Source: Planctomycetota bacterium
GTDB lineage: Bacteria; Planctomycetota; MHYJ01; JACPRB01
NCBI GenBank assembly: GCA_016190155.1
Contig: JACPRB010000064.1
Coordinates: forward strand, 1-47,822
Length of the DNA stretch: 47,822 nucleotides
Direction of reading: 5' to 3'
Shown here: positions 1-47,822 of the stretch, piece by piece
Position numbering within the stretch: the first letter of the stretch is position 1
Layout of the letters: each line of letters opens with the position of its first letter
Program-made: the position numbers and the translations under genes
Notes under the pieces: generated by a model
What the model saw: the letters and a program-made list of their open reading frames with translations, nothing else
What the model was told of the DNA's origin: nothing
Databases searched by the model: none

Positions 1-70
1 CCGGAAGATCTTCGCGTCGCGAGAAGATGTGGATGGTGAGTAGTGCAGAGGGTCCTCTTTGAGATTCCGA

Positions 71-1243
71 CTACTTCTCTGAGAAGACGTTGTTCGAAAG
101 CGTGACGGAGTCGAACTGAACGGCCTTCATGTCGGCCAGACTCCCCAGGGTGTTGTCCTTGATTGTGGAGTTTCGGACGGTGATTTTGGCGTCCGTGTCG
201 AAGAGCGCACCGTCGCCTGAATTTCGAGAAATGGTGCTGTGCTCCAGCGTGACATCGCGGCAGCTGTCGAGCCTAAAGCCTCTTCTCCAGCACTTGTTGT
301 TCTCGAAGGTGCTCTTCACAAAGTAGAGTTCTGTACTGTGTTGCGCGGAGAAAATCCCACCGGTGCACTCTCGAATCCGACCGTTCTCGAATCGAAAGCG
401 GGTTACACGGTCCAAAGTCAGGCCCTCCCAGCCGCAACCGAACAGGTCGCATCCGTCCAGGCGCACGTCTGTACAATCTTCGAATCGGATGACCGCGACG
501 TCGCACCCGTCTTGTGAGGGAACATGACCCAAGACCAGATTAGCCAAAGTAACTCCTTCGCTCCTCACGAAATTCAAGACCCAGTGATGGGGTTCGTCCA
601 CCAGAATCGTCGCTGGATTCTCCGGAGATCCGAAGATCGTAAGATTCGAGATTGCGCGGAGAGTGATTTGGGTGTCCTCCCAAGCAACATACTCCATCTC
701 CTTGGGCTTGATTTTGGAGAGGTTATAGATTCCTGGGGCCAGTGCGATCGAGGTATCAGGAGCGATGGCGTTGACCAATTCATCGGCCGTAGCGACTCGG
801 ACGACGGGAGGCTCCTGAAACGGGGGAATGACGAGTCGCTGCCCCACCTCCAAGCCTGCGACATCGATCGTCGGATTCGTCACTGTGATGAGCCTCCAAT
901 GGCGGCCATCGCCGTAATACTGCTGGGCGATCTTCCAAACCGAGTCTCCGGGCTGGACCACGTGTTCTCGCGACGCCTTCTCCTCCTGGCGTGCGGCGGG
1001 CATGGCGGTCTCCCGCGACGGCGAGGCAGATTGCACCACGACCAGAATCCCTGCGAAGACGAGCAATGAAGCGGCCACGGCGATCCTCCCTTCCCATCGA
1101 GTTCTGTTCCCTCGCCCCTCGGCGCGCTGGATCCCCGCGAGGAAGCGTTCGGTCAGGGCATCCGCGCGAGAGTCCTCCAGCGGATCCGCCCATCGTCGGA
1201 TCAGGCGGTCGACGTTCTGCGCCAACGGATCCTGTTCAAGCAT
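71..1243 (-). CDS. Single-pass membrane protein, probable anti-sigma factor with extracytoplasmic LysM domain and right-handed beta-helix-like repeats
   Basis: ORF track 71..1315. The preferred ATG at 1243 (MLEQDPLAQNVDRL...) overlaps the stop of the upstream ECF sigma gene by 8 nt (ATGCTTGA). One TM helix (IAVAASLLVFAGILVVV). LysM-like block (VVQPGDSVWKIAQQYYGDGRHWRLITVTNP...VGQRLVIPP). This is followed by Cys/Asn-rich short repeats typical of a parallel beta-helix (NLTIFG, VTLANLVLG, CTDVRLDGCDLFGCG, VTLEHSTISRNSG, ITVRNSTIKDN). Confidence 0.7.
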   Translation of the reverse strand: MLEQDPLAQNVDRLIRRWADPLEDSRADALTERFLAGIQRAEGRGNRTRWEGRIAVAASLLVFAGILVVVQSASPSRETAMPAARQEEKASREHVVQPGDSVWKIAQQYYGDGRHWRLITVTNPTIDVAGLEVGQRLVIPPFQEPPVVRVATADELVNAIAPDTSIALAPGIYNLSKIKPKEMEYVAWEDTQITLRAISNLTIFGSPENPATILVDEPHHWVLNFVRSEGVTLANLVLGHVPSQDGCDVAVIRFEDCTDVRLDGCDLFGCGWEGLTLDRVTRFRFENGRIRECTGGIFSAQHSTELYFVKSTFENNKCWRRGFRLDSCRDVTLEHSTISRNSGDGALFDTDAKITVRNSTIKDNTLGSLADMKAVQFDSVTLSNNVFSEK

Positions 1244-1781
1244 CGTTCGCCTCGACTTCAACGAGCAATTTGCGCAGCGCTTCGCGGGCCCGCCGCAGGC
1301 GCGATTCCACGGCATCCTCGCTTTCGGCGAGGTCGGCGGCGATACGCGACACGCTGTGACCGTGACAGTGTCTGCGCATCAATACGTCGAAGTAAGGCTC
1401 GTCGAGTTGCTGCATCGCGCGTCGGACCAGCGCGCCAACCTCCTCCTTCTGGAGCACCTCGTCGGGAATCGGCGCGCGATCCATCTCGGTCAGCGCGGAC
1501 ATAATCGCTGGTGGCAGAGCCCGCCTGCGCCGGGCGCGCCACCGATCGCGGATCTTGTTCTTGGCAATCTCGAGGAGCCACGTGAGAGTCGAACACTCGT
1601 TTCGGAAGCGATCTCGATTTAGCCATGCGTGCAGGAAGCACTCCTGGAGGAGATCCTCGACGTCGCAGGGCGGCGCACCGGTCTTTCGGGAGATGAAGGA
1701 GTAGACCTCCCGGACGTGATTCCTGAAGAAGGAGTCCGGCCGGGCCGGGCCGGTGCCCAAAACACGTTCCTCTGTTTCCAT
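1236..1781 (-). CDS. ECF-type RNA polymerase sigma-70 family factor
   Basis: 181-aa ORF with ATG at 1781. Region-2-like (LLQECFLHAWLNRDRFRNECSTLTWLLEIAKNKIRDRWR) and region-4-like HTH (HSVSRIAADLAESEDAVESRLRRAREALRKLL) segments. Translationally coupled to the downstream membrane protein. Confidence 0.85.
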   Translation of the reverse strand: METEERVLGTGPARPDSFFRNHVREVYSFISRKTGAPPCDVEDLLQECFLHAWLNRDRFRNECSTLTWLLEIAKNKIRDRWRARRRRALPPAIMSALTEMDRAPIPDEVLQKEEVGALVRRAMQQLDEPYFDVLMRRHCHGHSVSRIAADLAESEDAVESRLRRAREALRKLLVEVEANDA

Positions 1782-1867
1782 GTTCTCTCGCGACGGTCAA
1801 GAGGGTAGACGCGCGACCGAGCAGATTCCGTCGAAGTTTTCCGACGGTTTCAGGCAGGGACGTTCGG

Positions 1868-3418
1868 CTATCGCGACGTTCTTTGCGTGACCTCCCACGC
1901 GTCCAATGCTCGACGGCGCTCCTGGCAGCGGCGGTTCCACTCCTTGGCCTGAGCCTGCCAATCTCCGTTCGGCTCCAGCTTCACGAGGTGTTCCAAAGCT
2001 CCGAGAACCGAAGCGTCGAAGCCCAGTTCCCAGGAGGCGTCCTGGAAGAGAGGGCAGGCGAAAGGATGGTCGGGAAGCAATTCGAGGACTCGCCGCCACA
2101 TTTGTGCGGCGAGCGCGGGGTCGCCTCGCGCCTCATAAACGCGGGCAAGTTCTCGGAAGACCCTCGCAAACCACGGGCGCCGCTCTGGATGCACGGGGCC
2201 GGCGAGGAACGAGGCCAGTCTCTCCTGCGTCGCTTGAAGCTCGGTGGAAGCGTCGGAGACCAGTTCTCGCCATTCGCGGGTGGACCGTATGTACAAGCCG
2301 GAATAATCCCATCCTTTCCCCATCGCTTCGACCGAAGCGGCCGGGACCATGGCCGCCACCGCCAACGGCCGTCCCGACAGCGGCAGGCGCAGCGGCGGCG
2401 CCGCGGGCTCGAACCAGACGCGATGCACCTTCGGTTCTTCTTCGGTGATGACAGTGATCTGCGCCGGCCACCGTTCCGTGCGGGTCGGCCCCACGACGCA
2501 GCTCAGCCGCACGTCGATCGCGTCCTCCCCCGCCGGCGCCCACTCCGCGCGCAGGAAGGGATGATCGCGGCGACCGCGCAGATAGGTGTCCAGAAAGCGC
2601 TGGAGCAGCGACGTATAGGCGTCGCCGTACGCGCCGGCGATCCCCGGGGAATGCCCGCACTCCTCCGCCAGCCACAAGAAGCGTGGGGCTGGTGCCGCGA
2701 GCGACGTCGCGAAGATGCGGCACGCGCCGGAGGTCGGAGTAATCGTGTCCTGAGTCCCGTGGAGAAAAAGGACCGGTTGGCGCAGCCGCGCGACGGAGGC
2801 CTCGATGTTCCAGGACGACGGGAAGAAGAACATCTGGCCCAACGCCGCGAGGAATCCGCCCACCCTGCGGCGCGCCTCGCGCGAGGGATTGAAGACCCCT
2901 TCGAGGATCAACGCATCGATGTCGTCCGGCGCCGCGGCGGCCACCGCGACGGCCGTGACGCTTCCCAGCGAGATCCCCATGAGGGCGACGCGTGCCGTGT
3001 CGGGCCGTGATCGAACCGCGTGAAGAACCGCGACCGTGTCCTCGGCCAGCGACCAGAGGTCGGGCTCGCCGGCACTGAATCCGAATCCCCGGTAATCGAA
3101 GAGGACCGCGTTGTAACCGGCCTTCACCAGGCCCTGCGCCAAGGTCAGGTACAGCTGCTTGTTGTCGGTGTTTCCGCCGCAGACGATGACCGTAGCGCTG
3201 GAATTGTCGGCCGGAAAGAACCATGTGTGGAGGCGCGCGCCATCGACGGGCACGGCGAACGTCTCGTACGTCAGCTCGAAATCTTCCGGCATGAGCTGGA
3301 AGTGCGGACTGGGGAAAAGAACGGCTGAGTTGAGTTTCGAGCGCACGCTGCATCCTACCAGAATCAGCGGGAGGATGACCGCCCAGAACCGCGGGCGAAG
3401 TCGACGCGATGGGTTCAT
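1868..3418 (-). CDS. Lipoprotein alpha/beta-hydrolase with C-terminal helical (TPR-like) domain
   Basis: ORF track 1868..3595. The ATG at 3418 gives a lipoprotein-type signal (MNPSRRLRPRFWAVILPLILVGC) and a 4-nt ATGA overlap with the upstream gene stop. Hydrolase core includes FDYRGFGFSAG and the nucleophile elbow GISLGS. Confidence 0.75.
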   Translation of the reverse strand: MNPSRRLRPRFWAVILPLILVGCSVRSKLNSAVLFPSPHFQLMPEDFELTYETFAVPVDGARLHTWFFPADNSSATVIVCGGNTDNKQLYLTLAQGLVKAGYNAVLFDYRGFGFSAGEPDLWSLAEDTVAVLHAVRSRPDTARVALMGISLGSVTAVAVAAAAPDDIDALILEGVFNPSREARRRVGGFLAALGQMFFFPSSWNIEASVARLRQPVLFLHGTQDTITPTSGACRIFATSLAAPAPRFLWLAEECGHSPGIAGAYGDAYTSLLQRFLDTYLRGRRDHPFLRAEWAPAGEDAIDVRLSCVVGPTRTERWPAQITVITEEEPKVHRVWFEPAAPPLRLPLSGRPLAVAAMVPAASVEAMGKGWDYSGLYIRSTREWRELVSDASTELQATQERLASFLAGPVHPERRPWFARVFRELARVYEARGDPALAAQMWRRVLELLPDHPFACPLFQDASWELGFDASVLGALEHLVKLEPNGDWQAQAKEWNRRCQERRRALDAWEVTQRTSR

Positions 3419-5478
3419 GGTCTTGCGCTGCGCGTCTTCTGTTTCACGCGTTCCGTCGAGACGAGTCGCGCCGTGCCCCACGAGCGCGATAGGTGCAGGA
3501 TCTGCAGATGCACATGCTCCTCGCGCGCGTCGAGGATCACCGAACCGAGCACGCGAACGGTGCGGGTTTCCGGGTACCCGTGCACGCCCTTCCACTCGAT
3601 CGTCACCCGGCGATCGCTTTCAGGCAGCAGGAGGGTGGCTGCTTCCGGAGGCCGGATCGCGAGGCGCAGGATGTCGCCCGCCGAAGGCGCCGTACGCAGC
3701 TTGGTGCGTTCGGGGAACTTGACGGAAGGCGGGGGTTTGCCAGGGCGCAGCGAGAAAAGCCAGTCCTGACCGAAGGCGGCCGCGGGTTCCGAACCGAACA
3801 TCTGTCGTACAACGTTGCCCGCCGTGTCGGGAAGGTCGTGAAGGTGGACGAGAACATGCCGCACTCCCAAGGCGCCGATGTAGCGGCGGCCGCGGCCCGT
3901 CTGATCCTCCGCGACGGCGACGGCCAGCTGCCAGAAGGGCTCCGGAAAATGGCCGGAGTAGCCGTTGACGATGGGATGGTTGTGGACGCGCGCGCGCCGC
4001 ATGGCGAGTACTTCCCGTTCCAGGTGCGCGGGCGTGGTTCCTTCAGCCAGGGGCAGTTCCAGGACGGCGCCATCGTCCTTGTGCTGTTTGAGCCACTCCA
4101 GGGCGATCTCGTGGTCCTTGATGCCTCGCGCGCCGTCCGCGAGCGGGATAGGCATCGTCCACACCTCCGCGGCGAGCAGGACGAAGAGCGTGCCGGTGAC
4201 GTAACGGTGATGCCGGATATAGGCGATGGCGGGCGCGGCCAGGATGGCCAAGCCCACGGTCGTAAAGAAGACGATGCGGGCCGGTGAGCGGATCCCGCTC
4301 CATCCAGGAAAGAGATCGTGGAGGATCCAATAGGGCGCGAAACCGAAGATGGAAAGGCGCCCTCCGAAGGCGATCAGAAGCGAGGCCAGGGCGATCACAG
4401 CCAGCGCCGGCGCGACGCCGCGCGGCGTGGCATACCAGCCGCTGATCCGGAAGCGCGCGAGCGATGCGGCGATCAGCCAGATCAAGATGAGGACGACGCC
4501 GAGATCCCAGGAGTAGACATTAGGATCGGCGTCCGCATGCAGCAGGCGGGTGGTGAGCCAGTGACCGTGCGCGGGTAGGACGGGATCGGGAAAGACGTCC
4601 AACGTCCCGAGGACTTCCTCGTGCGGGCGCTCGAAGCCCATCTGGTCGAGATGGGCTTTCTGGGGCAAGAGGAAGAGGAGGCATATGAACGCGGCCGCCG
4701 CGCACGCGCCGAGGATCATCAAGACCGCGCGTCGATCCCACGGCGTTTTCCATGGGATGAGGAAGGCGACGCCGACCGGCAGCAGGAACGTCAGGAAGAC
4801 GCCGAATTGCGCGCAGGTCAGCCAGGTGAGGACGTACGCGACCGCCGCGCCCCACAACGCAAATGGGCGAAAGCCCCTTGCGAGCGAGAGCACGAATGCC
4901 AGGCACGCGATAGGAAAGCCGCCGGCCAGGAGATGGATGACCGCCGCCTGATGCATGGCGTAGCCGCCGACGGCCAGCCAGAGCCCGGAGGCGAAGGCCG
5001 CGATTCGATCTTCGGTCAGCTGTCGCGCCAGCGCGTACGTGGCGGTCCCTTGGAAGACGAGATACGCCAAGAAGAGGAGGTTGTACGCGAGGAACGGCTG
5101 CCCGGTGACGGCGTGGAGCAGGCAAAAGAGGAAGCCGGTGAACGGTTGCGTCTCGGACCACGCGAGCGTTCCGGAGTGGGGCCAAAAGATCCCGGCGTCC
5201 CAGTAGGGTTGTCCGTGCGAGAGGGCGTGGCCTGTGTGTTCCAAGACGTAGAGGTTGAAGAGGGCTACGGTGGAGGGTTCGCTTCCGGAGGGGATGGACG
5301 AGGCGATGTGCCACACGAGAGGCCAGGTGAAGATGAGGGCAGCGCCTGCATATAGAGCGGTCGCTTTGCGCAGCTCTTTCTTCCAGGACGCGTCGGCGTT
5401 CACCGTGGTAAATGGTAGCTCGATATCCTCGTCGAAGTTAGGCTCAATTGGGGAGAAGAAATCTCGTGGTGAACCCAT
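3415..5478 (-). CDS. Large polytopic membrane protein, GT-C-fold-like (possible glycosyl/arabinosyl-transferase) with C-terminal soluble domain
   Basis: ORF track 3415..5592. Many hydrophobic helices in the N-terminal ~470 aa, then a soluble C-terminal domain. The start is uncertain: ATG 5478 (MGSPRDFF...) or GTG 5403 (VNADASWKKELRK...). The latter would leave an AT-richer divergent promoter gap. The family assignment is tentative. Confidence 0.55.
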   Translation of the reverse strand: MGSPRDFFSPIEPNFDEDIELPFTTVNADASWKKELRKATALYAGAALIFTWPLVWHIASSIPSGSEPSTVALFNLYVLEHTGHALSHGQPYWDAGIFWPHSGTLAWSETQPFTGFLFCLLHAVTGQPFLAYNLLFLAYLVFQGTATYALARQLTEDRIAAFASGLWLAVGGYAMHQAAVIHLLAGGFPIACLAFVLSLARGFRPFALWGAAVAYVLTWLTCAQFGVFLTFLLPVGVAFLIPWKTPWDRRAVLMILGACAAAAFICLLFLLPQKAHLDQMGFERPHEEVLGTLDVFPDPVLPAHGHWLTTRLLHADADPNVYSWDLGVVLILIWLIAASLARFRISGWYATPRGVAPALAVIALASLLIAFGGRLSIFGFAPYWILHDLFPGWSGIRSPARIVFFTTVGLAILAAPAIAYIRHHRYVTGTLFVLLAAEVWTMPIPLADGARGIKDHEIALEWLKQHKDDGAVLELPLAEGTTPAHLEREVLAMRRARVHNHPIVNGYSGHFPEPFWQLAVAVAEDQTGRGRRYIGALGVRHVLVHLHDLPDTAGNVVRQMFGSEPAAAFGQDWLFSLRPGKPPPSVKFPERTKLRTAPSAGDILRLAIRPPEAATLLLPESDRRVTIEWKGVHGYPETRTVRVLGSVILDAREEHVHLQILHLSRSWGTARLVSTERVKQKTRSARP

Positions 5479-6092
5479 TCCTCGCTGGCGAAACCCCACC
5501 TGTGCCCGTGCTGGTGATCGGACACCGCGGGTGCGCGCACGTGCCGGAGAACACGCTGCAGGCCTTCGATCGGGCGATCGCGCTCGGGGCACGGATGATC
5601 GAGTTCGACGTGCGAGAGCGGCTCGTGGTGTCGCATGATCCGACTCGGCAGACGCGGCCGACGCTGGCCGACGCGCTGCGGTTCCTCAAGAGCAAGGACG
5701 TGTTCATCAACGTCGAGCTCAAGGTGGACGGATTGGTGCGGGAGACGCTGCGCTTGCTGCGAAAGCACGATCTGATCGAACGTACGGTGGTGTCGAGTTT
5801 TCTGCACGACCAGGTGGCGCTGGCGAAGCGGCGGTGTCCGGAGCTGGCCGGGGGCGTCTTGTCCCAAGATCGGCTCATGGATCCGGCGCGCTACGTTCGC
5901 GAGATTGTGGGAGCGGACGTCTACGGCCCGGGACGGGCGGTGTACCAGGCGGTGCGCGGCGTGGGCGTGCACGTGTGGACGGTGAACGATCCCAAGGAGA
6001 TGAAGCGGCTGATCGCGGAGGGCGCCACCGGGATTTTCACGGATTATCCGGAGCGGTTGGCGCGGCTTGCGCCGCCGCGAAGTCGCGGATAA
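5448..6092 (+). CDS. Glycerophosphodiester phosphodiesterase (GDPD) family protein
   Basis: GDPD signature VIGHRGCAHVPENTLQAFDRAIALGARMIEFDV. The track start at 5448 is a TTG. GTG at 5502 (VPVLVIGHRG) is an equally plausible start. The 3' end overlaps the convergent dus gene by 56 nt. Confidence 0.8.
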   Translation: MGRRNLVVNPFLAGETPPVPVLVIGHRGCAHVPENTLQAFDRAIALGARMIEFDVRERLVVSHDPTRQTRPTLADALRFLKSKDVFINVELKVDGLVRETLRLLRKHDLIERTVVSSFLHDQVALAKRRCPELAGGVLSQDRLMDPARYVREIVGADVYGPGRAVYQAVRGVGVHVWTVNDPKEMKRLIAEGATGIFTDYPERLARLAPPRSRG

Positions 6093-7032
6093 TCGCGAGT
6101 AACTCTTCGAAAGTGCGCACCCTTCCCCCTCGTCCGCGTAGCGCCATCGCCCCAGGCACGCCCTTCACGTACCAGTGGATCACGGGTCGCACGAGGATGA
6201 GCGCCTTCTCGTCTCCGTGGTCGTGCCGCAGCAGCGCGAAGTGATCCGCGAGGACGGCGGCGCGCTCGGCCGCGGTGGGTCGCGCGGGCGGCGGCTCGCC
6301 CTTCAAGGCGAGCGCGATCTCGCGGTAGATCCACGGATTGCCGAGCGCCCCGCGAGCAACCATGACGCCGTCGCAACCGGTGACGTCCATCATGCGCTTG
6401 GCGTCGGCGCCACAGCGGATGTCGCCGTTGCCGACGACCGGCACGCCGGCGACGTCCTTCACGCGGCGGATCGCGTCGGTGTTGGAAAGACCCGAGTAGC
6501 CTTGCCGGCGCGTGCGGCCGTGCACGGTGATCCAAGCCACGCCCGATTCGCCGGCGATTCGGGCGATGTGAAGGAATCGGTCGTCGTCTCCGTCGTCGAA
6601 GCCGGTGCGCATCTTGATCGTGACGGGCACGCGAACCGCGGGCACGAGTTTTTCGAGGATGCGGCCGATGTGCTCGGGTTCCTTGAGAAGCGCGGACCCG
6701 CACCCATCGTCGACGACCTTGTTGACGGGGCAGCCGAGATTGAGATCGATGACGTCGGCGCCGAGCTGTTCGAGGCGTTGGGCGGCATCGGCCAGCATGG
6801 CTGGATCACGTCCGAGGAGCTGCATCCCCACGGGGCGATCGTGTTGGTCGGTCCTGAGCATCGCCAGCGTGCGCGGGTGGCCCTCCACGACGGGACGATC
6901 CTTCACCATTTCGCAGAAGGCCATCTCGCAGCCGAAGCGGCGCGCGATGGTGCGGTAGGCCAGATCCGTGCAGCCGACCATCGGCGATTGCAGGATTCGG
7001 GGCGGCGTCCGTATCATGGCGGCGATGCTCAT
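6037..7032 (-). CDS. dus: tRNA-dihydrouridine synthase
   Basis: ORF track 6037..7263. Dus motifs are present: SPMVGCTDLAYRTIARRFGCEMAFCEMV, LNLGCPVNKVVDDGCGSALL, TIKMRTG, ITVHGRT. Likely start is ATG 7032 (MSIAAM...) or ATG 7017 (MIRTPP...). The upstream extension is Arg/Pro-rich shadow sequence. Confidence 0.85.
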   Translation of the reverse strand: MSIAAMIRTPPRILQSPMVGCTDLAYRTIARRFGCEMAFCEMVKDRPVVEGHPRTLAMLRTDQHDRPVGMQLLGRDPAMLADAAQRLEQLGADVIDLNLGCPVNKVVDDGCGSALLKEPEHIGRILEKLVPAVRVPVTIKMRTGFDDGDDDRFLHIARIAGESGVAWITVHGRTRRQGYSGLSNTDAIRRVKDVAGVPVVGNGDIRCGADAKRMMDVTGCDGVMVARGALGNPWIYREIALALKGEPPPARPTAAERAAVLADHFALLRHDHGDEKALILVRPVIHWYVKGVPGAMALRGRGGRVRTFEELLAIIRDFAAAQAAPTAPDNP

Positions 7033-7570
7033 TCTCGCTTCGGCTTCGGCCGCGCGACGCGCGCTCCTGCGTCGGGCGGGCTTCCGGTTCAAGGTCGTTC
7101 CCGCGAAGGTGCGCGAGCTTCGCGGTCGCGGCCGTACGTTGCGCCGGACGGTGCTGGAGAACGCCCGTCGCAAGGCGGCCGCCGTGCCCGGGGAGCGCGT
7201 GCTGGCCGCGGACACGATGATCGCGTACGGGGGAAAGATATACGGGAAGCCGAGCGATCGCAAGGCGGCCGTTGATCTGCTGGCGCGGCTGGCGGGAAAG
7301 ACGCACGTGCTGGGGACGGGAATCGTCCTGCGCGACGGACGTCGCGTGATCGAACGCTATGTGGAGACGAGGGTGACGCTTCGGGCGATGGACCGCGCGG
7401 CGGTGGCGCGGCTGGTGTCCGGCTACGATCCGCGTCGGTTCGCGGGAGGCTATGCGATCCGGCGGCGCGACCCTCTGATCGAGAGGATCGAGGGGTCGTT
7501 CACGAACGTCGTGGGACTCCCGATGGAGGTGGTCGGGCCGATGTTGCATGGAGCTCAGCGCGTCAGATAA
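7016..7570 (+). CDS. maf: Maf-like nucleoside triphosphate pyrophosphatase (septum formation protein Maf family)
   Basis: ORF track 6968..7570. Canonical Maf N-terminus LILASASAARRALLRRAGFRF, reached from ATG 7016 (MAAM...) or ATG 7025 (MLILAS...). C-terminal GGYAI...IEGSFTNVVGLP. The stop overlaps the convergent cox subunit IV gene by 16 nt. Confidence 0.85.
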   Translation: MAAMLILASASAARRALLRRAGFRFKVVPAKVRELRGRGRTLRRTVLENARRKAAAVPGERVLAADTMIAYGGKIYGKPSDRKAAVDLLARLAGKTHVLGTGIVLRDGRRVIERYVETRVTLRAMDRAAVARLVSGYDPRRFAGGYAIRRRDPLIERIEGSFTNVVGLPMEVVGPMLHGAQRVR

Positions 7571-7821
7571 TCGTTGAGCGTGAGCGCCAACAGGATCCCC
7601 AACCAGAAAAAGCTTCCCCCGGCGAAGAGCCAGACGAGCTTGCTGCTATAGCGCAGGTGCATGAAGTAAAGCGCGACCAGCGAGGCCTTCACTCCTGCAA
7701 TCGCCAGCGCCAGGATCGTGTTGAAGACGCCGAGGTCGAGATAGGCCGCGCCGACCGAGGAGCCCGTCAGCGCCAGGAGCGCGACGAAGACGGCGGCGGT
7801 GAGCTTCCGCGGCACGATCAT
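7555..7821 (-). CDS. Cytochrome c oxidase subunit IV (prokaryotic COX4 family)
   Basis: ORF track 7555..8121. ATG 7821 ([18 protein letters not shown]...) forms an ATGA overlap with the subunit III stop. 88 aa, hydrophobic, with a KASLVALYFMHLRY motif. Confidence 0.8.
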   Translation of the reverse strand: MIVPRKLTAAVFVALLALTGSSVGAAYLDLGVFNTILALAIAGVKASLVALYFMHLRYSSKLVWLFAGGSFFWLGILLALTLNDYLTR

Positions 7822-8435
7822 CGGTGGCGTCCCACGAGATAGAAAAGCGGGAAGAGGAAGATCCAGACGATATCCACGAAGTGCCAATAAAGCCCGGCGT
7901 TCTCCACGGCGGCAGCATGCGATCGGCGGAGGGCGAGCGCCATCAGGCCGATCATCACGCCCACTCCGATGATCATGTGAACCGCGTGCGTCCCCGTCAT
8001 GACGAAGTAGAGGGAGAAGAAAATCTGTTGCTCGGGTTCGTGCGTGAAGCGCGGACCGGGCACGAGGCCTTCGCGGAACTTGTGGGCGTATTCGAGGCCT
8101 TTGACGGCGAGGAAGACGCACCCGAGCGCCATCGTGGCCAGAAGGAAGACGAACAGCCGGCGGCGGCGCTCAGTCTGCGCGGCGTGCACCGCGAGCGCCA
8201 TCGTGAAGCTGCTGGTGATGAGCACGGCGGTGTTGATTCCGCCCAGCGCGACATCAAGATGGCTGCTGGCTTGGGCGAATGCCCGCTCATGCGCGAGGCG
8301 ATAGACGATGTAGCCGAGGAAGAGGCCTCCGAAGAAGAGCACCTCGGTCATGAGGAAAACCCACATGCCGAGCGTCGCGGCCTCGTGCTGCTGCTCGAGG
8401 TCGTCGAACTGAGGCGCGTGTCCGCGTTCGGTCAT
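7818..8435 (-). CDS. ctaE: Cytochrome c oxidase subunit III
   Basis: C-terminal 205 aa of ORF track 7818..9989, starting [12 protein letters not shown] at ATG 8435 (ATGA overlap with the ctaD stop). Typical subunit III helices ([34 protein letters not shown]). The upstream part of the track ORF is an out-of-frame shadow of ctaD. Confidence 0.9.
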
Positions 8436-10027
8436 GGCAGCTCGGGCTCCTCCGCTTTGGCGAAGTCGTAGGCCTCCTCCGTCACGACGGGTGTCTCGCG
8501 GAAATTGTCCTCGGGCGGCGGCGACGACGTGCGCCACTCCAGGCCCGTCGCCCCCCAGGGGTTGTCGCCGATCTTCTTTCGGGCGAAGAGCGAACCGATG
8601 AAGTAGAACATCGGGAAGATGTATCCCACCCCGAGGATCGAGGCCCCGGCCGTCGATAGAACGTTCAAGACCTGGAACTCCTCCGGATACGCGTGGTAAC
8701 GGCGCGGCATCCCCAGATAGCCCAGGATGAACTGCGGGAAGAACGTGAGATTGAAGCCGATGAAGATGATGAGCGCCGAGAGCTTGCCCCACGCTTCCGG
8801 ATAGCTCCGTCCCGTCATCTTCGGCCACCAGTAGTGAAGCGCGCCCATGTAGGCCATGACGGTGCCGCCGACCATGATGTAATGGAAGTGCGCCACGACG
8901 AAATACGTGTCGGTGACGTGAACGTCGATACCGAGCGTGGCCAGGAAGAGGCCGGTGAGTCCGCCGATCGTGAAGAGCCCCATGAAGCCGATGGCGTAGA
9001 GCATCGGTGTTCGGAGGGAGATCGAGCCTCTGTAGAGCGTGGCGGTCCAGTTGAGGACCTTGATCGACGAGGGGATGGCCACGAGGAAGCTCAGGATCGA
9101 GAAGATCATCCCCGCGTACATGGACTGACCGCTGACGAACATGTGATGGCCCCAGACGAGGAACCCCAAGATCGCGATGGCCAGGCTGGAACCCGCGACG
9201 AACCCGTACCCGAAGATGCGCTTGCGGGAGAACGTGGCGACCAGTTCGCTCACGACGCCGAGCGCGGGGAGAACCATGATGTAGACCGCGGGGTGGGAAT
9301 AAAACCAGAAGAGGTGCTGAAAGAGCAGCGGATCTCCGCCGAGCGCGGGATCGAAGATGCCGACCGACAGGAGTCGTTCGATCGCGATGAGCGCCAGCGT
9401 GATGCCGATGACGGGTGTAGCGATCACGAAGAGCAGCGCGGTGGCGTAGGTGGACCAGATGAACAGCGGCAGGCGCGACCACGTCAGCCCCGGCGCGCGC
9501 ATCTTGTGGATCGTCACGACGAAGTTCAGTCCCGTCAGGATGGACGAGAAGCCCGCGACGAAGATCGCTGCCGCCATCAGAAAGACGTGCGTGTTGGCGT
9601 AGGTGGTCGAGTACGGCGTGTAGAAGGTCCAGCCGGTGTCGACGCCGCCGAAGATGATGGAGCCGAGGGCGAGGAGGCCGGCGGCCGTGAAGAGGTACCA
9701 GCTGGCGAGGTTCAGGCGTGGGAACGCCAGGTCGCGCGCGCCGATCATGAGAGGCACCAAGAAGTTCCCGATCACGGTGGGGATGGCCGGAATGAGGAAG
9801 AAGAAGATCATCGCCACGCCGTGCATCGTGAAGAGCTTGTTGTAGGTCTCGGAGATGACGAGATCGCCGGCGGGCGTCATGAGCTCCAAGCGCACGAGCG
9901 TCGCGAAGGCCCCCCCGATGAAGAAGAAGAACGTGACGGAGAGGAGATAGAGGATGGCGATCCGCTTGTGGTCCCGGGTCAGGAGCCACGAGCCGACGCT
10001 GTATCCGGCGTTGAGATAATGCTTCAT
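8432..10027 (-). CDS. ctaD: Cytochrome c oxidase subunit I (heme-copper oxidase)
   Basis: ORF track 8432..10375. ATG 10027 ([27 protein letters not shown]) forms an ATGA overlap with the ctaC stop. Canonical motifs [37 protein letters not shown]. Confidence 0.95.
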
Positions 10028-11091
10028 GACTGCGACTTGAGATAGGCCAGGAGCTGCAAGAGTTGTTCCTCGGAGACCCGGCTTTGGAAGGTAGGCATGA
10101 TGGGCTCGTAGCCCTCCACGATCTTGGCGGCCGGATCGAGGATCGATTCCCGCAGGTAGGCGTCGTCGACCGTCACCGTCGATCCGTCGCGCAGGCGCAC
10201 CGTGCGGCCGAAGAGTCCCACGAGATTCGGACATCGGGCGCTGGGCTGGGGGTTGTGGCACGTGGCGCATCCCAGGCTTTGGAAGAGCTTGAGGCCTTGC
10301 GCCACGGGTGATTCTCCGCTGAGGCGAGTGTCGAGCCATCGCTGGAAATGGCGCGGCTCCAACACCACGATCCAACCGGTCATGCGGGAATGCCCCGTGC
10401 CGCAGTACTCGGCGCAGAAGAGATGGTATTGGCCGGGGCGGGTCGCCTCAAACCAGAGCGCGGTCGTGCGTCCTGGCACGGCGTCCTGTTTGACGCGGAA
10501 GGCGGGCAGGAAGAAGCTGTGGATCACGTCCTCCGAGGAGAGCAGCAGCTTCACCGGCCGTCCGACCGGAACGTGAAGCTCGTTCACTTCGCGCTGCCCG
10601 GTCGGGTGCTGGATCTTCCACATCCACTGTTTGCCCACGACCTGGATCTCGAGCGCGTTGGGGGGCGCGCGTTGCAAGTCGTAGTAGACCCGGGCCCCCC
10701 AGACGAACATCGCCATGAACAGGACGAACATGACCGCGATCCAGCCGATCTCGAGCCATCGCGTCGTCGGCGCAGCCGGAAGGTGCGCGGCTCCCGCGCG
10801 GCGGCGGTACTTGACGGAGAAAGTGATGACGAGCACGGCGAGGGCAAGGCCGATCAGCGCGGAAGTGCCCAGGAGGAAGAAATAGAGGGCGTCTACGGAG
10901 GGGGCCATCGTGGAGGCTTGGTCCGGGAACAGACGGAGCTCAGCTTGTCTAGGGTGGAGGGCGCGGACGAACCCATAGGAAAGACTCACCGCAGAGTGCG
11001 CGGAGAAGACGCGGAGTTCTTCTGAGAAGCTCTCTGCATTTTCCTTTGCGCCCTCAGCGAGCTCTGCGTTGAATTCGACGGCGTTCTCCAT
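10024..11091 (-). CDS. ctaC: Cytochrome c oxidase subunit II with fused C-terminal cytochrome c domain (caa3-type)
   Basis: ORF track 10024..11388. CuA site [14 protein letters not shown] and C-terminal heme c motif CATCH. The conserved N-terminal [19 protein letters not shown] block begins about 55 aa after ATG 11091, so the start is uncertain (ATG 11091 with a TGATG junction to SCO, or GTG 10989). Confidence 0.88.
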
Positions 11092-11948
11092 CACGCCCTC
11101 TTCCTTCTCTCCCGGCGGATCATGATGAAGATGTAGGCACCCAACACGCACACGGTGAGCACTCCCGCCGCCCGCAGCACGGTCAGGATCGTCATGCTGT
11201 ACCGTCCACGGGACGGATCGTACTGCAGACACAAGAGCAGCAGCTGGTCCACGGCCGAACCGATCTTGCCGTCGGCCGCCTCGACCAATCCCAGTCGCAG
11301 GTCGCGCGCGGAGTACTCGACGCCATAGAAATAGCGGGCGATGCGGCCCTCCGGCGTCAGCACGACGATTCCGCTGGCGTGGGCCCATTGATCGGTGCGG
11401 GCATCATAGCGATAGCGGAAGCCGACGGACTCCGTGATCTCCCGGATGGCGGGTTCGTCGGCGGTAAAGAAACGCCATCCTTTGTCTCCGCCTTCACGCT
11501 CGTAGGCGCGCACGACTTCCGCCTTCTTGGCACGGGCGAGGTCGGGAGTCTCACGCGGGTCGAAGCTGACGGCCAGGACCTGGAAATCCTGGCCGGCATT
11601 CAAGGGGAGCGTCCTCAGCGCCCGCAGCGTCCCGTTGATCACGAGCGTGCAGAGCATCGGGCACTTGTAGTAAACGAGCGCCAGGATGGCGGGCTTGCCG
11701 TTCAGACAGGTGCCCAACGGAACGGGCGCGCCGGATTCGTCGCGCAGCACCGCGTCGAGCGGGACCTGCTCGCCGAGGCGCTGGTCGAAGGCGACACCGA
11801 TCGCTGGGTCCTGGGTGCGGAGGACGCAGAGGGGAACAGAGGATGTAGAGAAGACCCGAACCCGAACCCCAACACCAGAGGACGCTGAGGACGCAGAGAA
11901 GAGAAGCGGAAGAACCAGAAGGCATTGGATGACAGTATGACGCATCAT
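11091..11948 (-). CDS. SCO1/SenC family copper chaperone (cytochrome oxidase assembly)
   Basis: ORF track 11091..11981. Preferred start is ATG 11948 or 11945 (MMRHTVIQCLLVLPLLF signal). Thioredoxin-fold CxxxC (LVYYKCPMLCTLV). C-terminal TM helix. Confidence 0.8.
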   Translation of the reverse strand: MMRHTVIQCLLVLPLLFSASSASSGVGVRVRVFSTSSVPLCVLRTQDPAIGVAFDQRLGEQVPLDAVLRDESGAPVPLGTCLNGKPAILALVYYKCPMLCTLVINGTLRALRTLPLNAGQDFQVLAVSFDPRETPDLARAKKAEVVRAYEREGGDKGWRFFTADEPAIREITESVGFRYRYDARTDQWAHASGIVVLTPEGRIARYFYGVEYSARDLRLGLVEAADGKIGSAVDQLLLLCLQYDPSRGRYSMTILTVLRAAGVLTVCVLGAYIFIMIRRERRKRA

Positions 11949-11950
11949 GA

Positions 11951-12289
11951 TCAGTCCTCCGTGTTCTGCCGTAGCGGCCATCCGCGCTCAACCAGCAGAT
12001 CCATCGCGCGTTCGATAGGGATGCGTACCACGCCGGTCTCGCCGTCGACCCAATCGTAGGTCGAGAGAAGTCGCTCCTCGTCCTGGCGGATCCGACGGAC
12101 GTCGGGAAACCCGGCATCCCGTTGCACGCCTTCCCGGCGCGGCACTTGGATCGGGCCGAAGGAAGGCCGCTGGAAGAGCGACAGCAAGAGCCAGACGGCG
12201 ACGTGGATGACCACGGCGCTCGCCAAGAGAGCGACTCCGAAGAGCGCAACGGCGCGGACGCTCACGTCTCTCTTCTCATGATCGCGCAT
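11951..12289 (-). CDS. Small single-TM protein at the ACIII/oxidase junction (possibly ActG-like)
   Basis: 112-aa ORF with ATG 12289 overlapping the actF stop by 14 nt. One TM helix (AVALFGVALLASAVVIHVAVWLLLSLF). Position and coupling support that it is coding. The product name is a guess. Confidence 0.5.
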   Translation of the reverse strand: MRDHEKRDVSVRAVALFGVALLASAVVIHVAVWLLLSLFQRPSFGPIQVPRREGVQRDAGFPDVRRIRQDEERLLSTYDWVDGETGVVRIPIERAMDLLVERGWPLRQNTED

Positions 12290-13346
12290 AGGCCAGACGA
12301 CCCTTCAAATGCCTCAGAAACAAGGCGATCCACAAGGCGCCCATGCCCAAGAGCGCCAAGACGTCAAGTCCGTGAATGACGGGGCGGTCGGGCTGGAACG
12401 CGGGCACGACCAGCCAGAAGATGTCCACCGCGCGGGCCAGCAGGAGAACGGCGGCGACGACGGCCAGCCATCCGGCTTGCTCCTTGACGCGGCGCGACAG
12501 GAGCACGAAGAAAGGGATCGCGAAATGGAGCCCCACCAGCGCCAGGGCGACCCACCGCCACGACGGTCCGGCGCGGCGAAGGTACCAAGAAATCTCTTCC
12601 GGCAGATTGCCGGACCAAATGATGAGCAACTGCGAGTAGGAGAGGTACGCCCAGAGCAGCACGAACATGAGCAAGAGATTGCCCAGGGCGCGAAAGTGGC
12701 TTGCGTTCACCTCGATCGGCAGCAGACGCGCGCGCGCCAAGAAGGCCAACGCCACGAGAGCGGCCGCGAAGGAAGACAACCCTTGCCCGGCGATGAAATG
12801 CAAGCCGATGATCGTCGACGTCCAGTGCGGCTCCAGGGACATCACCCAGTCGATCGACGCGAAGGTGATCGTGAGGCCGTAGAGGACGAGTCCAGGGGCG
12901 CTCACGAGAAGGTGCCGCCGGTCGAGCAGGCGAACGAGCGCGAACCATACGGCGAAGTAGACGGCGGTACGGACCAGGAAGAAGGGCACGTTCAGATACG
13001 GAGCTTTCTCCTGAACGGGGTCGCGTATCCACGGGTAGAGACGTTCCAGACCGAAGAGCAGCGGGACGAAGAGGAACGCGACGAGGGGCAAGGTCAGCAT
13101 CGCGGATTCGAAGACCGGTCGAGCGGCACGTCCCCAGGCGCCGTCGGCCAAATGGTGCAGCATCACCGCCGCCGCCGATCCGAGGGTGATGGCGAGCCAG
13201 AAGAGCCACGCGACGAGCCAGGACCGGAAGAACTGCGTCGGCGTCCACAGGAGGCCGACTCCGCAGGCCGCCAGCAACACGAAGCTCGCGCCGAGCATCC
13301 ACCGCTGCAGGCGATCCAGGGAGCGCCCCGGCGTCACGGTTTCCAT
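12276..13346 (-). CDS. actF: Alternative complex III subunit ActF (polytopic membrane subunit)
   Basis: 356-aa highly hydrophobic ORF directly after actE (13-nt overlap), in the canonical ActF position of actABCDEF clusters. Confidence 0.8.
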   Translation of the reverse strand: METVTPGRSLDRLQRWMLGASFVLLAACGVGLLWTPTQFFRSWLVAWLFWLAITLGSAAAVMLHHLADGAWGRAARPVFESAMLTLPLVAFLFVPLLFGLERLYPWIRDPVQEKAPYLNVPFFLVRTAVYFAVWFALVRLLDRRHLLVSAPGLVLYGLTITFASIDWVMSLEPHWTSTIIGLHFIAGQGLSSFAAALVALAFLARARLLPIEVNASHFRALGNLLLMFVLLWAYLSYSQLLIIWSGNLPEEISWYLRRAGPSWRWVALALVGLHFAIPFFVLLSRRVKEQAGWLAVVAAVLLLARAVDIFWLVVPAFQPDRPVIHGLDVLALLGMGALWIALFLRHLKGRLAYARS

Positions 13347-13903
13347 CGGAGCTTCTCCCGTTCCTGTGGCGGTACGTCGTCCAGAAGGGCGTGCTGGCTG
13401 AGTTGAAGGGCCCGTACGTAGGCCGCGATCCGCCAGCGATCGTGAGGCGGGACCTGGTGGGCGTAGCTGGGCATGGCCCCGAGTCCTTCGGTCATCACTT
13501 GAAAGAAGTGGCCGATGGGCGCTTGTCGGAGACGGTCGATATGAAACGAAGGCGGCGGCTGGTAGCCGCGCCGCACGACCATGCCCTGCCCGGCGCCCAC
13601 GAGATCATGGCAGGGCGCGCAAAAGACGGCGTAGCGTTCACGACCGCGCTCGAGATCGGCGCGAGTGATCTGGAAAGGAAAGGTGCCGGCGGGCGCTCCG
13701 TTCACGCGGCCTCGGAAGAGGTGTTCGTCGACGCGAAGATGGCCCCTTGCGACCGTGCCTTCGACGAGCGGGCGAGCGGCCTGGCCGTCTTCGAAGAACG
13801 CGCTCGCCTCCAGAGGATCGGCGCGCGGTTGATCCTCCATGTCGCGCTGATGGCAGCCGACGAGCGAGAAAAGCAAGCTAATGAGGCACTTCGAATATTT
13901 CAT
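13334..13903 (-). CDS. actE: Alternative complex III subunit ActE (monoheme cytochrome c lipoprotein)
   Basis: ORF track 13334..13948. ATG 13903 gives a lipoprotein signal (MKYSKCLISLLFSLVGC). A single CAPCH heme-binding motif. Confidence 0.85.
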   Translation of the reverse strand: MKYSKCLISLLFSLVGCHQRDMEDQPRADPLEASAFFEDGQAARPLVEGTVARGHLRVDEHLFRGRVNGAPAGTFPFQITRADLERGRERYAVFCAPCHDLVGAGQGMVVRRGYQPPPSFHIDRLRQAPIGHFFQVMTEGLGAMPSYAHQVPPHDRWRIAAYVRALQLSQHALLDDVPPQEREKLRWKP

Positions 13904-14414
13904 GAGGCTTGAGCGACTCCAGGAATCGACGCGTCTTGTCGGGATCAAAGGAGGGATCGGCGGCCTCGATGCACAGGAAGAAGCGGTCGCGCGAGGCCGA
14001 CTCGAAGCGAGGGACGTTGAAGAGCGGGTGGTACGGTTGCGGGAGGCCGTTGCACGCCAGCATGCTCAGCACCGCCGCGAAGGCCGCCGCCAGGATCGCG
14101 AGTTCGAACGAGACGACGATGAAGGCCGGCCAACTGTTGTAAGGTCGGCCGCCGACGTTGAGGGGGTAGCCGATGACGGACAGATACCATTGCAGGAAGA
14201 AGCCACCCGCCGCGCCGAACAGTCCGCCCGCCAGGACGATCCAAGGCAGCCGCGTGTGCCGAAACCCGAGGGCCTCGGAAAGGCCTTCGACGGGCATCGG
14301 CGAGAAGGCGTCCATCGTGCGATAGCCTTCCGCGCGCGCTTGACGCGCGGCCTTCAAGAGGCTCGCGGATGTGTCGAACTCCGCGAGGAGCCCGTAGATC
14401 GGCGGGAAGTTCAT
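13878..14414 (-). CDS. actD: Alternative complex III subunit ActD (DUF3341-type membrane protein)
   Basis: C-terminal 178 aa of ORF track 13878..14801, starting MNFPPIYGLLAEFDT at ATG 14414 (ATGA overlap with the actC stop). Two central TM helices. Confidence 0.85.
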   Translation of the reverse strand: MNFPPIYGLLAEFDTSASLLKAARQARAEGYRTMDAFSPMPVEGLSEALGFRHTRLPWIVLAGGLFGAAGGFFLQWYLSVIGYPLNVGGRPYNSWPAFIVVSFELAILAAAFAAVLSMLACNGLPQPYHPLFNVPRFESASRDRFFLCIEAADPSFDPDKTRRFLESLKPHEIFEVPH

Positions 14415-15740
14415 GTCTTGGGTTCCACAAGCGCGCGCACCTCGAACATCGAGATGAGCGGCAGGAAACGGATGAAGAGGAACAGGAGCGTAAAGAACAG
14501 GCCGATCGTCCCGGCGAACGTCGCCCAATCCCAGATCGTGGGGTAATACATGCCCCAAGACGACGGCAGAAAGTCGCGGTGCAGGCTGGTGAGCACGATG
14601 AAGAAGCGCTCCAGCCACATGCCGACCAGCACGAGGAGCGCGATCCCGAAGAGCGCCGGCACGTTTCGGCGCACGCGAGGGAACCACAAGGCCAGGATCG
14701 CCAAGCCGTTGCAGGCGATCGTCGCCCAGAACGCCGGCGCGTACGGCCCGATCATCCGGTTGATCATCATGAAGCGTTCCGCTTCGTTTCCGGAGTACCA
14801 CGCGAAGAACGCCTCCATGACGTAGCCGTAGTCGACGATGAGACCCGTGGCGAGCATGATCTTCGCCATGTTGTCCAAGTGACGCGGGGTGATGAGCCCT
14901 TCGAGGCCGTAGGCGGCGCGCAGCGGGATCGCCAGCACCAGCACCATCGCGAAGCCCGAGTAGATGGCGCCCGCGACGAAATAGGGCGGGAAGAGCGTGG
15001 TGTGCCAGCCGGGGAGGATCGAGGTGGCGAAGTCGAAGCTCACGACCGTGTGGACGGAGACGACGAGCGGCGTCGCCAATCCGGCCAGGAGCAGGTAGGC
15101 CGTATCATAGCGATGCCAGTGGATGGCGGAACCGCGCCAGCCCATCGCGAGGACGCCGTAGACGATCTTGGCGAGTTTCCTCTTGGCGCAGTCGCGGAAG
15201 GTGGCGAGGTCGGGCAGGAGCCCCACATACCAGAAGAGGAGCGACACGGTGAAGTACGTCGCGACGGCGAAGACGTCCCAGACGAGCGGGCTGCGGAACT
15301 GGGGCGGCACGCCGTGCAGGCTCGGGTACGGGAAAAGCCAGTAGAAGAATTTCGGGCGGCCCAGGTGGAGCAACGGGAAGACGGCCGCGCACAGCACCGC
15401 GAAGAGCGTCATCGCCTCGGCGAATCGGTTGATCGACTGACGCCACTTCTGCTGCATCAAGAGGAGGATGGCGGAGATGAGCGTGCCGGCGTGGCCGATG
15501 CCGATCCACCAGACGAAGTTGATGATGGCGAAGCCCCAGGCCACGGGGACGTTGACGCCCCAGATGCCGATGCCCGCGGCGAAGAGAGTGAGGACTGCGG
15601 TGAGGAAGGTCATCGTCAGCAGCAGCGCCACGGAGAAACCGATGATCCATCCGACGGGCGTGCGGCGGGTGAGGACGACGGAACTGATCTTGTCGGTGAC
15701 GGTGGCGACCGTGTAGGAAGGCTCGATGACGGGAGGCCCG

Positions 15741-15748
<8 letters not shown>
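14411..15748 (-). CDS. actC: Alternative complex III subunit ActC (NrfD/PsrC-like quinol-interacting membrane subunit)
   Basis: 445-aa polytopic membrane ORF. ATG 15748 overlaps the actB stop by 8 nt. NrfD-like helices throughout. Confidence 0.9.
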
Positions 15749-18436
<2,688 letters not shown>

Positions 18437-18440
<4 letters not shown>

Positions 18441-19087
18441 CGGTGGCACGTCGTGCAATCGGTGGACGGACGGACGTGGTAGCGTTCGACGAGCTCCCGT
18501 CCGATTCTCGGTTGGTCGAGGGGCGGTTCGTCGTCCATGCGGAATACGGCTTCGCGCGGCCGGATGAAACGTTCCGGTTGGCGGTGGCAGTCGAGGCACC
18601 ACTCCATGAAGAGAGACACGGTTTGCCACATCAGGGGCATTCGATCTACGGAGCCATGGCAGGTGGAGCAGCCGATGCCCTTTCGGAGGTGGATGCTGTG
18701 ATCGAAGGCGCAGAAGTCGGCCAGATCATAGACGCGGGTCCAGGCGATGGGGCGGCCGGTTTGCCAGCTTTGACGGACGGGCTCGAGCATCGGCGCGTCC
18801 GCCCAGATCTGGGTGTGACAGTTCATGCAGGTCTGCGTCGGCGGCAGGCCGGCGAAGGGGCTTTCTTCGACGGAGGTATGGCAGTAGCGGCAGTCGAGGC
18901 CGAGTTTGCCCGAGTGCAGCTCGTGCGTGAAGGGGACGGGTTGGTCGCGCGCGACGTTCGATCGGGTGAACCAGGCGGAGCGGGTGATCGCGCCGGTGAG
19001 CCACAGCGCGCCGATCGCGAGGAAGACCGCGCCGAAGATGCTGAAGCGGGCGAAGGGGTTGGCGGCCGGGTGGAAGATCTGGGCCAT
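18437..19087 (-). CDS. actA: Alternative complex III subunit ActA (pentaheme cytochrome c)
   Basis: 216 aa. N-terminal TM anchor and five CxxCH motifs (CRYCH, CMNCH, CSTCH, CLDCH, CTTCH). First gene of the cluster. Confidence 0.9.
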
Positions 19088-19102
19088 CGACGGGGCCTCT
19101 CT

Positions 19103-19151
19103 CCTACCGGCACTATAGGTTCAATATTTCTGGAAATCAAGGGCCGGTAGG
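19103..19151. promoter_or_regulatory. Perfect 9-bp inverted repeat flanking an AT-rich 31-nt spacer in the actA / receiver-gene divergent intergenic region
   Basis: CCTACCGGC (19103..19111) and GCCGGTAGG (19143..19151). The spacer actataggttcaatatttctggaaatcaagg is the most AT-rich stretch in this part of the window. A TAGAAT box lies at 19193..19198, just before the GTG at 19206. Confidence 0.4.
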
Positions 19152-19205
19152 CGGCGGCGCGATTCCTTAGCCCATTTTTTATGAATCCGTGCTAGAATAT
19201 TCCCG

Positions 19206-19580
19206 GTGGTGCGGGGCGCAAAACGTCAGGCGGCCGTCCTTCTGGTGGAAGACGACGACGATATCCGGGAGATCCTCGGTACGGTTCTGCGAGAGGAAGG
19301 CTACCGCGTCCTGGAAGCCGGCAACGGCCGCGAAGCGCTGGGCTTCCTGCGCGGCGGCGAACGGATCGGGTTGATCCTGCTCGATCTTCTGATGCCCGTC
19401 ATGAACGGCTGGGAGCTGCTGGCGGAGCAACAAGCCGACGAGGGCCTACGCGGCATCCCGGTGGTCACCATGACCGCCGGCGGCGAGGCGGCCCGCGCCT
19501 CCCCTCAAACGGAATGCTTGATGAAGCCGATCTCGCTCGATCGTGTCCTCGACGCGGTTCGCCGCAATTACCGTGGTTAG
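19206..19580 (+). CDS. Stand-alone response-regulator receiver (CheY-like) protein
   Basis: 124 aa, GTG start. Motifs AVLLVEDDDDIREIL, phospho-acceptor context LILLDLLMPVMNG, VVTMTA, MKPISLD. No output domain. Confidence 0.85.
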   Translation: MVRGAKRQAAVLLVEDDDDIREILGTVLREEGYRVLEAGNGREALGFLRGGERIGLILLDLLMPVMNGWELLAEQQADEGLRGIPVVTMTAGGEAARASPQTECLMKPISLDRVLDAVRRNYRG

Positions 19581-19665
19581 CCAGGTCTATTCACGAACAG
19601 AGGCGACGCTTCAACGGTGTGTCATCAATCTCGCCTGGGAGGTGAATAATCCCGGTTAGATCCCC

Positions 19666-19693
19666 TTGACTTCGCCGACGCCCCCGGCATAGT
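19666..19693 (+). promoter_or_regulatory. Putative sigma70-type promoter of the rfb-like operon
   Basis: TTGACT (19666..19671), a 16-nt spacer, then CATAGT (19688..19693). The rfbF ATG is at 19705, so the leader would be very short. Confidence 0.35.
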
Positions 19694-19704
19694 GTGCCGT
19701 ACCG

Positions 19705-20490
19705 ATGCAACTGCCCCGACAGGCGGTCATCCTGTGCGGCGGAATGGGGACCCGGCTGCGCGAGGAGACCGAATACAAGCCCAAGCCTCTCGTCGCCGTC
19801 GGCGACATGCCGATCCTGTGGCACATCATGAAGCACTACGCCCACTTCGGCGTGCGCGAGTTCATCCTGTGCCTCGGCTACAAGGGACACCTCATCAAGG
19901 AGTTCTTCCTCAACTACGAGTGGATGAGCAACGACTTCGCGCTGGAGCTGGGGCGCCAGCGTAACCGGATCATCAACCTCCAGCACCCGCCCGAGGATTG
20001 GCGAATCGTCTTCGCCGACACCGGGCTGCAGACCCCCACCGGCGGCCGCGTCCATAAGATCCGCAAGTACGTCACCGGCCCCGAGTTCTTCCTGACCTAC
20101 GGCGACGGCGTCTCCAACGTCGACCTGGCCGAACTCTACGAGAAGCACCGCCGGATGAAGTGCGTCGCCACCCTCACGGCCGTCCACCCGACGTCGCCCT
20201 TCGGCATCATCGAGGCGACCGACGGAGTCGCGCGCAGCTTCAAAGAAAAGCCGCGCCTGGAAGGCATCATCAACGGCGGCTTCTTCGTCTTCGGCCGGCG
20301 GATCTTCGATTACCTCAAAGACGACGCCGTGCTCGAAGAAGAGCCGCTGCGCGCCCTCGCCGCCGAGAGCCAGCTCGCCGTCTACGAACACCGCGACTTC
20401 TGGATGTGCATGGACACCTTCAAGGACGTGGAACGGCTCAACAAGATGTGGGCCGAAGGAAACCGACCTTGGGCCGCGTGGACGAAATGA
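19705..20490 (+). CDS. rfbF: Glucose-1-phosphate cytidylyltransferase
   Basis: 261 aa. AVILCGGMGTRLREETEYKPKPLVAVGDMPILWHIMKHYAHFGVREFILCLGYKGHLIKEFFLNY matches the RfbF/DdhA family closely. Confidence 0.9.
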   Translation: MQLPRQAVILCGGMGTRLREETEYKPKPLVAVGDMPILWHIMKHYAHFGVREFILCLGYKGHLIKEFFLNYEWMSNDFALELGRQRNRIINLQHPPEDWRIVFADTGLQTPTGGRVHKIRKYVTGPEFFLTYGDGVSNVDLAELYEKHRRMKCVATLTAVHPTSPFGIIEATDGVARSFKEKPRLEGIINGGFFVFGRRIFDYLKDDAVLEEEPLRALAAESQLAVYEHRDFWMCMDTFKDVERLNKMWAEGNRPWAAWTK

Positions 20491-21455
20491 AGAAGACGGC
20501 GAACGCTTTCTGGAACGGCCGGCGGGTCTTGGTGACGGGAGCCACCGGTATCCTCGGCGGATGGCTCACCAAGGCGCTCACGGACGCGGGCGCGGACCCG
20601 GCGATCCTCCAGCGCGATCACGTGCCGCATTCGAACTTCATGCGGCTCGGCCTCGACAAGCGCGTCTCGATCGTCCGCGGCGAGCTGGAATCCTATCGCG
20701 ACGTCGAGCGGGCGCTGGCGGAATATGAAATCGAGATCTGCTTTCACCTCGGCGCCCAGGCGATCGTGCCCGTCGCCAACCGCTCCCCCATGTCCACGTT
20801 CGAGTCGAACATCAAAGGCTCATGGAACGTGCTGGAGGCGGCGCGCCATACGAAGACGCTGCGGCGGCTCGTGTTCGCCTCGAGCGACAAGGCGTACGGC
20901 GACCTGCCGACCCTTCCCTACACGGAGGACATGCCGCTGCGCGGCTCGCACCCGTACGATTGCTCCAAGTCGTGCGCCGATCTCCTGGCTCAGTGCTACG
21001 CCGCCACCTACCGGCTGCCCGTGACCATCGTGCGATGCGGCAATCTCTACGGGGGCGGCGATCTCAACTGGAACCGGATCATCCCCGGCACCATCCGGTC
21101 CATTCTGCGCGAAGAGCGCCCGATCATCCGCAGCGACGGGACGCCGCTTCGCGATTACCTGTACGTGCAGGACGCCGTCAGCGCGTATCTCGCGTGCGGC
21201 GAGAAGGACGGCGCCGGCGAGGCGTTCAACTTCGGCACCGAGACGCCCACCTCCGTGCTCGACGTGGTGAAGACGGTCCTCAAGATCATGAGGAGCGATC
21301 TCAAGCCGGACGTCCGCAACGAGGCCTCCAACGAGATCGCCAAGCAATGGCTGTCGAGCGCGAAGGCCCGCGAGAAGCTCGGCTGGAAGCCCGCCTACGA
21401 CCTGGATCGGGGTCTCCGGGAGACCTGCGAGTGGTACCGGGAGTTCCTGGCGTGA
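20487..21455 (+). CDS. rfbG: CDP-glucose 4,6-dehydratase-like NAD-dependent SDR
   Basis: In ORF track 20160..21455. ATG 20487 (MKKTANAFWNGRRVLVTGATGILGGWL) forms an ATGA overlap with the rfbF stop. SDR catalytic YxxxK (HPYDCSK) and GNLYGGGDLNWNRIIP as in RfbG. Confidence 0.75.
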   Translation: MKKTANAFWNGRRVLVTGATGILGGWLTKALTDAGADPAILQRDHVPHSNFMRLGLDKRVSIVRGELESYRDVERALAEYEIEICFHLGAQAIVPVANRSPMSTFESNIKGSWNVLEAARHTKTLRRLVFASSDKAYGDLPTLPYTEDMPLRGSHPYDCSKSCADLLAQCYAATYRLPVTIVRCGNLYGGGDLNWNRIIPGTIRSILREERPIIRSDGTPLRDYLYVQDAVSAYLACGEKDGAGEAFNFGTETPTSVLDVVKTVLKIMRSDLKPDVRNEASNEIAKQWLSSAKAREKLGWKPAYDLDRGLRETCEWYREFLA

Positions 21456-22795
21456 CGCGCGAGGAGATCAAGGGCCAGATCCTCCACCTCGTCCGGCAAT
21501 ATGCCCAGGTCGATCCGCGACCGTCGTGGCGGCCGGGAGACAAGGTTCCGTATGCCGGCCGCGTGCTCGGCGCCGAGGAGATGATCAACCTCGTCGAGGC
21601 GTCGTTGGAGTGCTGGCTGACGCTGGGCGGATTCGGCGAGCGGTTCGAGAAGGGCCTCGAGACGATGCTCGGCGTGCGCGACGTGATCCTCGTCAACTCC
21701 GGCTCGTCCGCGAATCTCGTCGCCCTGTCGGCGCTGTGTTCGGAGATGCTCAAAGAGCCGCTTCGGCCAGGCGACGAGGTCGTCACGCCCGCCGTCACCT
21801 TCCCCACGACGTTGGCGCCGATCGTCCAGAACGGTCTGATCCCCGTCTTCGTCGATTGCGATCTCGGCACGTACAACGCGAACGTCGAGCAGATCGAGGC
21901 CGCGATCGGGCCGAAGACGCGGGCGATCGTGCTGCCGCACACGCTGGGCAACGTCTTCGACGTGGATCGCGTGTCGGCCGTCGCCAAGAAGGCGGGCGCG
22001 ATGTTCGTCGAGGACACGTGCGACGCGCTGGGGAGCACGTGGAACGGCAAGCCCGTCGGCACGTTCGGCGACTACGGGACGATCAGTTTCTATCCGGCGC
22101 ATCACATCACGATGGGTGAAGGCGGCGCGGTCGTGACGAGCAAGGCGCTGCACGCGCGCGTGGCGCGTTCGGTGCGCGACTGGGGGCGAGACTGTTGGTG
22201 CGATCCGGGCGTCTCCAACACGTGTCAGAAGCGATTCGGTTGGCAGTTGGGGGATCTCCCGAAGGGATACGACCACAAGTACATCTATTCGAACATCGGC
22301 TACAACCTGAAGCCGACGGATCTGCAGGCAGCGGTGGGGCTGGCGCAGCTGGATCGGTTGCCGGAGTTCGTGCGCCGGCGCCGGGCGAACTTCGACCGGC
22401 TCTACGCGGGTCTGAGGGATCTGGAGGAGCATTTCATCCTGCCCGTGTGGGATGCGCGCGCGGAGGTGTCGTGGTTCGCCTTCCCGCTGACGGTGCGTCC
22501 GAAGGCGCCGTTCACGCGCGACGAGGTCGTGCGGCAGCTGGAATCGAAGCAGATCGAGACGCGGATGATCTTTGCGGGTAACGTGCTGCGCCAGCCGGCG
22601 TACCGCAAGATCGCCCGCCGCGTGGTGGGCGAGCTCAGGAACACGGATTTGGTGATGACGAACACGTTCTTCGTGGGGGTGTACCCAGGGCTGACGGACG
22701 CGATGATCGACTATGTCGTCGAGGAGTTCCATGCGTTCGCGCGGGGTCATCGGGCGGCGCCGGCGGCGCTTCCTCCGGTGGAGGGGTTCGAGTAG
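21452..22795 (+). CDS. rfbH: DegT/DnrJ/EryC1/StrS-family PLP/PMP enzyme, RfbH-like (CDP-6-deoxy-4-keto-hexose 3-dehydrase)
   Basis: In ORF track 20822..22795. GTG 21452 (VTREEIKGQILHLVRQYAQ) forms a GTGA overlap with the rfbG stop. Motifs VILVNSGSSANLVALSAL, DTCDALGS, ISFYPAHHITMGEGG. Confidence 0.8.
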   Translation: MTREEIKGQILHLVRQYAQVDPRPSWRPGDKVPYAGRVLGAEEMINLVEASLECWLTLGGFGERFEKGLETMLGVRDVILVNSGSSANLVALSALCSEMLKEPLRPGDEVVTPAVTFPTTLAPIVQNGLIPVFVDCDLGTYNANVEQIEAAIGPKTRAIVLPHTLGNVFDVDRVSAVAKKAGAMFVEDTCDALGSTWNGKPVGTFGDYGTISFYPAHHITMGEGGAVVTSKALHARVARSVRDWGRDCWCDPGVSNTCQKRFGWQLGDLPKGYDHKYIYSNIGYNLKPTDLQAAVGLAQLDRLPEFVRRRRANFDRLYAGLRDLEEHFILPVWDARAEVSWFAFPLTVRPKAPFTRDEVVRQLESKQIETRMIFAGNVLRQPAYRKIARRVVGELRNTDLVMTNTFFVGVYPGLTDAMIDYVVEEFHAFARGHRAAPAALPPVEGFE

Positions 22796-23033
22796 TGCTC
22801 GCGTTCGGATGTCGGCCGTCGTTCGATACTAACCGCGGGCGAGATCCAGGGTATGCTTGATCTCGGGAAGGGCGACCCAGTCAGAACCCCGGACCCATTT
22901 CAGCCGGACTGCGCGGCGCCGGCGGTGGGAAGAGCCTTGGTCTTCGACCGGCCGGCCGTTCCGATCCGACCCCAGCGATACGTTACCTGTCTTTCACGAA
23001 CCTCTATTCGCCGGGGTTCGCTATAATCACGTT

Positions 23034-23267
23034 GTGACGAGAAAAGAGCTGCGAGATCGAGTTCTGGAGCTTCCGCCGGAAGAGCGGGCGCGACTGGCGC
23101 AGGAGATCATGGCAAGTCTTGACGGACCCTCCGAGGACAATGCTTCGGCGGCGTGGGTTTCCGAGATTCAGCGACGTGCACGCGAAGTAAGGATGGGCAT
23201 CGTCAAGCTCGTGAACTGGAAGAACGTTCGATCTCGCATCCGCAAACGCCTCTCGACGAAGCCATAG
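23034..23267 (+). CDS. Antitoxin, putative addiction-module component (Unstab_antitox-like)
   Basis: In ORF track 22857..23267. GTG 23034 (VTRKELRDRVLELPPEERARLAQEIMASL). A perfect TATAAT at 23022..23027 lies 6 nt upstream, suggesting a leaderless or near-leaderless transcript. Confidence 0.7.
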   Translation: MTRKELRDRVLELPPEERARLAQEIMASLDGPSEDNASAAWVSEIQRRAREVRMGIVKLVNWKNVRSRIRKRLSTKP

Positions 23268-23581
23268 TGACTCCTATCCGCTTTCACACGGAGGCGGCTG
23301 AAGAAGCATTGGCGGCAGCCGATTGGTATGAAAGTTGCCGATCCGGGCTCGGGCAGGAGTTCCTCGCTGAGCTCGATCGCGCGATCGCCGTCGTTTCAGA
23401 AATGCCGTTGGTCTGGCCGCACTGGCGCGGAATCGTGAGGCGGTTGGGCATCCGCCAATTCCTGCTCTCACGCTTTCCCTACGGCATGGCCTACGAGCCG
23501 ACGGGTGACGAAGTCGTGGTCTATGCCATCGCTCACTTGGCGAGAAGGCCAGGGTACTGGAGAGAGCAGCTCAGATCGTAG
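23267..23581 (+). CDS. ParE/RelE-superfamily toxin
   Basis: In ORF track 23153..23581. GTG 23267 shares 1 nt with the antitoxin TAG (TAGTG). 104 aa with a typical ParE-like layout (IRFHTEAAEEALAAADWY...FPYGMAYEPTGDEVVVYAIAHLARRPGYW). Confidence 0.7.
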   Translation: MTPIRFHTEAAEEALAAADWYESCRSGLGQEFLAELDRAIAVVSEMPLVWPHWRGIVRRLGIRQFLLSRFPYGMAYEPTGDEVVVYAIAHLARRPGYWREQLRS

Positions 23582-23594
23582 CTGTTCCTCCGCT

Positions 23595-24266
23595 CTACCC
23601 CTCGAAGCGATACCCCACCGCCCGCACGCTCGTGAAATGGCGCGGCCCGAGCTTGCGGCGAAGCTGCGCGATGTGCACGTCCACCGTGCGCGTCACCGGC
23701 GGATCGTCGTAGTGCCAGACCGCGCGCAGGAGCTCCTCGCGCGTCACGACGCAATCTCGACGGCGGACGAGGTAGCGCAGCAGCGCGAACTCGCGGGCGC
23801 TGAGCGTGACGTCCTTGCCCGCCCGCGTGGCCCGCAGGCGCTCGAAATCGACGCGGACGCGCCCAAACTCCACCTCGCGAAGCTCCGCTTCCTCAGGTTT
23901 GACCAGGGCGCGCCGCAGGAGCGCCTTCACGCGCGCGATGAGCTCCGCGATGCCGAAGGGCTTGGTCATGTAGTCGTCCGCGCCGAGCCCAAGACCCAGG
24001 ACCTTGTCGGCCTCCTGCGCCTTGGCCGTGAGCATGAGGATCGGCAGCGCCAGGCGGTCCTCGCGGATGCGTCGGCACACCTCGAATCCGTCCAGCCGCG
24101 GCAATCGCACGTCGAGAACGACGAGATCCACGGCCTCGCCCAATGCCAGGCGCAACCCGGCCTCGCCGTCCGCGGCGGCCAGTACGTCGAAGCCCTCCAG
24201 CCGAAGGACGTCGGCGACGCCCTTGGCGATCGCGCGGTCGTCTTCGACGATCAGGATGCGCGCCAT
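23595..24266 (-). CDS. OmpR/PhoB-family DNA-binding response regulator
   Basis: C-terminal 223 aa of ORF track 23595..25028, from ATG 24266 (MARILIVEDDRAIAKG). Receiver Asp context VVLDVRLPRLDG. Winged-helix output (REFALLRYL...VDVHIAQLRRKL...GYRFEG). Overlaps the kinase stop by 16 nt. Confidence 0.92.
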   Translation of the reverse strand: MARILIVEDDRAIAKGVADVLRLEGFDVLAAADGEAGLRLALGEAVDLVVLDVRLPRLDGFEVCRRIREDRLALPILMLTAKAQEADKVLGLGLGADDYMTKPFGIAELIARVKALLRRALVKPEEAELREVEFGRVRVDFERLRATRAGKDVTLSAREFALLRYLVRRRDCVVTREELLRAVWHYDDPPVTRTVDVHIAQLRRKLGPRHFTSVRAVGYRFEG

Positions 24267-25975
24267 AGCGGGATCTCGATGATGAACGTGCTGCCGCGGC
24301 CGGGGACGCTCTCGACGCGGGCGCGGCCGTTGTGGGCTTCGAGGATCTGCCGGACGATGGCCAAGCCCAGGCCCGTGCCGGGAACCTGAATCGTCAAGGG
24401 GTTCGTCCCACGGTAGAACTTCTCGAAGAGGAGCGGCTGGTCCTTGGGGTCGATGCCCGAGCCTCGATCGCGCACCTCGATGCGGGCGGTGTTGCCGGAT
24501 GCGGCGAGCGTCACCTCGGCCGCGCGCTCGTCCGGGGCGTACTTGACGGCGTTGTCGAAGAGGTTGTGGAGGGCCTGTTCCAGGGCTTCCGCGTCGACGC
24601 CGGCGCGCACGGGCTCGGGCGGCGGGCGGAAGGCGATCTCGAATTCGCGGGCCGGCCGGAAGCGCCGGATGGCGTCGGCGACGACCTCCCGCAGGTCGCG
24701 CGGCTCGAACGAGTACACCGGCTGGTGGCGCTCCAGGCGCGCGAAGTCGAGGACGCGCTCCACGAGGCGGGCCAGGCGTAAGGCCTCCTGTTGGAGGAGT
24801 TCCGCGTACTCGCGCCGGCGGGGCTCGTCGAGGTCGGGCCGGACCACGAGTTCCGAGAACATGCGCACGGAGGTGAGCGGCGTGCGCAGCTCGTGTGAGA
24901 CGCCGGAGACGAAGTCGCTCTTGAGCTGCGCCAGCCGCAGCTCGCGATTGAGGGCGCGCAGCGTGGCGACGAGGCCGAGGGCCATCGCGACGACAAGGAG
25001 GATGACGAATCCCGCGAGGAGGCCCCAACCGGATGATCGGTGGGATGGGGTGATCGCGGCCGTGACGCGCAGGCCGTCGATGACGGGCGCTTCGAAGTCC
25101 GTCGCGGGGCCGGCCGGCGAGAGGTCGAACGTCACGTGGCCGAGGCGCGCGATCTCTTCGAGGCGACGGCGCACCGGCTCGCGCGGGATTGCGTCAGGGC
25201 GGACGATGCAGAGCGTTGAGTCGCGTTTGAAGGCGACCCAGGATTCGAACCAGGCGATTTCGGCCGCGGGGTTATCGCGGGCCCAGGCGAGGGCGCGCAG
25301 GGCGGCGGAGGCGCGTTCGAGGCGATCGCTCACGTCCGTGCCCAGCGCCTGCAGGCGTCGCAGGACGACGACCTCGGTCGCGGGGTCCGGCAGGGGCGCG
25401 GCGAGCACGTCTTGACGCAGGTCTTCGCCGAGCTCGATGAGGTGGAGTCGGGCGGAGACGGCGACGGGGATGCCGGACTCGCCGATCGCGGGCTCGCGGG
25501 CGAGGTCTTGCAGGAGCGGGCGTGCGGTGGCGGCATCGCCGGCCTTGACGGTGCAGCGGGCGGCGCGGAAAAGGAGGCGCACGCGGGTTGCGTCGTGATC
25601 CACGTTTGAGGCGAGTTCGCGGTAGAGGGGCAGCGCTTTCGCGGGCGCGTGCTGGCGGAACTCCAGGGCCTCGGCGCGGTTCAGGAGCGAGGTCAGGTCG
25701 GGCCGTTCACGCGCGAGGGCGGTCTGGAGGTCTACGGGCTCGGGCGGGGGTTCGGAGACGACGTGCGCCTCGGGGTGATCTTTGAGCCACGATTCCAGAT
25801 CGGCGCGGATCTCGGAGGCGGCGAGGCGGACGAAGGAGCGGGCCTGCTCGGTGGCGTTCGCCTGGCGGATGAGGTCCTCGGCGCGGATGGCGCGGAACCC
25901 GAGCGCCGCGAGGGCGGCGCCGGGCAGGAGGATCGCCAGCGCGAACGTCGTCAGCAGGCGGGTCTTGCGGCTCAT
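24251..25975 (-). CDS. Sensor histidine kinase (HisKA + HATPase_c) with periplasmic sensor region
   Basis: 574 aa. H-box FVSGVSHELRTPLTSV, N-box LHNLFDNAVKYAP, G-boxes VRDRGSGI and GTGLGLAIV. Two TM segments flank a sensor region of about 300 aa. Confidence 0.92.
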   Translation of the reverse strand: MSRKTRLLTTFALAILLPGAALAALGFRAIRAEDLIRQANATEQARSFVRLAASEIRADLESWLKDHPEAHVVSEPPPEPVDLQTALARERPDLTSLLNRAEALEFRQHAPAKALPLYRELASNVDHDATRVRLLFRAARCTVKAGDAATARPLLQDLAREPAIGESGIPVAVSARLHLIELGEDLRQDVLAAPLPDPATEVVVLRRLQALGTDVSDRLERASAALRALAWARDNPAAEIAWFESWVAFKRDSTLCIVRPDAIPREPVRRRLEEIARLGHVTFDLSPAGPATDFEAPVIDGLRVTAAITPSHRSSGWGLLAGFVILLVVAMALGLVATLRALNRELRLAQLKSDFVSGVSHELRTPLTSVRMFSELVVRPDLDEPRRREYAELLQQEALRLARLVERVLDFARLERHQPVYSFEPRDLREVVADAIRRFRPAREFEIAFRPPPEPVRAGVDAEALEQALHNLFDNAVKYAPDERAAEVTLAASGNTARIEVRDRGSGIDPKDQPLLFEKFYRGTNPLTIQVPGTGLGLAIVRQILEAHNGRARVESVPGRGSTFIIEIPLWRAS

Positions 25976-25979
25976 GGGG

Positions 25980-28082
25980 CTACTTCTGATCTCGCTTCTT
26001 CAGATCCTCGTACCATTTTCGCCACTCTTGTTGCTTGTCGAAATGAGCGCGGATCTTCGTGAGGGCCTGGGTGGCGGCCGCGCGGACTTCTTGGTCGGGC
26101 GATTGGAGCAGGTCGATGAGAGGCGGTATCGCTGCGGCGGAGGGGGCGGCGCCCAACATGTAGGCGGCCTGTTGGCGGTTGAAGGGCTCCGGATCCTTGA
26201 GAGCCTCTATGAGCAGTGGGATGGCGTCGGGGTCGGCCAAATATGAGCAATGACAGAGAGCACGATATCGAATCCCCTCGTCGGGATCGTGCACCGCGAC
26301 CTTCGCAGCTTCGTTCAGGGTTGCGTCACGTACGCCGTACAGCTCAACAAAGAGACGGACGCGGGCAAGCCGCGAACCCGACTTGAGAACGGGGCCCGTC
26401 TCCTTGAGCGCCCTTGTGCGCTCGTCCGAAGCGGCCGACTTGACGGTGTCGGCGAAGAGTCTCACCGCCTTTTGCACAAGAGGGTCCTCTCCCATGCCGA
26501 GCAGGAAGCCGCCGATCTTGAGACGTTCTGTTGCCGCCTCGGGGTGCTGCAGCACCTTGAGGGCATGCCCGCGTGTCTCCTTGCGGGCGAGGGCGCGCAA
26601 GGCGGCCTGGAAGTAGCGCTTCTGTACTGGAGGGTCCAGTTTCTCTGCGTCAACTTCGTGGTCGAGAGCGACATTGAGGACCAAGTCCAAGTCCGCGGAA
26701 TCGGGGGGCAGGCGGGTTGGCAGATACGTTGCCGCCCTGTAAAGTACATCCGCATTTGCGTTCGGATCCGAGGCGAACTTCTTGAGATAACTCAGGTAGT
26801 ACGTTGTGAGCACGTGCTGCTGCGGTTCGGATAGTTTGAAGTTTCCGATGTGGGACAAGATCTGGAGCTTGACGTCTTCCGCGGTGTCGCCGGAGGCGAG
26901 GATCTCGAACGTGAAGTCCTGTAAGCCCCCGATCCGCAGTTCCTCAACGCCTTCGATGACACTGATACGCGTCCCTGCATTCGGGTTTTTCAGCCACGAA
27001 GAGACGAGGCCCTTAAGGAACGAGGTCGGGGTCATATGATAGGCCAAGAGGGCGAGAGAGTTGTCTGGACCTGATTCAAGGAAAGGCCCCGCGACTTCCG
27101 GATGGGCCAAGGCGGTCAGCAAGACCTTCGAGAGGGCCTCTCGTGCGGCATCGTCGAGTTCCATGAGAGATTGGTCCGTACCCTTGAGGAGATACAGGAG
27201 CTTGGAATACTGCGGTTTCTCCCGGTGGGTCAGTCGCGGAATGAGACGAGCCAAGTGCGACGCATTCGCGCCGCAATACCAGGCTTTGGCGAGATCAGAG
27301 TCATCTTCGGCGACGATTCGATCTTCGAGTGCGGCGGAGTAGGCTGAGTCCTGCATCAGGCCGCTGTACAGCGTAGCCATTGTTTTCAACTGATAGGCGG
27401 AGAACCGGCTCAGCGATGCCGCGTAATGGGGGCGGGCCTCAGGGCGGGCGCGCAGCAGTTCGGCGAAAGCCTGGCGGTCGGGATCTCCAAAGAGCTTTTT
27501 CTCGAAGGCGCGCACGAACACTGGGCATAGTCCCTCGTACTGCTCGAGCTCCAGGAGCACGCGAGCCGCTCCCATGCTCAGCGCAACATCCTTGTGCTGC
27601 GATGCCCGCCGGAGATCCGGCAGGACGGACTCGCCGATGAGCGTGAGCCGGCGAATGGCGTTTTCACGTTTCTTGAAATCTCTATCGGCCAAATCGAGGA
27701 TGAGCCGCGGCACCTCCGTCTCCAGCGGCACGGCGGCCGCGGGCTCCTTGCCTTCCAGCACGGCCAGCCGGCCGCGCGCTAAACGCACCGTCTCCTCCTG
27801 GGCCGGGAAGCGCTCGATCACGTCGCGGTACGCCTGCTCCGCATCCTGCTTGCGGCCGAGCTTCTCATGGCAGTGCCCTTGGCGGAAGCGCGCGCGGGCC
27901 TTGAGCGCGGGGTCGGCGCCGCCCTGGAGCGCCTTCGCGTAGTGCTCGATCGCCTTCTCAAGATTCCCTTGGTCCACTTCTTCGTAGAGGCCTTCCCGAT
28001 ACGAGACGGCCGGATCGTTCTGAACGGCCAACGCCATCAACCCAAGCGCGATCGCGATCATAAGGTTCCTCCTGATTCGCAC
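25980..28082 (-). CDS. Secreted TPR + HEAT-repeat protein co-transcribed with the two-component system
   Basis: 700-aa ORF (the track start is GTG 28082). ATG 28061 is preceded by AGGAGG (28068..28073 on the complement) at 6-nt spacing and is the likelier start. N-terminal TPR-like helices, and C-terminal PBS-lyase-type HEAT repeats (IPLLIEALKDPEPFNRQQAAYMLG, IPPLIDLLQSPDQEVRAAATQAL). Its stop lies 4 nt before the kinase ATG. Confidence 0.75.
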   Translation of the reverse strand: MRIRRNLMIAIALGLMALAVQNDPAVSYREGLYEEVDQGNLEKAIEHYAKALQGGADPALKARARFRQGHCHEKLGRKQDAEQAYRDVIERFPAQEETVRLARGRLAVLEGKEPAAAVPLETEVPRLILDLADRDFKKRENAIRRLTLIGESVLPDLRRASQHKDVALSMGAARVLLELEQYEGLCPVFVRAFEKKLFGDPDRQAFAELLRARPEARPHYAASLSRFSAYQLKTMATLYSGLMQDSAYSAALEDRIVAEDDSDLAKAWYCGANASHLARLIPRLTHREKPQYSKLLYLLKGTDQSLMELDDAAREALSKVLLTALAHPEVAGPFLESGPDNSLALLAYHMTPTSFLKGLVSSWLKNPNAGTRISVIEGVEELRIGGLQDFTFEILASGDTAEDVKLQILSHIGNFKLSEPQQHVLTTYYLSYLKKFASDPNANADVLYRAATYLPTRLPPDSADLDLVLNVALDHEVDAEKLDPPVQKRYFQAALRALARKETRGHALKVLQHPEAATERLKIGGFLLGMGEDPLVQKAVRLFADTVKSAASDERTRALKETGPVLKSGSRLARVRLFVELYGVRDATLNEAAKVAVHDPDEGIRYRALCHCSYLADPDAIPLLIEALKDPEPFNRQQAAYMLGAAPSAAAIPPLIDLLQSPDQEVRAAATQALTKIRAHFDKQQEWRKWYEDLKKRDQK

Positions 28083-28142
28083 CCCACTCTACGCCGCCGC
28101 GCCGCGGAACCGTGTCAGGCGGGCGTCAATATTGTGTAAGAG

Positions 28143-29141
28143 TTATGTAAGCGACTCCAGGATGCCCTTGAGCTTGGCGTAGGCGATCTGCAGCGAGAAC
28201 TCCGCCTCCACCGTGCGACGCCCCGCCCGACCCAGTCGCTCGCGCAGGGCCGCGTCGGAGGCGAGGCGGTCGATCGCCGCGCGCCACTCGTCGATCGTCC
28301 GCGCGACGAGGCCGTTCTCGCCGTCGCGGATCACCGACTCGACGGCGCCCAACCGCGACGCGACCACCGGCACGCCGGCGGCGAGATAGTAGAGGATCTT
28401 GAAGGGCATCTTGCCGCGCGCCCACGGATCGTCCGCCAGCGGCGCGACGGCGATGTCGAATGTGCGTACGTGTGTGGGTTCGGTCGCGAAATCCCATTTG
28501 ATGAATTCGACGTCGACGCCGTCGAGCGTGATCGGCTCATCCGTGACGATTCTCAGGCGGCGGCCCGCGAGCGCGGGCGCGATCGTGCGCAGGAGGGGCA
28601 GATTGCCGGCGCTGCCGAGCCAGCCGATCGTGCGGCCGTCGCCGGGGCCCTCGCGCGGGATCCAGCGCGAGAGGTCGACCGACGTCGGGACGAAATGCGG
28701 CTGTGGGCAGCCATGTTCACGCGCCATCTCGAGGAGGCCGGGGTTGCTCGCGACGACCGCGTCCGCCGCCGTCAGCACAGCACGGAACCGGCGCACGCGC
28801 GTCGACGAGAGCGAGACGACGTCGCCTTTGCGGCTGTAGATCATCGGGTCGTCGAAATCGTAGACGAGCCGGCGGGCGTGACGGCGCAGGACCTTGAGCT
28901 GCCACACGGGCAGGAGCCGCTTCTGATGGAGGACGACGTCGAACGCGCGGGCGTGCCGGAAGAGGGCCCATCGCGCCATGAGGCCATCGGGCAGATCGAC
29001 GCGCTCGACCTCGATGCCGTCGCGCGCGAAGAGGGGCAGCATCTGCAGGACGCGGTACTTGGTGCTGGGCGTCTCGGGGGAGTGGCTGATGATGAGCAGC
29101 CGCACGGGGGGATGATAACCGGGGTCCCTTCGCCGGATCAA
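28143..29141 (-). CDS. Glycosyltransferase family 4 (GT-B, group 1)
   Basis: 332 aa. C-terminal GT1 signature (VAPLADDPWARGKMPFKILYYLAAGVPVVASRLGAVESVIRDGENGLV). The start is TTG 29141 or GTG 29105 (VRLLIISHS). Confidence 0.8.
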   Translation of the reverse strand: MIRRRDPGYHPPVRLLIISHSPETPSTKYRVLQMLPLFARDGIEVERVDLPDGLMARWALFRHARAFDVVLHQKRLLPVWQLKVLRRHARRLVYDFDDPMIYSRKGDVVSLSSTRVRRFRAVLTAADAVVASNPGLLEMAREHGCPQPHFVPTSVDLSRWIPREGPGDGRTIGWLGSAGNLPLLRTIAPALAGRRLRIVTDEPITLDGVDVEFIKWDFATEPTHVRTFDIAVAPLADDPWARGKMPFKILYYLAAGVPVVASRLGAVESVIRDGENGLVARTIDEWRAAIDRLASDAALRERLGRAGRRTVEAEFSLQIAYAKLKGILESLT

Positions 29142-29182
29142 TGATCCCGCCGGTCGCGTTCATGGTGGGCCGCGCGCGACAC

Positions 29183-29617
29183 CTACCGCAGTAGCTCGCC
29201 GCACCAGGCGCGCACTTCCGGGGAGATGAACGTGAAGGCCGCCCAAGCCGTCATGGCGAACGCCAGGAACGCAAGGAAGGCCAAGGCGGACCGATCGGCC
29301 AGCTGGAGCGTCACCGTCAGATAGCCGAAGCCCAGCGCCATCAGCGCGTACATTCCCGCCAGGAAGAGCCGGGCCCACGATCGCCGCAGCAGGAACGCCA
29401 CGCCGAACGTGGCCATCGCGACGGCGCACACAAGATAGAGCAAGGCGAAGTACCGATGGTGGGGTGGAGCCGCCAGCAAGGCGATCGATCCGAAGAAGGC
29501 GAAGATCACGCCGACCACCGCCTGGAGCAAAGCCAGCACCCTGGCGCGTCCGACCGGATCGAGCAGATCCTCAAGCGCCGGCCCGCCGTCCACGCGAGAG
29601 CGCCTGGGGATGAACAT
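29183..29617 (-). CDS. Hypothetical small membrane protein (about 4 TM helices)
   Basis: 144-aa hydrophobic ORF between the acyl-CoA dehydrogenase and GT4 genes on the same strand. No recognisable motif. Confidence 0.5.
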   Translation of the reverse strand: MFIPRRSRVDGGPALEDLLDPVGRARVLALLQAVVGVIFAFFGSIALLAAPPHHRYFALLYLVCAVAMATFGVAFLLRRSWARLFLAGMYALMALGFGYLTVTLQLADRSALAFLAFLAFAMTAWAAFTFISPEVRAWCGELLR

Positions 29618-29638
29618 GCTTCTCCTACGCCGCCCGCC

Positions 29639-31507
29639 TCACTTCGGTTGGCCCTCTTTCGTCCACGTCGGCGTCGTCGTCCCTTCCTCGAGCCATCCGT
29701 ACTTCCCCTCCAGGACCCCGCGGGCCAGCGCGGCCTTGCGCGCGTCGTCGTTGCACCACAGCTCCGCGAAGCGCTGGCGCACCCGCCGGCGCGCCGTGCG
29801 GCAGAACACGTCCGCCAGTTCCTCCGCTCCGCGCCACTCCGGATGACCCTCGTCGCGCATCGCCTTGGCGCGCAGCGCGGCGGCCGTCATCGCGTAGAGA
29901 TCCAGCCCGATATCGACGAGGCGGAAGAGGAAGCCCTGTCGATGCTGCAGCCGCCCGCCGTGAACCATCATGCCGTGAAACGTCGCGCGCGCCAGGCGGC
30001 GGCTGTGGCGCGCGGCGAACCGCACGTGCCGCGCCAGCCGGCCGAACTCCGCGTAGCTCGGCCACCAGCCCCACCCGAGCCATCGCGTGGGATACCAGAT
30101 GGCGTAGAAGCCGAACATCTTCGGCAGCGCCAGGAGCTTCTGCATCGCTCCCTTCTTCGGATCGATGAGCGCCCCCGCGACCTCGAGATGCCGGTCCACG
30201 GCCTCGCGCGCCATGAAGAGGTGCATGATCTCGCTGGAGCCTTCGAAGATGCGGTTGATGCGGAAGTCCCGCATCATGCGCTCCAGCCCGATCGGACGGT
30301 CGCCGCGCTCGGCGAGAGACTGCTCCGTCTCGTAGCCGCGCCCGCCGCGGATCTGCATCGCGTCGTCGATGATCTGCCAGCCGGTGAACGAATTGAACTC
30401 CTTCGCGGCGGCGGCCTCCAAGCGGATGTCGTATCCGCCCCGGCCCGCCAGTCGGCTGCCGAGATCCGCCACCGCCTCCATCGCGAAGAGATGCGACGCC
30501 ATGTCCGCGATGCGCGTCGCGATCGCCTCGTGTCTTCCGACGGGGCGGCCCCACTGCACGCGTTCGTTCGCCCAATCCCGCACGATGCGCAAGGCCACCT
30601 TGGCGATGCCCGCGCAGGAGGCCGGCAGCGCCAGCCGTCCCGTGTTGAGCGTGACGAGGGCGATCTTCAAGCCCTGCCCCTCCTGCCCCATCAGGTTTTC
30701 CTTGGGCACGCGCACGTTCTTGAAGCTCATGAGCGCGTTGGCGATCGCCTTGAGGCCCATGAACCGGCAGCGCTTCTCGACCTTCACGCCGGGCCAGCTC
30801 GTCTCGACGATGAAGGCGCTGAGCTTGCGCGAATCCGGATGGCGGGCGATGACGACGATGAGCTCGGCGAACGTGGCGTTGGTGGCCCAGAGCTTCTCGC
30901 CGTTGAGGAGGTAATCTCCCTCGGGCGTGCGCTCGGCCGTCGTCTCCATGCTGGCGGGATCGCTGCCGACGTTCGGCTCGGTGAGGGCGAACGCGGAGAC
31001 GGCGCCCGCGGCCAGCCGCGGGAGGTACTTCTTCTTCTGCTCGTCCGTGCCGAAGATCTTGAGCGGCTGGGGCGCGCCGATGGACTGGTGCGCCGAGAGG
31101 AGCGCCGTGACGTTGGCGTCGTGGCTGCCGAGGAGCTTCATGACCTTGTCGTATTCGGCTTGCGTGAAGCCGAGGCCGCCGTACTCCTTGGGGATCTTCA
31201 TGCCGAAGGCGCCGAGCCGGCGCAGGCCGTCGACGACCTCTTGAGGATATTCGCCCGTGGCGTCGATCTCGGCCGGTCTCACCGCGGTTTCCAGGAACCG
31301 CTTCATCTTGTCGTAGAATTCGCGGAACTCCGGTCTGTCTTCCATCGGCGGGAAGGGATGGATGAGATCGATGCGATAGGAGCCCAGGAAGAGCTCCTTC
31401 AAGAAGGACGGCGAACGCCATTCCTTTTCGCGGGCCGCCTCCGCAACCTCGATGGCCTCGCGTTCACTCGGCTTTGCCGTCGCGACCGGTTTGTTTTCGG
31501 GGCCCAT
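29639..31507 (-). CDS. Long-form acyl-CoA dehydrogenase family protein
   Basis: In ORF track 29639..32095. ATG 31507 ([13 protein letters not shown]...). ACAD N-, middle and C-terminal signatures ([60 protein letters not shown]) plus a C-terminal extension of about 170 aa. Confidence 0.85.
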
Positions 31508-31551
31508 GCATGCCCTCCGATGCGATGTTCCCCGAATGATAACGCGCCGCG

Positions 31552-33435
31552 TCAATTTTCGAGCGATTTTCTTCGCGCGAGGAGGGCCAGAACGAGGACG
31601 GCCTCCATGCCGAGCAGACCGCACCGTCCGCCGGAGGTTCCTCCCGAATCGCCCGCGGGAGCGGGCGCGGGAGTCGGTCCCGGAGGCGGTGGTGGCGGCA
31701 TCGGCGGGAGCGGCGCGTTCGGCCCGATCTGCGGAGGCGGCGCGCCCGCGGAATCCTTCAGGACCAGCGCGACCACGGAGTACGGCGGAAGGGAATAGGA
31801 GAAGTTCTGCGAGACCGGCACGGACATCGAGGCGATCGAAGCCACCGCGTTTCGCCACGTCGCCGGGTTCTGGACGTCGTAGTCGGGGATCGCGGTGCCG
31901 TTGATCGTCGTCTGGTGCTGGGTGAACGAAGCGGGATTGCTCAGCGACATCGGATTGGCGCTCGTCATCTCGTAGGCGAAGCCGGCGGCGGGCGTGAATC
32001 CGGAGACATCGATGTCGGAGACCGCCGTGTCGCCGGTGAGATTGATCATCATCAGTTTGAGCGAACCCGGCTCGGCCGTATCCTTGCTCGCCCACACCAC
32101 GACTTTCTGCGAGGCGTCGCTGGTCGAGGAGCGCACCATGCGGTCGCCGAAGAACTGCGCGTACAGGAATTCCGTGTAGTAGATGGCCCGGACGTCGAGG
32201 TACCGATTGTCATCGGTGCCGACGAGGCCGCGCGAGTTGCCCAGCCCCGTGCCGCCGTCCTCCAAGCTGTAGTACGTGATCATGTCCAGGCCGTTATAGG
32301 CATAGCGCCCGAGCATGTCGGCCAGCCAGATCGCGGCGATGTGGTTCGAATTGATCGGGTGTTCGTGCATCCACGCGTGGGGGCCGAACTCGGTGATCGC
32401 GGTTTCGAAGACGGGATACGTGGGCCTGAGGTTGGTTCGGATGAAGGACATGATCGCCTCCGCGCACTGGCGGCGGTAGGTGTTCAGATCGGAGCTCATG
32501 TCCGCGGGAACGGTCTCTCCGGGCGCCATGCCGCTGATCGAGACGTTTCCGACGACTTCATTGAAGGCCAGGAGCGCCTCGACGGACCCTCCGTTGTAGG
32601 CCCATCCGGCGGAAGGGTTGCTCGTCCATTCCGTCAGCGGATAGGAGTGCCAGGAAAGGGCGTCGACGGATTGGCCGAGCTGCGCCACGCGATCGAACAC
32701 GGGCTTGAACCAATCCTGCGCGCGATAGGGTTGATGCGGCACCGGCCCCATCACCTTGATCCTGGAGTCGACTTGGCGCATGGACGTCCGGTAGGAGGCG
32801 AACCGATTGCCGTACTCCCGAGGTCCTTGGTCGTAGGGCACTCCGAGATTCTCCGGGACGCTCACCGCTCCGGGCGGCAGTTCCAGTTCATTGCCGAGTT
32901 CCCAGTACTTGAAGGCGTAGTTGTGGTCCTGATTGCAGTAGCGCACGAGATCCGTCCACATGGCGGGGTTGTTGTCGGAGATGTTGCACTGCATCATGGT
33001 CTCCGCGCCCACGTCGGCCGCGAAGGCGGCGTAGCTGTCGATCATCGCGGGTTTGTAGGCGTGGGTGTACTGCTTGCCCGACGCGGGGTCGGTCCATGGG
33101 CCGTCGTCCGGGGCGATGTCGTTCCGATCCCACCCGACGCGGTTGGCCCAGAGGCCGCCCGCGAAGCGAATGATTCCCGGCTTGATGTACTGGGTGAGCT
33201 CGATGAGCGCGTGGCGTTTGGGCGCATTAGGATCGATGAACCCGCCCCAGATCCAGTTCCAGTTGTTCATGGCGACGCCGCGCATCTTCGGATTGAAAGA
33301 ATAGACCTCCTGGGCGGCGTTGATCGTGAAACCGACGGGGATGACCGGAACGGCGGCCGAGGATCGGGATCCCGCGGAGAGCGTGATGAGCAGCAGGATG
33401 ACCGCGCCGAGTACGAGACGAGTCTGGATACTCAC
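31552..33435 (-). CDS. Secreted clan GH-A (TIM-barrel) glycoside hydrolase with beta-sandwich domain and Cys-containing C-terminal sorting signal
   Basis: 627 aa. GTG 33435 is preceded by GGGAGG. Signal peptide present. Acid/base motif [10 protein letters not shown] and nucleophile motif TAITEFG. C-terminus has a Pro-rich linker, then [26 protein letters not shown]. Confidence 0.8.
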
Positions 33436-33498
33436 CTAGAACCTCCCTTCGGAATCGCCCCTGGTGATCCCGTAATCGGGAGGCGTTCGTTTTGAAGA

Positions 33499-36180
33499 TT
33501 AGCGCCGAAAGTTTCGATTCCAGACGAGCAAGGTCAGAAGAAGGAAGGTTTCGAGGCCGAGCAGCCCGCAACGCCCGCCCTGGGAGGACGCGCCTGTCGT
33601 GCCGCCTCCGCTGGAACCTCCGCCGTTACCGCCGGGAGGCATCGGCGGCAGCGGGGGATTGGGACCGATCGACGGCGGCGGCGCGGCCGCGGAATCCTTC
33701 AAAACCATCGCTACGGCCGAGTACGGAGGCAAGGAGTAGGTGAACGAGGTCGAAACCGAGACGGACTTCGACGCGATCGACGCGACCGCGCCCCGCCACG
33801 ATGCCGGATTCTCGGCGTCGTAATCCGGAATGACGAATCCGTTGATCGTCGTCTCGTGCTCCGAGAAGGATCTGGGGTTGTCCATGGAGAGCGGGTTGGT
33901 GCTGGTCATCTCGTACGCGTATCCGACGGCAGGCGAGAACCCGGCGATCTCGATGCCGGCCACCGCCACATCCCCCGTCAGATTGACCAGCATCAGCTTG
34001 AGCGATCCCGGCTCCGCCGTATCCGCGCTCGCCCAGACGACGACCTTCTGACTGAGGTCGCTCGTGGAGGATCGGACCAGGCGATCGCCGAAGAACTGCG
34101 CGTACAAGAACTCGGTGTAGTAGATCGGGCGGACGTCGATGAACCGAGGCGCTTCGACGCCGACCAAGCCGCGGGAGTTGCCCCTTCCCGTGGTCCCGTC
34201 CTCCAGCGTGTAATACGTGATCATGTCCAGGCCGTTGTACGCGTACCGCGCGAGCATGTCGGCCAGCCAGACAGCGGCGATGTGGTTGGCGTTGATGGGG
34301 TGCTCGTGCAGTACGGCGTGGGTTCCGAATTCCGTGATCGCGGTTTCGAAGGTGGGGTGCGACGGACGCACGACGTTCTTGATGAAACCCAGCGTCGCTT
34401 CGGCGCACTGGCGCCGATAGGTGTTCAGTCCGACGTCGAGGTCCGGCGGCACCGATTGACCGGGATCGACGTTGCCCATTCCGGAGACGCCGATGGTCGT
34501 CGTGCCGACCACTTCGTTGAGAGCGAAGAGCGCCTCCACGGAGCCGCCGTTGTACGGCCATCCCGAGGCGGGATCCGAGGACCACTCGGTGAGCTGGTAT
34601 GTATGCCACGAGAGGGCGTCGACCGATTGGCCGAGCTCCGCAACGCGATCGAAGACCGGTTTGAACCAGTCCTGGGCGCGATAGGGCGCGTGAACGACGG
34701 GGCCCATGATCTTGATGGTGGGGTCGATCTGTCGCATGGCCGGGCGGTAGGCCGCGAAGCGATTTCCGTATTCCCGAGGACCTTCGGCGTAACTCACGCC
34801 GAGATTCGCCCGGACGTTCTCCTCGCCCGGGACCAATTCGAGCTCGTTGCCGAGTTCCCAGTACTTGAAGTTGTAGGCGTGCTCGACGTTGCAATAGCGG
34901 ACCATGTCGGCCCACATGGCGGGGTTGTTGTCGGAGATGTTGCACTGGAGGATCGTCTCCGCCCCGACGGCGGCGGCGAACGCCGCATAGCTGTCGATCA
35001 TCGCGGGCTTGTAGGCGTGCCGGTAGTTGTACGGCTGTCCGGTCGCGGGGTCGGTGGTCGTCCAGTTCCCGTCGTCGGGAGCGATGTTTGTGCGATCCCA
35101 CCCGACGCCGTTGGCCCATAGTCCCCCGGCGAAGCGGATGACGCCGGGTTTGATGTAGCGGGCGAGCTCGATGAGGGCTTGCCGTTTGGGGGCGCTGGGG
35201 TCCGCGATGCCCGCCCAGATCCAGCTCCAGTTGCTCGTGGCCACGCCGCGCATCTTCGAGCTGAAGGGGTAAACGTCCTGGGCGGCGTCGACGCTGAGGG
35301 TGGCCGAACGCAGAGTCGCCGTGAAGGAGGCCGTCGAGCCGGCCGAGATGACGTTGCCGGATCCGTCGCTGACGCCGCTGACGCTCACCGTGTAGGACCT
35401 GCCGTCGACGAAGTCCGTCGCCAGCGCAAGGTCCACGCGAGAACCGTTCGGGAGCAGCGTGGCCGAGGACAGGGGGTGCATTCCCTGGCTGGAGGAGATC
35501 GCGTAATGGGCGATCGTGCCGGCGGATGCGGCGTCGAGCGTCTCGCTGAAAGTCAGCCTCACGACGTTCAGTCCGACGGGTTCGGCCGACACGAGTTGAG
35601 GCGCGGTCGTGTCCGGCAGCTGCACGAGCCTCACGTTGTCGAAGGCGACGTTGTTGTCGTCGTCGTTGAAGGGCGCGCCGGGTCCTCCGCCCGAGAAGGC
35701 GATTCCCGCGAACTGCTGGTCGAGCACGGAGGATCCGAAGTCCGTGAAGGGGATGACGAAACGGATCCACGATCCGGACGGGATGGAGATGGGGACCTCT
35801 TCGTCGGTTCCCGCCCAGGCGGCGGTCGCGAAGCGGACGCGCACGAGGGCGCCCTCGGGGGAGAGGCTTCTGGCGTAGAAATCGATGTGCGTGTAGTCGG
35901 CCGTGTTGAATCCGGCCGGCCTGTGGATCGCCATGAAGTCGCCGCTGCCGCCGTTGATGGGCAGGTTCTTCTGCAGCGAATGGGTTCCGGCGTAGACCGT
36001 GCCTGTGTGGGAGGGATCGGCGGCGGTGCCCCACGAATTCAGCTCGAAGCCGTTCTGAAGGGCGTCTTCGTAGAGGATCAACGGTGGCGGCGCGACCTGT
36101 GCGGCCGCCGGAAAAGTCGCCAGGAACAGAAGGAGCGTCGGACCCAGCGCCGATCGGACGCGCGAATCTCCATTGGTCAT
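33499..36180 (-). CDS. Secreted clan GH-A glycoside hydrolase paralog with N-terminal CBM-like and Ig-like domains and the same C-terminal sorting signal
   Basis: ORF track 33499..36219. ATG 36180 (MTNGDSRVRSALGPTLLLFLATFPAAAQ) is preceded by GGAGG. An extra ~300 aa (CBM-like jelly-roll and an Ig-like TTAPQLVSAEPVGLNVVRLTFSETL module). The catalytic region is roughly 75-80% identical by eye to the downstream paralog ([17 protein letters not shown]). C-terminus [26 protein letters not shown]. Confidence 0.8.
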   Translation of the reverse strand: MTNGDSRVRSALGPTLLLFLATFPAAAQVAPPPLILYEDALQNGFELNSWGTAADPSHTGTVYAGTHSLQKNLPINGGSGDFMAIHRPAGFNTADYTHIDFYARSLSPEGALVRVRFATAAWAGTDEEVPISIPSGSWIRFVIPFTDFGSSVLDQQFAGIAFSGGGPGAPFNDDDNNVAFDNVRLVQLPDTTAPQLVSAEPVGLNVVRLTFSETLDAASAGTIAHYAISSSQGMHPLSSATLLPNGSRVDLALATDFVDGRSYTVSVSGVSDGSGNVISAGSTASFTATLRSATLSVDAAQDVYPFSSKMRGVATSNWSWIWAGIADPSAPKRQALIELARYIKPGVIRFAGGLWANGVGWDRTNIAPDDGNWTTTDPATGQPYNYRHAYKPAMIDSYAAFAAAVGAETILQCNISDNNPAMWADMVRYCNVEHAYNFKYWELGNELELVPGEENVRANLGVSYAEGPREYGNRFAAYRPAMRQIDPTIKIMGPVVHAPYRAQDWFKPVFDRVAELGQSVDALSWHTYQLTEWSSDPASGWPYNGGSVEALFALNEVVGTTTIGVSGMGNVDPGQSVPPDLDVGLNTYRRQCAEATLGFIKNVVRPSHPTFETAITEFGTHAVLHEHPINANHIAAVWLADMLARYAYNGLDMITYYTLEDGTTGRGNSRGLVGVEAPRFIDVRPIYYTEFLYAQFFGDRLVRSSTSDLSQKVVVWASADTAEPGSLKLMLVNLTGDVAVAGIEIAGFSPAVGYAYEMTSTNPLSMDNPRSFSEHETTINGFVIPDYDAENPASWRGAVASIASKSVSVSTSFTYSLPPYSAVAMVLKDSAAAPPPSIGPNPPLPPMPPGGNGGGSSGGGTTGASSQGGRCGLLGLETFLLLTLLVWNRNFRR

Positions 36181-36268
36181 GATCGCCTCCACCTCGAGAT
36201 CTCGCTCCTGCTTCCGCAATCGCAGGGGGGTGGTCTCACGTTTTCCGAGGGGAGGCGTCTCCGCGGCT

Positions 36269-36766
36269 TCAGGCTCGGCTGATCGCGCGATCGACGGAGA
36301 AGGCCCCGCTGCCTCGGATCATGAGGGCGATCGTCATGGCCAGGGCGAGGAGGTGGTACTCGAAGCCTTCGCCGGGTTGGGTCCCGAACCAGTTCATGAA
36401 GAAGCCGTTGGGGGCGTGCACGAGGCCGATGGCGACCAGCATGATGATCGCGACGGCCAAGGCCGACAGGCGGCCGAGGAAGCCGGCGATGAGTCCGACG
36501 GAGGCCAGGAATTCCGTGATGATTTCCAGGAACGCCAGGACCGCTGGGATGCCGAGTTGTTCCTGGAAGGAGGTCATCGTGGCCGAGAATCCGTATCCGC
36601 CGAACCAACCGAAGGCCTTTTGGGCCGCGTGTGGGAACATGACGCCGCCCAGGACGAGGCGCACGGTGAATGCGGCCCAGTCCGGAGGTGTGGCCAGCAG
36701 TCGCCGCCCTATCGCGGTGATCACCCGCGGCGCGGTGGTCCGGCTGGGCGCGAGTTTCTGGATCAT
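36269..36766 (-). CDS. DoxX family membrane protein
   Basis: 165 aa. ATG 36766 is preceded by AGGAG. DoxX-like helices (RLVLGGVMFPHAAQKAFGWFGG, IITEFLASVGLIAGFLGRLSALAVAIIMLVAI). Confidence 0.8.
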   Translation of the reverse strand: MIQKLAPSRTTAPRVITAIGRRLLATPPDWAAFTVRLVLGGVMFPHAAQKAFGWFGGYGFSATMTSFQEQLGIPAVLAFLEIITEFLASVGLIAGFLGRLSALAVAIIMLVAIGLVHAPNGFFMNWFGTQPGEGFEYHLLALAMTIALMIRGSGAFSVDRAISRA

Positions 36767-36845
36767 GCGGAGCTCCTTTGACCGGGATTATTCACGGCTC
36801 AGGCGAGGTCAAAGAGCCGTCGCCTCTGTTCGTGAATGGACACGC

Positions 36846-37103
36846 TTAGCCTTTGCGACGTCGGGGCGGGAGCGGCACTCCTGCGCGGCGGGCCTTGGAG
36901 AGGCCGATCGCGATGGCCTGTTTGGGGCTGCGCGCTCCGTGCTTGCCTCGGCGCACGTGATGGATCTCCTCGTGAACGAATTCCCCCGCCGCCGTGGAGG
37001 GGCGATATCCTTTGCGGATCTTGTGCGTGGCGGCCTTGGCGACTTCACGCTTCGAGCGTCGACCGACGCGGGCGTGTCCCGAGTGCTTGCGTGGGATAGC
37101 CAT
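36846..37103 (-). CDS. Small basic protein, DUF6496-like
   Basis: In ORF track 36846..37232. ATG 37103 is preceded by a strong AGGAGG. 85 aa with AGEFVHEEIHHVRRGKHGARSPKQAIAIGLSKARRAGV, which I recognise as the conserved core of that family. Confidence 0.7.
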   Translation of the reverse strand: MAIPRKHSGHARVGRRSKREVAKAATHKIRKGYRPSTAAGEFVHEEIHHVRRGKHGARSPKQAIAIGLSKARRAGVPLPPRRRKG

Positions 37104-37177
37104 GATTCCTCCTGGCGTGAATGAGGGGCACACCCTTATGGATCCGGTTGCGAGGGGCGTGTTACTAGGCTGGTGGT

Positions 37178-37726
37178 GTGGGACAGAGGAGGTCACCTCG
37201 TCCTGGAATGGGGTCCCTTTCCAGACTGTCAACCCAACATCCGCCGCTCGCCTGGGACCCGGACCTGGACGAGGTGCCGGTCCGGCCGCTCTCGATGATC
37301 ATGTCCGACCCGTGCTTCGCCGTCTTTCGGGGCCGCCGGCGGCGGTTCGTCACCGGGGCGGCTCCTGCCGGCGTGGGCGGCGACCGGGCGGTCAGGGCCC
37401 GCGACTGGCTGGCCTACCAGAACCGGATGAGCGAGGAGCCGCCGTGGGAGCGCGCTGAACGATACCGCCGGCTCATGGGAGAGAAGGGCTACAAGAGCAT
37501 CCGAGAGCTGGCCAGGGCCATCGCCGAGGATCATTCTCGGATCGCCCGAGTGCTCAAGGTCCTCGACCTGCCGGAGGCAGTCCTGACCGAGCTCCGGAAG
37601 CACTCGACCAACGTCCGCGTCCGAGCCCACTTCACCGAGAAACGGCTCCGGCAGATGGTGATGAAGCAGCGCAGCGAGGCGGCAATCTTGCGCGAGATCC
37701 AAAGAGCCCTCCGGCCCGAAGCCTGA
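37178..37726 (+). CDS. ParB/KorB-like helix-turn-helix protein lacking a recognisable intact N-terminal ParB domain
   Basis: 182-aa ORF. The conserved-looking part starts near ATG 37427 (MSEEPPWERAERYRRLMGEKGYKSIRELARAIAEDHSRIARVLKVLDLPEAVLTEL). The upstream part carries only a weak GGDRAVRA remnant resembling the ParB GERRxRA box. It may be truncated or degenerate. Confidence 0.45.
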   Translation: MGQRRSPRPGMGSLSRLSTQHPPLAWDPDLDEVPVRPLSMIMSDPCFAVFRGRRRRFVTGAAPAGVGGDRAVRARDWLAYQNRMSEEPPWERAERYRRLMGEKGYKSIRELARAIAEDHSRIARVLKVLDLPEAVLTELRKHSTNVRVRAHFTEKRLRQMVMKQRSEAAILREIQRALRPEA

Positions 37727-37743
37727 CGGTCTACCCTCCCCTT

Positions 37744-37983
37744 TCACGGCCCCTCTTTTCCTCCTCCATTGCTGGGCGGCACCCCAGATCCTGGCTTGTC
37801 CGCCCCGGTCTCCACCCGGTTGACCTTGAGCGAGTCTCGATCTTGCCTTTGGACGAAGTTGGCAATCAGTTCGGCGACGCTCTCAACGGCGTCCTGGGTC
37901 TCCTTCGGCGTCAGCGTCATGTAGTGCCGCTTGATTTCCAGCGGCGGCCCCGCCTTCCTACCCTTGATCATTGGCTTTTTCAT
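37744..37983 (-). CDS. Hypothetical small protein, possibly ribbon-helix-helix-like, last ORF of the helicase operon
   Basis: ORF track 37744..37998. ATG 37983 (MKKPMIKGRK...) overlaps the nuclease 3' end by 26 nt. KRHYMTLTPKETQDAVESVAELIANF could form a strand-helix unit. Low-complexity tail. There is no SD, so coding status is uncertain. Confidence 0.3.
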   Translation of the reverse strand: MKKPMIKGRKAGPPLEIKRHYMTLTPKETQDAVESVAELIANFVQRQDRDSLKVNRVETGADKPGSGVPPSNGGGKEGP

Positions 37984-39130
37984 GATATCTACCAGCAATT
38001 CCTAACGATGGCACGTCTGCAACGCGCACAAGAATGGTTCGTGATGTTGGCGTAAGAACACCGTCCGGTCGAACACGAAGGCTAACGAAGCGAACGTGAT
38101 CGCCGACGCCCACGGTCGCGATAGAGCTATGTACGGCCGGGTTCAGCGGGGCGATCTCTGCCCGGCGTGGGCCTTCGCTACCTGCTTGAACATCCACGGT
38201 GATGGCAAGCGCAGCTCCTCCGTGGATTGAGCGTGGCGCCTCAGGAACTGTTCCCTCGACTGCCGCCCCATCCAGATGGCCCGACCAGGCGGGTGACGCC
38301 GCTTGCCAAAATGCCGGGCAGATAAGCTTGTATGGACACCACTTGCAAGCTGCCGGAGAAGGGGCCGCGAACTCTGCCGGCCGAGCCTGTGCGCGGACCT
38401 TCGCGTTGTACGCGTCCAGAAGAGCTATCGCCTCTAGGACCTCCTGCTCACATTCGGCTGGATGGAGGGAGACCTCTACGCCGGTACCAGCGAGCGGGAG
38501 AAGCAGTCCCCGTATGGGCCACGACCCGAGAGCTTCCTTCACGAGATAGCCGTAGATGCGGAGTTGGCGAACGTAGGCACTCTTGACAACCTCCACCTGC
38601 GAATTCTCGTCATACTCAAAGAGTCCGCCGCTTTTGTAGTCCACGACTTCGTCGGCGCGCACAACATCGGGCCTTCCAACGAGCTTGCCGTTGCATGCAA
38701 TGAATTCCTGCTCGCGAATCGTGGCTGAAACGAATGCTCCTGGGCCAGTAGCAGCCACGGGCGCGGCCACAGTGAAGGTAACGAGATCCCCGGCCCGAAG
38801 CCGGACGCTCGCCCGCGCTACATGGTAGCCCGGCCAAGTCACCGGCGATCCGAAGCGGCGATCGAGTGGATGGCGACTGGCCCGCTGGTGTTGTGCTGCG
38901 ATGGCCTGGCTCCAGAGACGCTCGATGGCGTTGTCGAGGGACTCAGTAGCAAGATCAACGCGCGGGATCTTCTCAAGAACCTCGTGGTAGGCGCTTCCAA
39001 GCCAGCCTTTCGGGCTCCCAAGGATGAAAGGGGAGATTCCGGTGGCTCGTGAAAGACCAGCGCGGAGCATGCAAGAGCGCATGACCTCGGCCAGGGTCGG
39101 GCTGGTTGCACGAATCTCGAGCAGCTCCAA
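37958..39130 (-). CDS. Cas4/RecB-family PD-(D/E)xK nuclease with 1+3 Cys (Fe-S-type) cluster and extra C-terminal domain
   Basis: ORF track 37958..39337, numbered here from the track ORF. N-terminal Cys (MRSC, C89). GRPDVV (D224). EVVDYK (E230/D233/K235). QLRIY (Q258..Y262). CKWCPYKLIC (C331, C334, C340), which is the Cas4/AddB-type CX2CX5C. The start is uncertain: TTG 39130 (11 nt after the helicase stop) or ATG 39082. Confidence 0.75.
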   Translation of the reverse strand: MELLEIRATSPTLAEVMRSCMLRAGLSRATGISPFILGSPKGWLGSAYHEVLEKIPRVDLATESLDNAIERLWSQAIAAQHQRASRHPLDRRFGSPVTWPGYHVARASVRLRAGDLVTFTVAAPVAATGPGAFVSATIREQEFIACNGKLVGRPDVVRADEVVDYKSGGLFEYDENSQVEVVKSAYVRQLRIYGYLVKEALGSWPIRGLLLPLAGTGVEVSLHPAECEQEVLEAIALLDAYNAKVRAQARPAEFAAPSPAACKWCPYKLICPAFWQAASPAWSGHLDGAAVEGTVPEAPRSIHGGAALAITVDVQAGSEGPRRAEIAPLNPAVHSSIATVGVGDHVRFVSLRVRPDGVLTPTSRTILVRVADVPSLGIAGRYHEKANDQG

Positions 39131-39141
39131 CTTACCAACGA

Positions 39142-42100
39142 TCAGAACGGCCTCCTCATCACCTCGAAAATTGATTTGAGCGTGACTTGGCAACCGGCTG
39201 CTACTGCTTGGGCATACGCTCCCGCGATCTGAGGTCCGAAGTGGTTCGGGTCGGTGTTCCACAACGGGTGCGTGATGATCTCCACCTGATTCCCGCGGCG
39301 ACCAGCCTGCAGACCCCCATACTGGAGACGCTGCCATCCGGGCATCGCGGCGAAGTAGAAACCGGCGGCGGCCGCGTCAAGTGCCTGCCAGTAGGACACC
39401 GAGAAGTCGACTTGTGCATTCGGGTCCAGCGCTAGTCGAGCCAGATCCAAGCCCAAGCGCCAGTCGAGAATGTTGTGGTACACGAGATTGCTGAAGTCGC
39501 GGAGACAGTCAGGACACGACGTCTGGCAGATGCCGACATGGGCCCCGGCGATGAGGGGTCCGTAAAAAGTGTTGCTTGTCTGACCGACGACGAAGCGCAG
39601 GAGACTCTCGGCCTCGGTCGGAGTCCCGAAATAGGAACTATATCCGGCACCATTCTCCAGACTGTCGGAAATGAAAATCTGACCGACGACTTGCCCATTG
39701 GCGTCCTGCATCACGCGTAGACCGACTTTGAGCTCTCGCTCATGAATGTCCAGACGCACGGCCGCCGCTCTCCGCAGCAGAAAACCCAGAGAGTATAGCG
39801 CGGCTCGGCCTTCAACTCGAAGCGGTACGGCATTGACGCCCACCGGCCAGGTCTGGATTCCAAGAACGAGGACGTCCGTTGGCTTGACTGAGGCGAGAGC
39901 GCGACGGTCAACCGCATTTCCGGGAGCGAGTGGAGGATTGTTGATGCCTATCTTTGTGAGCGCCTCCTGCGTGACCCAAGTCTCGCCCTGGGCGAGCTTC
40001 TCGAAATCGAATTGCCGCCCCTCGTTGTCGTTAATGACGTAGACAGTGTCTTGGCCGCTCCAGATCTCGAAGTTTGCGACGGGTGTCATTGCGATAGGTG
40101 TGACCCCGACTTTTGGGCGCGACGCACGTGCGGTCCACTCGAAGACCCCATCGAAGTCGCGACTCCCCCCAAACCACGTGCGGAACCCTCTGGGCTGCGA
40201 GAGGCGAATCAAGTCGTAGTCGGGGGCAGCCCCACCGCAAACGGGACACGTAGGCGCCGGGTTCTGCGAGCCATCGACCGCTTGGCACCGCCGACACAAT
40301 CCAATGACCAGAGGCGGTCCGAGGGGATTCGGCGCTTGGATGACCGTATTCCCTTGCGGCTGATAGTCGACCACGCCGACCGAAGTATGAATCAGCCCAT
40401 CCTTTACTGTTTCTGAACACGGAGCGAATTGGCTGATTGCGATGTCGAGTTCTCGATCTACGACGCCGTCCGGGGGCCACTCGTACGCCGGGCCTGGCCG
40501 TTCGTGGAATAGAAAACGAACGCGCGTCGGAAAGCCGAACATCGGCAAGATTCCCACATTCGCGAGCCTCTCGCTCAATGACCTCTGTGGAAGCCTCGGA
40601 TCATTCGCCGCATCCGTTACCCGCGAAACGAGCTGGTTCTGGACATAGTTGATGAGTGCGGCTCGCTGTGCATTCAGCTGCTGGCTTGTATGGGAAAGGA
40701 GTACATCGCACGATCGAGCAACAGCAGCAGGGTTATTCTGAATCCATCCATCAACGAGTTGGGCAACTGTCAATCCGGGTGGCGTGCCGGGAGGAGGCTG
40801 GGAAGGCGGTGCGCCCCAGTCTATCGCATCGCCAAACTCGCCGTGGACGTTGTCGCCTCCTTGGGCCACGAATAAGCCGAGTGCGACGAACGCTTGGCGC
40901 AGAACCTCCTTGGCCAGTACGCGCTGGAGGATCGCTTCGCGGCGCATATCGACGTAGGGTTGTGGTGGTGGATCAGAAGTGATCCGATCCGGGCGCTGGA
41001 AGTAGTAGTCATCATGGCTGCGGCCCCGGCATAGGGTCAGCGCGACTGAAAGGCCGGCTCCTCGCCGGCCCGCGCGGCCCACGCGCTGCTGGTAGTTGAA
41101 TCGCATTGGCGGCATGTTAGCCATCATCACCGCGAGCAGTGATCCGATGTCGACACCAGCCTCCATCGTTGTTGTCACGCTGAGGAGGTCGACCGCGTCG
41201 GTGATCATGATCTCGTCAGGCGGCGGCAGGCAGATATCCTGGAAGAGCCGCTGGCGCTTCCTCCCATCGCTCTTGTTCGTCTGCCCCGTGAGCTCCTCAC
41301 AGTTCAGGCGAAAAAGCGAACCCGCCTGGGTAGCGAGGTAGCTGTAGTAATCGGGCGTGAGCTGTGCCGCCGCCACGGGCTGAGGTGGCCCAATGGGAAC
41401 TTGGCATTCCGTGCAGACACCGCCGGACGGATGAAGGTGGACGCGACGGCACTGCCCGCACTCATAGTAGGATGGCCCGGGGCGCATGAGGCAGAGGTTC
41501 TGGACCACTAGGACGTGCTGGGTGAGAGCTACCGCCCCCTGAAGGTAGTTCAGGACGTCCGCAGCGAATGCGGGTGGTACAAGGCCGTGCTGCTGGGCTA
41601 CCGCCGAGAGATACTGCGCTATATAACCTGGTGGATTTGGCTGGCTGGCGGCACCATGGGTCGAAAGCCGCCGCCTTGCACCAAGCAGCCGCATGACGCC
41701 GTCGGCAGCCTCTTGAACGAGTGGACTCGGTGCTGGTATTCCGATTCGGTCCGTCGTTGCGTACGCTATCCGAAGTGACTCAAGGCTGCGCCGCCCAGAG
41801 GCAAAAACGACGTCCATTACTTCGATCAACGACTGGTTTTGAATTCGCAAGAGGTGGTTCTGTTGCGGCTGTGTAAGCTGTGCCGGACCCTTCGCCTGCG
41901 GCGTAGATCCAGGCGATCCCCAGACATACAGGTCACGCCAGCTCCCACTCTTGTTCTGTGGATCTGTCCAGAGCACGTCTTGGATGAAGCCTCCCGGATT
42001 CATTCCGTTGGCGAGGAGGTGTGCCGATGCATCGGCCGCGATCTGGGCAACGTGGAAGGGGCCTTGCGCTGCTCGCGCCATGATGCGCTGGGCTGCCTGC

Positions 42101-44679
42101 TGGCAGTTCAGCCCGGGGTGCGAAGGAGATTGCAGTTGGGCGCTGGCCAGATTCCCAGCCATGGACAACGTAGCCGCTTCTGCCGCATGTGTGCTGCTGA
42201 ATGCAGCCGCGAGAGCCTGTTGCTCTGCTGGCAGCGGCTGCCCTGCGATCTGCGCCGCAAACGCTTGGGCACCCGCGCCCTGCACCGTGATGGCGTAAGT
42301 GATCGCTTGGCGAAGTGCGTCGCGGTAGTGAGAGAAGCGCATGCCCGCCGATAACTTGGCAGCATCCTGCCGACTGTCTGAGAAGACCACAAGTTTGCGC
42401 GACTGAGTAGCTCCCGTACCCACAACTTTGCGGAGAAGTGAATCCGATAGGATTTGGGCGATCTTCTGAAAGCCGGTCCGCAGTGTACGAACGGGAGACC
42501 CAATTTGGCGGCGCGACCAATCCGCATCGCAGCGCGGGCATTTCGCGGGATATGCCTGCCTCGCACTCTCGCCCGCTGGCGGATTCGGGCCATGCATCGA
42601 AGGTACAAAGTAGAGGTAGCCAGGACCTCCGAGCGCTACCCTACCGTCAGCGGGCGTGAACTGGGCGGCCCTCCAGAACCGCTGTACACCATCCTGCGTC
42701 CATTGTGGCGACGCAGGGGTCATTCCTGGACTGGCTGGCCAATAGACAGCATAGCGCGCATAATCGCGATCGAAAGATGCCACGTCTGGCGATGCTTCGA
42801 GATCCGGGTGGTCGGGACTCAGATACCACTCGTTGGGATTCAGGCCAGTGTTGCGCCGGTATCCGCCGAAGAAGATTTCACCGCACGCTTCGCAATAGAG
42901 GAGCTCAAGGACGCGGGAGCCGCAGCCGCAGGTCAGGGTCGGTACGTAGTGAAGGGTGCCCGCAGGACATGCGCCGTTCCGCGGCGGCGCGTGCGAGCAG
43001 CCTGAATTGGTGCAGGCCCAGAGGCCTTGGAGGTTGCGGTAGAAGATGTGCGCGCGCACTGGTAGAGGTGATGTACCATTTGCCCCACGCGCTGCTGAAA
43101 GGCCAGCAAGTAGCCCTTCGAGCGCCTCGATGCCGTCTGCTGGTGCCAGCGCAGGGAACATCGATGCTGCTATCTGCTCGGGAAACCGAGGCTGCAGTTG
43201 GGGGGCGTGTGCAGGTCCGGTGGAACACGCCAATCTTAGCGCTTCTGCCGATGCGATATATCCAAGTGCGGATTCGAGAATTTCCTCGGGGCTGGCGCCC
43301 TGTCCCACTGTGGGGCCTCCAACCGCTGCGCGGAACGCGCTCGCGGCTGGTACTGTGGGAGAAGGCGCCGCGCGAAGATCTTGGCGGAGTTGGCGTAGCG
43401 CGCCCGCGTTTGCACGGACGGCAGCGAACGCGCTTGGGTTGATTGCCTGTGGCATCCCTCCCACAACACGGAACCGATTTCGATCGCGCCCGAAGAACGC
43501 CTCCAGGTACTGGAGACCCTCCGCGCCGCTAGCCACCGACGCGCTGGACGCAATGATACGAAGCTGGTCGGAGTCGGGAGCCAGACCGAGGCGATCGAGC
43601 AGAACCCGGATGAGGTACGCGACCTCAGTTCCAGGCGTTCCTCGATATGTGTGCAGCTCGTCGACGACCAGATGAAATAGGTGGGAGGGGTCCGCCTGGA
43701 GCCACTGTCGCGTCTGGTCAAAGATTGCTGTCTCGACACCGCGCATCAGCATTATGTTAAGCATCGAGTAGTTGGTGATGAGGATGTCCGGCGGGTGATC
43801 TTGCATGTCCCACCGCGACCAGATTTCTCCGCCGTCCATGCTGGGGAAGAAGAAGCGTGTCGCAGGTGGTGATCCGGCGACAAGCTGCGCGTCGCGTTCG
43901 ATACTGGCAAGTTCAGCCCGTAACCTGGTTGTCGCCGCTGCCGTTCTATTCCCCGATACGGGAGTACGCCCAGTGTAGCGCCCGAAATAGAATCGATTTC
44001 CGGATCGCTGGGATTGCAACCACGCACGCGCTTGGGTTCCGTCGAGGCCGCTACGAAGGCGAGCGAGCTGATCCTCGACGAGCGCGTTAAGCGGATAAAG
44101 GATTAGTGCGCGAACAGCCGGAGGTCGCACTGTTGGGTTCTCGTGGGTGCGCTGCGGAATCCGCGGTGTCCAGCGCCTCCGGCTCCCCTGCATCGACCAG
44201 TGATTCCACCAGTCCCATTGTGCCGGCCGGGGACCGGGCGGTCCCCACCCTAGCGATTCGCGAATCAGCGACGCGGCGATTGGCAGCAAGAAGCACTCCG
44301 TCTTTCCCGAACCCGTGCCCGTCGTGACAACGACATCGTGACCACCGGCGGTGGACTCTGCGAAGACTTCCCGTTGGTGTGTGTAGAGCTCGCGTGTGGG
44401 TGGGAACAGCCCCTGCGACACAAAAGTGACCAAGTCTGTGAGTGCAGCAGGTGTCCAAGACGATCCCAGTAGGGACTGGGCTACCTGCTGGAAGGTCTGC
44501 CCACAGGCCTGGTAGGCGGGTACTGGCTCAATCAGCGGACGCCGGTAGAGCCGGCCATCGGTATCGAGCAACTGACGCCGTTCTGCGACGAGGTCGGGAT
44601 ACCGGAGGTCAAACGGGCTGTCAAGGTACCGCAGGTAGGTGTCGCGAAGATCTTCGAAGATCGCAAGGGGATTGCTCAT
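39142..44679 (-). CDS. Giant SF2 DExH-box helicase fused to a DUF1998-like zinc-binding C-terminal module (DruE-like / DrmA+DrmB-like)
   Basis: 1845 aa.
- ATG 44679 forms an ATGA overlap with the upstream gene stop.
- Q-motif and Walker A: LYTHQREVF...[12 protein letters not shown] (K126).
- DELH at aa 340-343, and IIASSAS.
- Motif IV-like [13 protein letters not shown] (aa 763-775).
- Motifs V and VI: [11 protein letters not shown] and [11 protein letters not shown] (aa 1197-1207).
- C-terminal region with CRRC...CPVC (aa 1462-1481), [11 protein letters not shown] and CQTSCPDC (aa 1718-1725), as in MrfA/DrmB-type DUF1998 domains. Confidence 0.85.
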
Positions 44680-45632
44680 CGGAGCTCCTGTCGAAGCAGC
44701 GCGGACGCGAGGCCGGCGATTGCCTGTGGGATCTCAGCGTAGTGAAGGATGCCCGTTTGTGCGACACCTGCTTCATAGGACGGCGGTGACCCCGAGCACA
44801 GAATCAGGGCCCGCTCCACTAGGAATGGCGGCCGACAACTTGAGGGAACAGTGAGGCGGCGATTGATGGCATCGTACCGAAGTACCCGGCGGCGGCACCG
44901 CCTGAGCACGAGATACTTGCCTACCTGGCCAGGTACCTGGAATGCATTGCCCTTCGAGCAGAGCAAAACCTGGCGCTGGTGCCGGAGCGAAAAGCGGAAG
45001 AGACCTCCAGAAGGGGAAAGGGCTTCCTCGCGCGTCGCGGCCTTCCAACCGAGGTCAGAGGTTGAAAAGTGCTCAATTCTCCAGTCGGTGCCGAACGGTA
45101 AAGGGGTCTGCCGGCGCACCGCCGAATCGTCGATCGGCGGGAGGGTCGTCAAGATTGCAGCCGGCGCGTCATGCTGCAGGACGAGGCCGACGCGCTCAGC
45201 AAGAGCGGCGAGCGAGTGAGCATCCCTGGCCACGATACGAATCTGGTCCGGGCAGGATGGAAACGGCAACGTCTCCAGTTCTTCCGTTACGGGTGCCTCG
45301 TGAAGCCGCCGCAGCAACTTGTCCGATCGCGCGCCTGCAAGTATCCCGAGCCATCCACGAGCATGCTGCGTCACAGCCAGGCTCGGAGGTGTCACGCGCC
45401 AATCGCTGCCCCGAGCTCCGGCGAAGAACTCCGCGTGCCCGAGGCGCTGTAGGTTGAGACGCAGTGCCTGGTAGAGCGGAAGAGCGTATTGGTCGGTGGT
45501 GCTATCCTCTTCGGTTTCGTCTTGCTCGCCATCGTTGTCGCCCAAGTGGAGCTCTTCAACGGCGACGCGGAACTGCTGCCATGATCCCTCGCGCCGCGCT
45601 GACATCCAGAGCAGGAGCGAATTGGCGCTCAT
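44676..45632 (-). CDS. Hypothetical protein (318 aa), no recognisable domain, translationally coupled on both sides
   Basis: ORF track 44676..45680. ATG 45632 ([21 protein letters not shown]) forms an ATGA overlap with the upstream stop. Its own stop forms an ATGA overlap with the helicase start. Confidence 0.7.
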
Positions 45633-47764
45633 CGGGGACTTCTCCGGATGGTTCTCGCTTGTCGCTTGTATTCCCGCCACAGCGAGAGCGTGTCAGGGTC
45701 CCCGGGATCGAGTTGAAGTCCTTTTCGACCCGCGTCCAGAATCGCTGCGCACCATGATGAGAGCAGCCTCGACTGCCCCCTGTTCGTCGGGCGCGCGGGT
45801 GACTGAACCGGTAGAAGACCACCGATTCGGAGGACGCGAGCAGTCCGCTTGTCGCATCTGAGGGAATCAACGGGTATCGCCCAGACAGGCTCAAACCACG
45901 GGAACCCTATGCATGTGCGAGTGAGAAGTTCGGTACGAACATCGCATGTGTGGAGCTGCCCTGGCACCGCACCAACAAGGACACAGTTGGAAGCGGGCGC
46001 AACGAAGGGTCGGCTGTCCTTGTGCGCCGTCATGGGAGGGCGAACAACGACGCCGCAGATGGCAGGCCGGGACGTGCCCCCCAAGATGAATTCCCCCATG
46101 GACCAAGTGTACGCGTCCCACGGCTCCCAGGCTTCGGCACCCTCTCGAATCCAGTAAGTCTTGGAGGCGCTCAGGCACCAGATGCTGTGCTTGCCTGGGG
46201 TGTCCCATCCAGGCGCCGCGTACGTTCCGGCAGCGGTCAGCACGGACGACTGTCCATCGATGAGGATGTTGCCCGCAGCGGCCGCGTCGCCGCGCAGGCG
46301 AATTCGCGGAGGATACCCCGCCAGCCAGGTTGCGCGTTCGAGGCGTATGCCGCCCTCCAGGACAAGTTCGACGTTCGCAAGCGGCCTAAGGGCATCGAGA
46401 ATGTCGCCGGTCGGGCTGGGAGGAATCGGCGTTCGTGGAATGACTCCTTTCAACCCGAGCCATCCCTCCGGGATTCCAGCGGCTTGGTCCAGCACTGTCG
46501 GATGGGGACTGCCAGTTGTCGCGATGGCCTCCTTTACCTCAGGAAGGCGGTTCGCAGTACAGAGAACGACATGCTCCTCCCCAAGAAGGAGTCGCGGGAG
46601 GGTGACAAAACCGCTGAGATCGCCGTGACGGCAAAGGACGAAGACCTCGCGCCCGCTCAAAGACCATCGCACGCTCCCCCCATCATCGAGCGTGCCTCCC
46701 CATTCCACTCCGTTCCGCAGCAGAGAGCCGATCGCGGGGAGTGCAACGTCCTGATACCACTCCTCCTGCAGTGCGATGAGCTCGGGTGGACTACCTGATC
46801 CCGAGACAGCGAACTGATTCGGTAGCGCGGCACTCCGGTGGGGCAGCAAGGAAACTCTGCAGAAGCCTCCTTTCTCGAGGGCGAGGCGAACTTCGATTCG
46901 AAGAGCGCGCTCCCGTTCCGTGGGCTCTCCGGTAGTCACGCCGGTCGTGTTAGGTTTGGTCGGAATGGTTGGCGTTCGAGCGATCGGCCGGTACTGTCGG
47001 GGAGTCATGGGGCGCTTTGTCGGAACTTTCTTCCGCTTCTCGACAGCCGGCGACTCAAGCTCAGGATCGGCGGTTGTTTCCTGCTCTGCTTCCAGTGGTG
47101 CCGGAGGAAGAATGCCCTCGACCTCGGTTTCGCGCTCGCTTTCGGTCTCGACGTCAAGATCGTCGGAAGGCAAGTCCTCAACCGACGGATCAGGCGAGCT
47201 CACTATTGGTGTTGATGACGTTTCGGAGGGCGCAGTGCGTGGAGGAGCCTCTGGGAGAGCAACAACCGCTGCCTCGGTCACGGACACCTCGCCACCAGAC
47301 TTTGTGGCGTCCGCCGCTTCATTCAGAGCCTCCTCGATGTTCTGCGTTGATTTGACGGGCGCATCCTGCGGTGCAACCAAGGTCGGCGCGGGAGCTTCGT
47401 TAATTTCGACGTCGCTTGTCCTTCTCTCCAAGTTAGGCGCACCCTCATGAGCCGTACCCGACACCGATTCGAGGTCTTTACGAGTGGGACAACTTTCGCT
47501 CTGTTCGGCGGCATCCTCGGCTCCGGCAATTCCCGCAGATGTAGGTGGTTGGTTATTCTCTGCCGAAGTAGCATCAATTTCTGGAAGCTCTGGCGGCGTC
47601 GCCAACGGAGGTTCAGACGGCAGTATCTGTGCAGGGGCGTCGCCGGCGACAGCGTGGTGTTCCACCGCTTCGCTATATGGTTCAGCCGCACCTTTCCTGT
47701 CCGCCTCACCGACTTCCACTTTGAGCGTCGGCTCGCCAGTCTTAACGCCCTCGCTCGCTTGCAA
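45629..47764 (-). CDS. Hypothetical protein (up to 711 aa): acidic Pro/Ala/Glu/Ser/Thr-rich low-complexity N-terminal ~270 aa plus ~430-aa globular C-terminal region of unknown fold
   Basis: The reading frame is open from TTG 47764. The first in-frame ATG is at 47008 (aa 253, RPMTPRQ). The low-complexity part still shows codon-like G-first periodicity (GAG/GCG/GAA...). The C-terminal part is Trp/Cys-containing and ordered-looking. The start is uncertain. Confidence 0.6.
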   Translation of the reverse strand: MQASEGVKTGEPTLKVEVGEADRKGAAEPYSEAVEHHAVAGDAPAQILPSEPPLATPPELPEIDATSAENNQPPTSAGIAGAEDAAEQSESCPTRKDLESVSGTAHEGAPNLERRTSDVEINEAPAPTLVAPQDAPVKSTQNIEEALNEAADATKSGGEVSVTEAAVVALPEAPPRTAPSETSSTPIVSSPDPSVEDLPSDDLDVETESERETEVEGILPPAPLEAEQETTADPELESPAVEKRKKVPTKRPMTPRQYRPIARTPTIPTKPNTTGVTTGEPTERERALRIEVRLALEKGGFCRVSLLPHRSAALPNQFAVSGSGSPPELIALQEEWYQDVALPAIGSLLRNGVEWGGTLDDGGSVRWSLSGREVFVLCRHGDLSGFVTLPRLLLGEEHVVLCTANRLPEVKEAIATTGSPHPTVLDQAAGIPEGWLGLKGVIPRTPIPPSPTGDILDALRPLANVELVLEGGIRLERATWLAGYPPRIRLRGDAAAAGNILIDGQSSVLTAAGTYAAPGWDTPGKHSIWCLSASKTYWIREGAEAWEPWDAYTWSMGEFILGGTSRPAICGVVVRPPMTAHKDSRPFVAPASNCVLVGAVPGQLHTCDVRTELLTRTCIGFPWFEPVWAIPVDSLRCDKRTARVLRIGGLLPVQSPARPTNRGQSRLLSSWCAAILDAGRKGLQLDPGDPDTLSLWREYKRQARTIRRSPR

Positions 47765-47822
47765 TTCCTTAGTAGAATTGTCGATGAATTTCTCGCTCGC
47801 ATCGACCTTTCCTTTAGTATGC

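Follow-up and report, generated by a model that had tools for sequence, protein, structure and literature searches.

The window analyzed here, an entire contig of 47,822 bp, ends in what is probably the 3′ portion (druF′-druL-druE-druK) of a horizontally acquired anti-phage defence operon of the Druantia type IV family. The locus belongs to an already catalogued family and is not a new kind of system. Type IV Druantia, made up of DruE, DruF and DruL, was defined computationally in 2021, without DruM or DruG, from 168 RefSeq instances in 11 phyla (Payne et al., PADLOC; PMC8565338). A 2026 preprint recognizes four DruE clades, of which type IV is one, with 18% of 566 loci. We found no experimental work on any type IV Druantia in the literature, and the defence function is thus assigned here from homology and genomic context.

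The original prediction, made from the sequence alone, was of a defence operon of Druantia type with a DruE helicase at its centre, and that much holds. Its description of the operon as non-canonical does not: all four proteins belong to families in PADLOC-DB (DruF weakly), and DruE, DruF and DruL together are the published type IV set. That is, all of the genes fall in a described system, which is essentially the outcome that the prediction had itself named as its refutation.

Organization of the Locus

The features of the locus are as follows.

45629–47822, minus strand: druF, its 5′ part lost where the contig stops; frame open to base 47821; weak PADLOC DruF match
44676–45632, minus strand: druL, 318 aa; PADLOC DruL4 match; ATGA overlap on each side
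39142–44679, minus strand: druE, 1845 aa, YprA/MrfA-family SF2 helicase with zinc modules; PADLOC DruE4 match
44299–44313, minus strand: DruE Walker A motif GSGKT, residues 123–127 (K126); invariant in a 12-sequence alignment
43651–43662, minus strand: DruE DELH box, residues 340–343; from the sequence and the 12-sequence alignment
39502–39780, minus strand: DruE MZB/DUF1998-like zinc-binding domain, residues 1634–1726; Pfam PF09369, below cut-off
37958–39130, minus strand: druK, 390 aa, RecB/AdnAB/Cas4-type PD-(D/E)xK nuclease; PADLOC DruK and Pfam PDDEXK_1 matches
38633–38668, minus strand: DruK catalytic motifs GRPD (D155) and DYK (D164, K166); unchanged across 11 homologues, some as low as 22% in identity
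38318–38347, minus strand: DruK C262-x2-C265-x5-C271, which with C20 forms a Cas4/AddB-type Fe-S ligand set; the four cysteines are invariant
37178–37726, plus strand: ParB-HTH gene adjoining the locus and convergent to the operon; weak match

The four large minus-strand genes are genuine and tightly coupled. The reading frames proposed for the 318-residue, 1845-residue and nuclease proteins were checked and stand, the last being 390 residues long from a TTG codon, as do the ATGA stop/start overlaps that join druF to druL (bp 45629–45632) and druL to druE (bp 44676–44679). The gap between the helicase and nuclease genes had been put at 11 to 59 nt. Since homologues align from residue 1 of the version that starts at the TTG at 39130, the correct reading is the 11-nt spacing between the druE stop codon and that TTG, and the 59-nt figure is wrong. 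The gene upstream of druL had been listed as encoding 711 aa. It has no upstream stop, however, and its frame runs off the contig; the 711-aa length and the TTG start at 47764 are therefore arbitrary. At the other end of the unit, a 79-aa ORF (bp 37744–37983) had been counted as a possible fifth member. It matches no family, none of 86 related loci has a homologue of it, and the sequence likeness to the closest nuclease-bearing relative stops within druK; the ORF lies outside the operon.

As predicted, the locus has a lower G+C content than its flanks: 61.4% versus 65.2% for the rest of the contig, where every other 9.9-kb stretch has at least 64.3%. Its GC3 is 61–69% versus 85–86% in the DoxX and Big_5 genes beside it, a difference of about 20 points. 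The base composition of the segment looks foreign, and the segment horizontally acquired. The ParB-like HTH gene pointed to in the original prediction does adjoin the locus, but it sits on the opposite strand, convergent to the operon, and its match is weak (24.5 bits). No other defence genes lie beside the locus in the window.

The DruE Helicase

DruE matches the PADLOC DruE4 profile with 1763 bits, from residue 2 to residue 1844 of 1845, and scores 1593 bits on DruE2 and 392 bits on DruE3. Its Pfam matches are DEAD, Helicase_C and, weakly, MZB. The helicase motifs are intact. The predicted DUF1998-like zinc module is upheld: the protein has seven CxxC pairs, with C1718 and C1722-x2-C1725 invariant in the 12-sequence alignment, and a weak MZB/DUF1998 match (PF09369, 18.9–22.3 bits), below the Pfam gathering score of 24.2. 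Among PDB sequences, DruE matches 9wae (E = 1.8e-180), 9tu7, which is the DruE of E. coli type III-A (5.8e-44), and MrfA, 6znp (2e-12); its homologues number 7118. A Pfam search found no PLD domain. Bell et al. reported an inactivated Vsr-like C-terminal domain for type I and type II DruE; hhalign did not confirm this domain (probability 0.13).

DruF and DruL

It had been cautioned that the two proteins encoded ahead of the helicase might be divergent Dru proteins, and this is what they are, DruF by a weak profile match. DruL, encoded immediately upstream of druE, matches the PADLOC DruL4 profile over its full length (94 bits) and aligns as well with the last 260 residues of DruF2; it has 424 homologues. 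In the visible part of druF, some 270 codons of acidic disordered linker lead into a conserved core of about 440 residues, which opens with the motif PRQYRP. The PADLOC matches of DruF are weak (DruF2, 38 bits; DruF4, 20 bits) and cover about 125 residues, from 372 to 494. Iterated search nevertheless ties the core to canonical DruF4 and DruF2, with E = 1e-50 to L047, a locus described below, and the window DruF aligns with the middle of DruF2. The AlphaFold2 models of DruL (pLDDT 84, pTM 0.82) and of the DruF core (pLDDT 72) gave no fold match in the PDB, the best TM score for DruL being 0.23. As both proteins are without a recognizable fold, the roles given to them below are guesses.

A transmembrane helix, with an R/K cluster after it, stands at the start of 68 of the 81 DruF homologues of at least 560 aa. 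The corresponding part is missing from the truncated druF of the window. None of the canonical DruF proteins examined has a transmembrane helix, and a long disordered linker is likewise lacking from canonical DruF; canonical DruF4 and DruF2 carry a conserved cytosolic N-terminal domain, which is absent from the DruF of the window's clade. In its place, the DruF of the window's relatives has the transmembrane helix and a disordered/coiled-coil linker of 200–400 aa. The single helix of these relatives and the basic residues after it would place the linker and the core in the cytoplasm.

The DruK Nuclease

Residues 10–300 of DruK match the PADLOC DruK profile PDLC00060 with 94 bits, DruK profiles being part of PADLOC-DB v2, and the Pfam PDDEXK_1 score is 65 bits. 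A profile of the DruK family matches the nuclease domain of AdnAB (6ppu, E = 1.3e-4), its best solved relative, together with Cas4 (4ic1) and RecB. These matches bear out the Cas4/RecB-like nuclease of the original prediction, whose D224 and K235 are D155 and K166 in the numbering used here. Residues C20, C262, C265, C271, D155, D164, K166, Q189 and Y193 are invariant in 11 homologues, and the predicted nuclease active site and putative Fe-S cysteine set are intact. At its C terminus DruK has a further conserved domain, about 110 aa long. The family comprises 127 representative clusters at E ≤ 1e-30. Both hallmarks of Cas4, the RecB-like core and the four Fe-S cysteines, are present, but the Cas4 family model TIGR00372 gives only 21 bits, where family-level membership requires 65. 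No cas genes were seen beside druK, the neighbours of which are druE and the ParB-HTH gene.

DruK is optional: of the 18 close loci that could be tested, the window included, 10 have it or a remnant of it. As about half of the loci do without it, it is not the sole effector. It also adjoins DruE proteins of only 33–39% identity (L021, L025, L030, L041 and L047). Our link between DruK and type IV is inferred from how the profiles are numbered and from locus L047, no published definition standing behind it.

Related Loci and Upstream Genes

The comparison set comprised 20+ related loci. druF, druL and druE are contiguous in every locus that has a DruE of at least 49% identity and enough sequence, and their reading frames overlap in every close relative. 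The linkage of the helicase to its partners, a check proposed in the original prediction, is conserved in close relatives for druF and druL; in about half of the relatives, druK comes directly after druE.

The nearest relatives, with DruE at 84–87% identity, have a six-gene operon in the order C5 DNA methyltransferase-HhH-GPD glycosylase-DruF-DruL-DruE-DruK; in L085 (DruE 86% identical), the operon is complete and its junctions are at most 1 nt. Of 20 close loci that could be tested, 17 have the methylase adjoining the operon. Among these 17, the HhH-GPD gene lies between the methylase gene and druF in 10, and three have a Vsr gene instead. The methylases score 188–452 bits on DruM2 profiles, and the glycosylase is of the Nth/MutY family. 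It is the relatives that show the methylase, the glycosylase and the transmembrane helix of DruF, since the matching DNA lies beyond the end of this contig. That the window holds no methyltransferase, as had been remarked, is therefore literally true but uninformative. The methylase is absent from three close relatives (L003, L004 and L052), and distant F-L-E loci of cyanobacteria, Poribacteria and Dehalococcoidia have none within 10 kb, so that methylation may not be obligatory.

Two further kinds of locus bear on classification. L047, which is canonical type IV by profile scores (DruF4, 294 bits; DruL4, 199 bits), has a methylase/HhH-GPD fusion downstream and an optional PD-(D/E)xK nuclease after druE; the methylase may thus be an overlooked type IV feature. 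L039, L040, L041 and L053 encode, beside DruM, F and L fused into one protein of about 1000 aa.

The relatives' operons lie in defence islands, with SIR2, McrBC, PLD and a Gabija-like pair as neighbours, and also IS66 elements and integrases. DruE proteins 71–87% identical occur across MAGs of Acidobacteriota, Gammaproteobacteria and Planctomycetota, a patchy spread across phyla that points to horizontal transfer.

Comparison with Known Systems

The window shares with type IV Druantia the F-L-E gene order, translational coupling, and matches to the DruE4, DruL4 and DruK profiles. Its nearest relatives depart from the definition in having a DruM-like C5 methylase and an HhH-GPD glycosylase upstream. 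These genes recall type II, that is, DruM-DruF-DruG-DruE (Doron et al. 2018; "Type IV CoCoNuT" in Bell et al. 2025), and the locus might be classed, with the same function, as a type II variant in which DruM is upstream, DruF is split into a core and DruL, and DruG is replaced by the HhH-GPD glycosylase. The DruE2 score, the DruM2 matches of the relatives' methylases, and the fused F-L proteins beside DruM agree with such a classification, as does the alignment of window DruF and DruL to successive parts of what would be a single DruF2. The DruE4 score is higher, however, and the published hallmark of type IV is a druL gene of its own. The four-gene set of type II is also incomplete, in that DruF is split in the window's clade and, of eight genes within or next to the operons that were scanned with PADLOC, the HhH-GPD gene included, none matched a DruG profile; DruK and, in the relatives, the glycosylase are found instead. 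The canonical type IV locus L047 also has a methylase. We consider the type II classification rather unlikely.

Still less probable is a novel helicase-nuclease defence system apart from all Druantia types. The weak and short DruF profile match, the N-terminal transmembrane helix and disordered linker, which are unlike canonical DruF, and the Cas4-like nuclease, which is no part of types I–III, would speak for novelty, but the full-length DruE4, DruL4 and DruK matches already largely refute it, and the homology of the DruF core to canonical DruF4 and the published type IV gene order also speak against it. We give the least credence, very little, to a housekeeping DNA-repair module like MrfAB or AdnAB, or to a DISARM variant arising by DrmA-DrmB fusion, and reject the MrfAB and DISARM readings raised with the original prediction. 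DruE does have a YprA/MrfA core and an MZB domain in common with such proteins, DruK is similar to the nuclease domain of AdnAB, and the relatives have a methylase, as in DISARM, which suggests the same self-marking logic. Yet the structure of MrfA, a protein of about 750 aa, matches DruE residues 1164–1242 only (48 bits), and the nuclease adjoining druE is of the PD-(D/E)xK type, with no DnaQ-type MrfB present. DruK stands alone, with its additional C-terminal domain, and, unlike the RecB-family nucleases of AdnAB, AddAB and RecBCD, with which it shares the PD-(D/E)xK core and four-cysteine motif, carries no UvrD-type motor. As for DISARM, which also uses a YprA-family helicase with a DUF1998 module, in the window helicase and DUF1998 module are fused rather than split into DrmA and DrmB; among PADLOC profiles DrmA reaches at most 35 bits, on RecA2 motifs only, and DrmB, DrmC (PLD) and DrmD (SNF2) have no match, nor is there a DrmE. 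The patchy cross-phylum distribution of DruE, the foreign GC3 and the location of relatives among defence genes likewise argue against both readings; the last two also support the type IV reading.

The remaining Druantia types are more distant. No ORF matched the PADLOC profiles of the type I partners DruA-D, and DruH had no match at E < 0.1 among the window proteins. Type III (DruH-DruE) is the sole type whose mechanism has been worked out (2026 preprints). Its helicase is homologous to that of the window, which is likely to be, in the same way, a 3′-to-5′ translocase acting at ssDNA/duplex junctions with an accessory protein. In contrast to type III, the window has no DruH and its DruE no PLD nuclease domains; it has a RecB-type nuclease in trans and two accessory proteins of unrecognized fold.

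Proposed Mechanism

The following scheme is built on homology. The methyltransferase seen in relatives would mark host DNA as self, and the glycosylase, or Vsr in other relatives, would repair T:G mismatches arising from deamination of 5-methylcytosine. DruF and DruL may recruit or license DruE, which, like type III DruE and MrfA, is expected to load at duplex/ssDNA junctions and to translocate 3′ to 5′ on ssDNA. Tethered to the membrane through its long flexible linker, DruF could hold the complex close to where phage DNA enters. DruK, as the counterpart of the nuclease domain in AddAB, AdnAB and RecBCD, would cut the strands unwound by DruE; in loci that lack DruK, clearance would depend on DruE and host nucleases. 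It is likely, then, that a membrane-tethered DruF-DruL-DruE helicase, together with DruK, degrades foreign DNA.

We propose tentatively, as a possibility short of probable, that the window's clade is a distinct and undescribed Druantia subtype, consisting of a DruM-like C5 methylase, an HhH-GPD mismatch glycosylase, a membrane-anchored DruF on a long disordered tether, DruL, DruE and DruK, the last a RecB-type nuclease. Such a subtype would be a restriction-modification-like helicase-nuclease machine at the inner membrane, sensing unmethylated DNA where it enters. If so, the logic of its trigger and effector would be unlike that of the cytosolic DruH-DruE of type III.

Gene Layout and the Contig End

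The ORF reading of 37958..47822 finds four large co-directional ORFs on the minus strand. ATGA stop/start overlaps at 45629-45632 and 44676-44679 form the two upstream junctions, and the gene order of the original prediction is borne out. The locus and its two neighbors at the 3′ side are as follows.

Features of the locus and its 3′ edge
45629..47822, minus, druF, cut at its 5′ end
44676..45632, minus, druL
39142..44679, minus, druE, helicase
37958..39130, minus, druK, nuclease
37744..37983, minus, putative 79-aa ORF, overlapping the druK stop codon by 26 nt
37178..37726, plus, 182-aa ParB-HTH ORF (Pfam 24.5 bits, weak; TIGR00180 25 bits, below cut-off)

The nuclease gene opens with a TTG at 39130, 11 nt past the druE stop codon, and of the 11-59 nt first given for this gap the lower value stands, as druK homologues align from residue 1 of this version. 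The first ORF, druF, has no upstream stop, and its frame is open up to base 47821. Protein records place the window's DruE, DruL, and DruF each on one contig only, of 47,822 bp. Thus, the window is the entire contig, druF is 5′-truncated, and the 711 aa first assigned to its product is an arbitrary length.

Family Assignment

Pfam detects DEAD, Helicase_C, and a sub-threshold MZB/DUF1998 match in the helicase and PDDEXK_1 in the nuclease; the other operon ORFs have no Pfam match. PADLOC-DB resolves all four proteins with Druantia profiles, in whose names the digit denotes the Druantia type. The 1845-aa protein matches DruE4 over its full length with 1763 bits, followed by DruE2 (1593), DruE1 (662), and DruE3 (392). 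The 318-aa protein matches DruL4 over its full length (94 bits); the C-terminal 260 residues of DruF2 align with it as well. The nuclease matches DruK (94 bits), and the truncated first protein has weak matches to DruF2 (38 bits) and DruF4 (20 bits) within residues 372-494. The locus is a defence operon of an already catalogued family. That is, a defence operon had rightly been spotted, and the label "non-canonical" falls away. Given the profile scores and missing partner genes, we reject the MrfAB-like repair module and the DISARM system that had been offered as readings, as well as Dpd and type I or III Druantia.

Druantia type IV is defined as DruE, DruF, and DruL, and its 168 instances in RefSeq span 11 phyla (Payne et al. 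2021, PMC8565338). Types I–IV correspond to four DruE clades, type IV making up 18% of 566 loci (2026 preprint). Type III is the sole type with a worked-out mechanism, and our literature search found no experimental test of type IV. DruK is known as PADLOC profiles numbered right after those of type IV; no discussion of it was found in the Druantia literature accessible to search. Structures of a 1970-aa "Helicase" (PDB 9wae, 9waf, and 9wds-9wdy) match residues 3-796 of the window's DruE at E = 1.8e-180, far better than does the E. coli type III-A DruE (9tu7). No papers citing these entries were found in the literature searched.

Conservation of Gene Order in Relatives

The loci compared came from one genome for each species that gave a DruE alignment, plus the contigs of the closest DruE proteins; all their ORFs were searched by tblastn and jackhmmer. 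These loci carry L-numbers. The synteny check upheld the linkage: druF-druL-druE is contiguous in every locus with DruE of at least 49% identity and enough sequence, and DruK or its remnant directly follows druE in 10 of the 18 testable close loci.

DruK in the testable close loci
Present: window, L003, L006 (split), L010, L016, L017, L067, L085, L086, L081 (remnant)
Absent: L001, L002, L004, L007, L013, L024, L051, L084

DruK again adjoins DruE proteins of only 33-39% identity (L021, L025, L030, L041, and L047). Because of both distributions, DruK is considered optional yet genuinely associated.

Some relatives show decay. Steroidobacteraceae contigs L081-L083 retain an N-terminal druK fragment of 174-192 aa (L081:15565-16905), and in L006 druK lies in two ORFs and druF in three (L006:15548-16781 and L006:7457-8915). 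Flanking genes of defence type include SIR2/SIR2_2, a PLD nuclease, a McrBC pair, and a Gabija-like pair of OLD-family ATPase and UvrD-like helicase (L001:15649-17349, L084:11521-13365, L081:17274-20248, L086:670-3869, and L004:16304-19757). Downstream in L086 are IS66 elements and three integrases.

The DruK Nuclease and the DruE C-Terminus

Eleven DruK homologues, down to 22% identity, share invariant C20, C262-x2-C265-x5-C271, H49, and E140, along with GRPD (D155), DYK (D164 and K166), and QxxxY (Q189 and Y193). These residues make up the full RecB/AddB/Cas4 nuclease plus Fe-S signature. As a single-sequence query DruK has no PDB match; its relatives are reached by family profile only, the mycobacterial AdnAB nuclease domain scoring best (E = 1.3e-4), then Cas4 and RecB. 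The family numbers 127 clusters (50% identity) with E of at most 1e-30. DruK-like nucleases also lie 3′ of YprA-family helicases that are ~29% identical to the window's DruE (L073:14007-15266 and L080:15460-16638; iterated-search E values of 1e-45 and 1e-33), in loci with neither DruF nor DruL. DruK-type nucleases may partner other helicase systems too.

Type I/II DruE is reported to have an inactivated Vsr domain (Bell et al.). In the C-terminus of the window's DruE, a Pfam search for such a domain at E ≤ 10 gave MZB only, and hhalign against three Vsr sequences gave a probability of 0.13, aligning "VEIITHPLW" with the Vsr segment "VIFVHGCFW". No nuclease domain was recognised in this DruE.

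DruF and DruL

Among DruF homologues of at least 560 aa in the window's clade, 68 of 81 have a hydrophobic helix at the start and then an Arg/Lys cluster. Next comes a 200-400-aa linker, acidic, of low complexity, or built of AEEARR repeats, and then a conserved core of ~440 aa starting at the motif P(R/K)QY(R/K). Canonical DruF4 and DruF2 are without such a helix and start with a conserved cytosolic domain. In the window's DruF the linker and core are visible; the helix is presumably encoded by a few tens of codons missing beyond the end of the contig.

By this comparison DruL is the detached C-terminal part (260 aa) of type II DruF (DruF2), which links types II and IV by gene split or fusion. 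Fused DruF-DruL proteins of ~1000 aa occur directly upstream of druE in L039 (6832-9972), L040, L041, and L053; they score 455 bits with the DruF2 profile and have a DruM methylase nearby. Nothing in the PDB credibly resembled the folds that AlphaFold2 modelled for DruL (pLDDT 84, pTM 0.82) and the DruF core (pLDDT 72; best TM ≤ 0.23 for both), and profile searches of the PDB with both gave noise only.

A Methylase and Putative Repair Module in Relatives

A C5 DNA methyltransferase (Pfam PF00145; 188-452 bits with PADLOC DruM2 profiles) adjoins the operon in 17 of 20 testable close relatives. The matching DNA would lie beyond base 47822, so the "no methyltransferase" first reported for the window is unusable as evidence. 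Methylase and druF are separated by a gene for an Nth/MutY-family HhH-GPD glycosylase in 10 loci. The order methylase, HhH-GPD, DruF, DruL, DruE is found in all three closest relatives with upstream sequence (84-87% DruE identity). In L085 (GCA_030157125.1, contig JASDBD010001466.1) a full-length DruK is added, and every junction is ≤1 nt. In three loci the methylase is paired instead with a Vsr mismatch endonuclease (L013:15376-17102, L051:16153-18025, and L024, 6295-7122 and 18175-18693).

Vsr and some Nth/MutY-family glycosylases, such as Mig of the MthTI system, repair the T:G mismatches left by deamination of 5-methylcytosine. HhH-GPD and Vsr apparently stand in for each other as repair partner of a methylase whose role is the same, and the pairing with a T:G-repair enzyme argues for a methylase that is probably active on host DNA. 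In L047 (10463-13514), a profile-typical type IV locus from Solirubrobacterales (DruF4 294 bits, DruL4 199 bits), DruK is followed downstream by an ORF that fuses methylase and HhH-GPD. Type IV systems in general may therefore be linked to a methylase that the published definition overlooks.

Base Composition and the 3′ Edge

The locus has 61.4% G+C against 65.2% in the remainder of the window, and a GC3 of 61-69% against 85-86% in the neighboring DoxX and Big_5 genes. The predicted drop in G+C is thus real, and the contrast is a clear sign that the Druantia locus is foreign in origin. The ParB-like gene predicted to adjoin it is present, but as a weak match on the other strand, convergent with the operon; no N-terminal ParB nuclease/CTPase region was detected in it. 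It may be a mobile-element remnant at the insertion edge. No tRNA genes were found in the window, nor promoter-like or terminator-like sites around druK, and DruL has one weak plasmid match (Nostoc, 23% identity).

The putative 79-aa ORF, once considered a possible fifth gene, sits between the druK stop and that of the ParB-HTH gene. Its GC3 of 0.75 is intermediate between operon and host genes. Pfam, PADLOC, and NCBIfam searches gave no match to it, none of 86 related loci held a homologue (jackhmmer in 80, tblastn in the 6 closest), and it was dropped from the system. Nucleotide similarity between the window and L085 ends inside druK.

Proposed Mechanism and Implications

The mechanism we suggest rests on analogy throughout. 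In type III, DruE is a 3′-to-5′ helicase that loads with DruH at ssDNA/duplex junctions (2026 preprints). In the window's operon, DruE with the RecB-type DruK in trans would form an AddAB/AdnAB-like degradation machine, self DNA would be marked by methylation, and DruF and DruL would license DruE or position it at the membrane. Since half of the loci are without DruK, the nuclease is not essential to the core mechanism, in line with what is reported for type III-A, where nuclease domains can be dispensed with.

The window's clade may merit its own subtype, on the strength of a DruF anchored in the membrane and a methylase-glycosylase module linked to the operon; these two features, undescribed in searchable papers, are seen in relatives only and not on this contig. 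For genome scans the practical lesson is that a contig end caused the apparent lack of a methyltransferase. The relatives suggest that the published type IV definition ("lacks DruM") may be incomplete. Taken from the window locus and its complete relatives, the findings suggest that the type IV branch gains testable predicted features: self-marking by methylation, coupled to an enzyme that repairs the damage from 5-methylcytosine deamination; an accessory protein tethered to the membrane; and a RecB-type nuclease acting in trans to a helicase with no recognised nuclease domain.

Follow-up and report, generated by a model that had tools for sequence, protein, structure and literature searches.

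Split helicase core and conserved cysteine sites in a type IV Druantia-like DruE from a Planctomycetota contig

Druantia type IV was defined in Payne et al. 2021 (PMC8565338) and is represented by PADLOC model PDLC00051. Across all Druantia types, Bell et al. 2025 (PMC12458937) describe a DruE architecture that includes a BrxA-like domain and a beta-barrel zinc-binding module (ZBM) with two or more CxxC motifs, and in which RecA2 is interrupted by a MarR-like domain with a C-terminal ZBM and the OB fold also contains ZBM inserts. Three cryo-EM studies from 2026, all preprints, extend this picture: the first reports eleven domains and five ZBMs, with a dZBD and DBD forming a duplex entry channel and a separate dimerisation domain (DD) (10.64898/2026.05.13.724758); the second, INS and Stalk domains within RecA2 and several Cys-rich zinc motifs (10.64898/2026.05.13.724313); and the third, a DruH-E study, peripheral domains making up about 60% of the mass (10.64898/2026.05.12.722862). 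A further structure, PDB 9wae (‘Helicase’, 1970 aa, seven entries), types over its N-terminal part as DruE2, and thus Druantia type II; our literature search found no paper describing it. Because no experimental study of type IV DruE was found in the literature searched, functional statements made here for this type are carried over from type III, or from type II architecture.

The window analysed, a 47,822-nucleotide stretch of contig JACPRB010000064.1 from a Planctomycetota bacterium (GCA_016190155.1), contains an open reading frame of 1845 aa whose checked translation has no internal stops. Its product matches the PADLOC DruE4 profile at 1763 bits and nearly from end to end (aa 2-1844 against profile positions 4-1816 of 1829), bearing out an initial annotation that had called it a DruE-type helicase; the DruE2 profile is likewise matched end to end. 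The full set of SF2 helicase motifs is present, the nearest database protein is 87% identical, and a sequence search recovered at least 7197 homologues at E<=1e-10, with homologue lengths of about 1840-1860 aa that match the protein here. We are highly confident that the frame encodes DruE, the signature YprA/MrfA-like SF2 DNA helicase of the Druantia anti-phage system, in its type IV form, and that its split core is the normal DruE architecture. The gene and its neighbours are as follows:

45629..47764, minus strand: druF-like gene, 711-aa ORF, true start uncertain (PADLOC DruF2 1.1e-10, DruF4 3.4e-5)
44676..45632, minus strand: druL (DruL4; PADLOC DruL4 2.4e-27)
39142..44679, minus strand: druE, entire CDS, DruE4 helicase, YprA/MrfA-like SF2 (PADLOC DruE4)
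37958..39130, minus strand: druK, PD-(D/E)XK Cas4-like nuclease (Pfam PDDEXK_1 2e-17; PADLOC DruK 4.3e-27)

These four genes are tightly packed in the order druF-like, druL, druE, druK, all on the minus strand: the likely druL ATG (45632) comes right after the druF stop, the druL stop overlaps the druE start (ATGA), and the likely TTG start of druK (39130) lies just past the druE stop. The druL product has a second match, to the C-terminal portion of the DruF2 profile, and in homologous loci L001 and L002 the druF-like position is held by a gene of 563-898 aa. The druF-like/druL/druE order is kept in both of these loci; druK follows druE in L002 and is missing from L001, and may therefore be accessory. 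The flanks to about 36 kb hold chromosomal housekeeping genes (for respiratory complexes, Dus, and a two-component system), and homologues are named in the source databases only ‘DEAD/DEAH box helicase’ or ‘YprA’, as might be expected of an MrfA/YprA-like helicase with a housekeeping role in DNA repair, outside defence. We consider this extremely improbable, however, given that the top matches are to defence-specific DruE profiles and the neighbours are DruL, DruF, and DruK; moreover, homologous loci sit among restriction-modification, Vsr, HNH, and recombinase genes, and close homologues are scattered over Gammaproteobacteria, Nitrospira, Acidobacteriota, and Chloroflexota with the patchiness typical of horizontally moved defence genes.

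The helicase core of the protein is divided by two inserts, which together with the C-terminal domain are located as follows:

43531..44397, minus strand: RecA1, ~aa 95-383, motifs I, II, and III (motif check, Pfam DEAD)
43060..43530, minus strand: insert 1a, ~aa 384-540, predicted helical, directly after RecA1 (AF2 all-helical, pLDDT 83-95)
42475..43059, minus strand: insert 1b, ~aa 541-735, predicted beta-rich double zinc-binding domain (dZBD / beta-barrel ZBM / ZBM_L; AF2, alignments)
42343..42474, minus strand: RecA2 first segment, ~aa 736-779, with motif IV (F766, D768, S769, R770, and D772 invariant)
41482..42342, minus strand: insert 2, ~aa 780-1066, predicted helical, inside RecA2 (AF2 pLDDT ~88-94)
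40900..41379, minus strand: RecA2 second segment, ~aa 1101-1260, motifs V and VI (Pfam Helicase_C aa 1125-1207)
39145..39432, minus strand: C-terminal alpha/beta domain, ~aa 1750-1845, as modelled (AF2 pLDDT ~90 or higher)

Every motif and cysteine position given in the initial annotation was recovered on translation, including Walker A (GTGSGKT, aa 121-127), DELH (aa 340-343), and SAS (aa 379-381). With the motif IV region at aa 763-777, motif V starting at aa 1169, and motif VI ending at aa 1207, the gaps measure 381 aa between motifs III and IV and 393 aa between motifs IV and V, close to the 380-390 aa first estimated for each insert. Partial Pfam matches also show the split: DEAD covers aa 100-216 only (profile positions 2-73) and Helicase_C aa 1125-1207 only (positions 40-110 of 110), the first RecA2 segment providing the 39 Helicase_C positions absent from the latter match. 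The second RecA2 segment matches 9wae, 9tu7, and MrfA (6znp). Within RecA1, Walker A and DELH are 212 aa apart, leaving about 100 extra residues that include a beta-hairpin (aa 161-170) and a helix (aa 247-266) in the AF2 model, a stretch not flagged previously.

Secondary structure in the AF2 models, which were built from truncated segments and in which RecA2 is unfolded, fits the published DruE domain order. Insert 1a aligns continuously to 9wae and lies where other DruE proteins have the domain called BrxA-like, WH, or five-helix (PMC12458937; 10.64898/2026.05.12.722862). Insert 1b, with predicted beta strands over aa 541-732, aligns to 9tu7 residues 414-515 and to 9wae, and holds eight invariant cysteines. 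Insert 2 is predicted to open with a 42-residue helix (aa 770-811) and to stay helical to about aa 1060, ahead of a ribbon at aa 1063-1101; it takes the position that the MarR-like / DBD+DD / Stalk / Cap domain holds in other DruE proteins, and NPGG 892-897, W914, and E967 are invariant within its clade. Its profile alone showed no similarity to 9wae, 9tu7, any PDB entry, or any Pfam family, so its likely equivalence to DBD/DD or Stalk is read from position, length, and helical content only. Searched by itself, the insert region retrieved 2174 cluster representatives (clustered at 50% identity), with alignments that in many cases spanned all 791 residues. The C-terminal domain (aa ~1750-1845) had no match in Pfam or PDB searches; at this position Bell et al. 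(PMC12458937) predicted an inactivated Vsr-like domain in types I and II. Foldseek placed the C-terminal module nearest MrfA (6znp) and DrmB and the core nearest DrmA, in a PDB copy older than the DruE entries, such that these nearest-fold results exclude DruE structures.

Seven CxxC motifs occur in the protein, many more than chance predicts: 20,000 shuffles gave 0.51 on average and never more than 5. We assessed conservation in 110 close homologues (64-87% identity) and 95 diverse ones (31-57% identity; 96 sequences with the query). Nineteen cysteines are conserved, none missing from more than one of the 96 diverse sequences, and fall into groups of 4+4+4+4+3; by spacing and comparison these form four putative Cys4 sites and a three-Cys MZB site, the last probably completed by His1714, in keeping with the up to four or five metal sites first suggested:

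42922..43014, minus strand: putative Zn site A, C556, C561, C584, C586 (invariant in 110/110 and 96/96 homologues)
42883..42894, minus strand: putative Zn site B, first half, C596, C599 (CEAC; invariant, kept in 9wae and 9tu7)
42529..42540, minus strand: putative Zn site B, second half, C714, C717 (CPRC; invariant, aligns to CPKC of 9wae)
41404..41460, minus strand: putative Zn site C, ribbon CGQC-x11-CTEC, C1074, C1077, C1089, C1092 (C-terminal end of insert 2)
40237..40296, minus strand: putative Zn site D, CRRC...CPVC, C1462, C1465, C1478, C1481 (small insert in the OB-fold region, OBZ)
39505..39540, minus strand: putative MZB/DUF1998 metal site E, H1714-x3-C1718-x3-C1722-x2-C1725 (alignments)

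What had been described as one dense seven-cysteine cluster with a separate CPRC pair instead resolves, within insert 1b, into two Cys4 sets (556/561/584/586 and 596/599/714/717): six of the seven cysteines are conserved, but C571 is kept in only 2/96 diverse sequences and is therefore unlikely to be a ligand. All the others are retained in 110/110 close homologues. Site A is present in 9tu7 (type III), whereas all four of its cysteines are missing together from 9wae (type II), suggesting that it acts as one independent unit. All four site C cysteines are found in 110/110 close and 96/96 diverse homologues (C1092 in 95/96), and align to the C..C...C..C of 9wae, with predicted beta strands at aa 1070-1074 and 1095-1101. 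Site D, also invariant, aligns to Cys pairs of 9wae and 9tu7 and is modelled at pLDDT 87-93. At site E, the three cysteines of CQTSCPDC (aa 1718-1725; 39505..39528) are invariant, as is His1714 in alignment A5; the motif aligns to the C-x-C-x3-C-x2-C of 9tu7 minus its first cysteine and to the H...C...C..C of 9wae. Pfam MZB scores 18.9 bits here, below its gathering threshold of 24.2, and the first canonical MZB cysteine is missing.

The initial annotation implied that the inserts and metal sites are unusual, beyond what a minimal MrfA/Lhr-type architecture explains. The modules are indeed absent from the 751-aa MrfA, which like DrmA has only RecA motifs in common with the protein here; in addition, the insert 2 profile finds no match outside its own clade and site A is lacking in the type II-like 9wae. 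On these grounds, they might be additions specific to this lineage, in which case the protein would stand apart from the characterised DruE/MrfA-type helicases. We judge this very unlikely, and reject it, as the inserts and cysteine clusters are shared by characterised DruE proteins and are therefore ordinary for the family: the protein aligns at full length to both DruE profiles, a single unbroken alignment joins positions 3-1804 of the family profile to residues 18-1953 of 9wae_A, the same inserts are common to thousands of homologues, the putative ligands are conserved family-wide, and the literature describes equivalent modules for every Druantia type (PMC12458937), with type III cryo-EM structures showing them as well. 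The inserts and zinc sites are thus conserved hallmarks of DruE, already described and seen in solved structures.

Zn(Cys)4 and Fe-S ligation are indistinguishable from sequence alone, and in DruK, encoded alongside, there is a Cas4-like C...C-x2-C-x5-C set, of the type that binds 4Fe-4S in Cas4 and AddB. Conceivably, then, some or all of the Cys4 clusters in DruE hold iron-sulfur, for redox or DNA-charge sensing, and not structural zinc. This is highly improbable, as the DruE sites are CxxC...CxxC knuckle pairs with zinc-ribbon spacing and, in the model, a beta-hairpin setting, the homologous type III motifs were modelled as zinc (10.64898/2026.05.13.724758; 10.64898/2026.05.12.722862), and the MrfA MZB is an established Zn site according to Roske et al. 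2021, as cited in PMC12458937. We infer that the metal is zinc.

In this DruE layout, insert 1 comprises the helical domain that follows RecA1 (BrxA-like/WH) and the double zinc-binding domain, which is rich in beta strands. The first RecA2 strand with motif IV leads into insert 2, a large helical domain ending in a zinc ribbon; RecA2 then resumes, and after it come an extended winged-helix region, the OB fold with its small Zn-binding insert, MZB (DUF1998), and the C-terminal domain. The solved type III structures suggest how such a protein may work. The motor would translocate 3'-to-5' on ssDNA, with the double zinc-binding and insert-2 domains flanking RecA2 as a platform or entry channel for duplex before the fork, part of insert 2 perhaps mediating dimerisation or autoinhibition, and the OB-Zn and MZB domains forming a lid that closes over the tracking strand. 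The Cys4 sites may mainly shape small domains, with one or two contacting DNA. DNA cutting in type IV would most likely occur in trans, by the adjacent Cas4-like PD-(D/E)XK nuclease DruK. The initial wording for the inserts, substrate-recognition or partner-docking modules, is fair by analogy, since the equivalents in solved type III DruE are zinc-carrying modules with roles in duplex DNA binding and dimerisation (10.64898/2026.05.13.724758; 10.64898/2026.05.13.724313).

Among known systems, B. subtilis MrfA/YprA (6znp) and DrmA/DrmB of DISARM (7s9w) belong to this helicase family and share the RecA motifs, the N-terminal region, and the OB-CON-MZB ‘canopy’. MrfA differs in having neither insert 1, insert 2, nor the extra zinc modules, its alignment to the protein here being limited to the RecA motifs, whereas DrmA/B divide core and canopy between two proteins and carry other insertions. 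In the type II-like 9wae, RecA1, insert 1, motif IV, insert 2, zinc ribbon, RecA2, OB-Zn, and MZB follow one another as they do here, and the protein conserves sites B, C, and D and the H-x-C-x3-C-x2-C MZB motif; on the other hand, its site A cysteines are replaced by S, E, Q, and R, its insert 2 has no detectable sequence similarity, it is about 125 aa longer, and type II systems include DruM, DruG, and an unsplit DruF. Type III DruE structures, from E. coli III-A (PDB 9tu7-9tuc; 10.64898/2026.05.13.724758) and P. aeruginosa (10.64898/2026.05.13.724313), share the SF2 core, the WH and double zinc-binding domain ahead of RecA2, the helical duplex-binding/dimerisation (Stalk) domain in RecA2, five zinc motifs, and the OB-Zn and MZB lid, and sites A, B, D, and the MZB region align with those here. 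They differ in their two C-terminal PLD domains and DruH partner, in an MZB with four cysteines (C1681/1683/1687/1690), the first of which has no counterpart here, where a conserved His precedes the remaining three, and in two ZBMs in the OB fold with none listed at the end of the RecA2 insert (10.64898/2026.05.13.724758), where here there is one in each; overall sequence similarity is also much lower (153 bits, phmmer). Compared to type IV Druantia (PDLC00051) we see no substantive difference: although the DruF-like partner here matches DruF models weakly, the full-length profile match, length, conserved cysteines, DruL4 and DruF-like partners, and DruK are all the same.

The ORF at 39142..44679 on the minus strand holds 1845 open codons and encodes DruE, an SF2 helicase in which the complete motif set (Walker A, DExH, SAT-like motif III, IV, V, and VI) is present and invariant among homologues:

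aa 121-127, Walker A, GTGSGKT
aa 340-343, DELH
aa 379-381, motif III, SAS
15-residue stretch from aa 763, motif IV, including FSDSRQDAA at aa 766-774
aa 1169-1179, motif V, 11 residues
aa 1198-1207, motif VI, 10 residues

Motif III is separated from motif IV by 381 aa and motif IV from motif V by 393 aa, and this split core is also visible in the Pfam Helicase_C match, which covers only aa 1125-1207 (profile positions 40-110). The protein is rich in cysteine, with 31 Cys residues and seven CxxC pairs, a number reached by none of 20,000 shuffled sequences (mean 0.51). On re-check, the motif and Cys residues of the initial annotation, together with their nucleotide coordinates, were all exact. 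RecA1 itself carries extra sequence that the initial annotation had passed over, with 212 aa running from Walker A to DELH (window 43642..44316, aa 122-346), among which lie a Trp-rich beta-hairpin (WDWWNHW, aa ~145-185) and one helix (aa 247-266); this resembles the two small RecA1 insertions of type II described by Bell et al.

Profile searches place the protein firmly: it is DruE, one of thousands of close relatives in a family that has recently been well described. The PADLOC DruE4 model matched aa 2-1844 at 1763 bits (profile positions 4-1816 of 1829), above two DruE2 models that were also full length (1593 and 1521 bits). Matches to DruE1 and DruE3 were partial, with one DruE3 stretch (aa 187-845) spanning all of insert 1 (aa 384-735, between RecA1 and RecA2). 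More than 7000 relatives were found at E ≤ 1e-10, and the best 120 of these were 64-87% identical, 110 of them full length (about 1830-1864 aa). Searched alone against 1.84 billion cluster representatives, the insert region (aa 380-1170) gave 2174 matches at E ≤ 1e-3, of which 660 reached E ≤ 1e-30, with many representatives covering all 791 residues at 31-40% identity. Precomputed Pfam annotation lists PF27116 (“YjiV_N”) in all full-length homologues, so that a curated family apparently covers part of this architecture already; our local Pfam scan returned no such match on the window protein. We also considered a minimal MrfA/YprA repair helicase (~750 aa, with the order NTR-RecA1-RecA2-WH-OB-CON-MZB), from which DruE differs in its 1845 aa and its two inserts of 381 and 393 aa.

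The genes around druE were then assigned as follows:

45629..47764, minus strand, druF-like 711-aa ORF, with weak matches to DruF2 (1.1e-10) and DruF4 (3.4e-5)
44676..45680, minus strand, ORF of druL (DruL4), PADLOC DruL4 match at 2.4e-27
37958..39337, minus strand, ORF of druK, a PD-(D/E)XK protein with a PADLOC DruK match

The druF-like gene, druL, and druE abut or overlap—druL probably begins with the ATG at 45632, which directly follows the druF stop, while the druL end overlaps the druE start (ATGA)—and the same gene order recurs in two homologous Druantia loci (L001 and L002). The mechanical druK ORF overlaps druE by 196 nt, with a likely start at the TTG at 39130, 12 nt past the druE stop. 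PADLOC defines Druantia type IV as DruE, DruF, and DruL without DruM and DruG (PMC8565338), and the operon in the window fits this gene set, as a clean and compact example comprising the druF-like gene, druL, druE, and druK. Type II, the nearest alternative, would have an unsplit DruF of ~1010-1030 aa together with DruM and DruG. DruE2 does match DruE end to end, but DruE4 scores higher, the DruF2 profile is split over two proteins, and no DruM or DruG was found in the window, which covers the downstream side of the operon and only 58 nt beyond the druF-like ORF on the upstream side. Specifically, the DruF2 profile is matched in its C-terminal third by DruL4 (positions 749-1010 of 1011) and in its middle by the 711-aa ORF (366-491), so that type IV DruF and DruL look like a split form of type II DruF, a protein that Bell et al. 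(2025, PMC12458937) describe as a McrB-like homologue of CnuB that has been inactivated. Beyond the PADLOC definition, no experiments on type IV Druantia or on DruL turned up in the searchable literature.

DruK combines the nuclease signature RPD ... DYK with a Cas4-like set of cysteines (C89 plus CKWCPYKLIC, C-x2-C-x5-C), a pattern that suggests a 4Fe-4S cluster; the gene is missing from one of the two homologous loci. Both of these loci have DNA methyltransferase genes immediately upstream of the druF-like gene and in the same orientation (L001, 4591..7991; L002, 2254..8008), encoding MT-A70 in the former and a C5-methylase with an HhH-GPD glycosylase in the latter, which also has an HNH_2 gene after druK. 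Downstream of druK in the window, several small and partly overlapping ORFs (36269..37747) precede a glycoside-hydrolase-like gene:

36269..36766, minus strand, DoxX family membrane protein
36846..37232, minus strand, DUF6496 protein
37178..37726, plus strand, ORF with a weak ParB-HTH match

A Pfam scan of the small ORFs between druK and 36.2 kb found no methyltransferase or other defense-related domain, and a PADLOC scan of the three large ORFs further downstream (29456..36219) gave no match. The rest of the window carries chromosomal housekeeping genes, among them those for Dus, a two-component system, a cytochrome oxidase, and alternative complex III. Its respiratory cluster on the minus strand (7818..19087) includes COX3, COX2 with a cytochrome c domain, and SCO1/SenC, as well as ActD, a molybdopterin/4Fe-4S subunit, and a multiheme cytochrome c of alternative complex III, which places the Druantia operon in an ordinary chromosomal region.

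To delineate domains, AF2 was run on two overlapping segments of DruE, aa 1-1200 (pLDDT 75.5) and aa 1060-1845 (pLDDT 68.9); RecA2 is incomplete in both and came out disordered, with pLDDT below 50 at aa 1121-1200 in the first model and at residues 60-187 in the second. Following RecA1, the models show a helical domain (aa 384-540) and a beta-rich domain (aa 541-735), then a 42-residue helix (aa 770-811) continued by a helical domain reaching to about aa 1060, a small ribbon (aa 1063-1101), a beta-rich OB/CON/MZB module modeled with confidence, and finally a C-terminal domain of alpha/beta type. A profile of 44 diverse family members aligned to chain A of 9wae, a type II-like DruE, in one uninterrupted stretch (positions 3-1804 to residues 18-1953, 1204 bits), and to 9tu7, the E. 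coli type III-A DruE, at 1e-117, whereas MrfA (6znp) aligned only at the RecA motifs (DruE aa 71-135 and about 1164-1242). The 9wae protein (1970 aa) is named simply “Helicase” across seven PDB entries, and a literature search found no paper describing it; we typed it by running a fragment rebuilt from the HMMER alignment against PADLOC, where its N-terminal part matched DruE2 best. Together, the AF2 models, eight invariant cysteines between aa 556 and 717, and alignment to the double zinc-binding domain (dZBD) of 9tu7 and 9wae show that, between RecA1 and RecA2, DruE carries a helical domain and a beta domain of the double zinc-binding kind. Foldseek, run on the AF2 segments against a PDB copy to 2026-04-08 that contains neither 9wae nor 9tu7, gave DrmA as the closest match to the core and MrfA and DrmB as the closest to the C-terminal module, the only other matches being generic SF2 helicases.

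Nineteen of the 31 cysteines are conserved across two sets of homologues, 110 close and full-length and 95 diverse (31-57% identity). Every one of the nineteen is invariant except C1092, which is kept in 95 of 96 diverse sequences and replaced by Asp in one. This contradicts the possibility, raised initially, that the cysteines might not be conserved among homologues. Of those listed in the initial annotation, all are accordingly invariant or nearly so, with the single exception of C571 (2 of 96 diverse sequences). The conserved residues can be grouped into five putative metal sites:

42922..43014, minus strand, putative site A: C556, C561, C584, C586
putative site B: C596, C599, C714, C717
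putative site C: C1074, C1077, C1089, C1092 (CGQC-x11-CTEC ribbon)
putative site D: C1462, C1465, C1478, C1481 (CRRC...CPVC)
putative MZB site: C1718, C1722, C1725

Sites A and B form two separate units, as 9wae keeps CEAC (596/599) and CPKC (714/717) while positions 556, 561, 584, and 586 are occupied by S, E, Q, and R. In the alignment to 9tu7, which stops at aa 628, short of C714/C717, all of site A is kept together with the CEAC part of site B. Site A is invariant in type IV and present in type III, and its replacement at all four positions in 9wae suggests that this lineage has lost it. Site C aligns with cysteines of 9wae, and site D with cysteines of 9wae and, weakly, of 9tu7. The MZB region aligns to its counterparts in 9wae (1e-19) and 9tu7 (2e-7); the Pfam MZB match scores 18.9 bits, under the cut-off of 24.2, and the element has three cysteines only. 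Where 9tu7 reads C-x-C-x3-C-x2-C, DruE, 9wae, and all 20 aligned clade members read H-x(3-7)-C-x3-C-x2-C, suggesting from sequence that the invariant His1714, in place of the first cysteine, is likely the fourth ligand. We set aside Fe-S clusters at the DruE sites on the basis of zinc-ribbon spacing and the type III structures. By analogy, the putative zinc sites probably have a mainly structural role, and one or two of them probably touch DNA.

The initial annotation had regarded this architecture as unusual, a view that does not hold: the inserts and Cys clusters are found family-wide, which the initial annotation had itself named as grounds for rejecting the idea, DruE4 and DruE2 match from end to end, 9wae aligns in one stretch, and the modules are published. 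For every Druantia type as well as for ARMADA, BRIGADE, and TALON, Bell et al. (2025, PMC12458937) described a BrxA-like helical domain directly past RecA1, a beta-barrel domain with at least two CxxC where RecA2 begins, a MarR-like domain within RecA2 that usually has a zinc-binding module near its C-terminus, and short inserts that bind zinc within the OB region, the Cys sites being jointly termed “zinc-binding modules”. The two large lobes and up to five metal sites noted at the outset are exactly these published DruE modules. As a discovery, the architecture—a published, structurally verified hallmark of DruE—has little significance, and the locus is of modest value as a compact type IV example. 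The residue-level map of five putative metal sites and domain boundaries could nevertheless guide mutagenesis of type IV and comparison with type II and III structures.

Insert 2 (aa ~780-1066, within RecA2) is the fastest-evolving part of DruE, with NPGG (aa 892-897), W914, and E967 invariant within the clade. Its profile alone matched nothing in the PDB, including 9wae and 9tu7 (best E 0.45), and a Pfam scan of 16 member sequences found no family; correspondence to the duplex-binding and dimerization domains (DBD/DD), the Stalk, or the MarR-like domain consequently rests on position, size, and helical content. One speculative reading, which we regard as improbable, is that insert 2 is a type-specific adaptor docking the split DruF/DruL or the Cas4-like DruK, instead of serving type III-style homodimerization or duplex binding, with the His-for-Cys change in MZB (types II and IV) tuning an allosteric relay. 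If true, insert 2 would be the element that connects a single conserved motor to the differing effector sets of the Druantia types.

A guide to function comes from type III, whose DruE parts are confirmed and named in cryo-EM preprints from 2026. These describe a duplex entry channel formed by dZBD and DBD, with dimerization and defense requiring DD (10.64898/2026.05.13.724758); “INS” and “Stalk” domains embedded in RecA2, along with several Cys-rich zinc motifs (10.64898/2026.05.13.724313); and an FHD, a Cap domain, and a ZBM_L bearing two zinc motifs, with ~60% of the mass peripheral to the MrfA-like core (10.64898/2026.05.12.722862). The substrate-recognition or partner-docking role first guessed for the inserts is, by homology with these structures, a reasonable one. 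By analogy, DruE4 would most likely be a 3'-5' ssDNA translocase in which the dZBD (insert 1b, the second part of insert 1) and the insert 2 domain probably hold duplex at the fork and the OB-Zn and MZB elements probably close over the tracking strand. Insert 2, through its long helix and helical bundle, may also serve in self-association or in contact with a partner. Type IV differs from type III in being without PLD domains and the DruH partner, both features of the latter, and the adjacent DruK is the obvious candidate effector of type IV.

What the first reader, a model, noticed from the sequence alone, without database searches (positions are those of the whole stretch)
45629..47764. First operon gene encodes a long acidic intrinsically-disordered-like N-terminus fused to an unknown ~430-aa domain
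About the first 270 codons are dominated by E, A, P, S, T, D and V. They are almost devoid of aromatic residues and contain no Met between the TTG at 47764 and M253 (ATG 47008). A short basic patch follows (KRKKVPTKRPMTPRQYRPIARTPTIPTKP). After that comes an ordered-looking Trp/Cys-containing region (GFCRVSLLPHR...WYQDVALPAIG...WDTPGKHSIWCLSASKTYWIREGAEAWEPWDAYTWSMGEF...) with no motif I can name.

Such long acidic tails are unusual in bacterial defence or repair proteins. It could be a DNA mimic or auto-inhibitory tail, a phase-separation module, or simply a mis-called start, with the real protein beginning at or near M253.
Basis: seen in the sequence. Interest (0 to 1): 0.65.

Follow-up and report, generated by a model that had tools for sequence, protein, structure and literature searches.

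The report
Membrane-tethered Druantia subunit with disordered linker
The long acidic stretch is real and is predicted to be disordered. It looks like the flexible linker of a phage-defence (Druantia-type) protein whose relatives are anchored in the cell membrane, and the gene's true beginning is missing because the contig ends inside it.

Summary
The ORF at 45629..47764(-) exists and its composition is as described: net charge -35, one aromatic residue in 252. It is not shown to start at TTG 47764. The frame stays open to the last base of the window, and the window is a whole 47,822-nt groundwater-metagenome contig. The gene is therefore cut at its 5' end.

The operon is Druantia type IV-like: a divergent DruF, then DruL4, DruE4 and a DruK nuclease, joined by ATGA overlaps.

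Relatives number 996 cluster representatives and occur in MAGs of at least 9 phyla. They share one architecture:
- An N-terminal transmembrane helix followed by an Arg/Lys cluster (N-out, C-in). A minority have an amphipathic helix instead.
- An unalignable, net-negative, low-complexity linker of 120-800 aa.
- A conserved R-x-P-R-Q-Y-R-P-x-x-R motif.
- A ~430-aa beta-rich domain that models confidently and has no structural match.

M253 aligns to a consensus Arg inside that motif. All five "tailless" homologues I checked are mis-called starts.

In related loci a C5 DNA methylase and an HhH-GPD glycosylase gene lie directly upstream.

Most likely function (inferred): a ZipA-like cytoplasmic tether that holds the DruF/DruL/DruE machinery at the inner membrane. 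This is a new variant of a known kind.

The parts
45629..47822 (-). DruF-like gene, truncated at its 5' end by the contig end. There are 730 codons in the window, and the 711 counted from TTG 47764 are only the part after the first in-frame start-like codon.
   Evidence: The frame is open to the window end. P0001 is 730 aa on a contig of 47,822 nt. PADLOC gives DruF2 at E 1e-10 and DruF4 at E 3e-5, over residues 365-503 only. Pfam finds nothing.
47009..47821 (-). Acidic, predicted-disordered linker. It covers ORF residues 1-252 plus the 19 codons upstream. In relatives this segment lies between the membrane anchor and the conserved motif.
   Evidence: Composition and charge. AlphaFold2 pLDDT 32-43 with no secondary structure. 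Uversky test calls it disordered. No tandem repeats. Homologous linkers are net negative in 73/78 and 90/93.
46949..47008 (-). Conserved basic, proline-rich junction motif, M-T-P-R-Q-Y-R-P-I-A-R...P (family consensus R-x-P-R-Q-Y-R-P-x-x-R-x-P-x-x-x-R).
   Evidence: Column conservation is P 86%, R 89%, Y 94%, R 82%, P 86% and R 79%, and M253 aligns to R (64%). Spacing to the WYQD motif is fixed at 78 +/- 3 residues.
45632..46912 (-). Conserved ~430-aa beta-rich multi-subdomain region ending in a helical hairpin (ORF residues 285-711). Fold unassigned.
   Evidence: AlphaFold2 mean pLDDT 87.8 and pTM 0.69. Foldseek against PDB and BFVD finds no match at E<=1e-3 and TM<=0.18. The PDB profile search finds nothing in the domain. 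27 invariant columns.
44676..45632 (-). DruL4-like gene. Its likely start is ATG 45632, which overlaps the DruF-like stop as ATGA.
   Evidence: PADLOC DruL4 at E 2e-27, aligned from residue 17. It also matches the C-terminal third of DruF2. ATGA overlap.
39142..44679 (-). DruE4 gene: a large YprA/MrfA-type SF2 helicase with a Zn-binding C-terminal domain.
   Evidence: PADLOC DruE4 at E 0, 1763 bits. Pfam DEAD, Helicase_C and MZB. ATGA overlap with DruL.
37958..39337 (-). DruK-like PD-(D/E)xK nuclease with a Cas4-type C-x2-C-x5-C motif. Its start is uncertain. ATG 39337 overlaps DruE by 196 nt, and the alternatives are TTG 39130 and ATG 39082.
   Evidence: PADLOC DruK at E 4e-27. Pfam PDDEXK_1 at E 2e-17. 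Candidate starts. Sequence.

Best explanation
**What it is.** The ORF is a 5'-truncated copy of a divergent DruF-type subunit of a Druantia type IV-like anti-phage operon: DruF-like, DruL, the DruE helicase and a DruK nuclease. In relatives a C5 DNA methylase and an HhH-GPD glycosylase precede these genes.

**Family architecture (shown).**
- A single N-terminal membrane anchor. It is usually a ~22-residue transmembrane helix followed by 5-6 Arg/Lys, which indicates N-out/C-in, so everything after it is cytoplasmic. A minority have an amphipathic helix instead.
- A fast-evolving, net-negative linker of 120-800 residues. In some members it is disordered and P/S/T/E-rich, as here. In others it is an E/A/R/Q/K-rich helical repeat.
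- A conserved PRQYRP basic motif.
- A conserved ~430-aa beta-rich domain.

The acidic 'tail' in the window is that linker. The anchor and the start codon most likely lie just beyond the contig end.

**How it works (inferred).** The protein acts like ZipA in cell division. The anchor fixes it to the inner face of the cytoplasmic membrane. The extended, negatively charged linker keeps the head domain off the anionic membrane while letting it search a shell of some tens of nanometres. The head domain binds DruL and thereby holds or recruits DruE near the membrane, where incoming linear phage DNA with free ends appears. DruL is fused to DruF in type II systems and is translationally coupled here. 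The methylase of the full system would mark self DNA.
For: **Truncation.** The frame is open to the window end. The product is on record as 730 aa on a 47,822-nt contig. A Logan contig from the same groundwater study runs 79 nt further.

**System identity.** DruE4 at E 0, DruL4 at 2e-27, DruK at 4e-27, DruF2/DruF4 weak. ATGA couplings. DruL matches the C-terminal part of DruF2, and the ORF1 domain matches its middle.

**Anchor.**
- 70 homologues have a transmembrane helix. The uncharged span averages 22 residues. K+R in the 15-residue flanks is 0.46 on the N side and 5.7 on the C side, and the C flank exceeds the N flank in 68/70.
- 26 of the 30 closest homologues have it.
- 18 of 23 evaluable genome loci have it in the upstream frame.
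- 44 of 93 further representatives have a clear transmembrane helix, and about 25 have the amphipathic N-terminus MRALLRAIASVLRSWL (mean hydrophobic moment 0.59, z 2.5).

**Linker.**
- Unalignable even to the closest relatives.
- Median length 250-300 residues, net negative in 73/78 and 90/93.
- pLDDT 32-43.

**Motif and domain.**

**Mis-called starts.** Five of five checked.

**Context.** Methylase plus HhH-GPD upstream.

**Analogy.** ZipA architecture as described in PMC6904479. DruE of Druantia III loads on free 3' DNA ends (bioRxiv 10.64898/2026.05.12.722862).
Against: - The anchor is not in the window. Its presence in this copy is inferred from relatives, the nearest of which is only ~50% identical.
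- Membrane insertion, topology, the DruF-DruL-DruE contacts and any defence activity are untested. Druantia type IV is a computational class only (PMC8565338).
- The PADLOC DruF hits are weak and cover only ~130 residues.
- The last ~60 nt of the window fall to ~42-58% GC, which could mean an intergenic region is near.
- About 15-25% of homologues with tails show neither a transmembrane helix nor an amphipathic helix. Many of these may be wrong starts, but that was not checked.
Confidence: 0.6

Rival explanations
1. The acidic segment is mainly a regulatory DNA mimic or auto-inhibitory tail. It folds back on the basic PRQYRP motif or on DNA-binding surfaces of DruF, DruL or DruE, and is displaced when phage DNA appears. 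Tethering is secondary.
For: Net negative charge is conserved across the family (73/78, 90/93). The window copy is strongly acidic (-35 over 252 residues), with local D/E clusters. A conserved Arg-rich motif lies directly next to the linker.
Against: Charge density is low in most members: median about -13 over 250 and -18 over 304 residues, or about -0.05 per residue. Half of the linkers are mixed-charge E/A/R/Q/K helical repeats. Length varies 120-800 residues with no conserved acidic motif. This idea does not explain the conserved membrane anchor.
Confidence: 0.2
2. This particular copy is an anchorless, soluble variant whose translation begins within the window, at TTG 47764 or GTG 47719, or a few codons beyond it.
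For: GC content drops at the window end. Some homologues with tails show no anchor. The window sequence itself has no hydrophobic segment: the highest 21-residue Kyte-Doolittle mean in the tail is 0.63.
Against: No in-frame stop precedes TTG 47764, and there is no Shine-Dalgarno-like sequence before it (the upstream sequence is TCGACAATTCTACTAAGGAA, with AAGGAA directly abutting the TTG). 26 of the 30 closest homologues are anchored, and the other four look like wrong or partial starts. All five annotated short forms checked were artefacts.
Confidence: 0.12
3. The protein is exported. The N-terminal helix is a signal anchor with the linker and domain in the periplasm, giving a TolA/TonB-type topology that senses events at the envelope.
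For: The layout of anchor, long linker and globular head resembles TolA and TonB. A profile search picks up TolA weakly through the linker (E 0.016).
Against: The positive-inside rule points the other way: K+R is 0.46 before the helix and 5.7 after it. The amphipathic-helix class has no export signal. The partners DruL, DruE and DruK are cytoplasmic DNA enzymes, and the genes are translationally coupled. The TolA match is compositional only.
Confidence: 0.05
4. The upstream 252 codons are not translated. The real protein starts at M253, and the open frame is a by-product of high GC content.
For: M253 is the first in-frame ATG. High-GC DNA carries many long spurious ORFs. 19 of 117 homologues are annotated without a tail.
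Against: M253 aligns to a consensus Arg inside a conserved motif. Tails, each opening with a transmembrane helix, a basic cluster and a start codon, recur across at least 9 phyla. Five of five short annotations are wrong. The codon-position GC pattern (GC1 > GC3 > GC2) continues through the tail.
Confidence: 0.03

Closest known systems
Druantia type IV (DruE + DruF + DruL), the computational class of PADLOC (Payne et al. 2021, PMC8565338)
   Same: DruE4 and DruL4 match strongly. The first gene matches DruF models in the collinear position. The gene order is DruF-DruL-DruE.
   Different: The DruF match is weak and partial (E 1e-10 to 1e-3, ~130 residues). Related loci add a DruM2-like C5 methylase, an HhH-GPD glycosylase and often a DruK nuclease, whereas type IV was defined as lacking DruM. 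No membrane anchor or disordered linker is described in that paper for DruF, and a search of the held library for papers holding 'Druantia', 'transmembrane' and 'intrinsically disordered' together found none.
Druantia type II DruF (about 1,010-1,030 aa)
   Same: The ORF1 domain matches DruF2 profile positions 366-491 and DruL matches positions 749-1010. So type II DruF corresponds to a fusion of these two genes. A C5 methylase accompanies both.
   Different: The gene is split here. No DruG is present. I could not examine whether DruF2 has an anchor or linker.
ZipA of E. coli (architecture only; PMC6904479)
   Same: A short periplasmic N-terminus, one transmembrane helix, a charged juxtamembrane stretch, a long unstructured linker and a C-terminal globular partner-binding domain in the cytoplasm (compared).
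   Different: There is no sequence or fold relationship. The linker here is acidic or E/A/R/Q/K-rich rather than P/Q-rich and is 2-6 times longer. The partner is a defence helicase module, not FtsZ.
TolA / TonB
   Same: An N-terminal anchor, a long extended linker (the helical A/E/K-rich linker of TolA resembles half of the homologous linkers) and a globular head. A weak compositional hit is seen.
   Different: The predicted topology is opposite, cytoplasmic rather than periplasmic. The head domain is not homologous.
Druantia type III DruH (ssDNA-binding partner of DruE; bioRxiv 10.64898/2026.05.12.722862)
   Same: A large accessory protein of unknown fold family encoded directly upstream of DruE. 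It is a plausible functional counterpart.
   Different: PADLOC gives no DruH hit for ORF1 at E<=0.01. DruH is described as soluble, with no anchor or linker mentioned. DNA binding by the DruF-like domain is untested.

Membership tests
Druantia type IV (PADLOC definition) | DruE-type large YprA/MrfA helicase present | tested here: met
   DruE4 at E 0, 1763 bits, aligned end to end. DEAD, Helicase_C and MZB.
Druantia type IV (PADLOC definition) | DruL present next to DruE | tested here: met
   DruL4 at E 2e-27 over 305 of 309 profile positions.
Druantia type IV (PADLOC definition) | DruF present | tested here: inconclusive
   Only residues 365-503 match (DruF2 at E 1e-10, DruF4 at 3e-5 and 1e-3). 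A relative, P0113, aligns to DruF4 positions 351-677 at E 4e-7. Another, P0027, matches nothing.
Druantia type IV (PADLOC definition) | No DruM methylase and no DruG | not testable with these tools
   The contig ends inside the DruF-like gene. In 6 of 6 looked-up loci and 18 of 28 genome loci a C5 methylase lies upstream, and the one scanned (L004) hits DruM2 at E 5e-52. So this feature is probably not met.
Bitopic N-out/C-in membrane tether (ZipA-like architecture; analogy, not homology) | Single N-terminal transmembrane helix with positive charges on the C-terminal side | not testable with these tools
   Absent from the window because of truncation. Met in relatives: 70 homologues, flank K+R 0.46 versus 5.7.
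Bitopic N-out/C-in membrane tether (ZipA-like architecture; analogy, not homology) | Long unstructured linker followed by a folded C-terminal domain | tested here: met
   pLDDT 32-43 with no secondary structure over ~265 residues, then >90. Uversky test.
Bitopic N-out/C-in membrane tether (ZipA-like architecture; analogy, not homology) | Homology of the head domain to the ZipA FtsZ-binding domain | tested here: not met
   No PDB match by fold or by profile.
DNA-mimic proteins or acidic auto-inhibitory tails | High, conserved negative charge density | tested here: inconclusive
   The sign of the charge is conserved (73/78, 90/93), but the median density is only about -0.05 per residue. The window copy is -0.13.
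TolA/TonB-type periplasm-spanning proteins | Linker and head located in the periplasm | tested here: not met
   The positive-inside rule predicts a cytoplasmic C-terminus in 68/70. The amphipathic-helix subclass has no export signal. This is prediction only.

The most novel reading that the evidence does not exclude
This is an undescribed six-gene, methylation-linked Druantia variant (C5 methylase, HhH-GPD glycosylase, DruF, DruL, DruE, DruK). Its DruF subunit would be a membrane-anchored sensor on a long acidic leash. The head domain would patrol the sub-membrane zone, detect incoming phage DNA or the injection event, and switch on the DruE helicase there. The acidic linker would double as an electrostatic auto-inhibitor of the adjacent Arg-rich PRQYRP motif. 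That would make it the first YprA-helicase defence system with built-in spatial control at the cell envelope.
Probability: 0.2. Interest if true: 0.8.

Novelty: new variant of a known kind. Interest (0 to 1): 0.55.

Why it matters
Druantia is a widespread family of helicase-based phage defences. Only type III has a mechanism so far, and the accessory proteins DruF and DruL have no known role.

If the DruF-like subunit of this branch is a membrane anchor, a long flexible linker and a conserved head, that gives a concrete, testable idea of where such a system acts. It would act at the inner membrane, where phage DNA enters, and away from the nucleoid.

The work also shows that gene callers often mis-start this family. 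19 of 117 homologues are annotated without the linker and anchor, and all five that I checked were wrong. This hides the architecture from domain-based surveys.

The recurrent methylase and HhH-GPD glycosylase pair upstream suggests the system definition in current tools is incomplete.

Tried and rejected
**Recovering the missing 5' end**
- An exact 37-nt scan of the JGI metagenome contigs found nothing.
- A protein-level scan with the tail found nothing.
- Logan contigs from the same groundwater study cover the end. One runs 79 nt further, but the tool does not print overhangs.

**Naming the head domain**
- Pfam found nothing.
- Foldseek against PDB and BFVD gave only generic beta-sandwich noise.
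- A PDB profile search gave only compositional TolA and ribosomal-protein hits in the linker.

**Other checks that led nowhere**
- Tandem repeats in the tail: none.
- GC3 frame analysis: weakly informative, because this island has little GC3 bias.
- My first motif regular expression was too strict and under-counted the motif. It was replaced.

**Literature**
- A search for papers holding 'Druantia', 'transmembrane' and 'intrinsically disordered' together found none, and the YprA-family survey (PMC12458937) does not mention DruF, DruL, 'transmembrane' or 'disordered'.

**Explanations rejected**
- A start at M253, a non-coding tail and a periplasmic location. See the rival explanations.
Full report
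**1. The observation**

The ORF 45629..47764 on the minus strand is real. Its first 252 residues are E 15%, A 14%, P 13%, S 9%, T 8%, V 8% and D 6%. Net charge is -35, with one aromatic residue and one Cys. The first in-frame ATG is at 47008 (M253). Measured against the C-terminal 426 residues of the same protein, so few aromatics (P = 4e-7) and so many acidic residues (P = 5e-8) are not chance.

One part of the description does not hold. Upstream of TTG 47764 the frame reads HTKGKVDASEKFIDNSTKE with no stop up to the last base of the window. The protein database holds this product as 730 aa on a contig of 47,822 nt, which is exactly the window length. The gene therefore runs off the contig. 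TTG 47764 is only the first start-like codon that the ORF lister could see.

The contig is from a groundwater metagenome at 4-7x depth. One Logan contig of the same study reaches 79 nt further. Two scans of the metagenome collection did not recover a longer copy.

**2. The operon**

PADLOC models identify the downstream genes:
- 44676..45680 is DruL4 (E 2e-27).
- 39142..44679 is DruE4 (E 0, 1763 bits, end to end).
- 37958..39337 is DruK, a PD-(D/E)xK nuclease (E 4e-27).

Pfam agrees for the helicase and the nuclease, and finds nothing for ORF1 or DruL. ORF1 matches DruF2 and DruF4 only weakly, over residues 365-503 (E 1e-10 to 1e-3). DruL also matches the C-terminal third of DruF2. So type II DruF corresponds to ORF1 plus DruL fused, which argues that the two products work together.

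ORF1/DruL and DruL/DruE overlap as ATGA. DruL therefore starts at ATG 45632 rather than at the GTG the ORF lister gave.

Druantia type IV (DruE + DruF + DruL) is a computational class from the PADLOC paper, with no experiment and no domain annotation (PMC8565338). The operon has lower GC (0.60-0.63) than the rest of the window (0.62-0.72, except 0.56 in the first kilobase and 0.61 at 26-27 kb). The rest of the window carries ordinary chromosomal genes.

**3. Relatives**

A sequence search gave 127 homologues. A profile search of 1.84 billion cluster representatives gave 996 at E<=1e-3 and 530 at E<=1e-30. In species-representative genomes the family occurs only in MAGs. These include Acidobacteriota, Planctomycetota, Gamma- and Betaproteobacteria, Myxococcota, Bacillota, Bacteroidota, Rhodothermales, Gemmatimonadota and Actinomycetota.

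Only the C-terminal 59-71% of the query aligns. Yet most homologues are 600-1,200 aa long.

Their N-termini are the key result. 26 of the 30 closest homologues begin with a hydrophobic helix such as MNLLLRIGGVALVSAIALIVVRSLRGSRR. Over 70 such proteins:
- The uncharged span averages 22 residues.
- K+R in the 15-residue flanks is 0.46 before the helix and 5.7 after it.
- The C-side flank is the more basic one in 68 of 70.

By the positive-inside rule (established knowledge) this is an N-out/C-in anchor, so the linker and domain are cytoplasmic.

A second class starts with a conserved amphipathic helix, MRALLRAIASVLRSWLNSVRG. Its mean hydrophobic moment is 0.59, with z = 2.5 against shuffles. That fits peripheral membrane binding and cannot drive export.

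**4. The linker**

After the anchor comes 120-800 residues of low-complexity sequence, with a median of 250-300. It is net negative in 73/78 and 90/93 proteins.

It comes in two flavours. One is P/S/T/G/E-rich, as in the window. The other is an E/A/R/Q/K-rich helical repeat, which explains the weak TolA hits of the profile.

It is essentially unalignable even to the two closest relatives, while the domain is ~70% identical. AlphaFold2 on the 730-aa product with an alignment gives pLDDT 32-43 and no secondary structure for residues 1-265, and mostly >90 from residue 301. Presence, approximate length, charge sign and disorder are therefore conserved, and sequence is not. That is the signature of a functional spacer.

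**5. The junction and M253**

A motif, R-x-P-R-Q-Y-R-P-x-x-R-x-P-x-x-x-R, is conserved at 62-94% per column (Tyr 94%). It sits at a fixed 78 +/- 3 residues before the WYQD motif of the domain. M253 occupies the first Arg column of this motif (R in 64%).

Nineteen of 117 homologues are annotated without a tail. I checked five of them:
- P0080 in L001
- P0037 in L002
- P0066 in L003
- P0065, identified with L012 by its contig length and organism name
- P0091, identified with L015 in the same way

In all five the upstream DNA carries, in frame, a start codon, a transmembrane helix, a basic cluster, a linker and the motif. In two cases the gene caller had placed a spurious opposite-strand gene there. 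The "mis-called start at M253" reading is therefore rejected.

**6. The head domain**

Residues 285-711 model with mean pLDDT 87.8 and pTM 0.69. The model is a chain of beta-rich subdomains ending in a helical hairpin.

Foldseek finds nothing at E<=1e-3 in PDB or BFVD. A profile search of PDB sequences finds nothing in the domain. There are 27 invariant columns, mostly W, G and P, plus H, D, K and C, and no recognisable catalytic motif. Its biochemical activity is unknown.

**7. Context in relatives**

In 6 of 6 looked-up loci and 18 of 28 genome loci, a C5 DNA methylase lies upstream. It is PF00145, and the one scanned against PADLOC (from L004) is DruM2-like at E 5e-52. In most loci an HhH-GPD glycosylase gene lies between it and the DruF-like gene. 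In L002 the DruF-like start overlaps the HhH-GPD stop.

DruL and DruE follow in nearly every locus, and a PD-(D/E)xK gene in some. The window lacks the two upstream genes only because the contig ends. The full system thus combines features of Druantia II (methylase, DruF) and Druantia IV (split DruF/DruL).

**8. Mechanism**

*Shown:* the architecture and its conservation.

*Inferred:* the protein is a cytoplasmic membrane tether of the ZipA type. ZipA has a six-residue periplasmic N-terminus, one transmembrane helix, a charged stretch, an unstructured linker and a globular partner-binding domain (PMC6904479).

The net-negative linker would be repelled by the anionic membrane and by DNA. It would keep the head extended into a sub-membrane shell. 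The head, with DruL, would hold or recruit DruE there. In Druantia III, DruE loads on free 3' DNA ends and unwinds, while the accessory DruH binds the ssDNA (bioRxiv 10.64898/2026.05.12.722862). Placing such machinery where linear phage DNA enters, and away from the nucleoid, is a plausible gain.

The main rival is that the acidic linker acts as a DNA mimic or auto-inhibitor of the adjacent Arg-rich motif. This is not excluded, but the low charge density of most linkers (about -0.05 per residue) and their mixed-charge helical variants weaken it.

**9. Verdict**

It is an internal linker of a truncated gene, not an N-terminal tail. It is not a mis-called start.

The thing is a divergent, membrane-tethered DruF-type subunit of a Druantia II/IV-like system, which is a new variant of a known kind. 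I found no description of this architecture in the held literature.

My confidence in the architecture is high. My confidence that this copy has an anchor is about 0.8. My confidence in the tether mechanism is moderate.

Noticed in passing
L001-L006 and L007-L034 (e.g. L004:688-2636, L002:6008-7990): A C5 DNA methylase (PF00145) and an HhH-GPD glycosylase gene sit directly upstream of the DruF-like gene in most related loci. The methylase scanned, from L004, is DruM2-like at E 5e-52. This suggests a methylation plus T:G-repair module that is not part of the published Druantia IV definition.
   Followed up: partly
window 37958-39337 (-): The DruK-like PD-(D/E)xK nuclease carries C-K-W-C-P-Y-K-L-I-C, a C-x2-C-x5-C motif typical of the Cas4/AddB Fe-S cluster. 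Its annotated ATG 39337 overlaps DruE by 196 nt, so the start is more likely TTG 39130 or ATG 39082.
   Followed up: partly
homologues P0105, P0113, P0117, P0141, P0149 and others (N-termini): A sub-family replaces the transmembrane helix with a conserved amphipathic N-terminal helix, MRALLRAIASVLRSWLNSVRG (hydrophobic moment ~0.6). This is possibly a peripheral membrane-targeting sequence.
   Followed up: partly
L001:7161-7700(-), L003:8140-8724(-); proteins P0029-P0106 (19 short forms): Gene callers systematically mis-start this family. In two of the loci checked (L001, L003) they also place a spurious opposite-strand gene over the low-complexity linker. All five short forms checked were wrong.
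   Followed up: yes
window 46500-46708 and 46797: Logan contigs of the same groundwater study show a second strain (10 differences in 209 nt in run X1). They also show a 1-nt deletion at 46797 in a contig of depth 2.4 in run X2, which is probably an assembly error but would shift the frame of the head domain.
   Followed up: no
window 38000-47822 versus 1-38000: The defence operon has GC 0.60-0.63, against 0.62-0.72 across most of the rest of the contig (two 1-kb bins are lower: 0.56 at the start and 0.61 at 26-27 kb). The rest carries chromosomal genes such as COX3, an Fe-S oxidoreductase, a histidine kinase and glycosyltransferases. This is consistent with a horizontally acquired island. In L003 the system lies among TraD/TraG-type conjugation genes.
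   Followed up: partly
window 47802 (-): An ATG preceded by AAAGGAAAGG (Shine-Dalgarno-like, with 4 nt between it and the ATG) opens a 159-aa Arg-rich ORF (47323..47802) in another frame over the linker. It looks like an off-frame artefact of the E/A-rich coding sequence. I did not test it further.
   Followed up: no
L004:11521-13365; L002:1942-5141: Neighbouring defence genes are present in related loci: a SIR2_2 protein downstream of DruE in L004, and an McrBC-type pair upstream in L002. This is the expected defence-island context.
   Followed up: no
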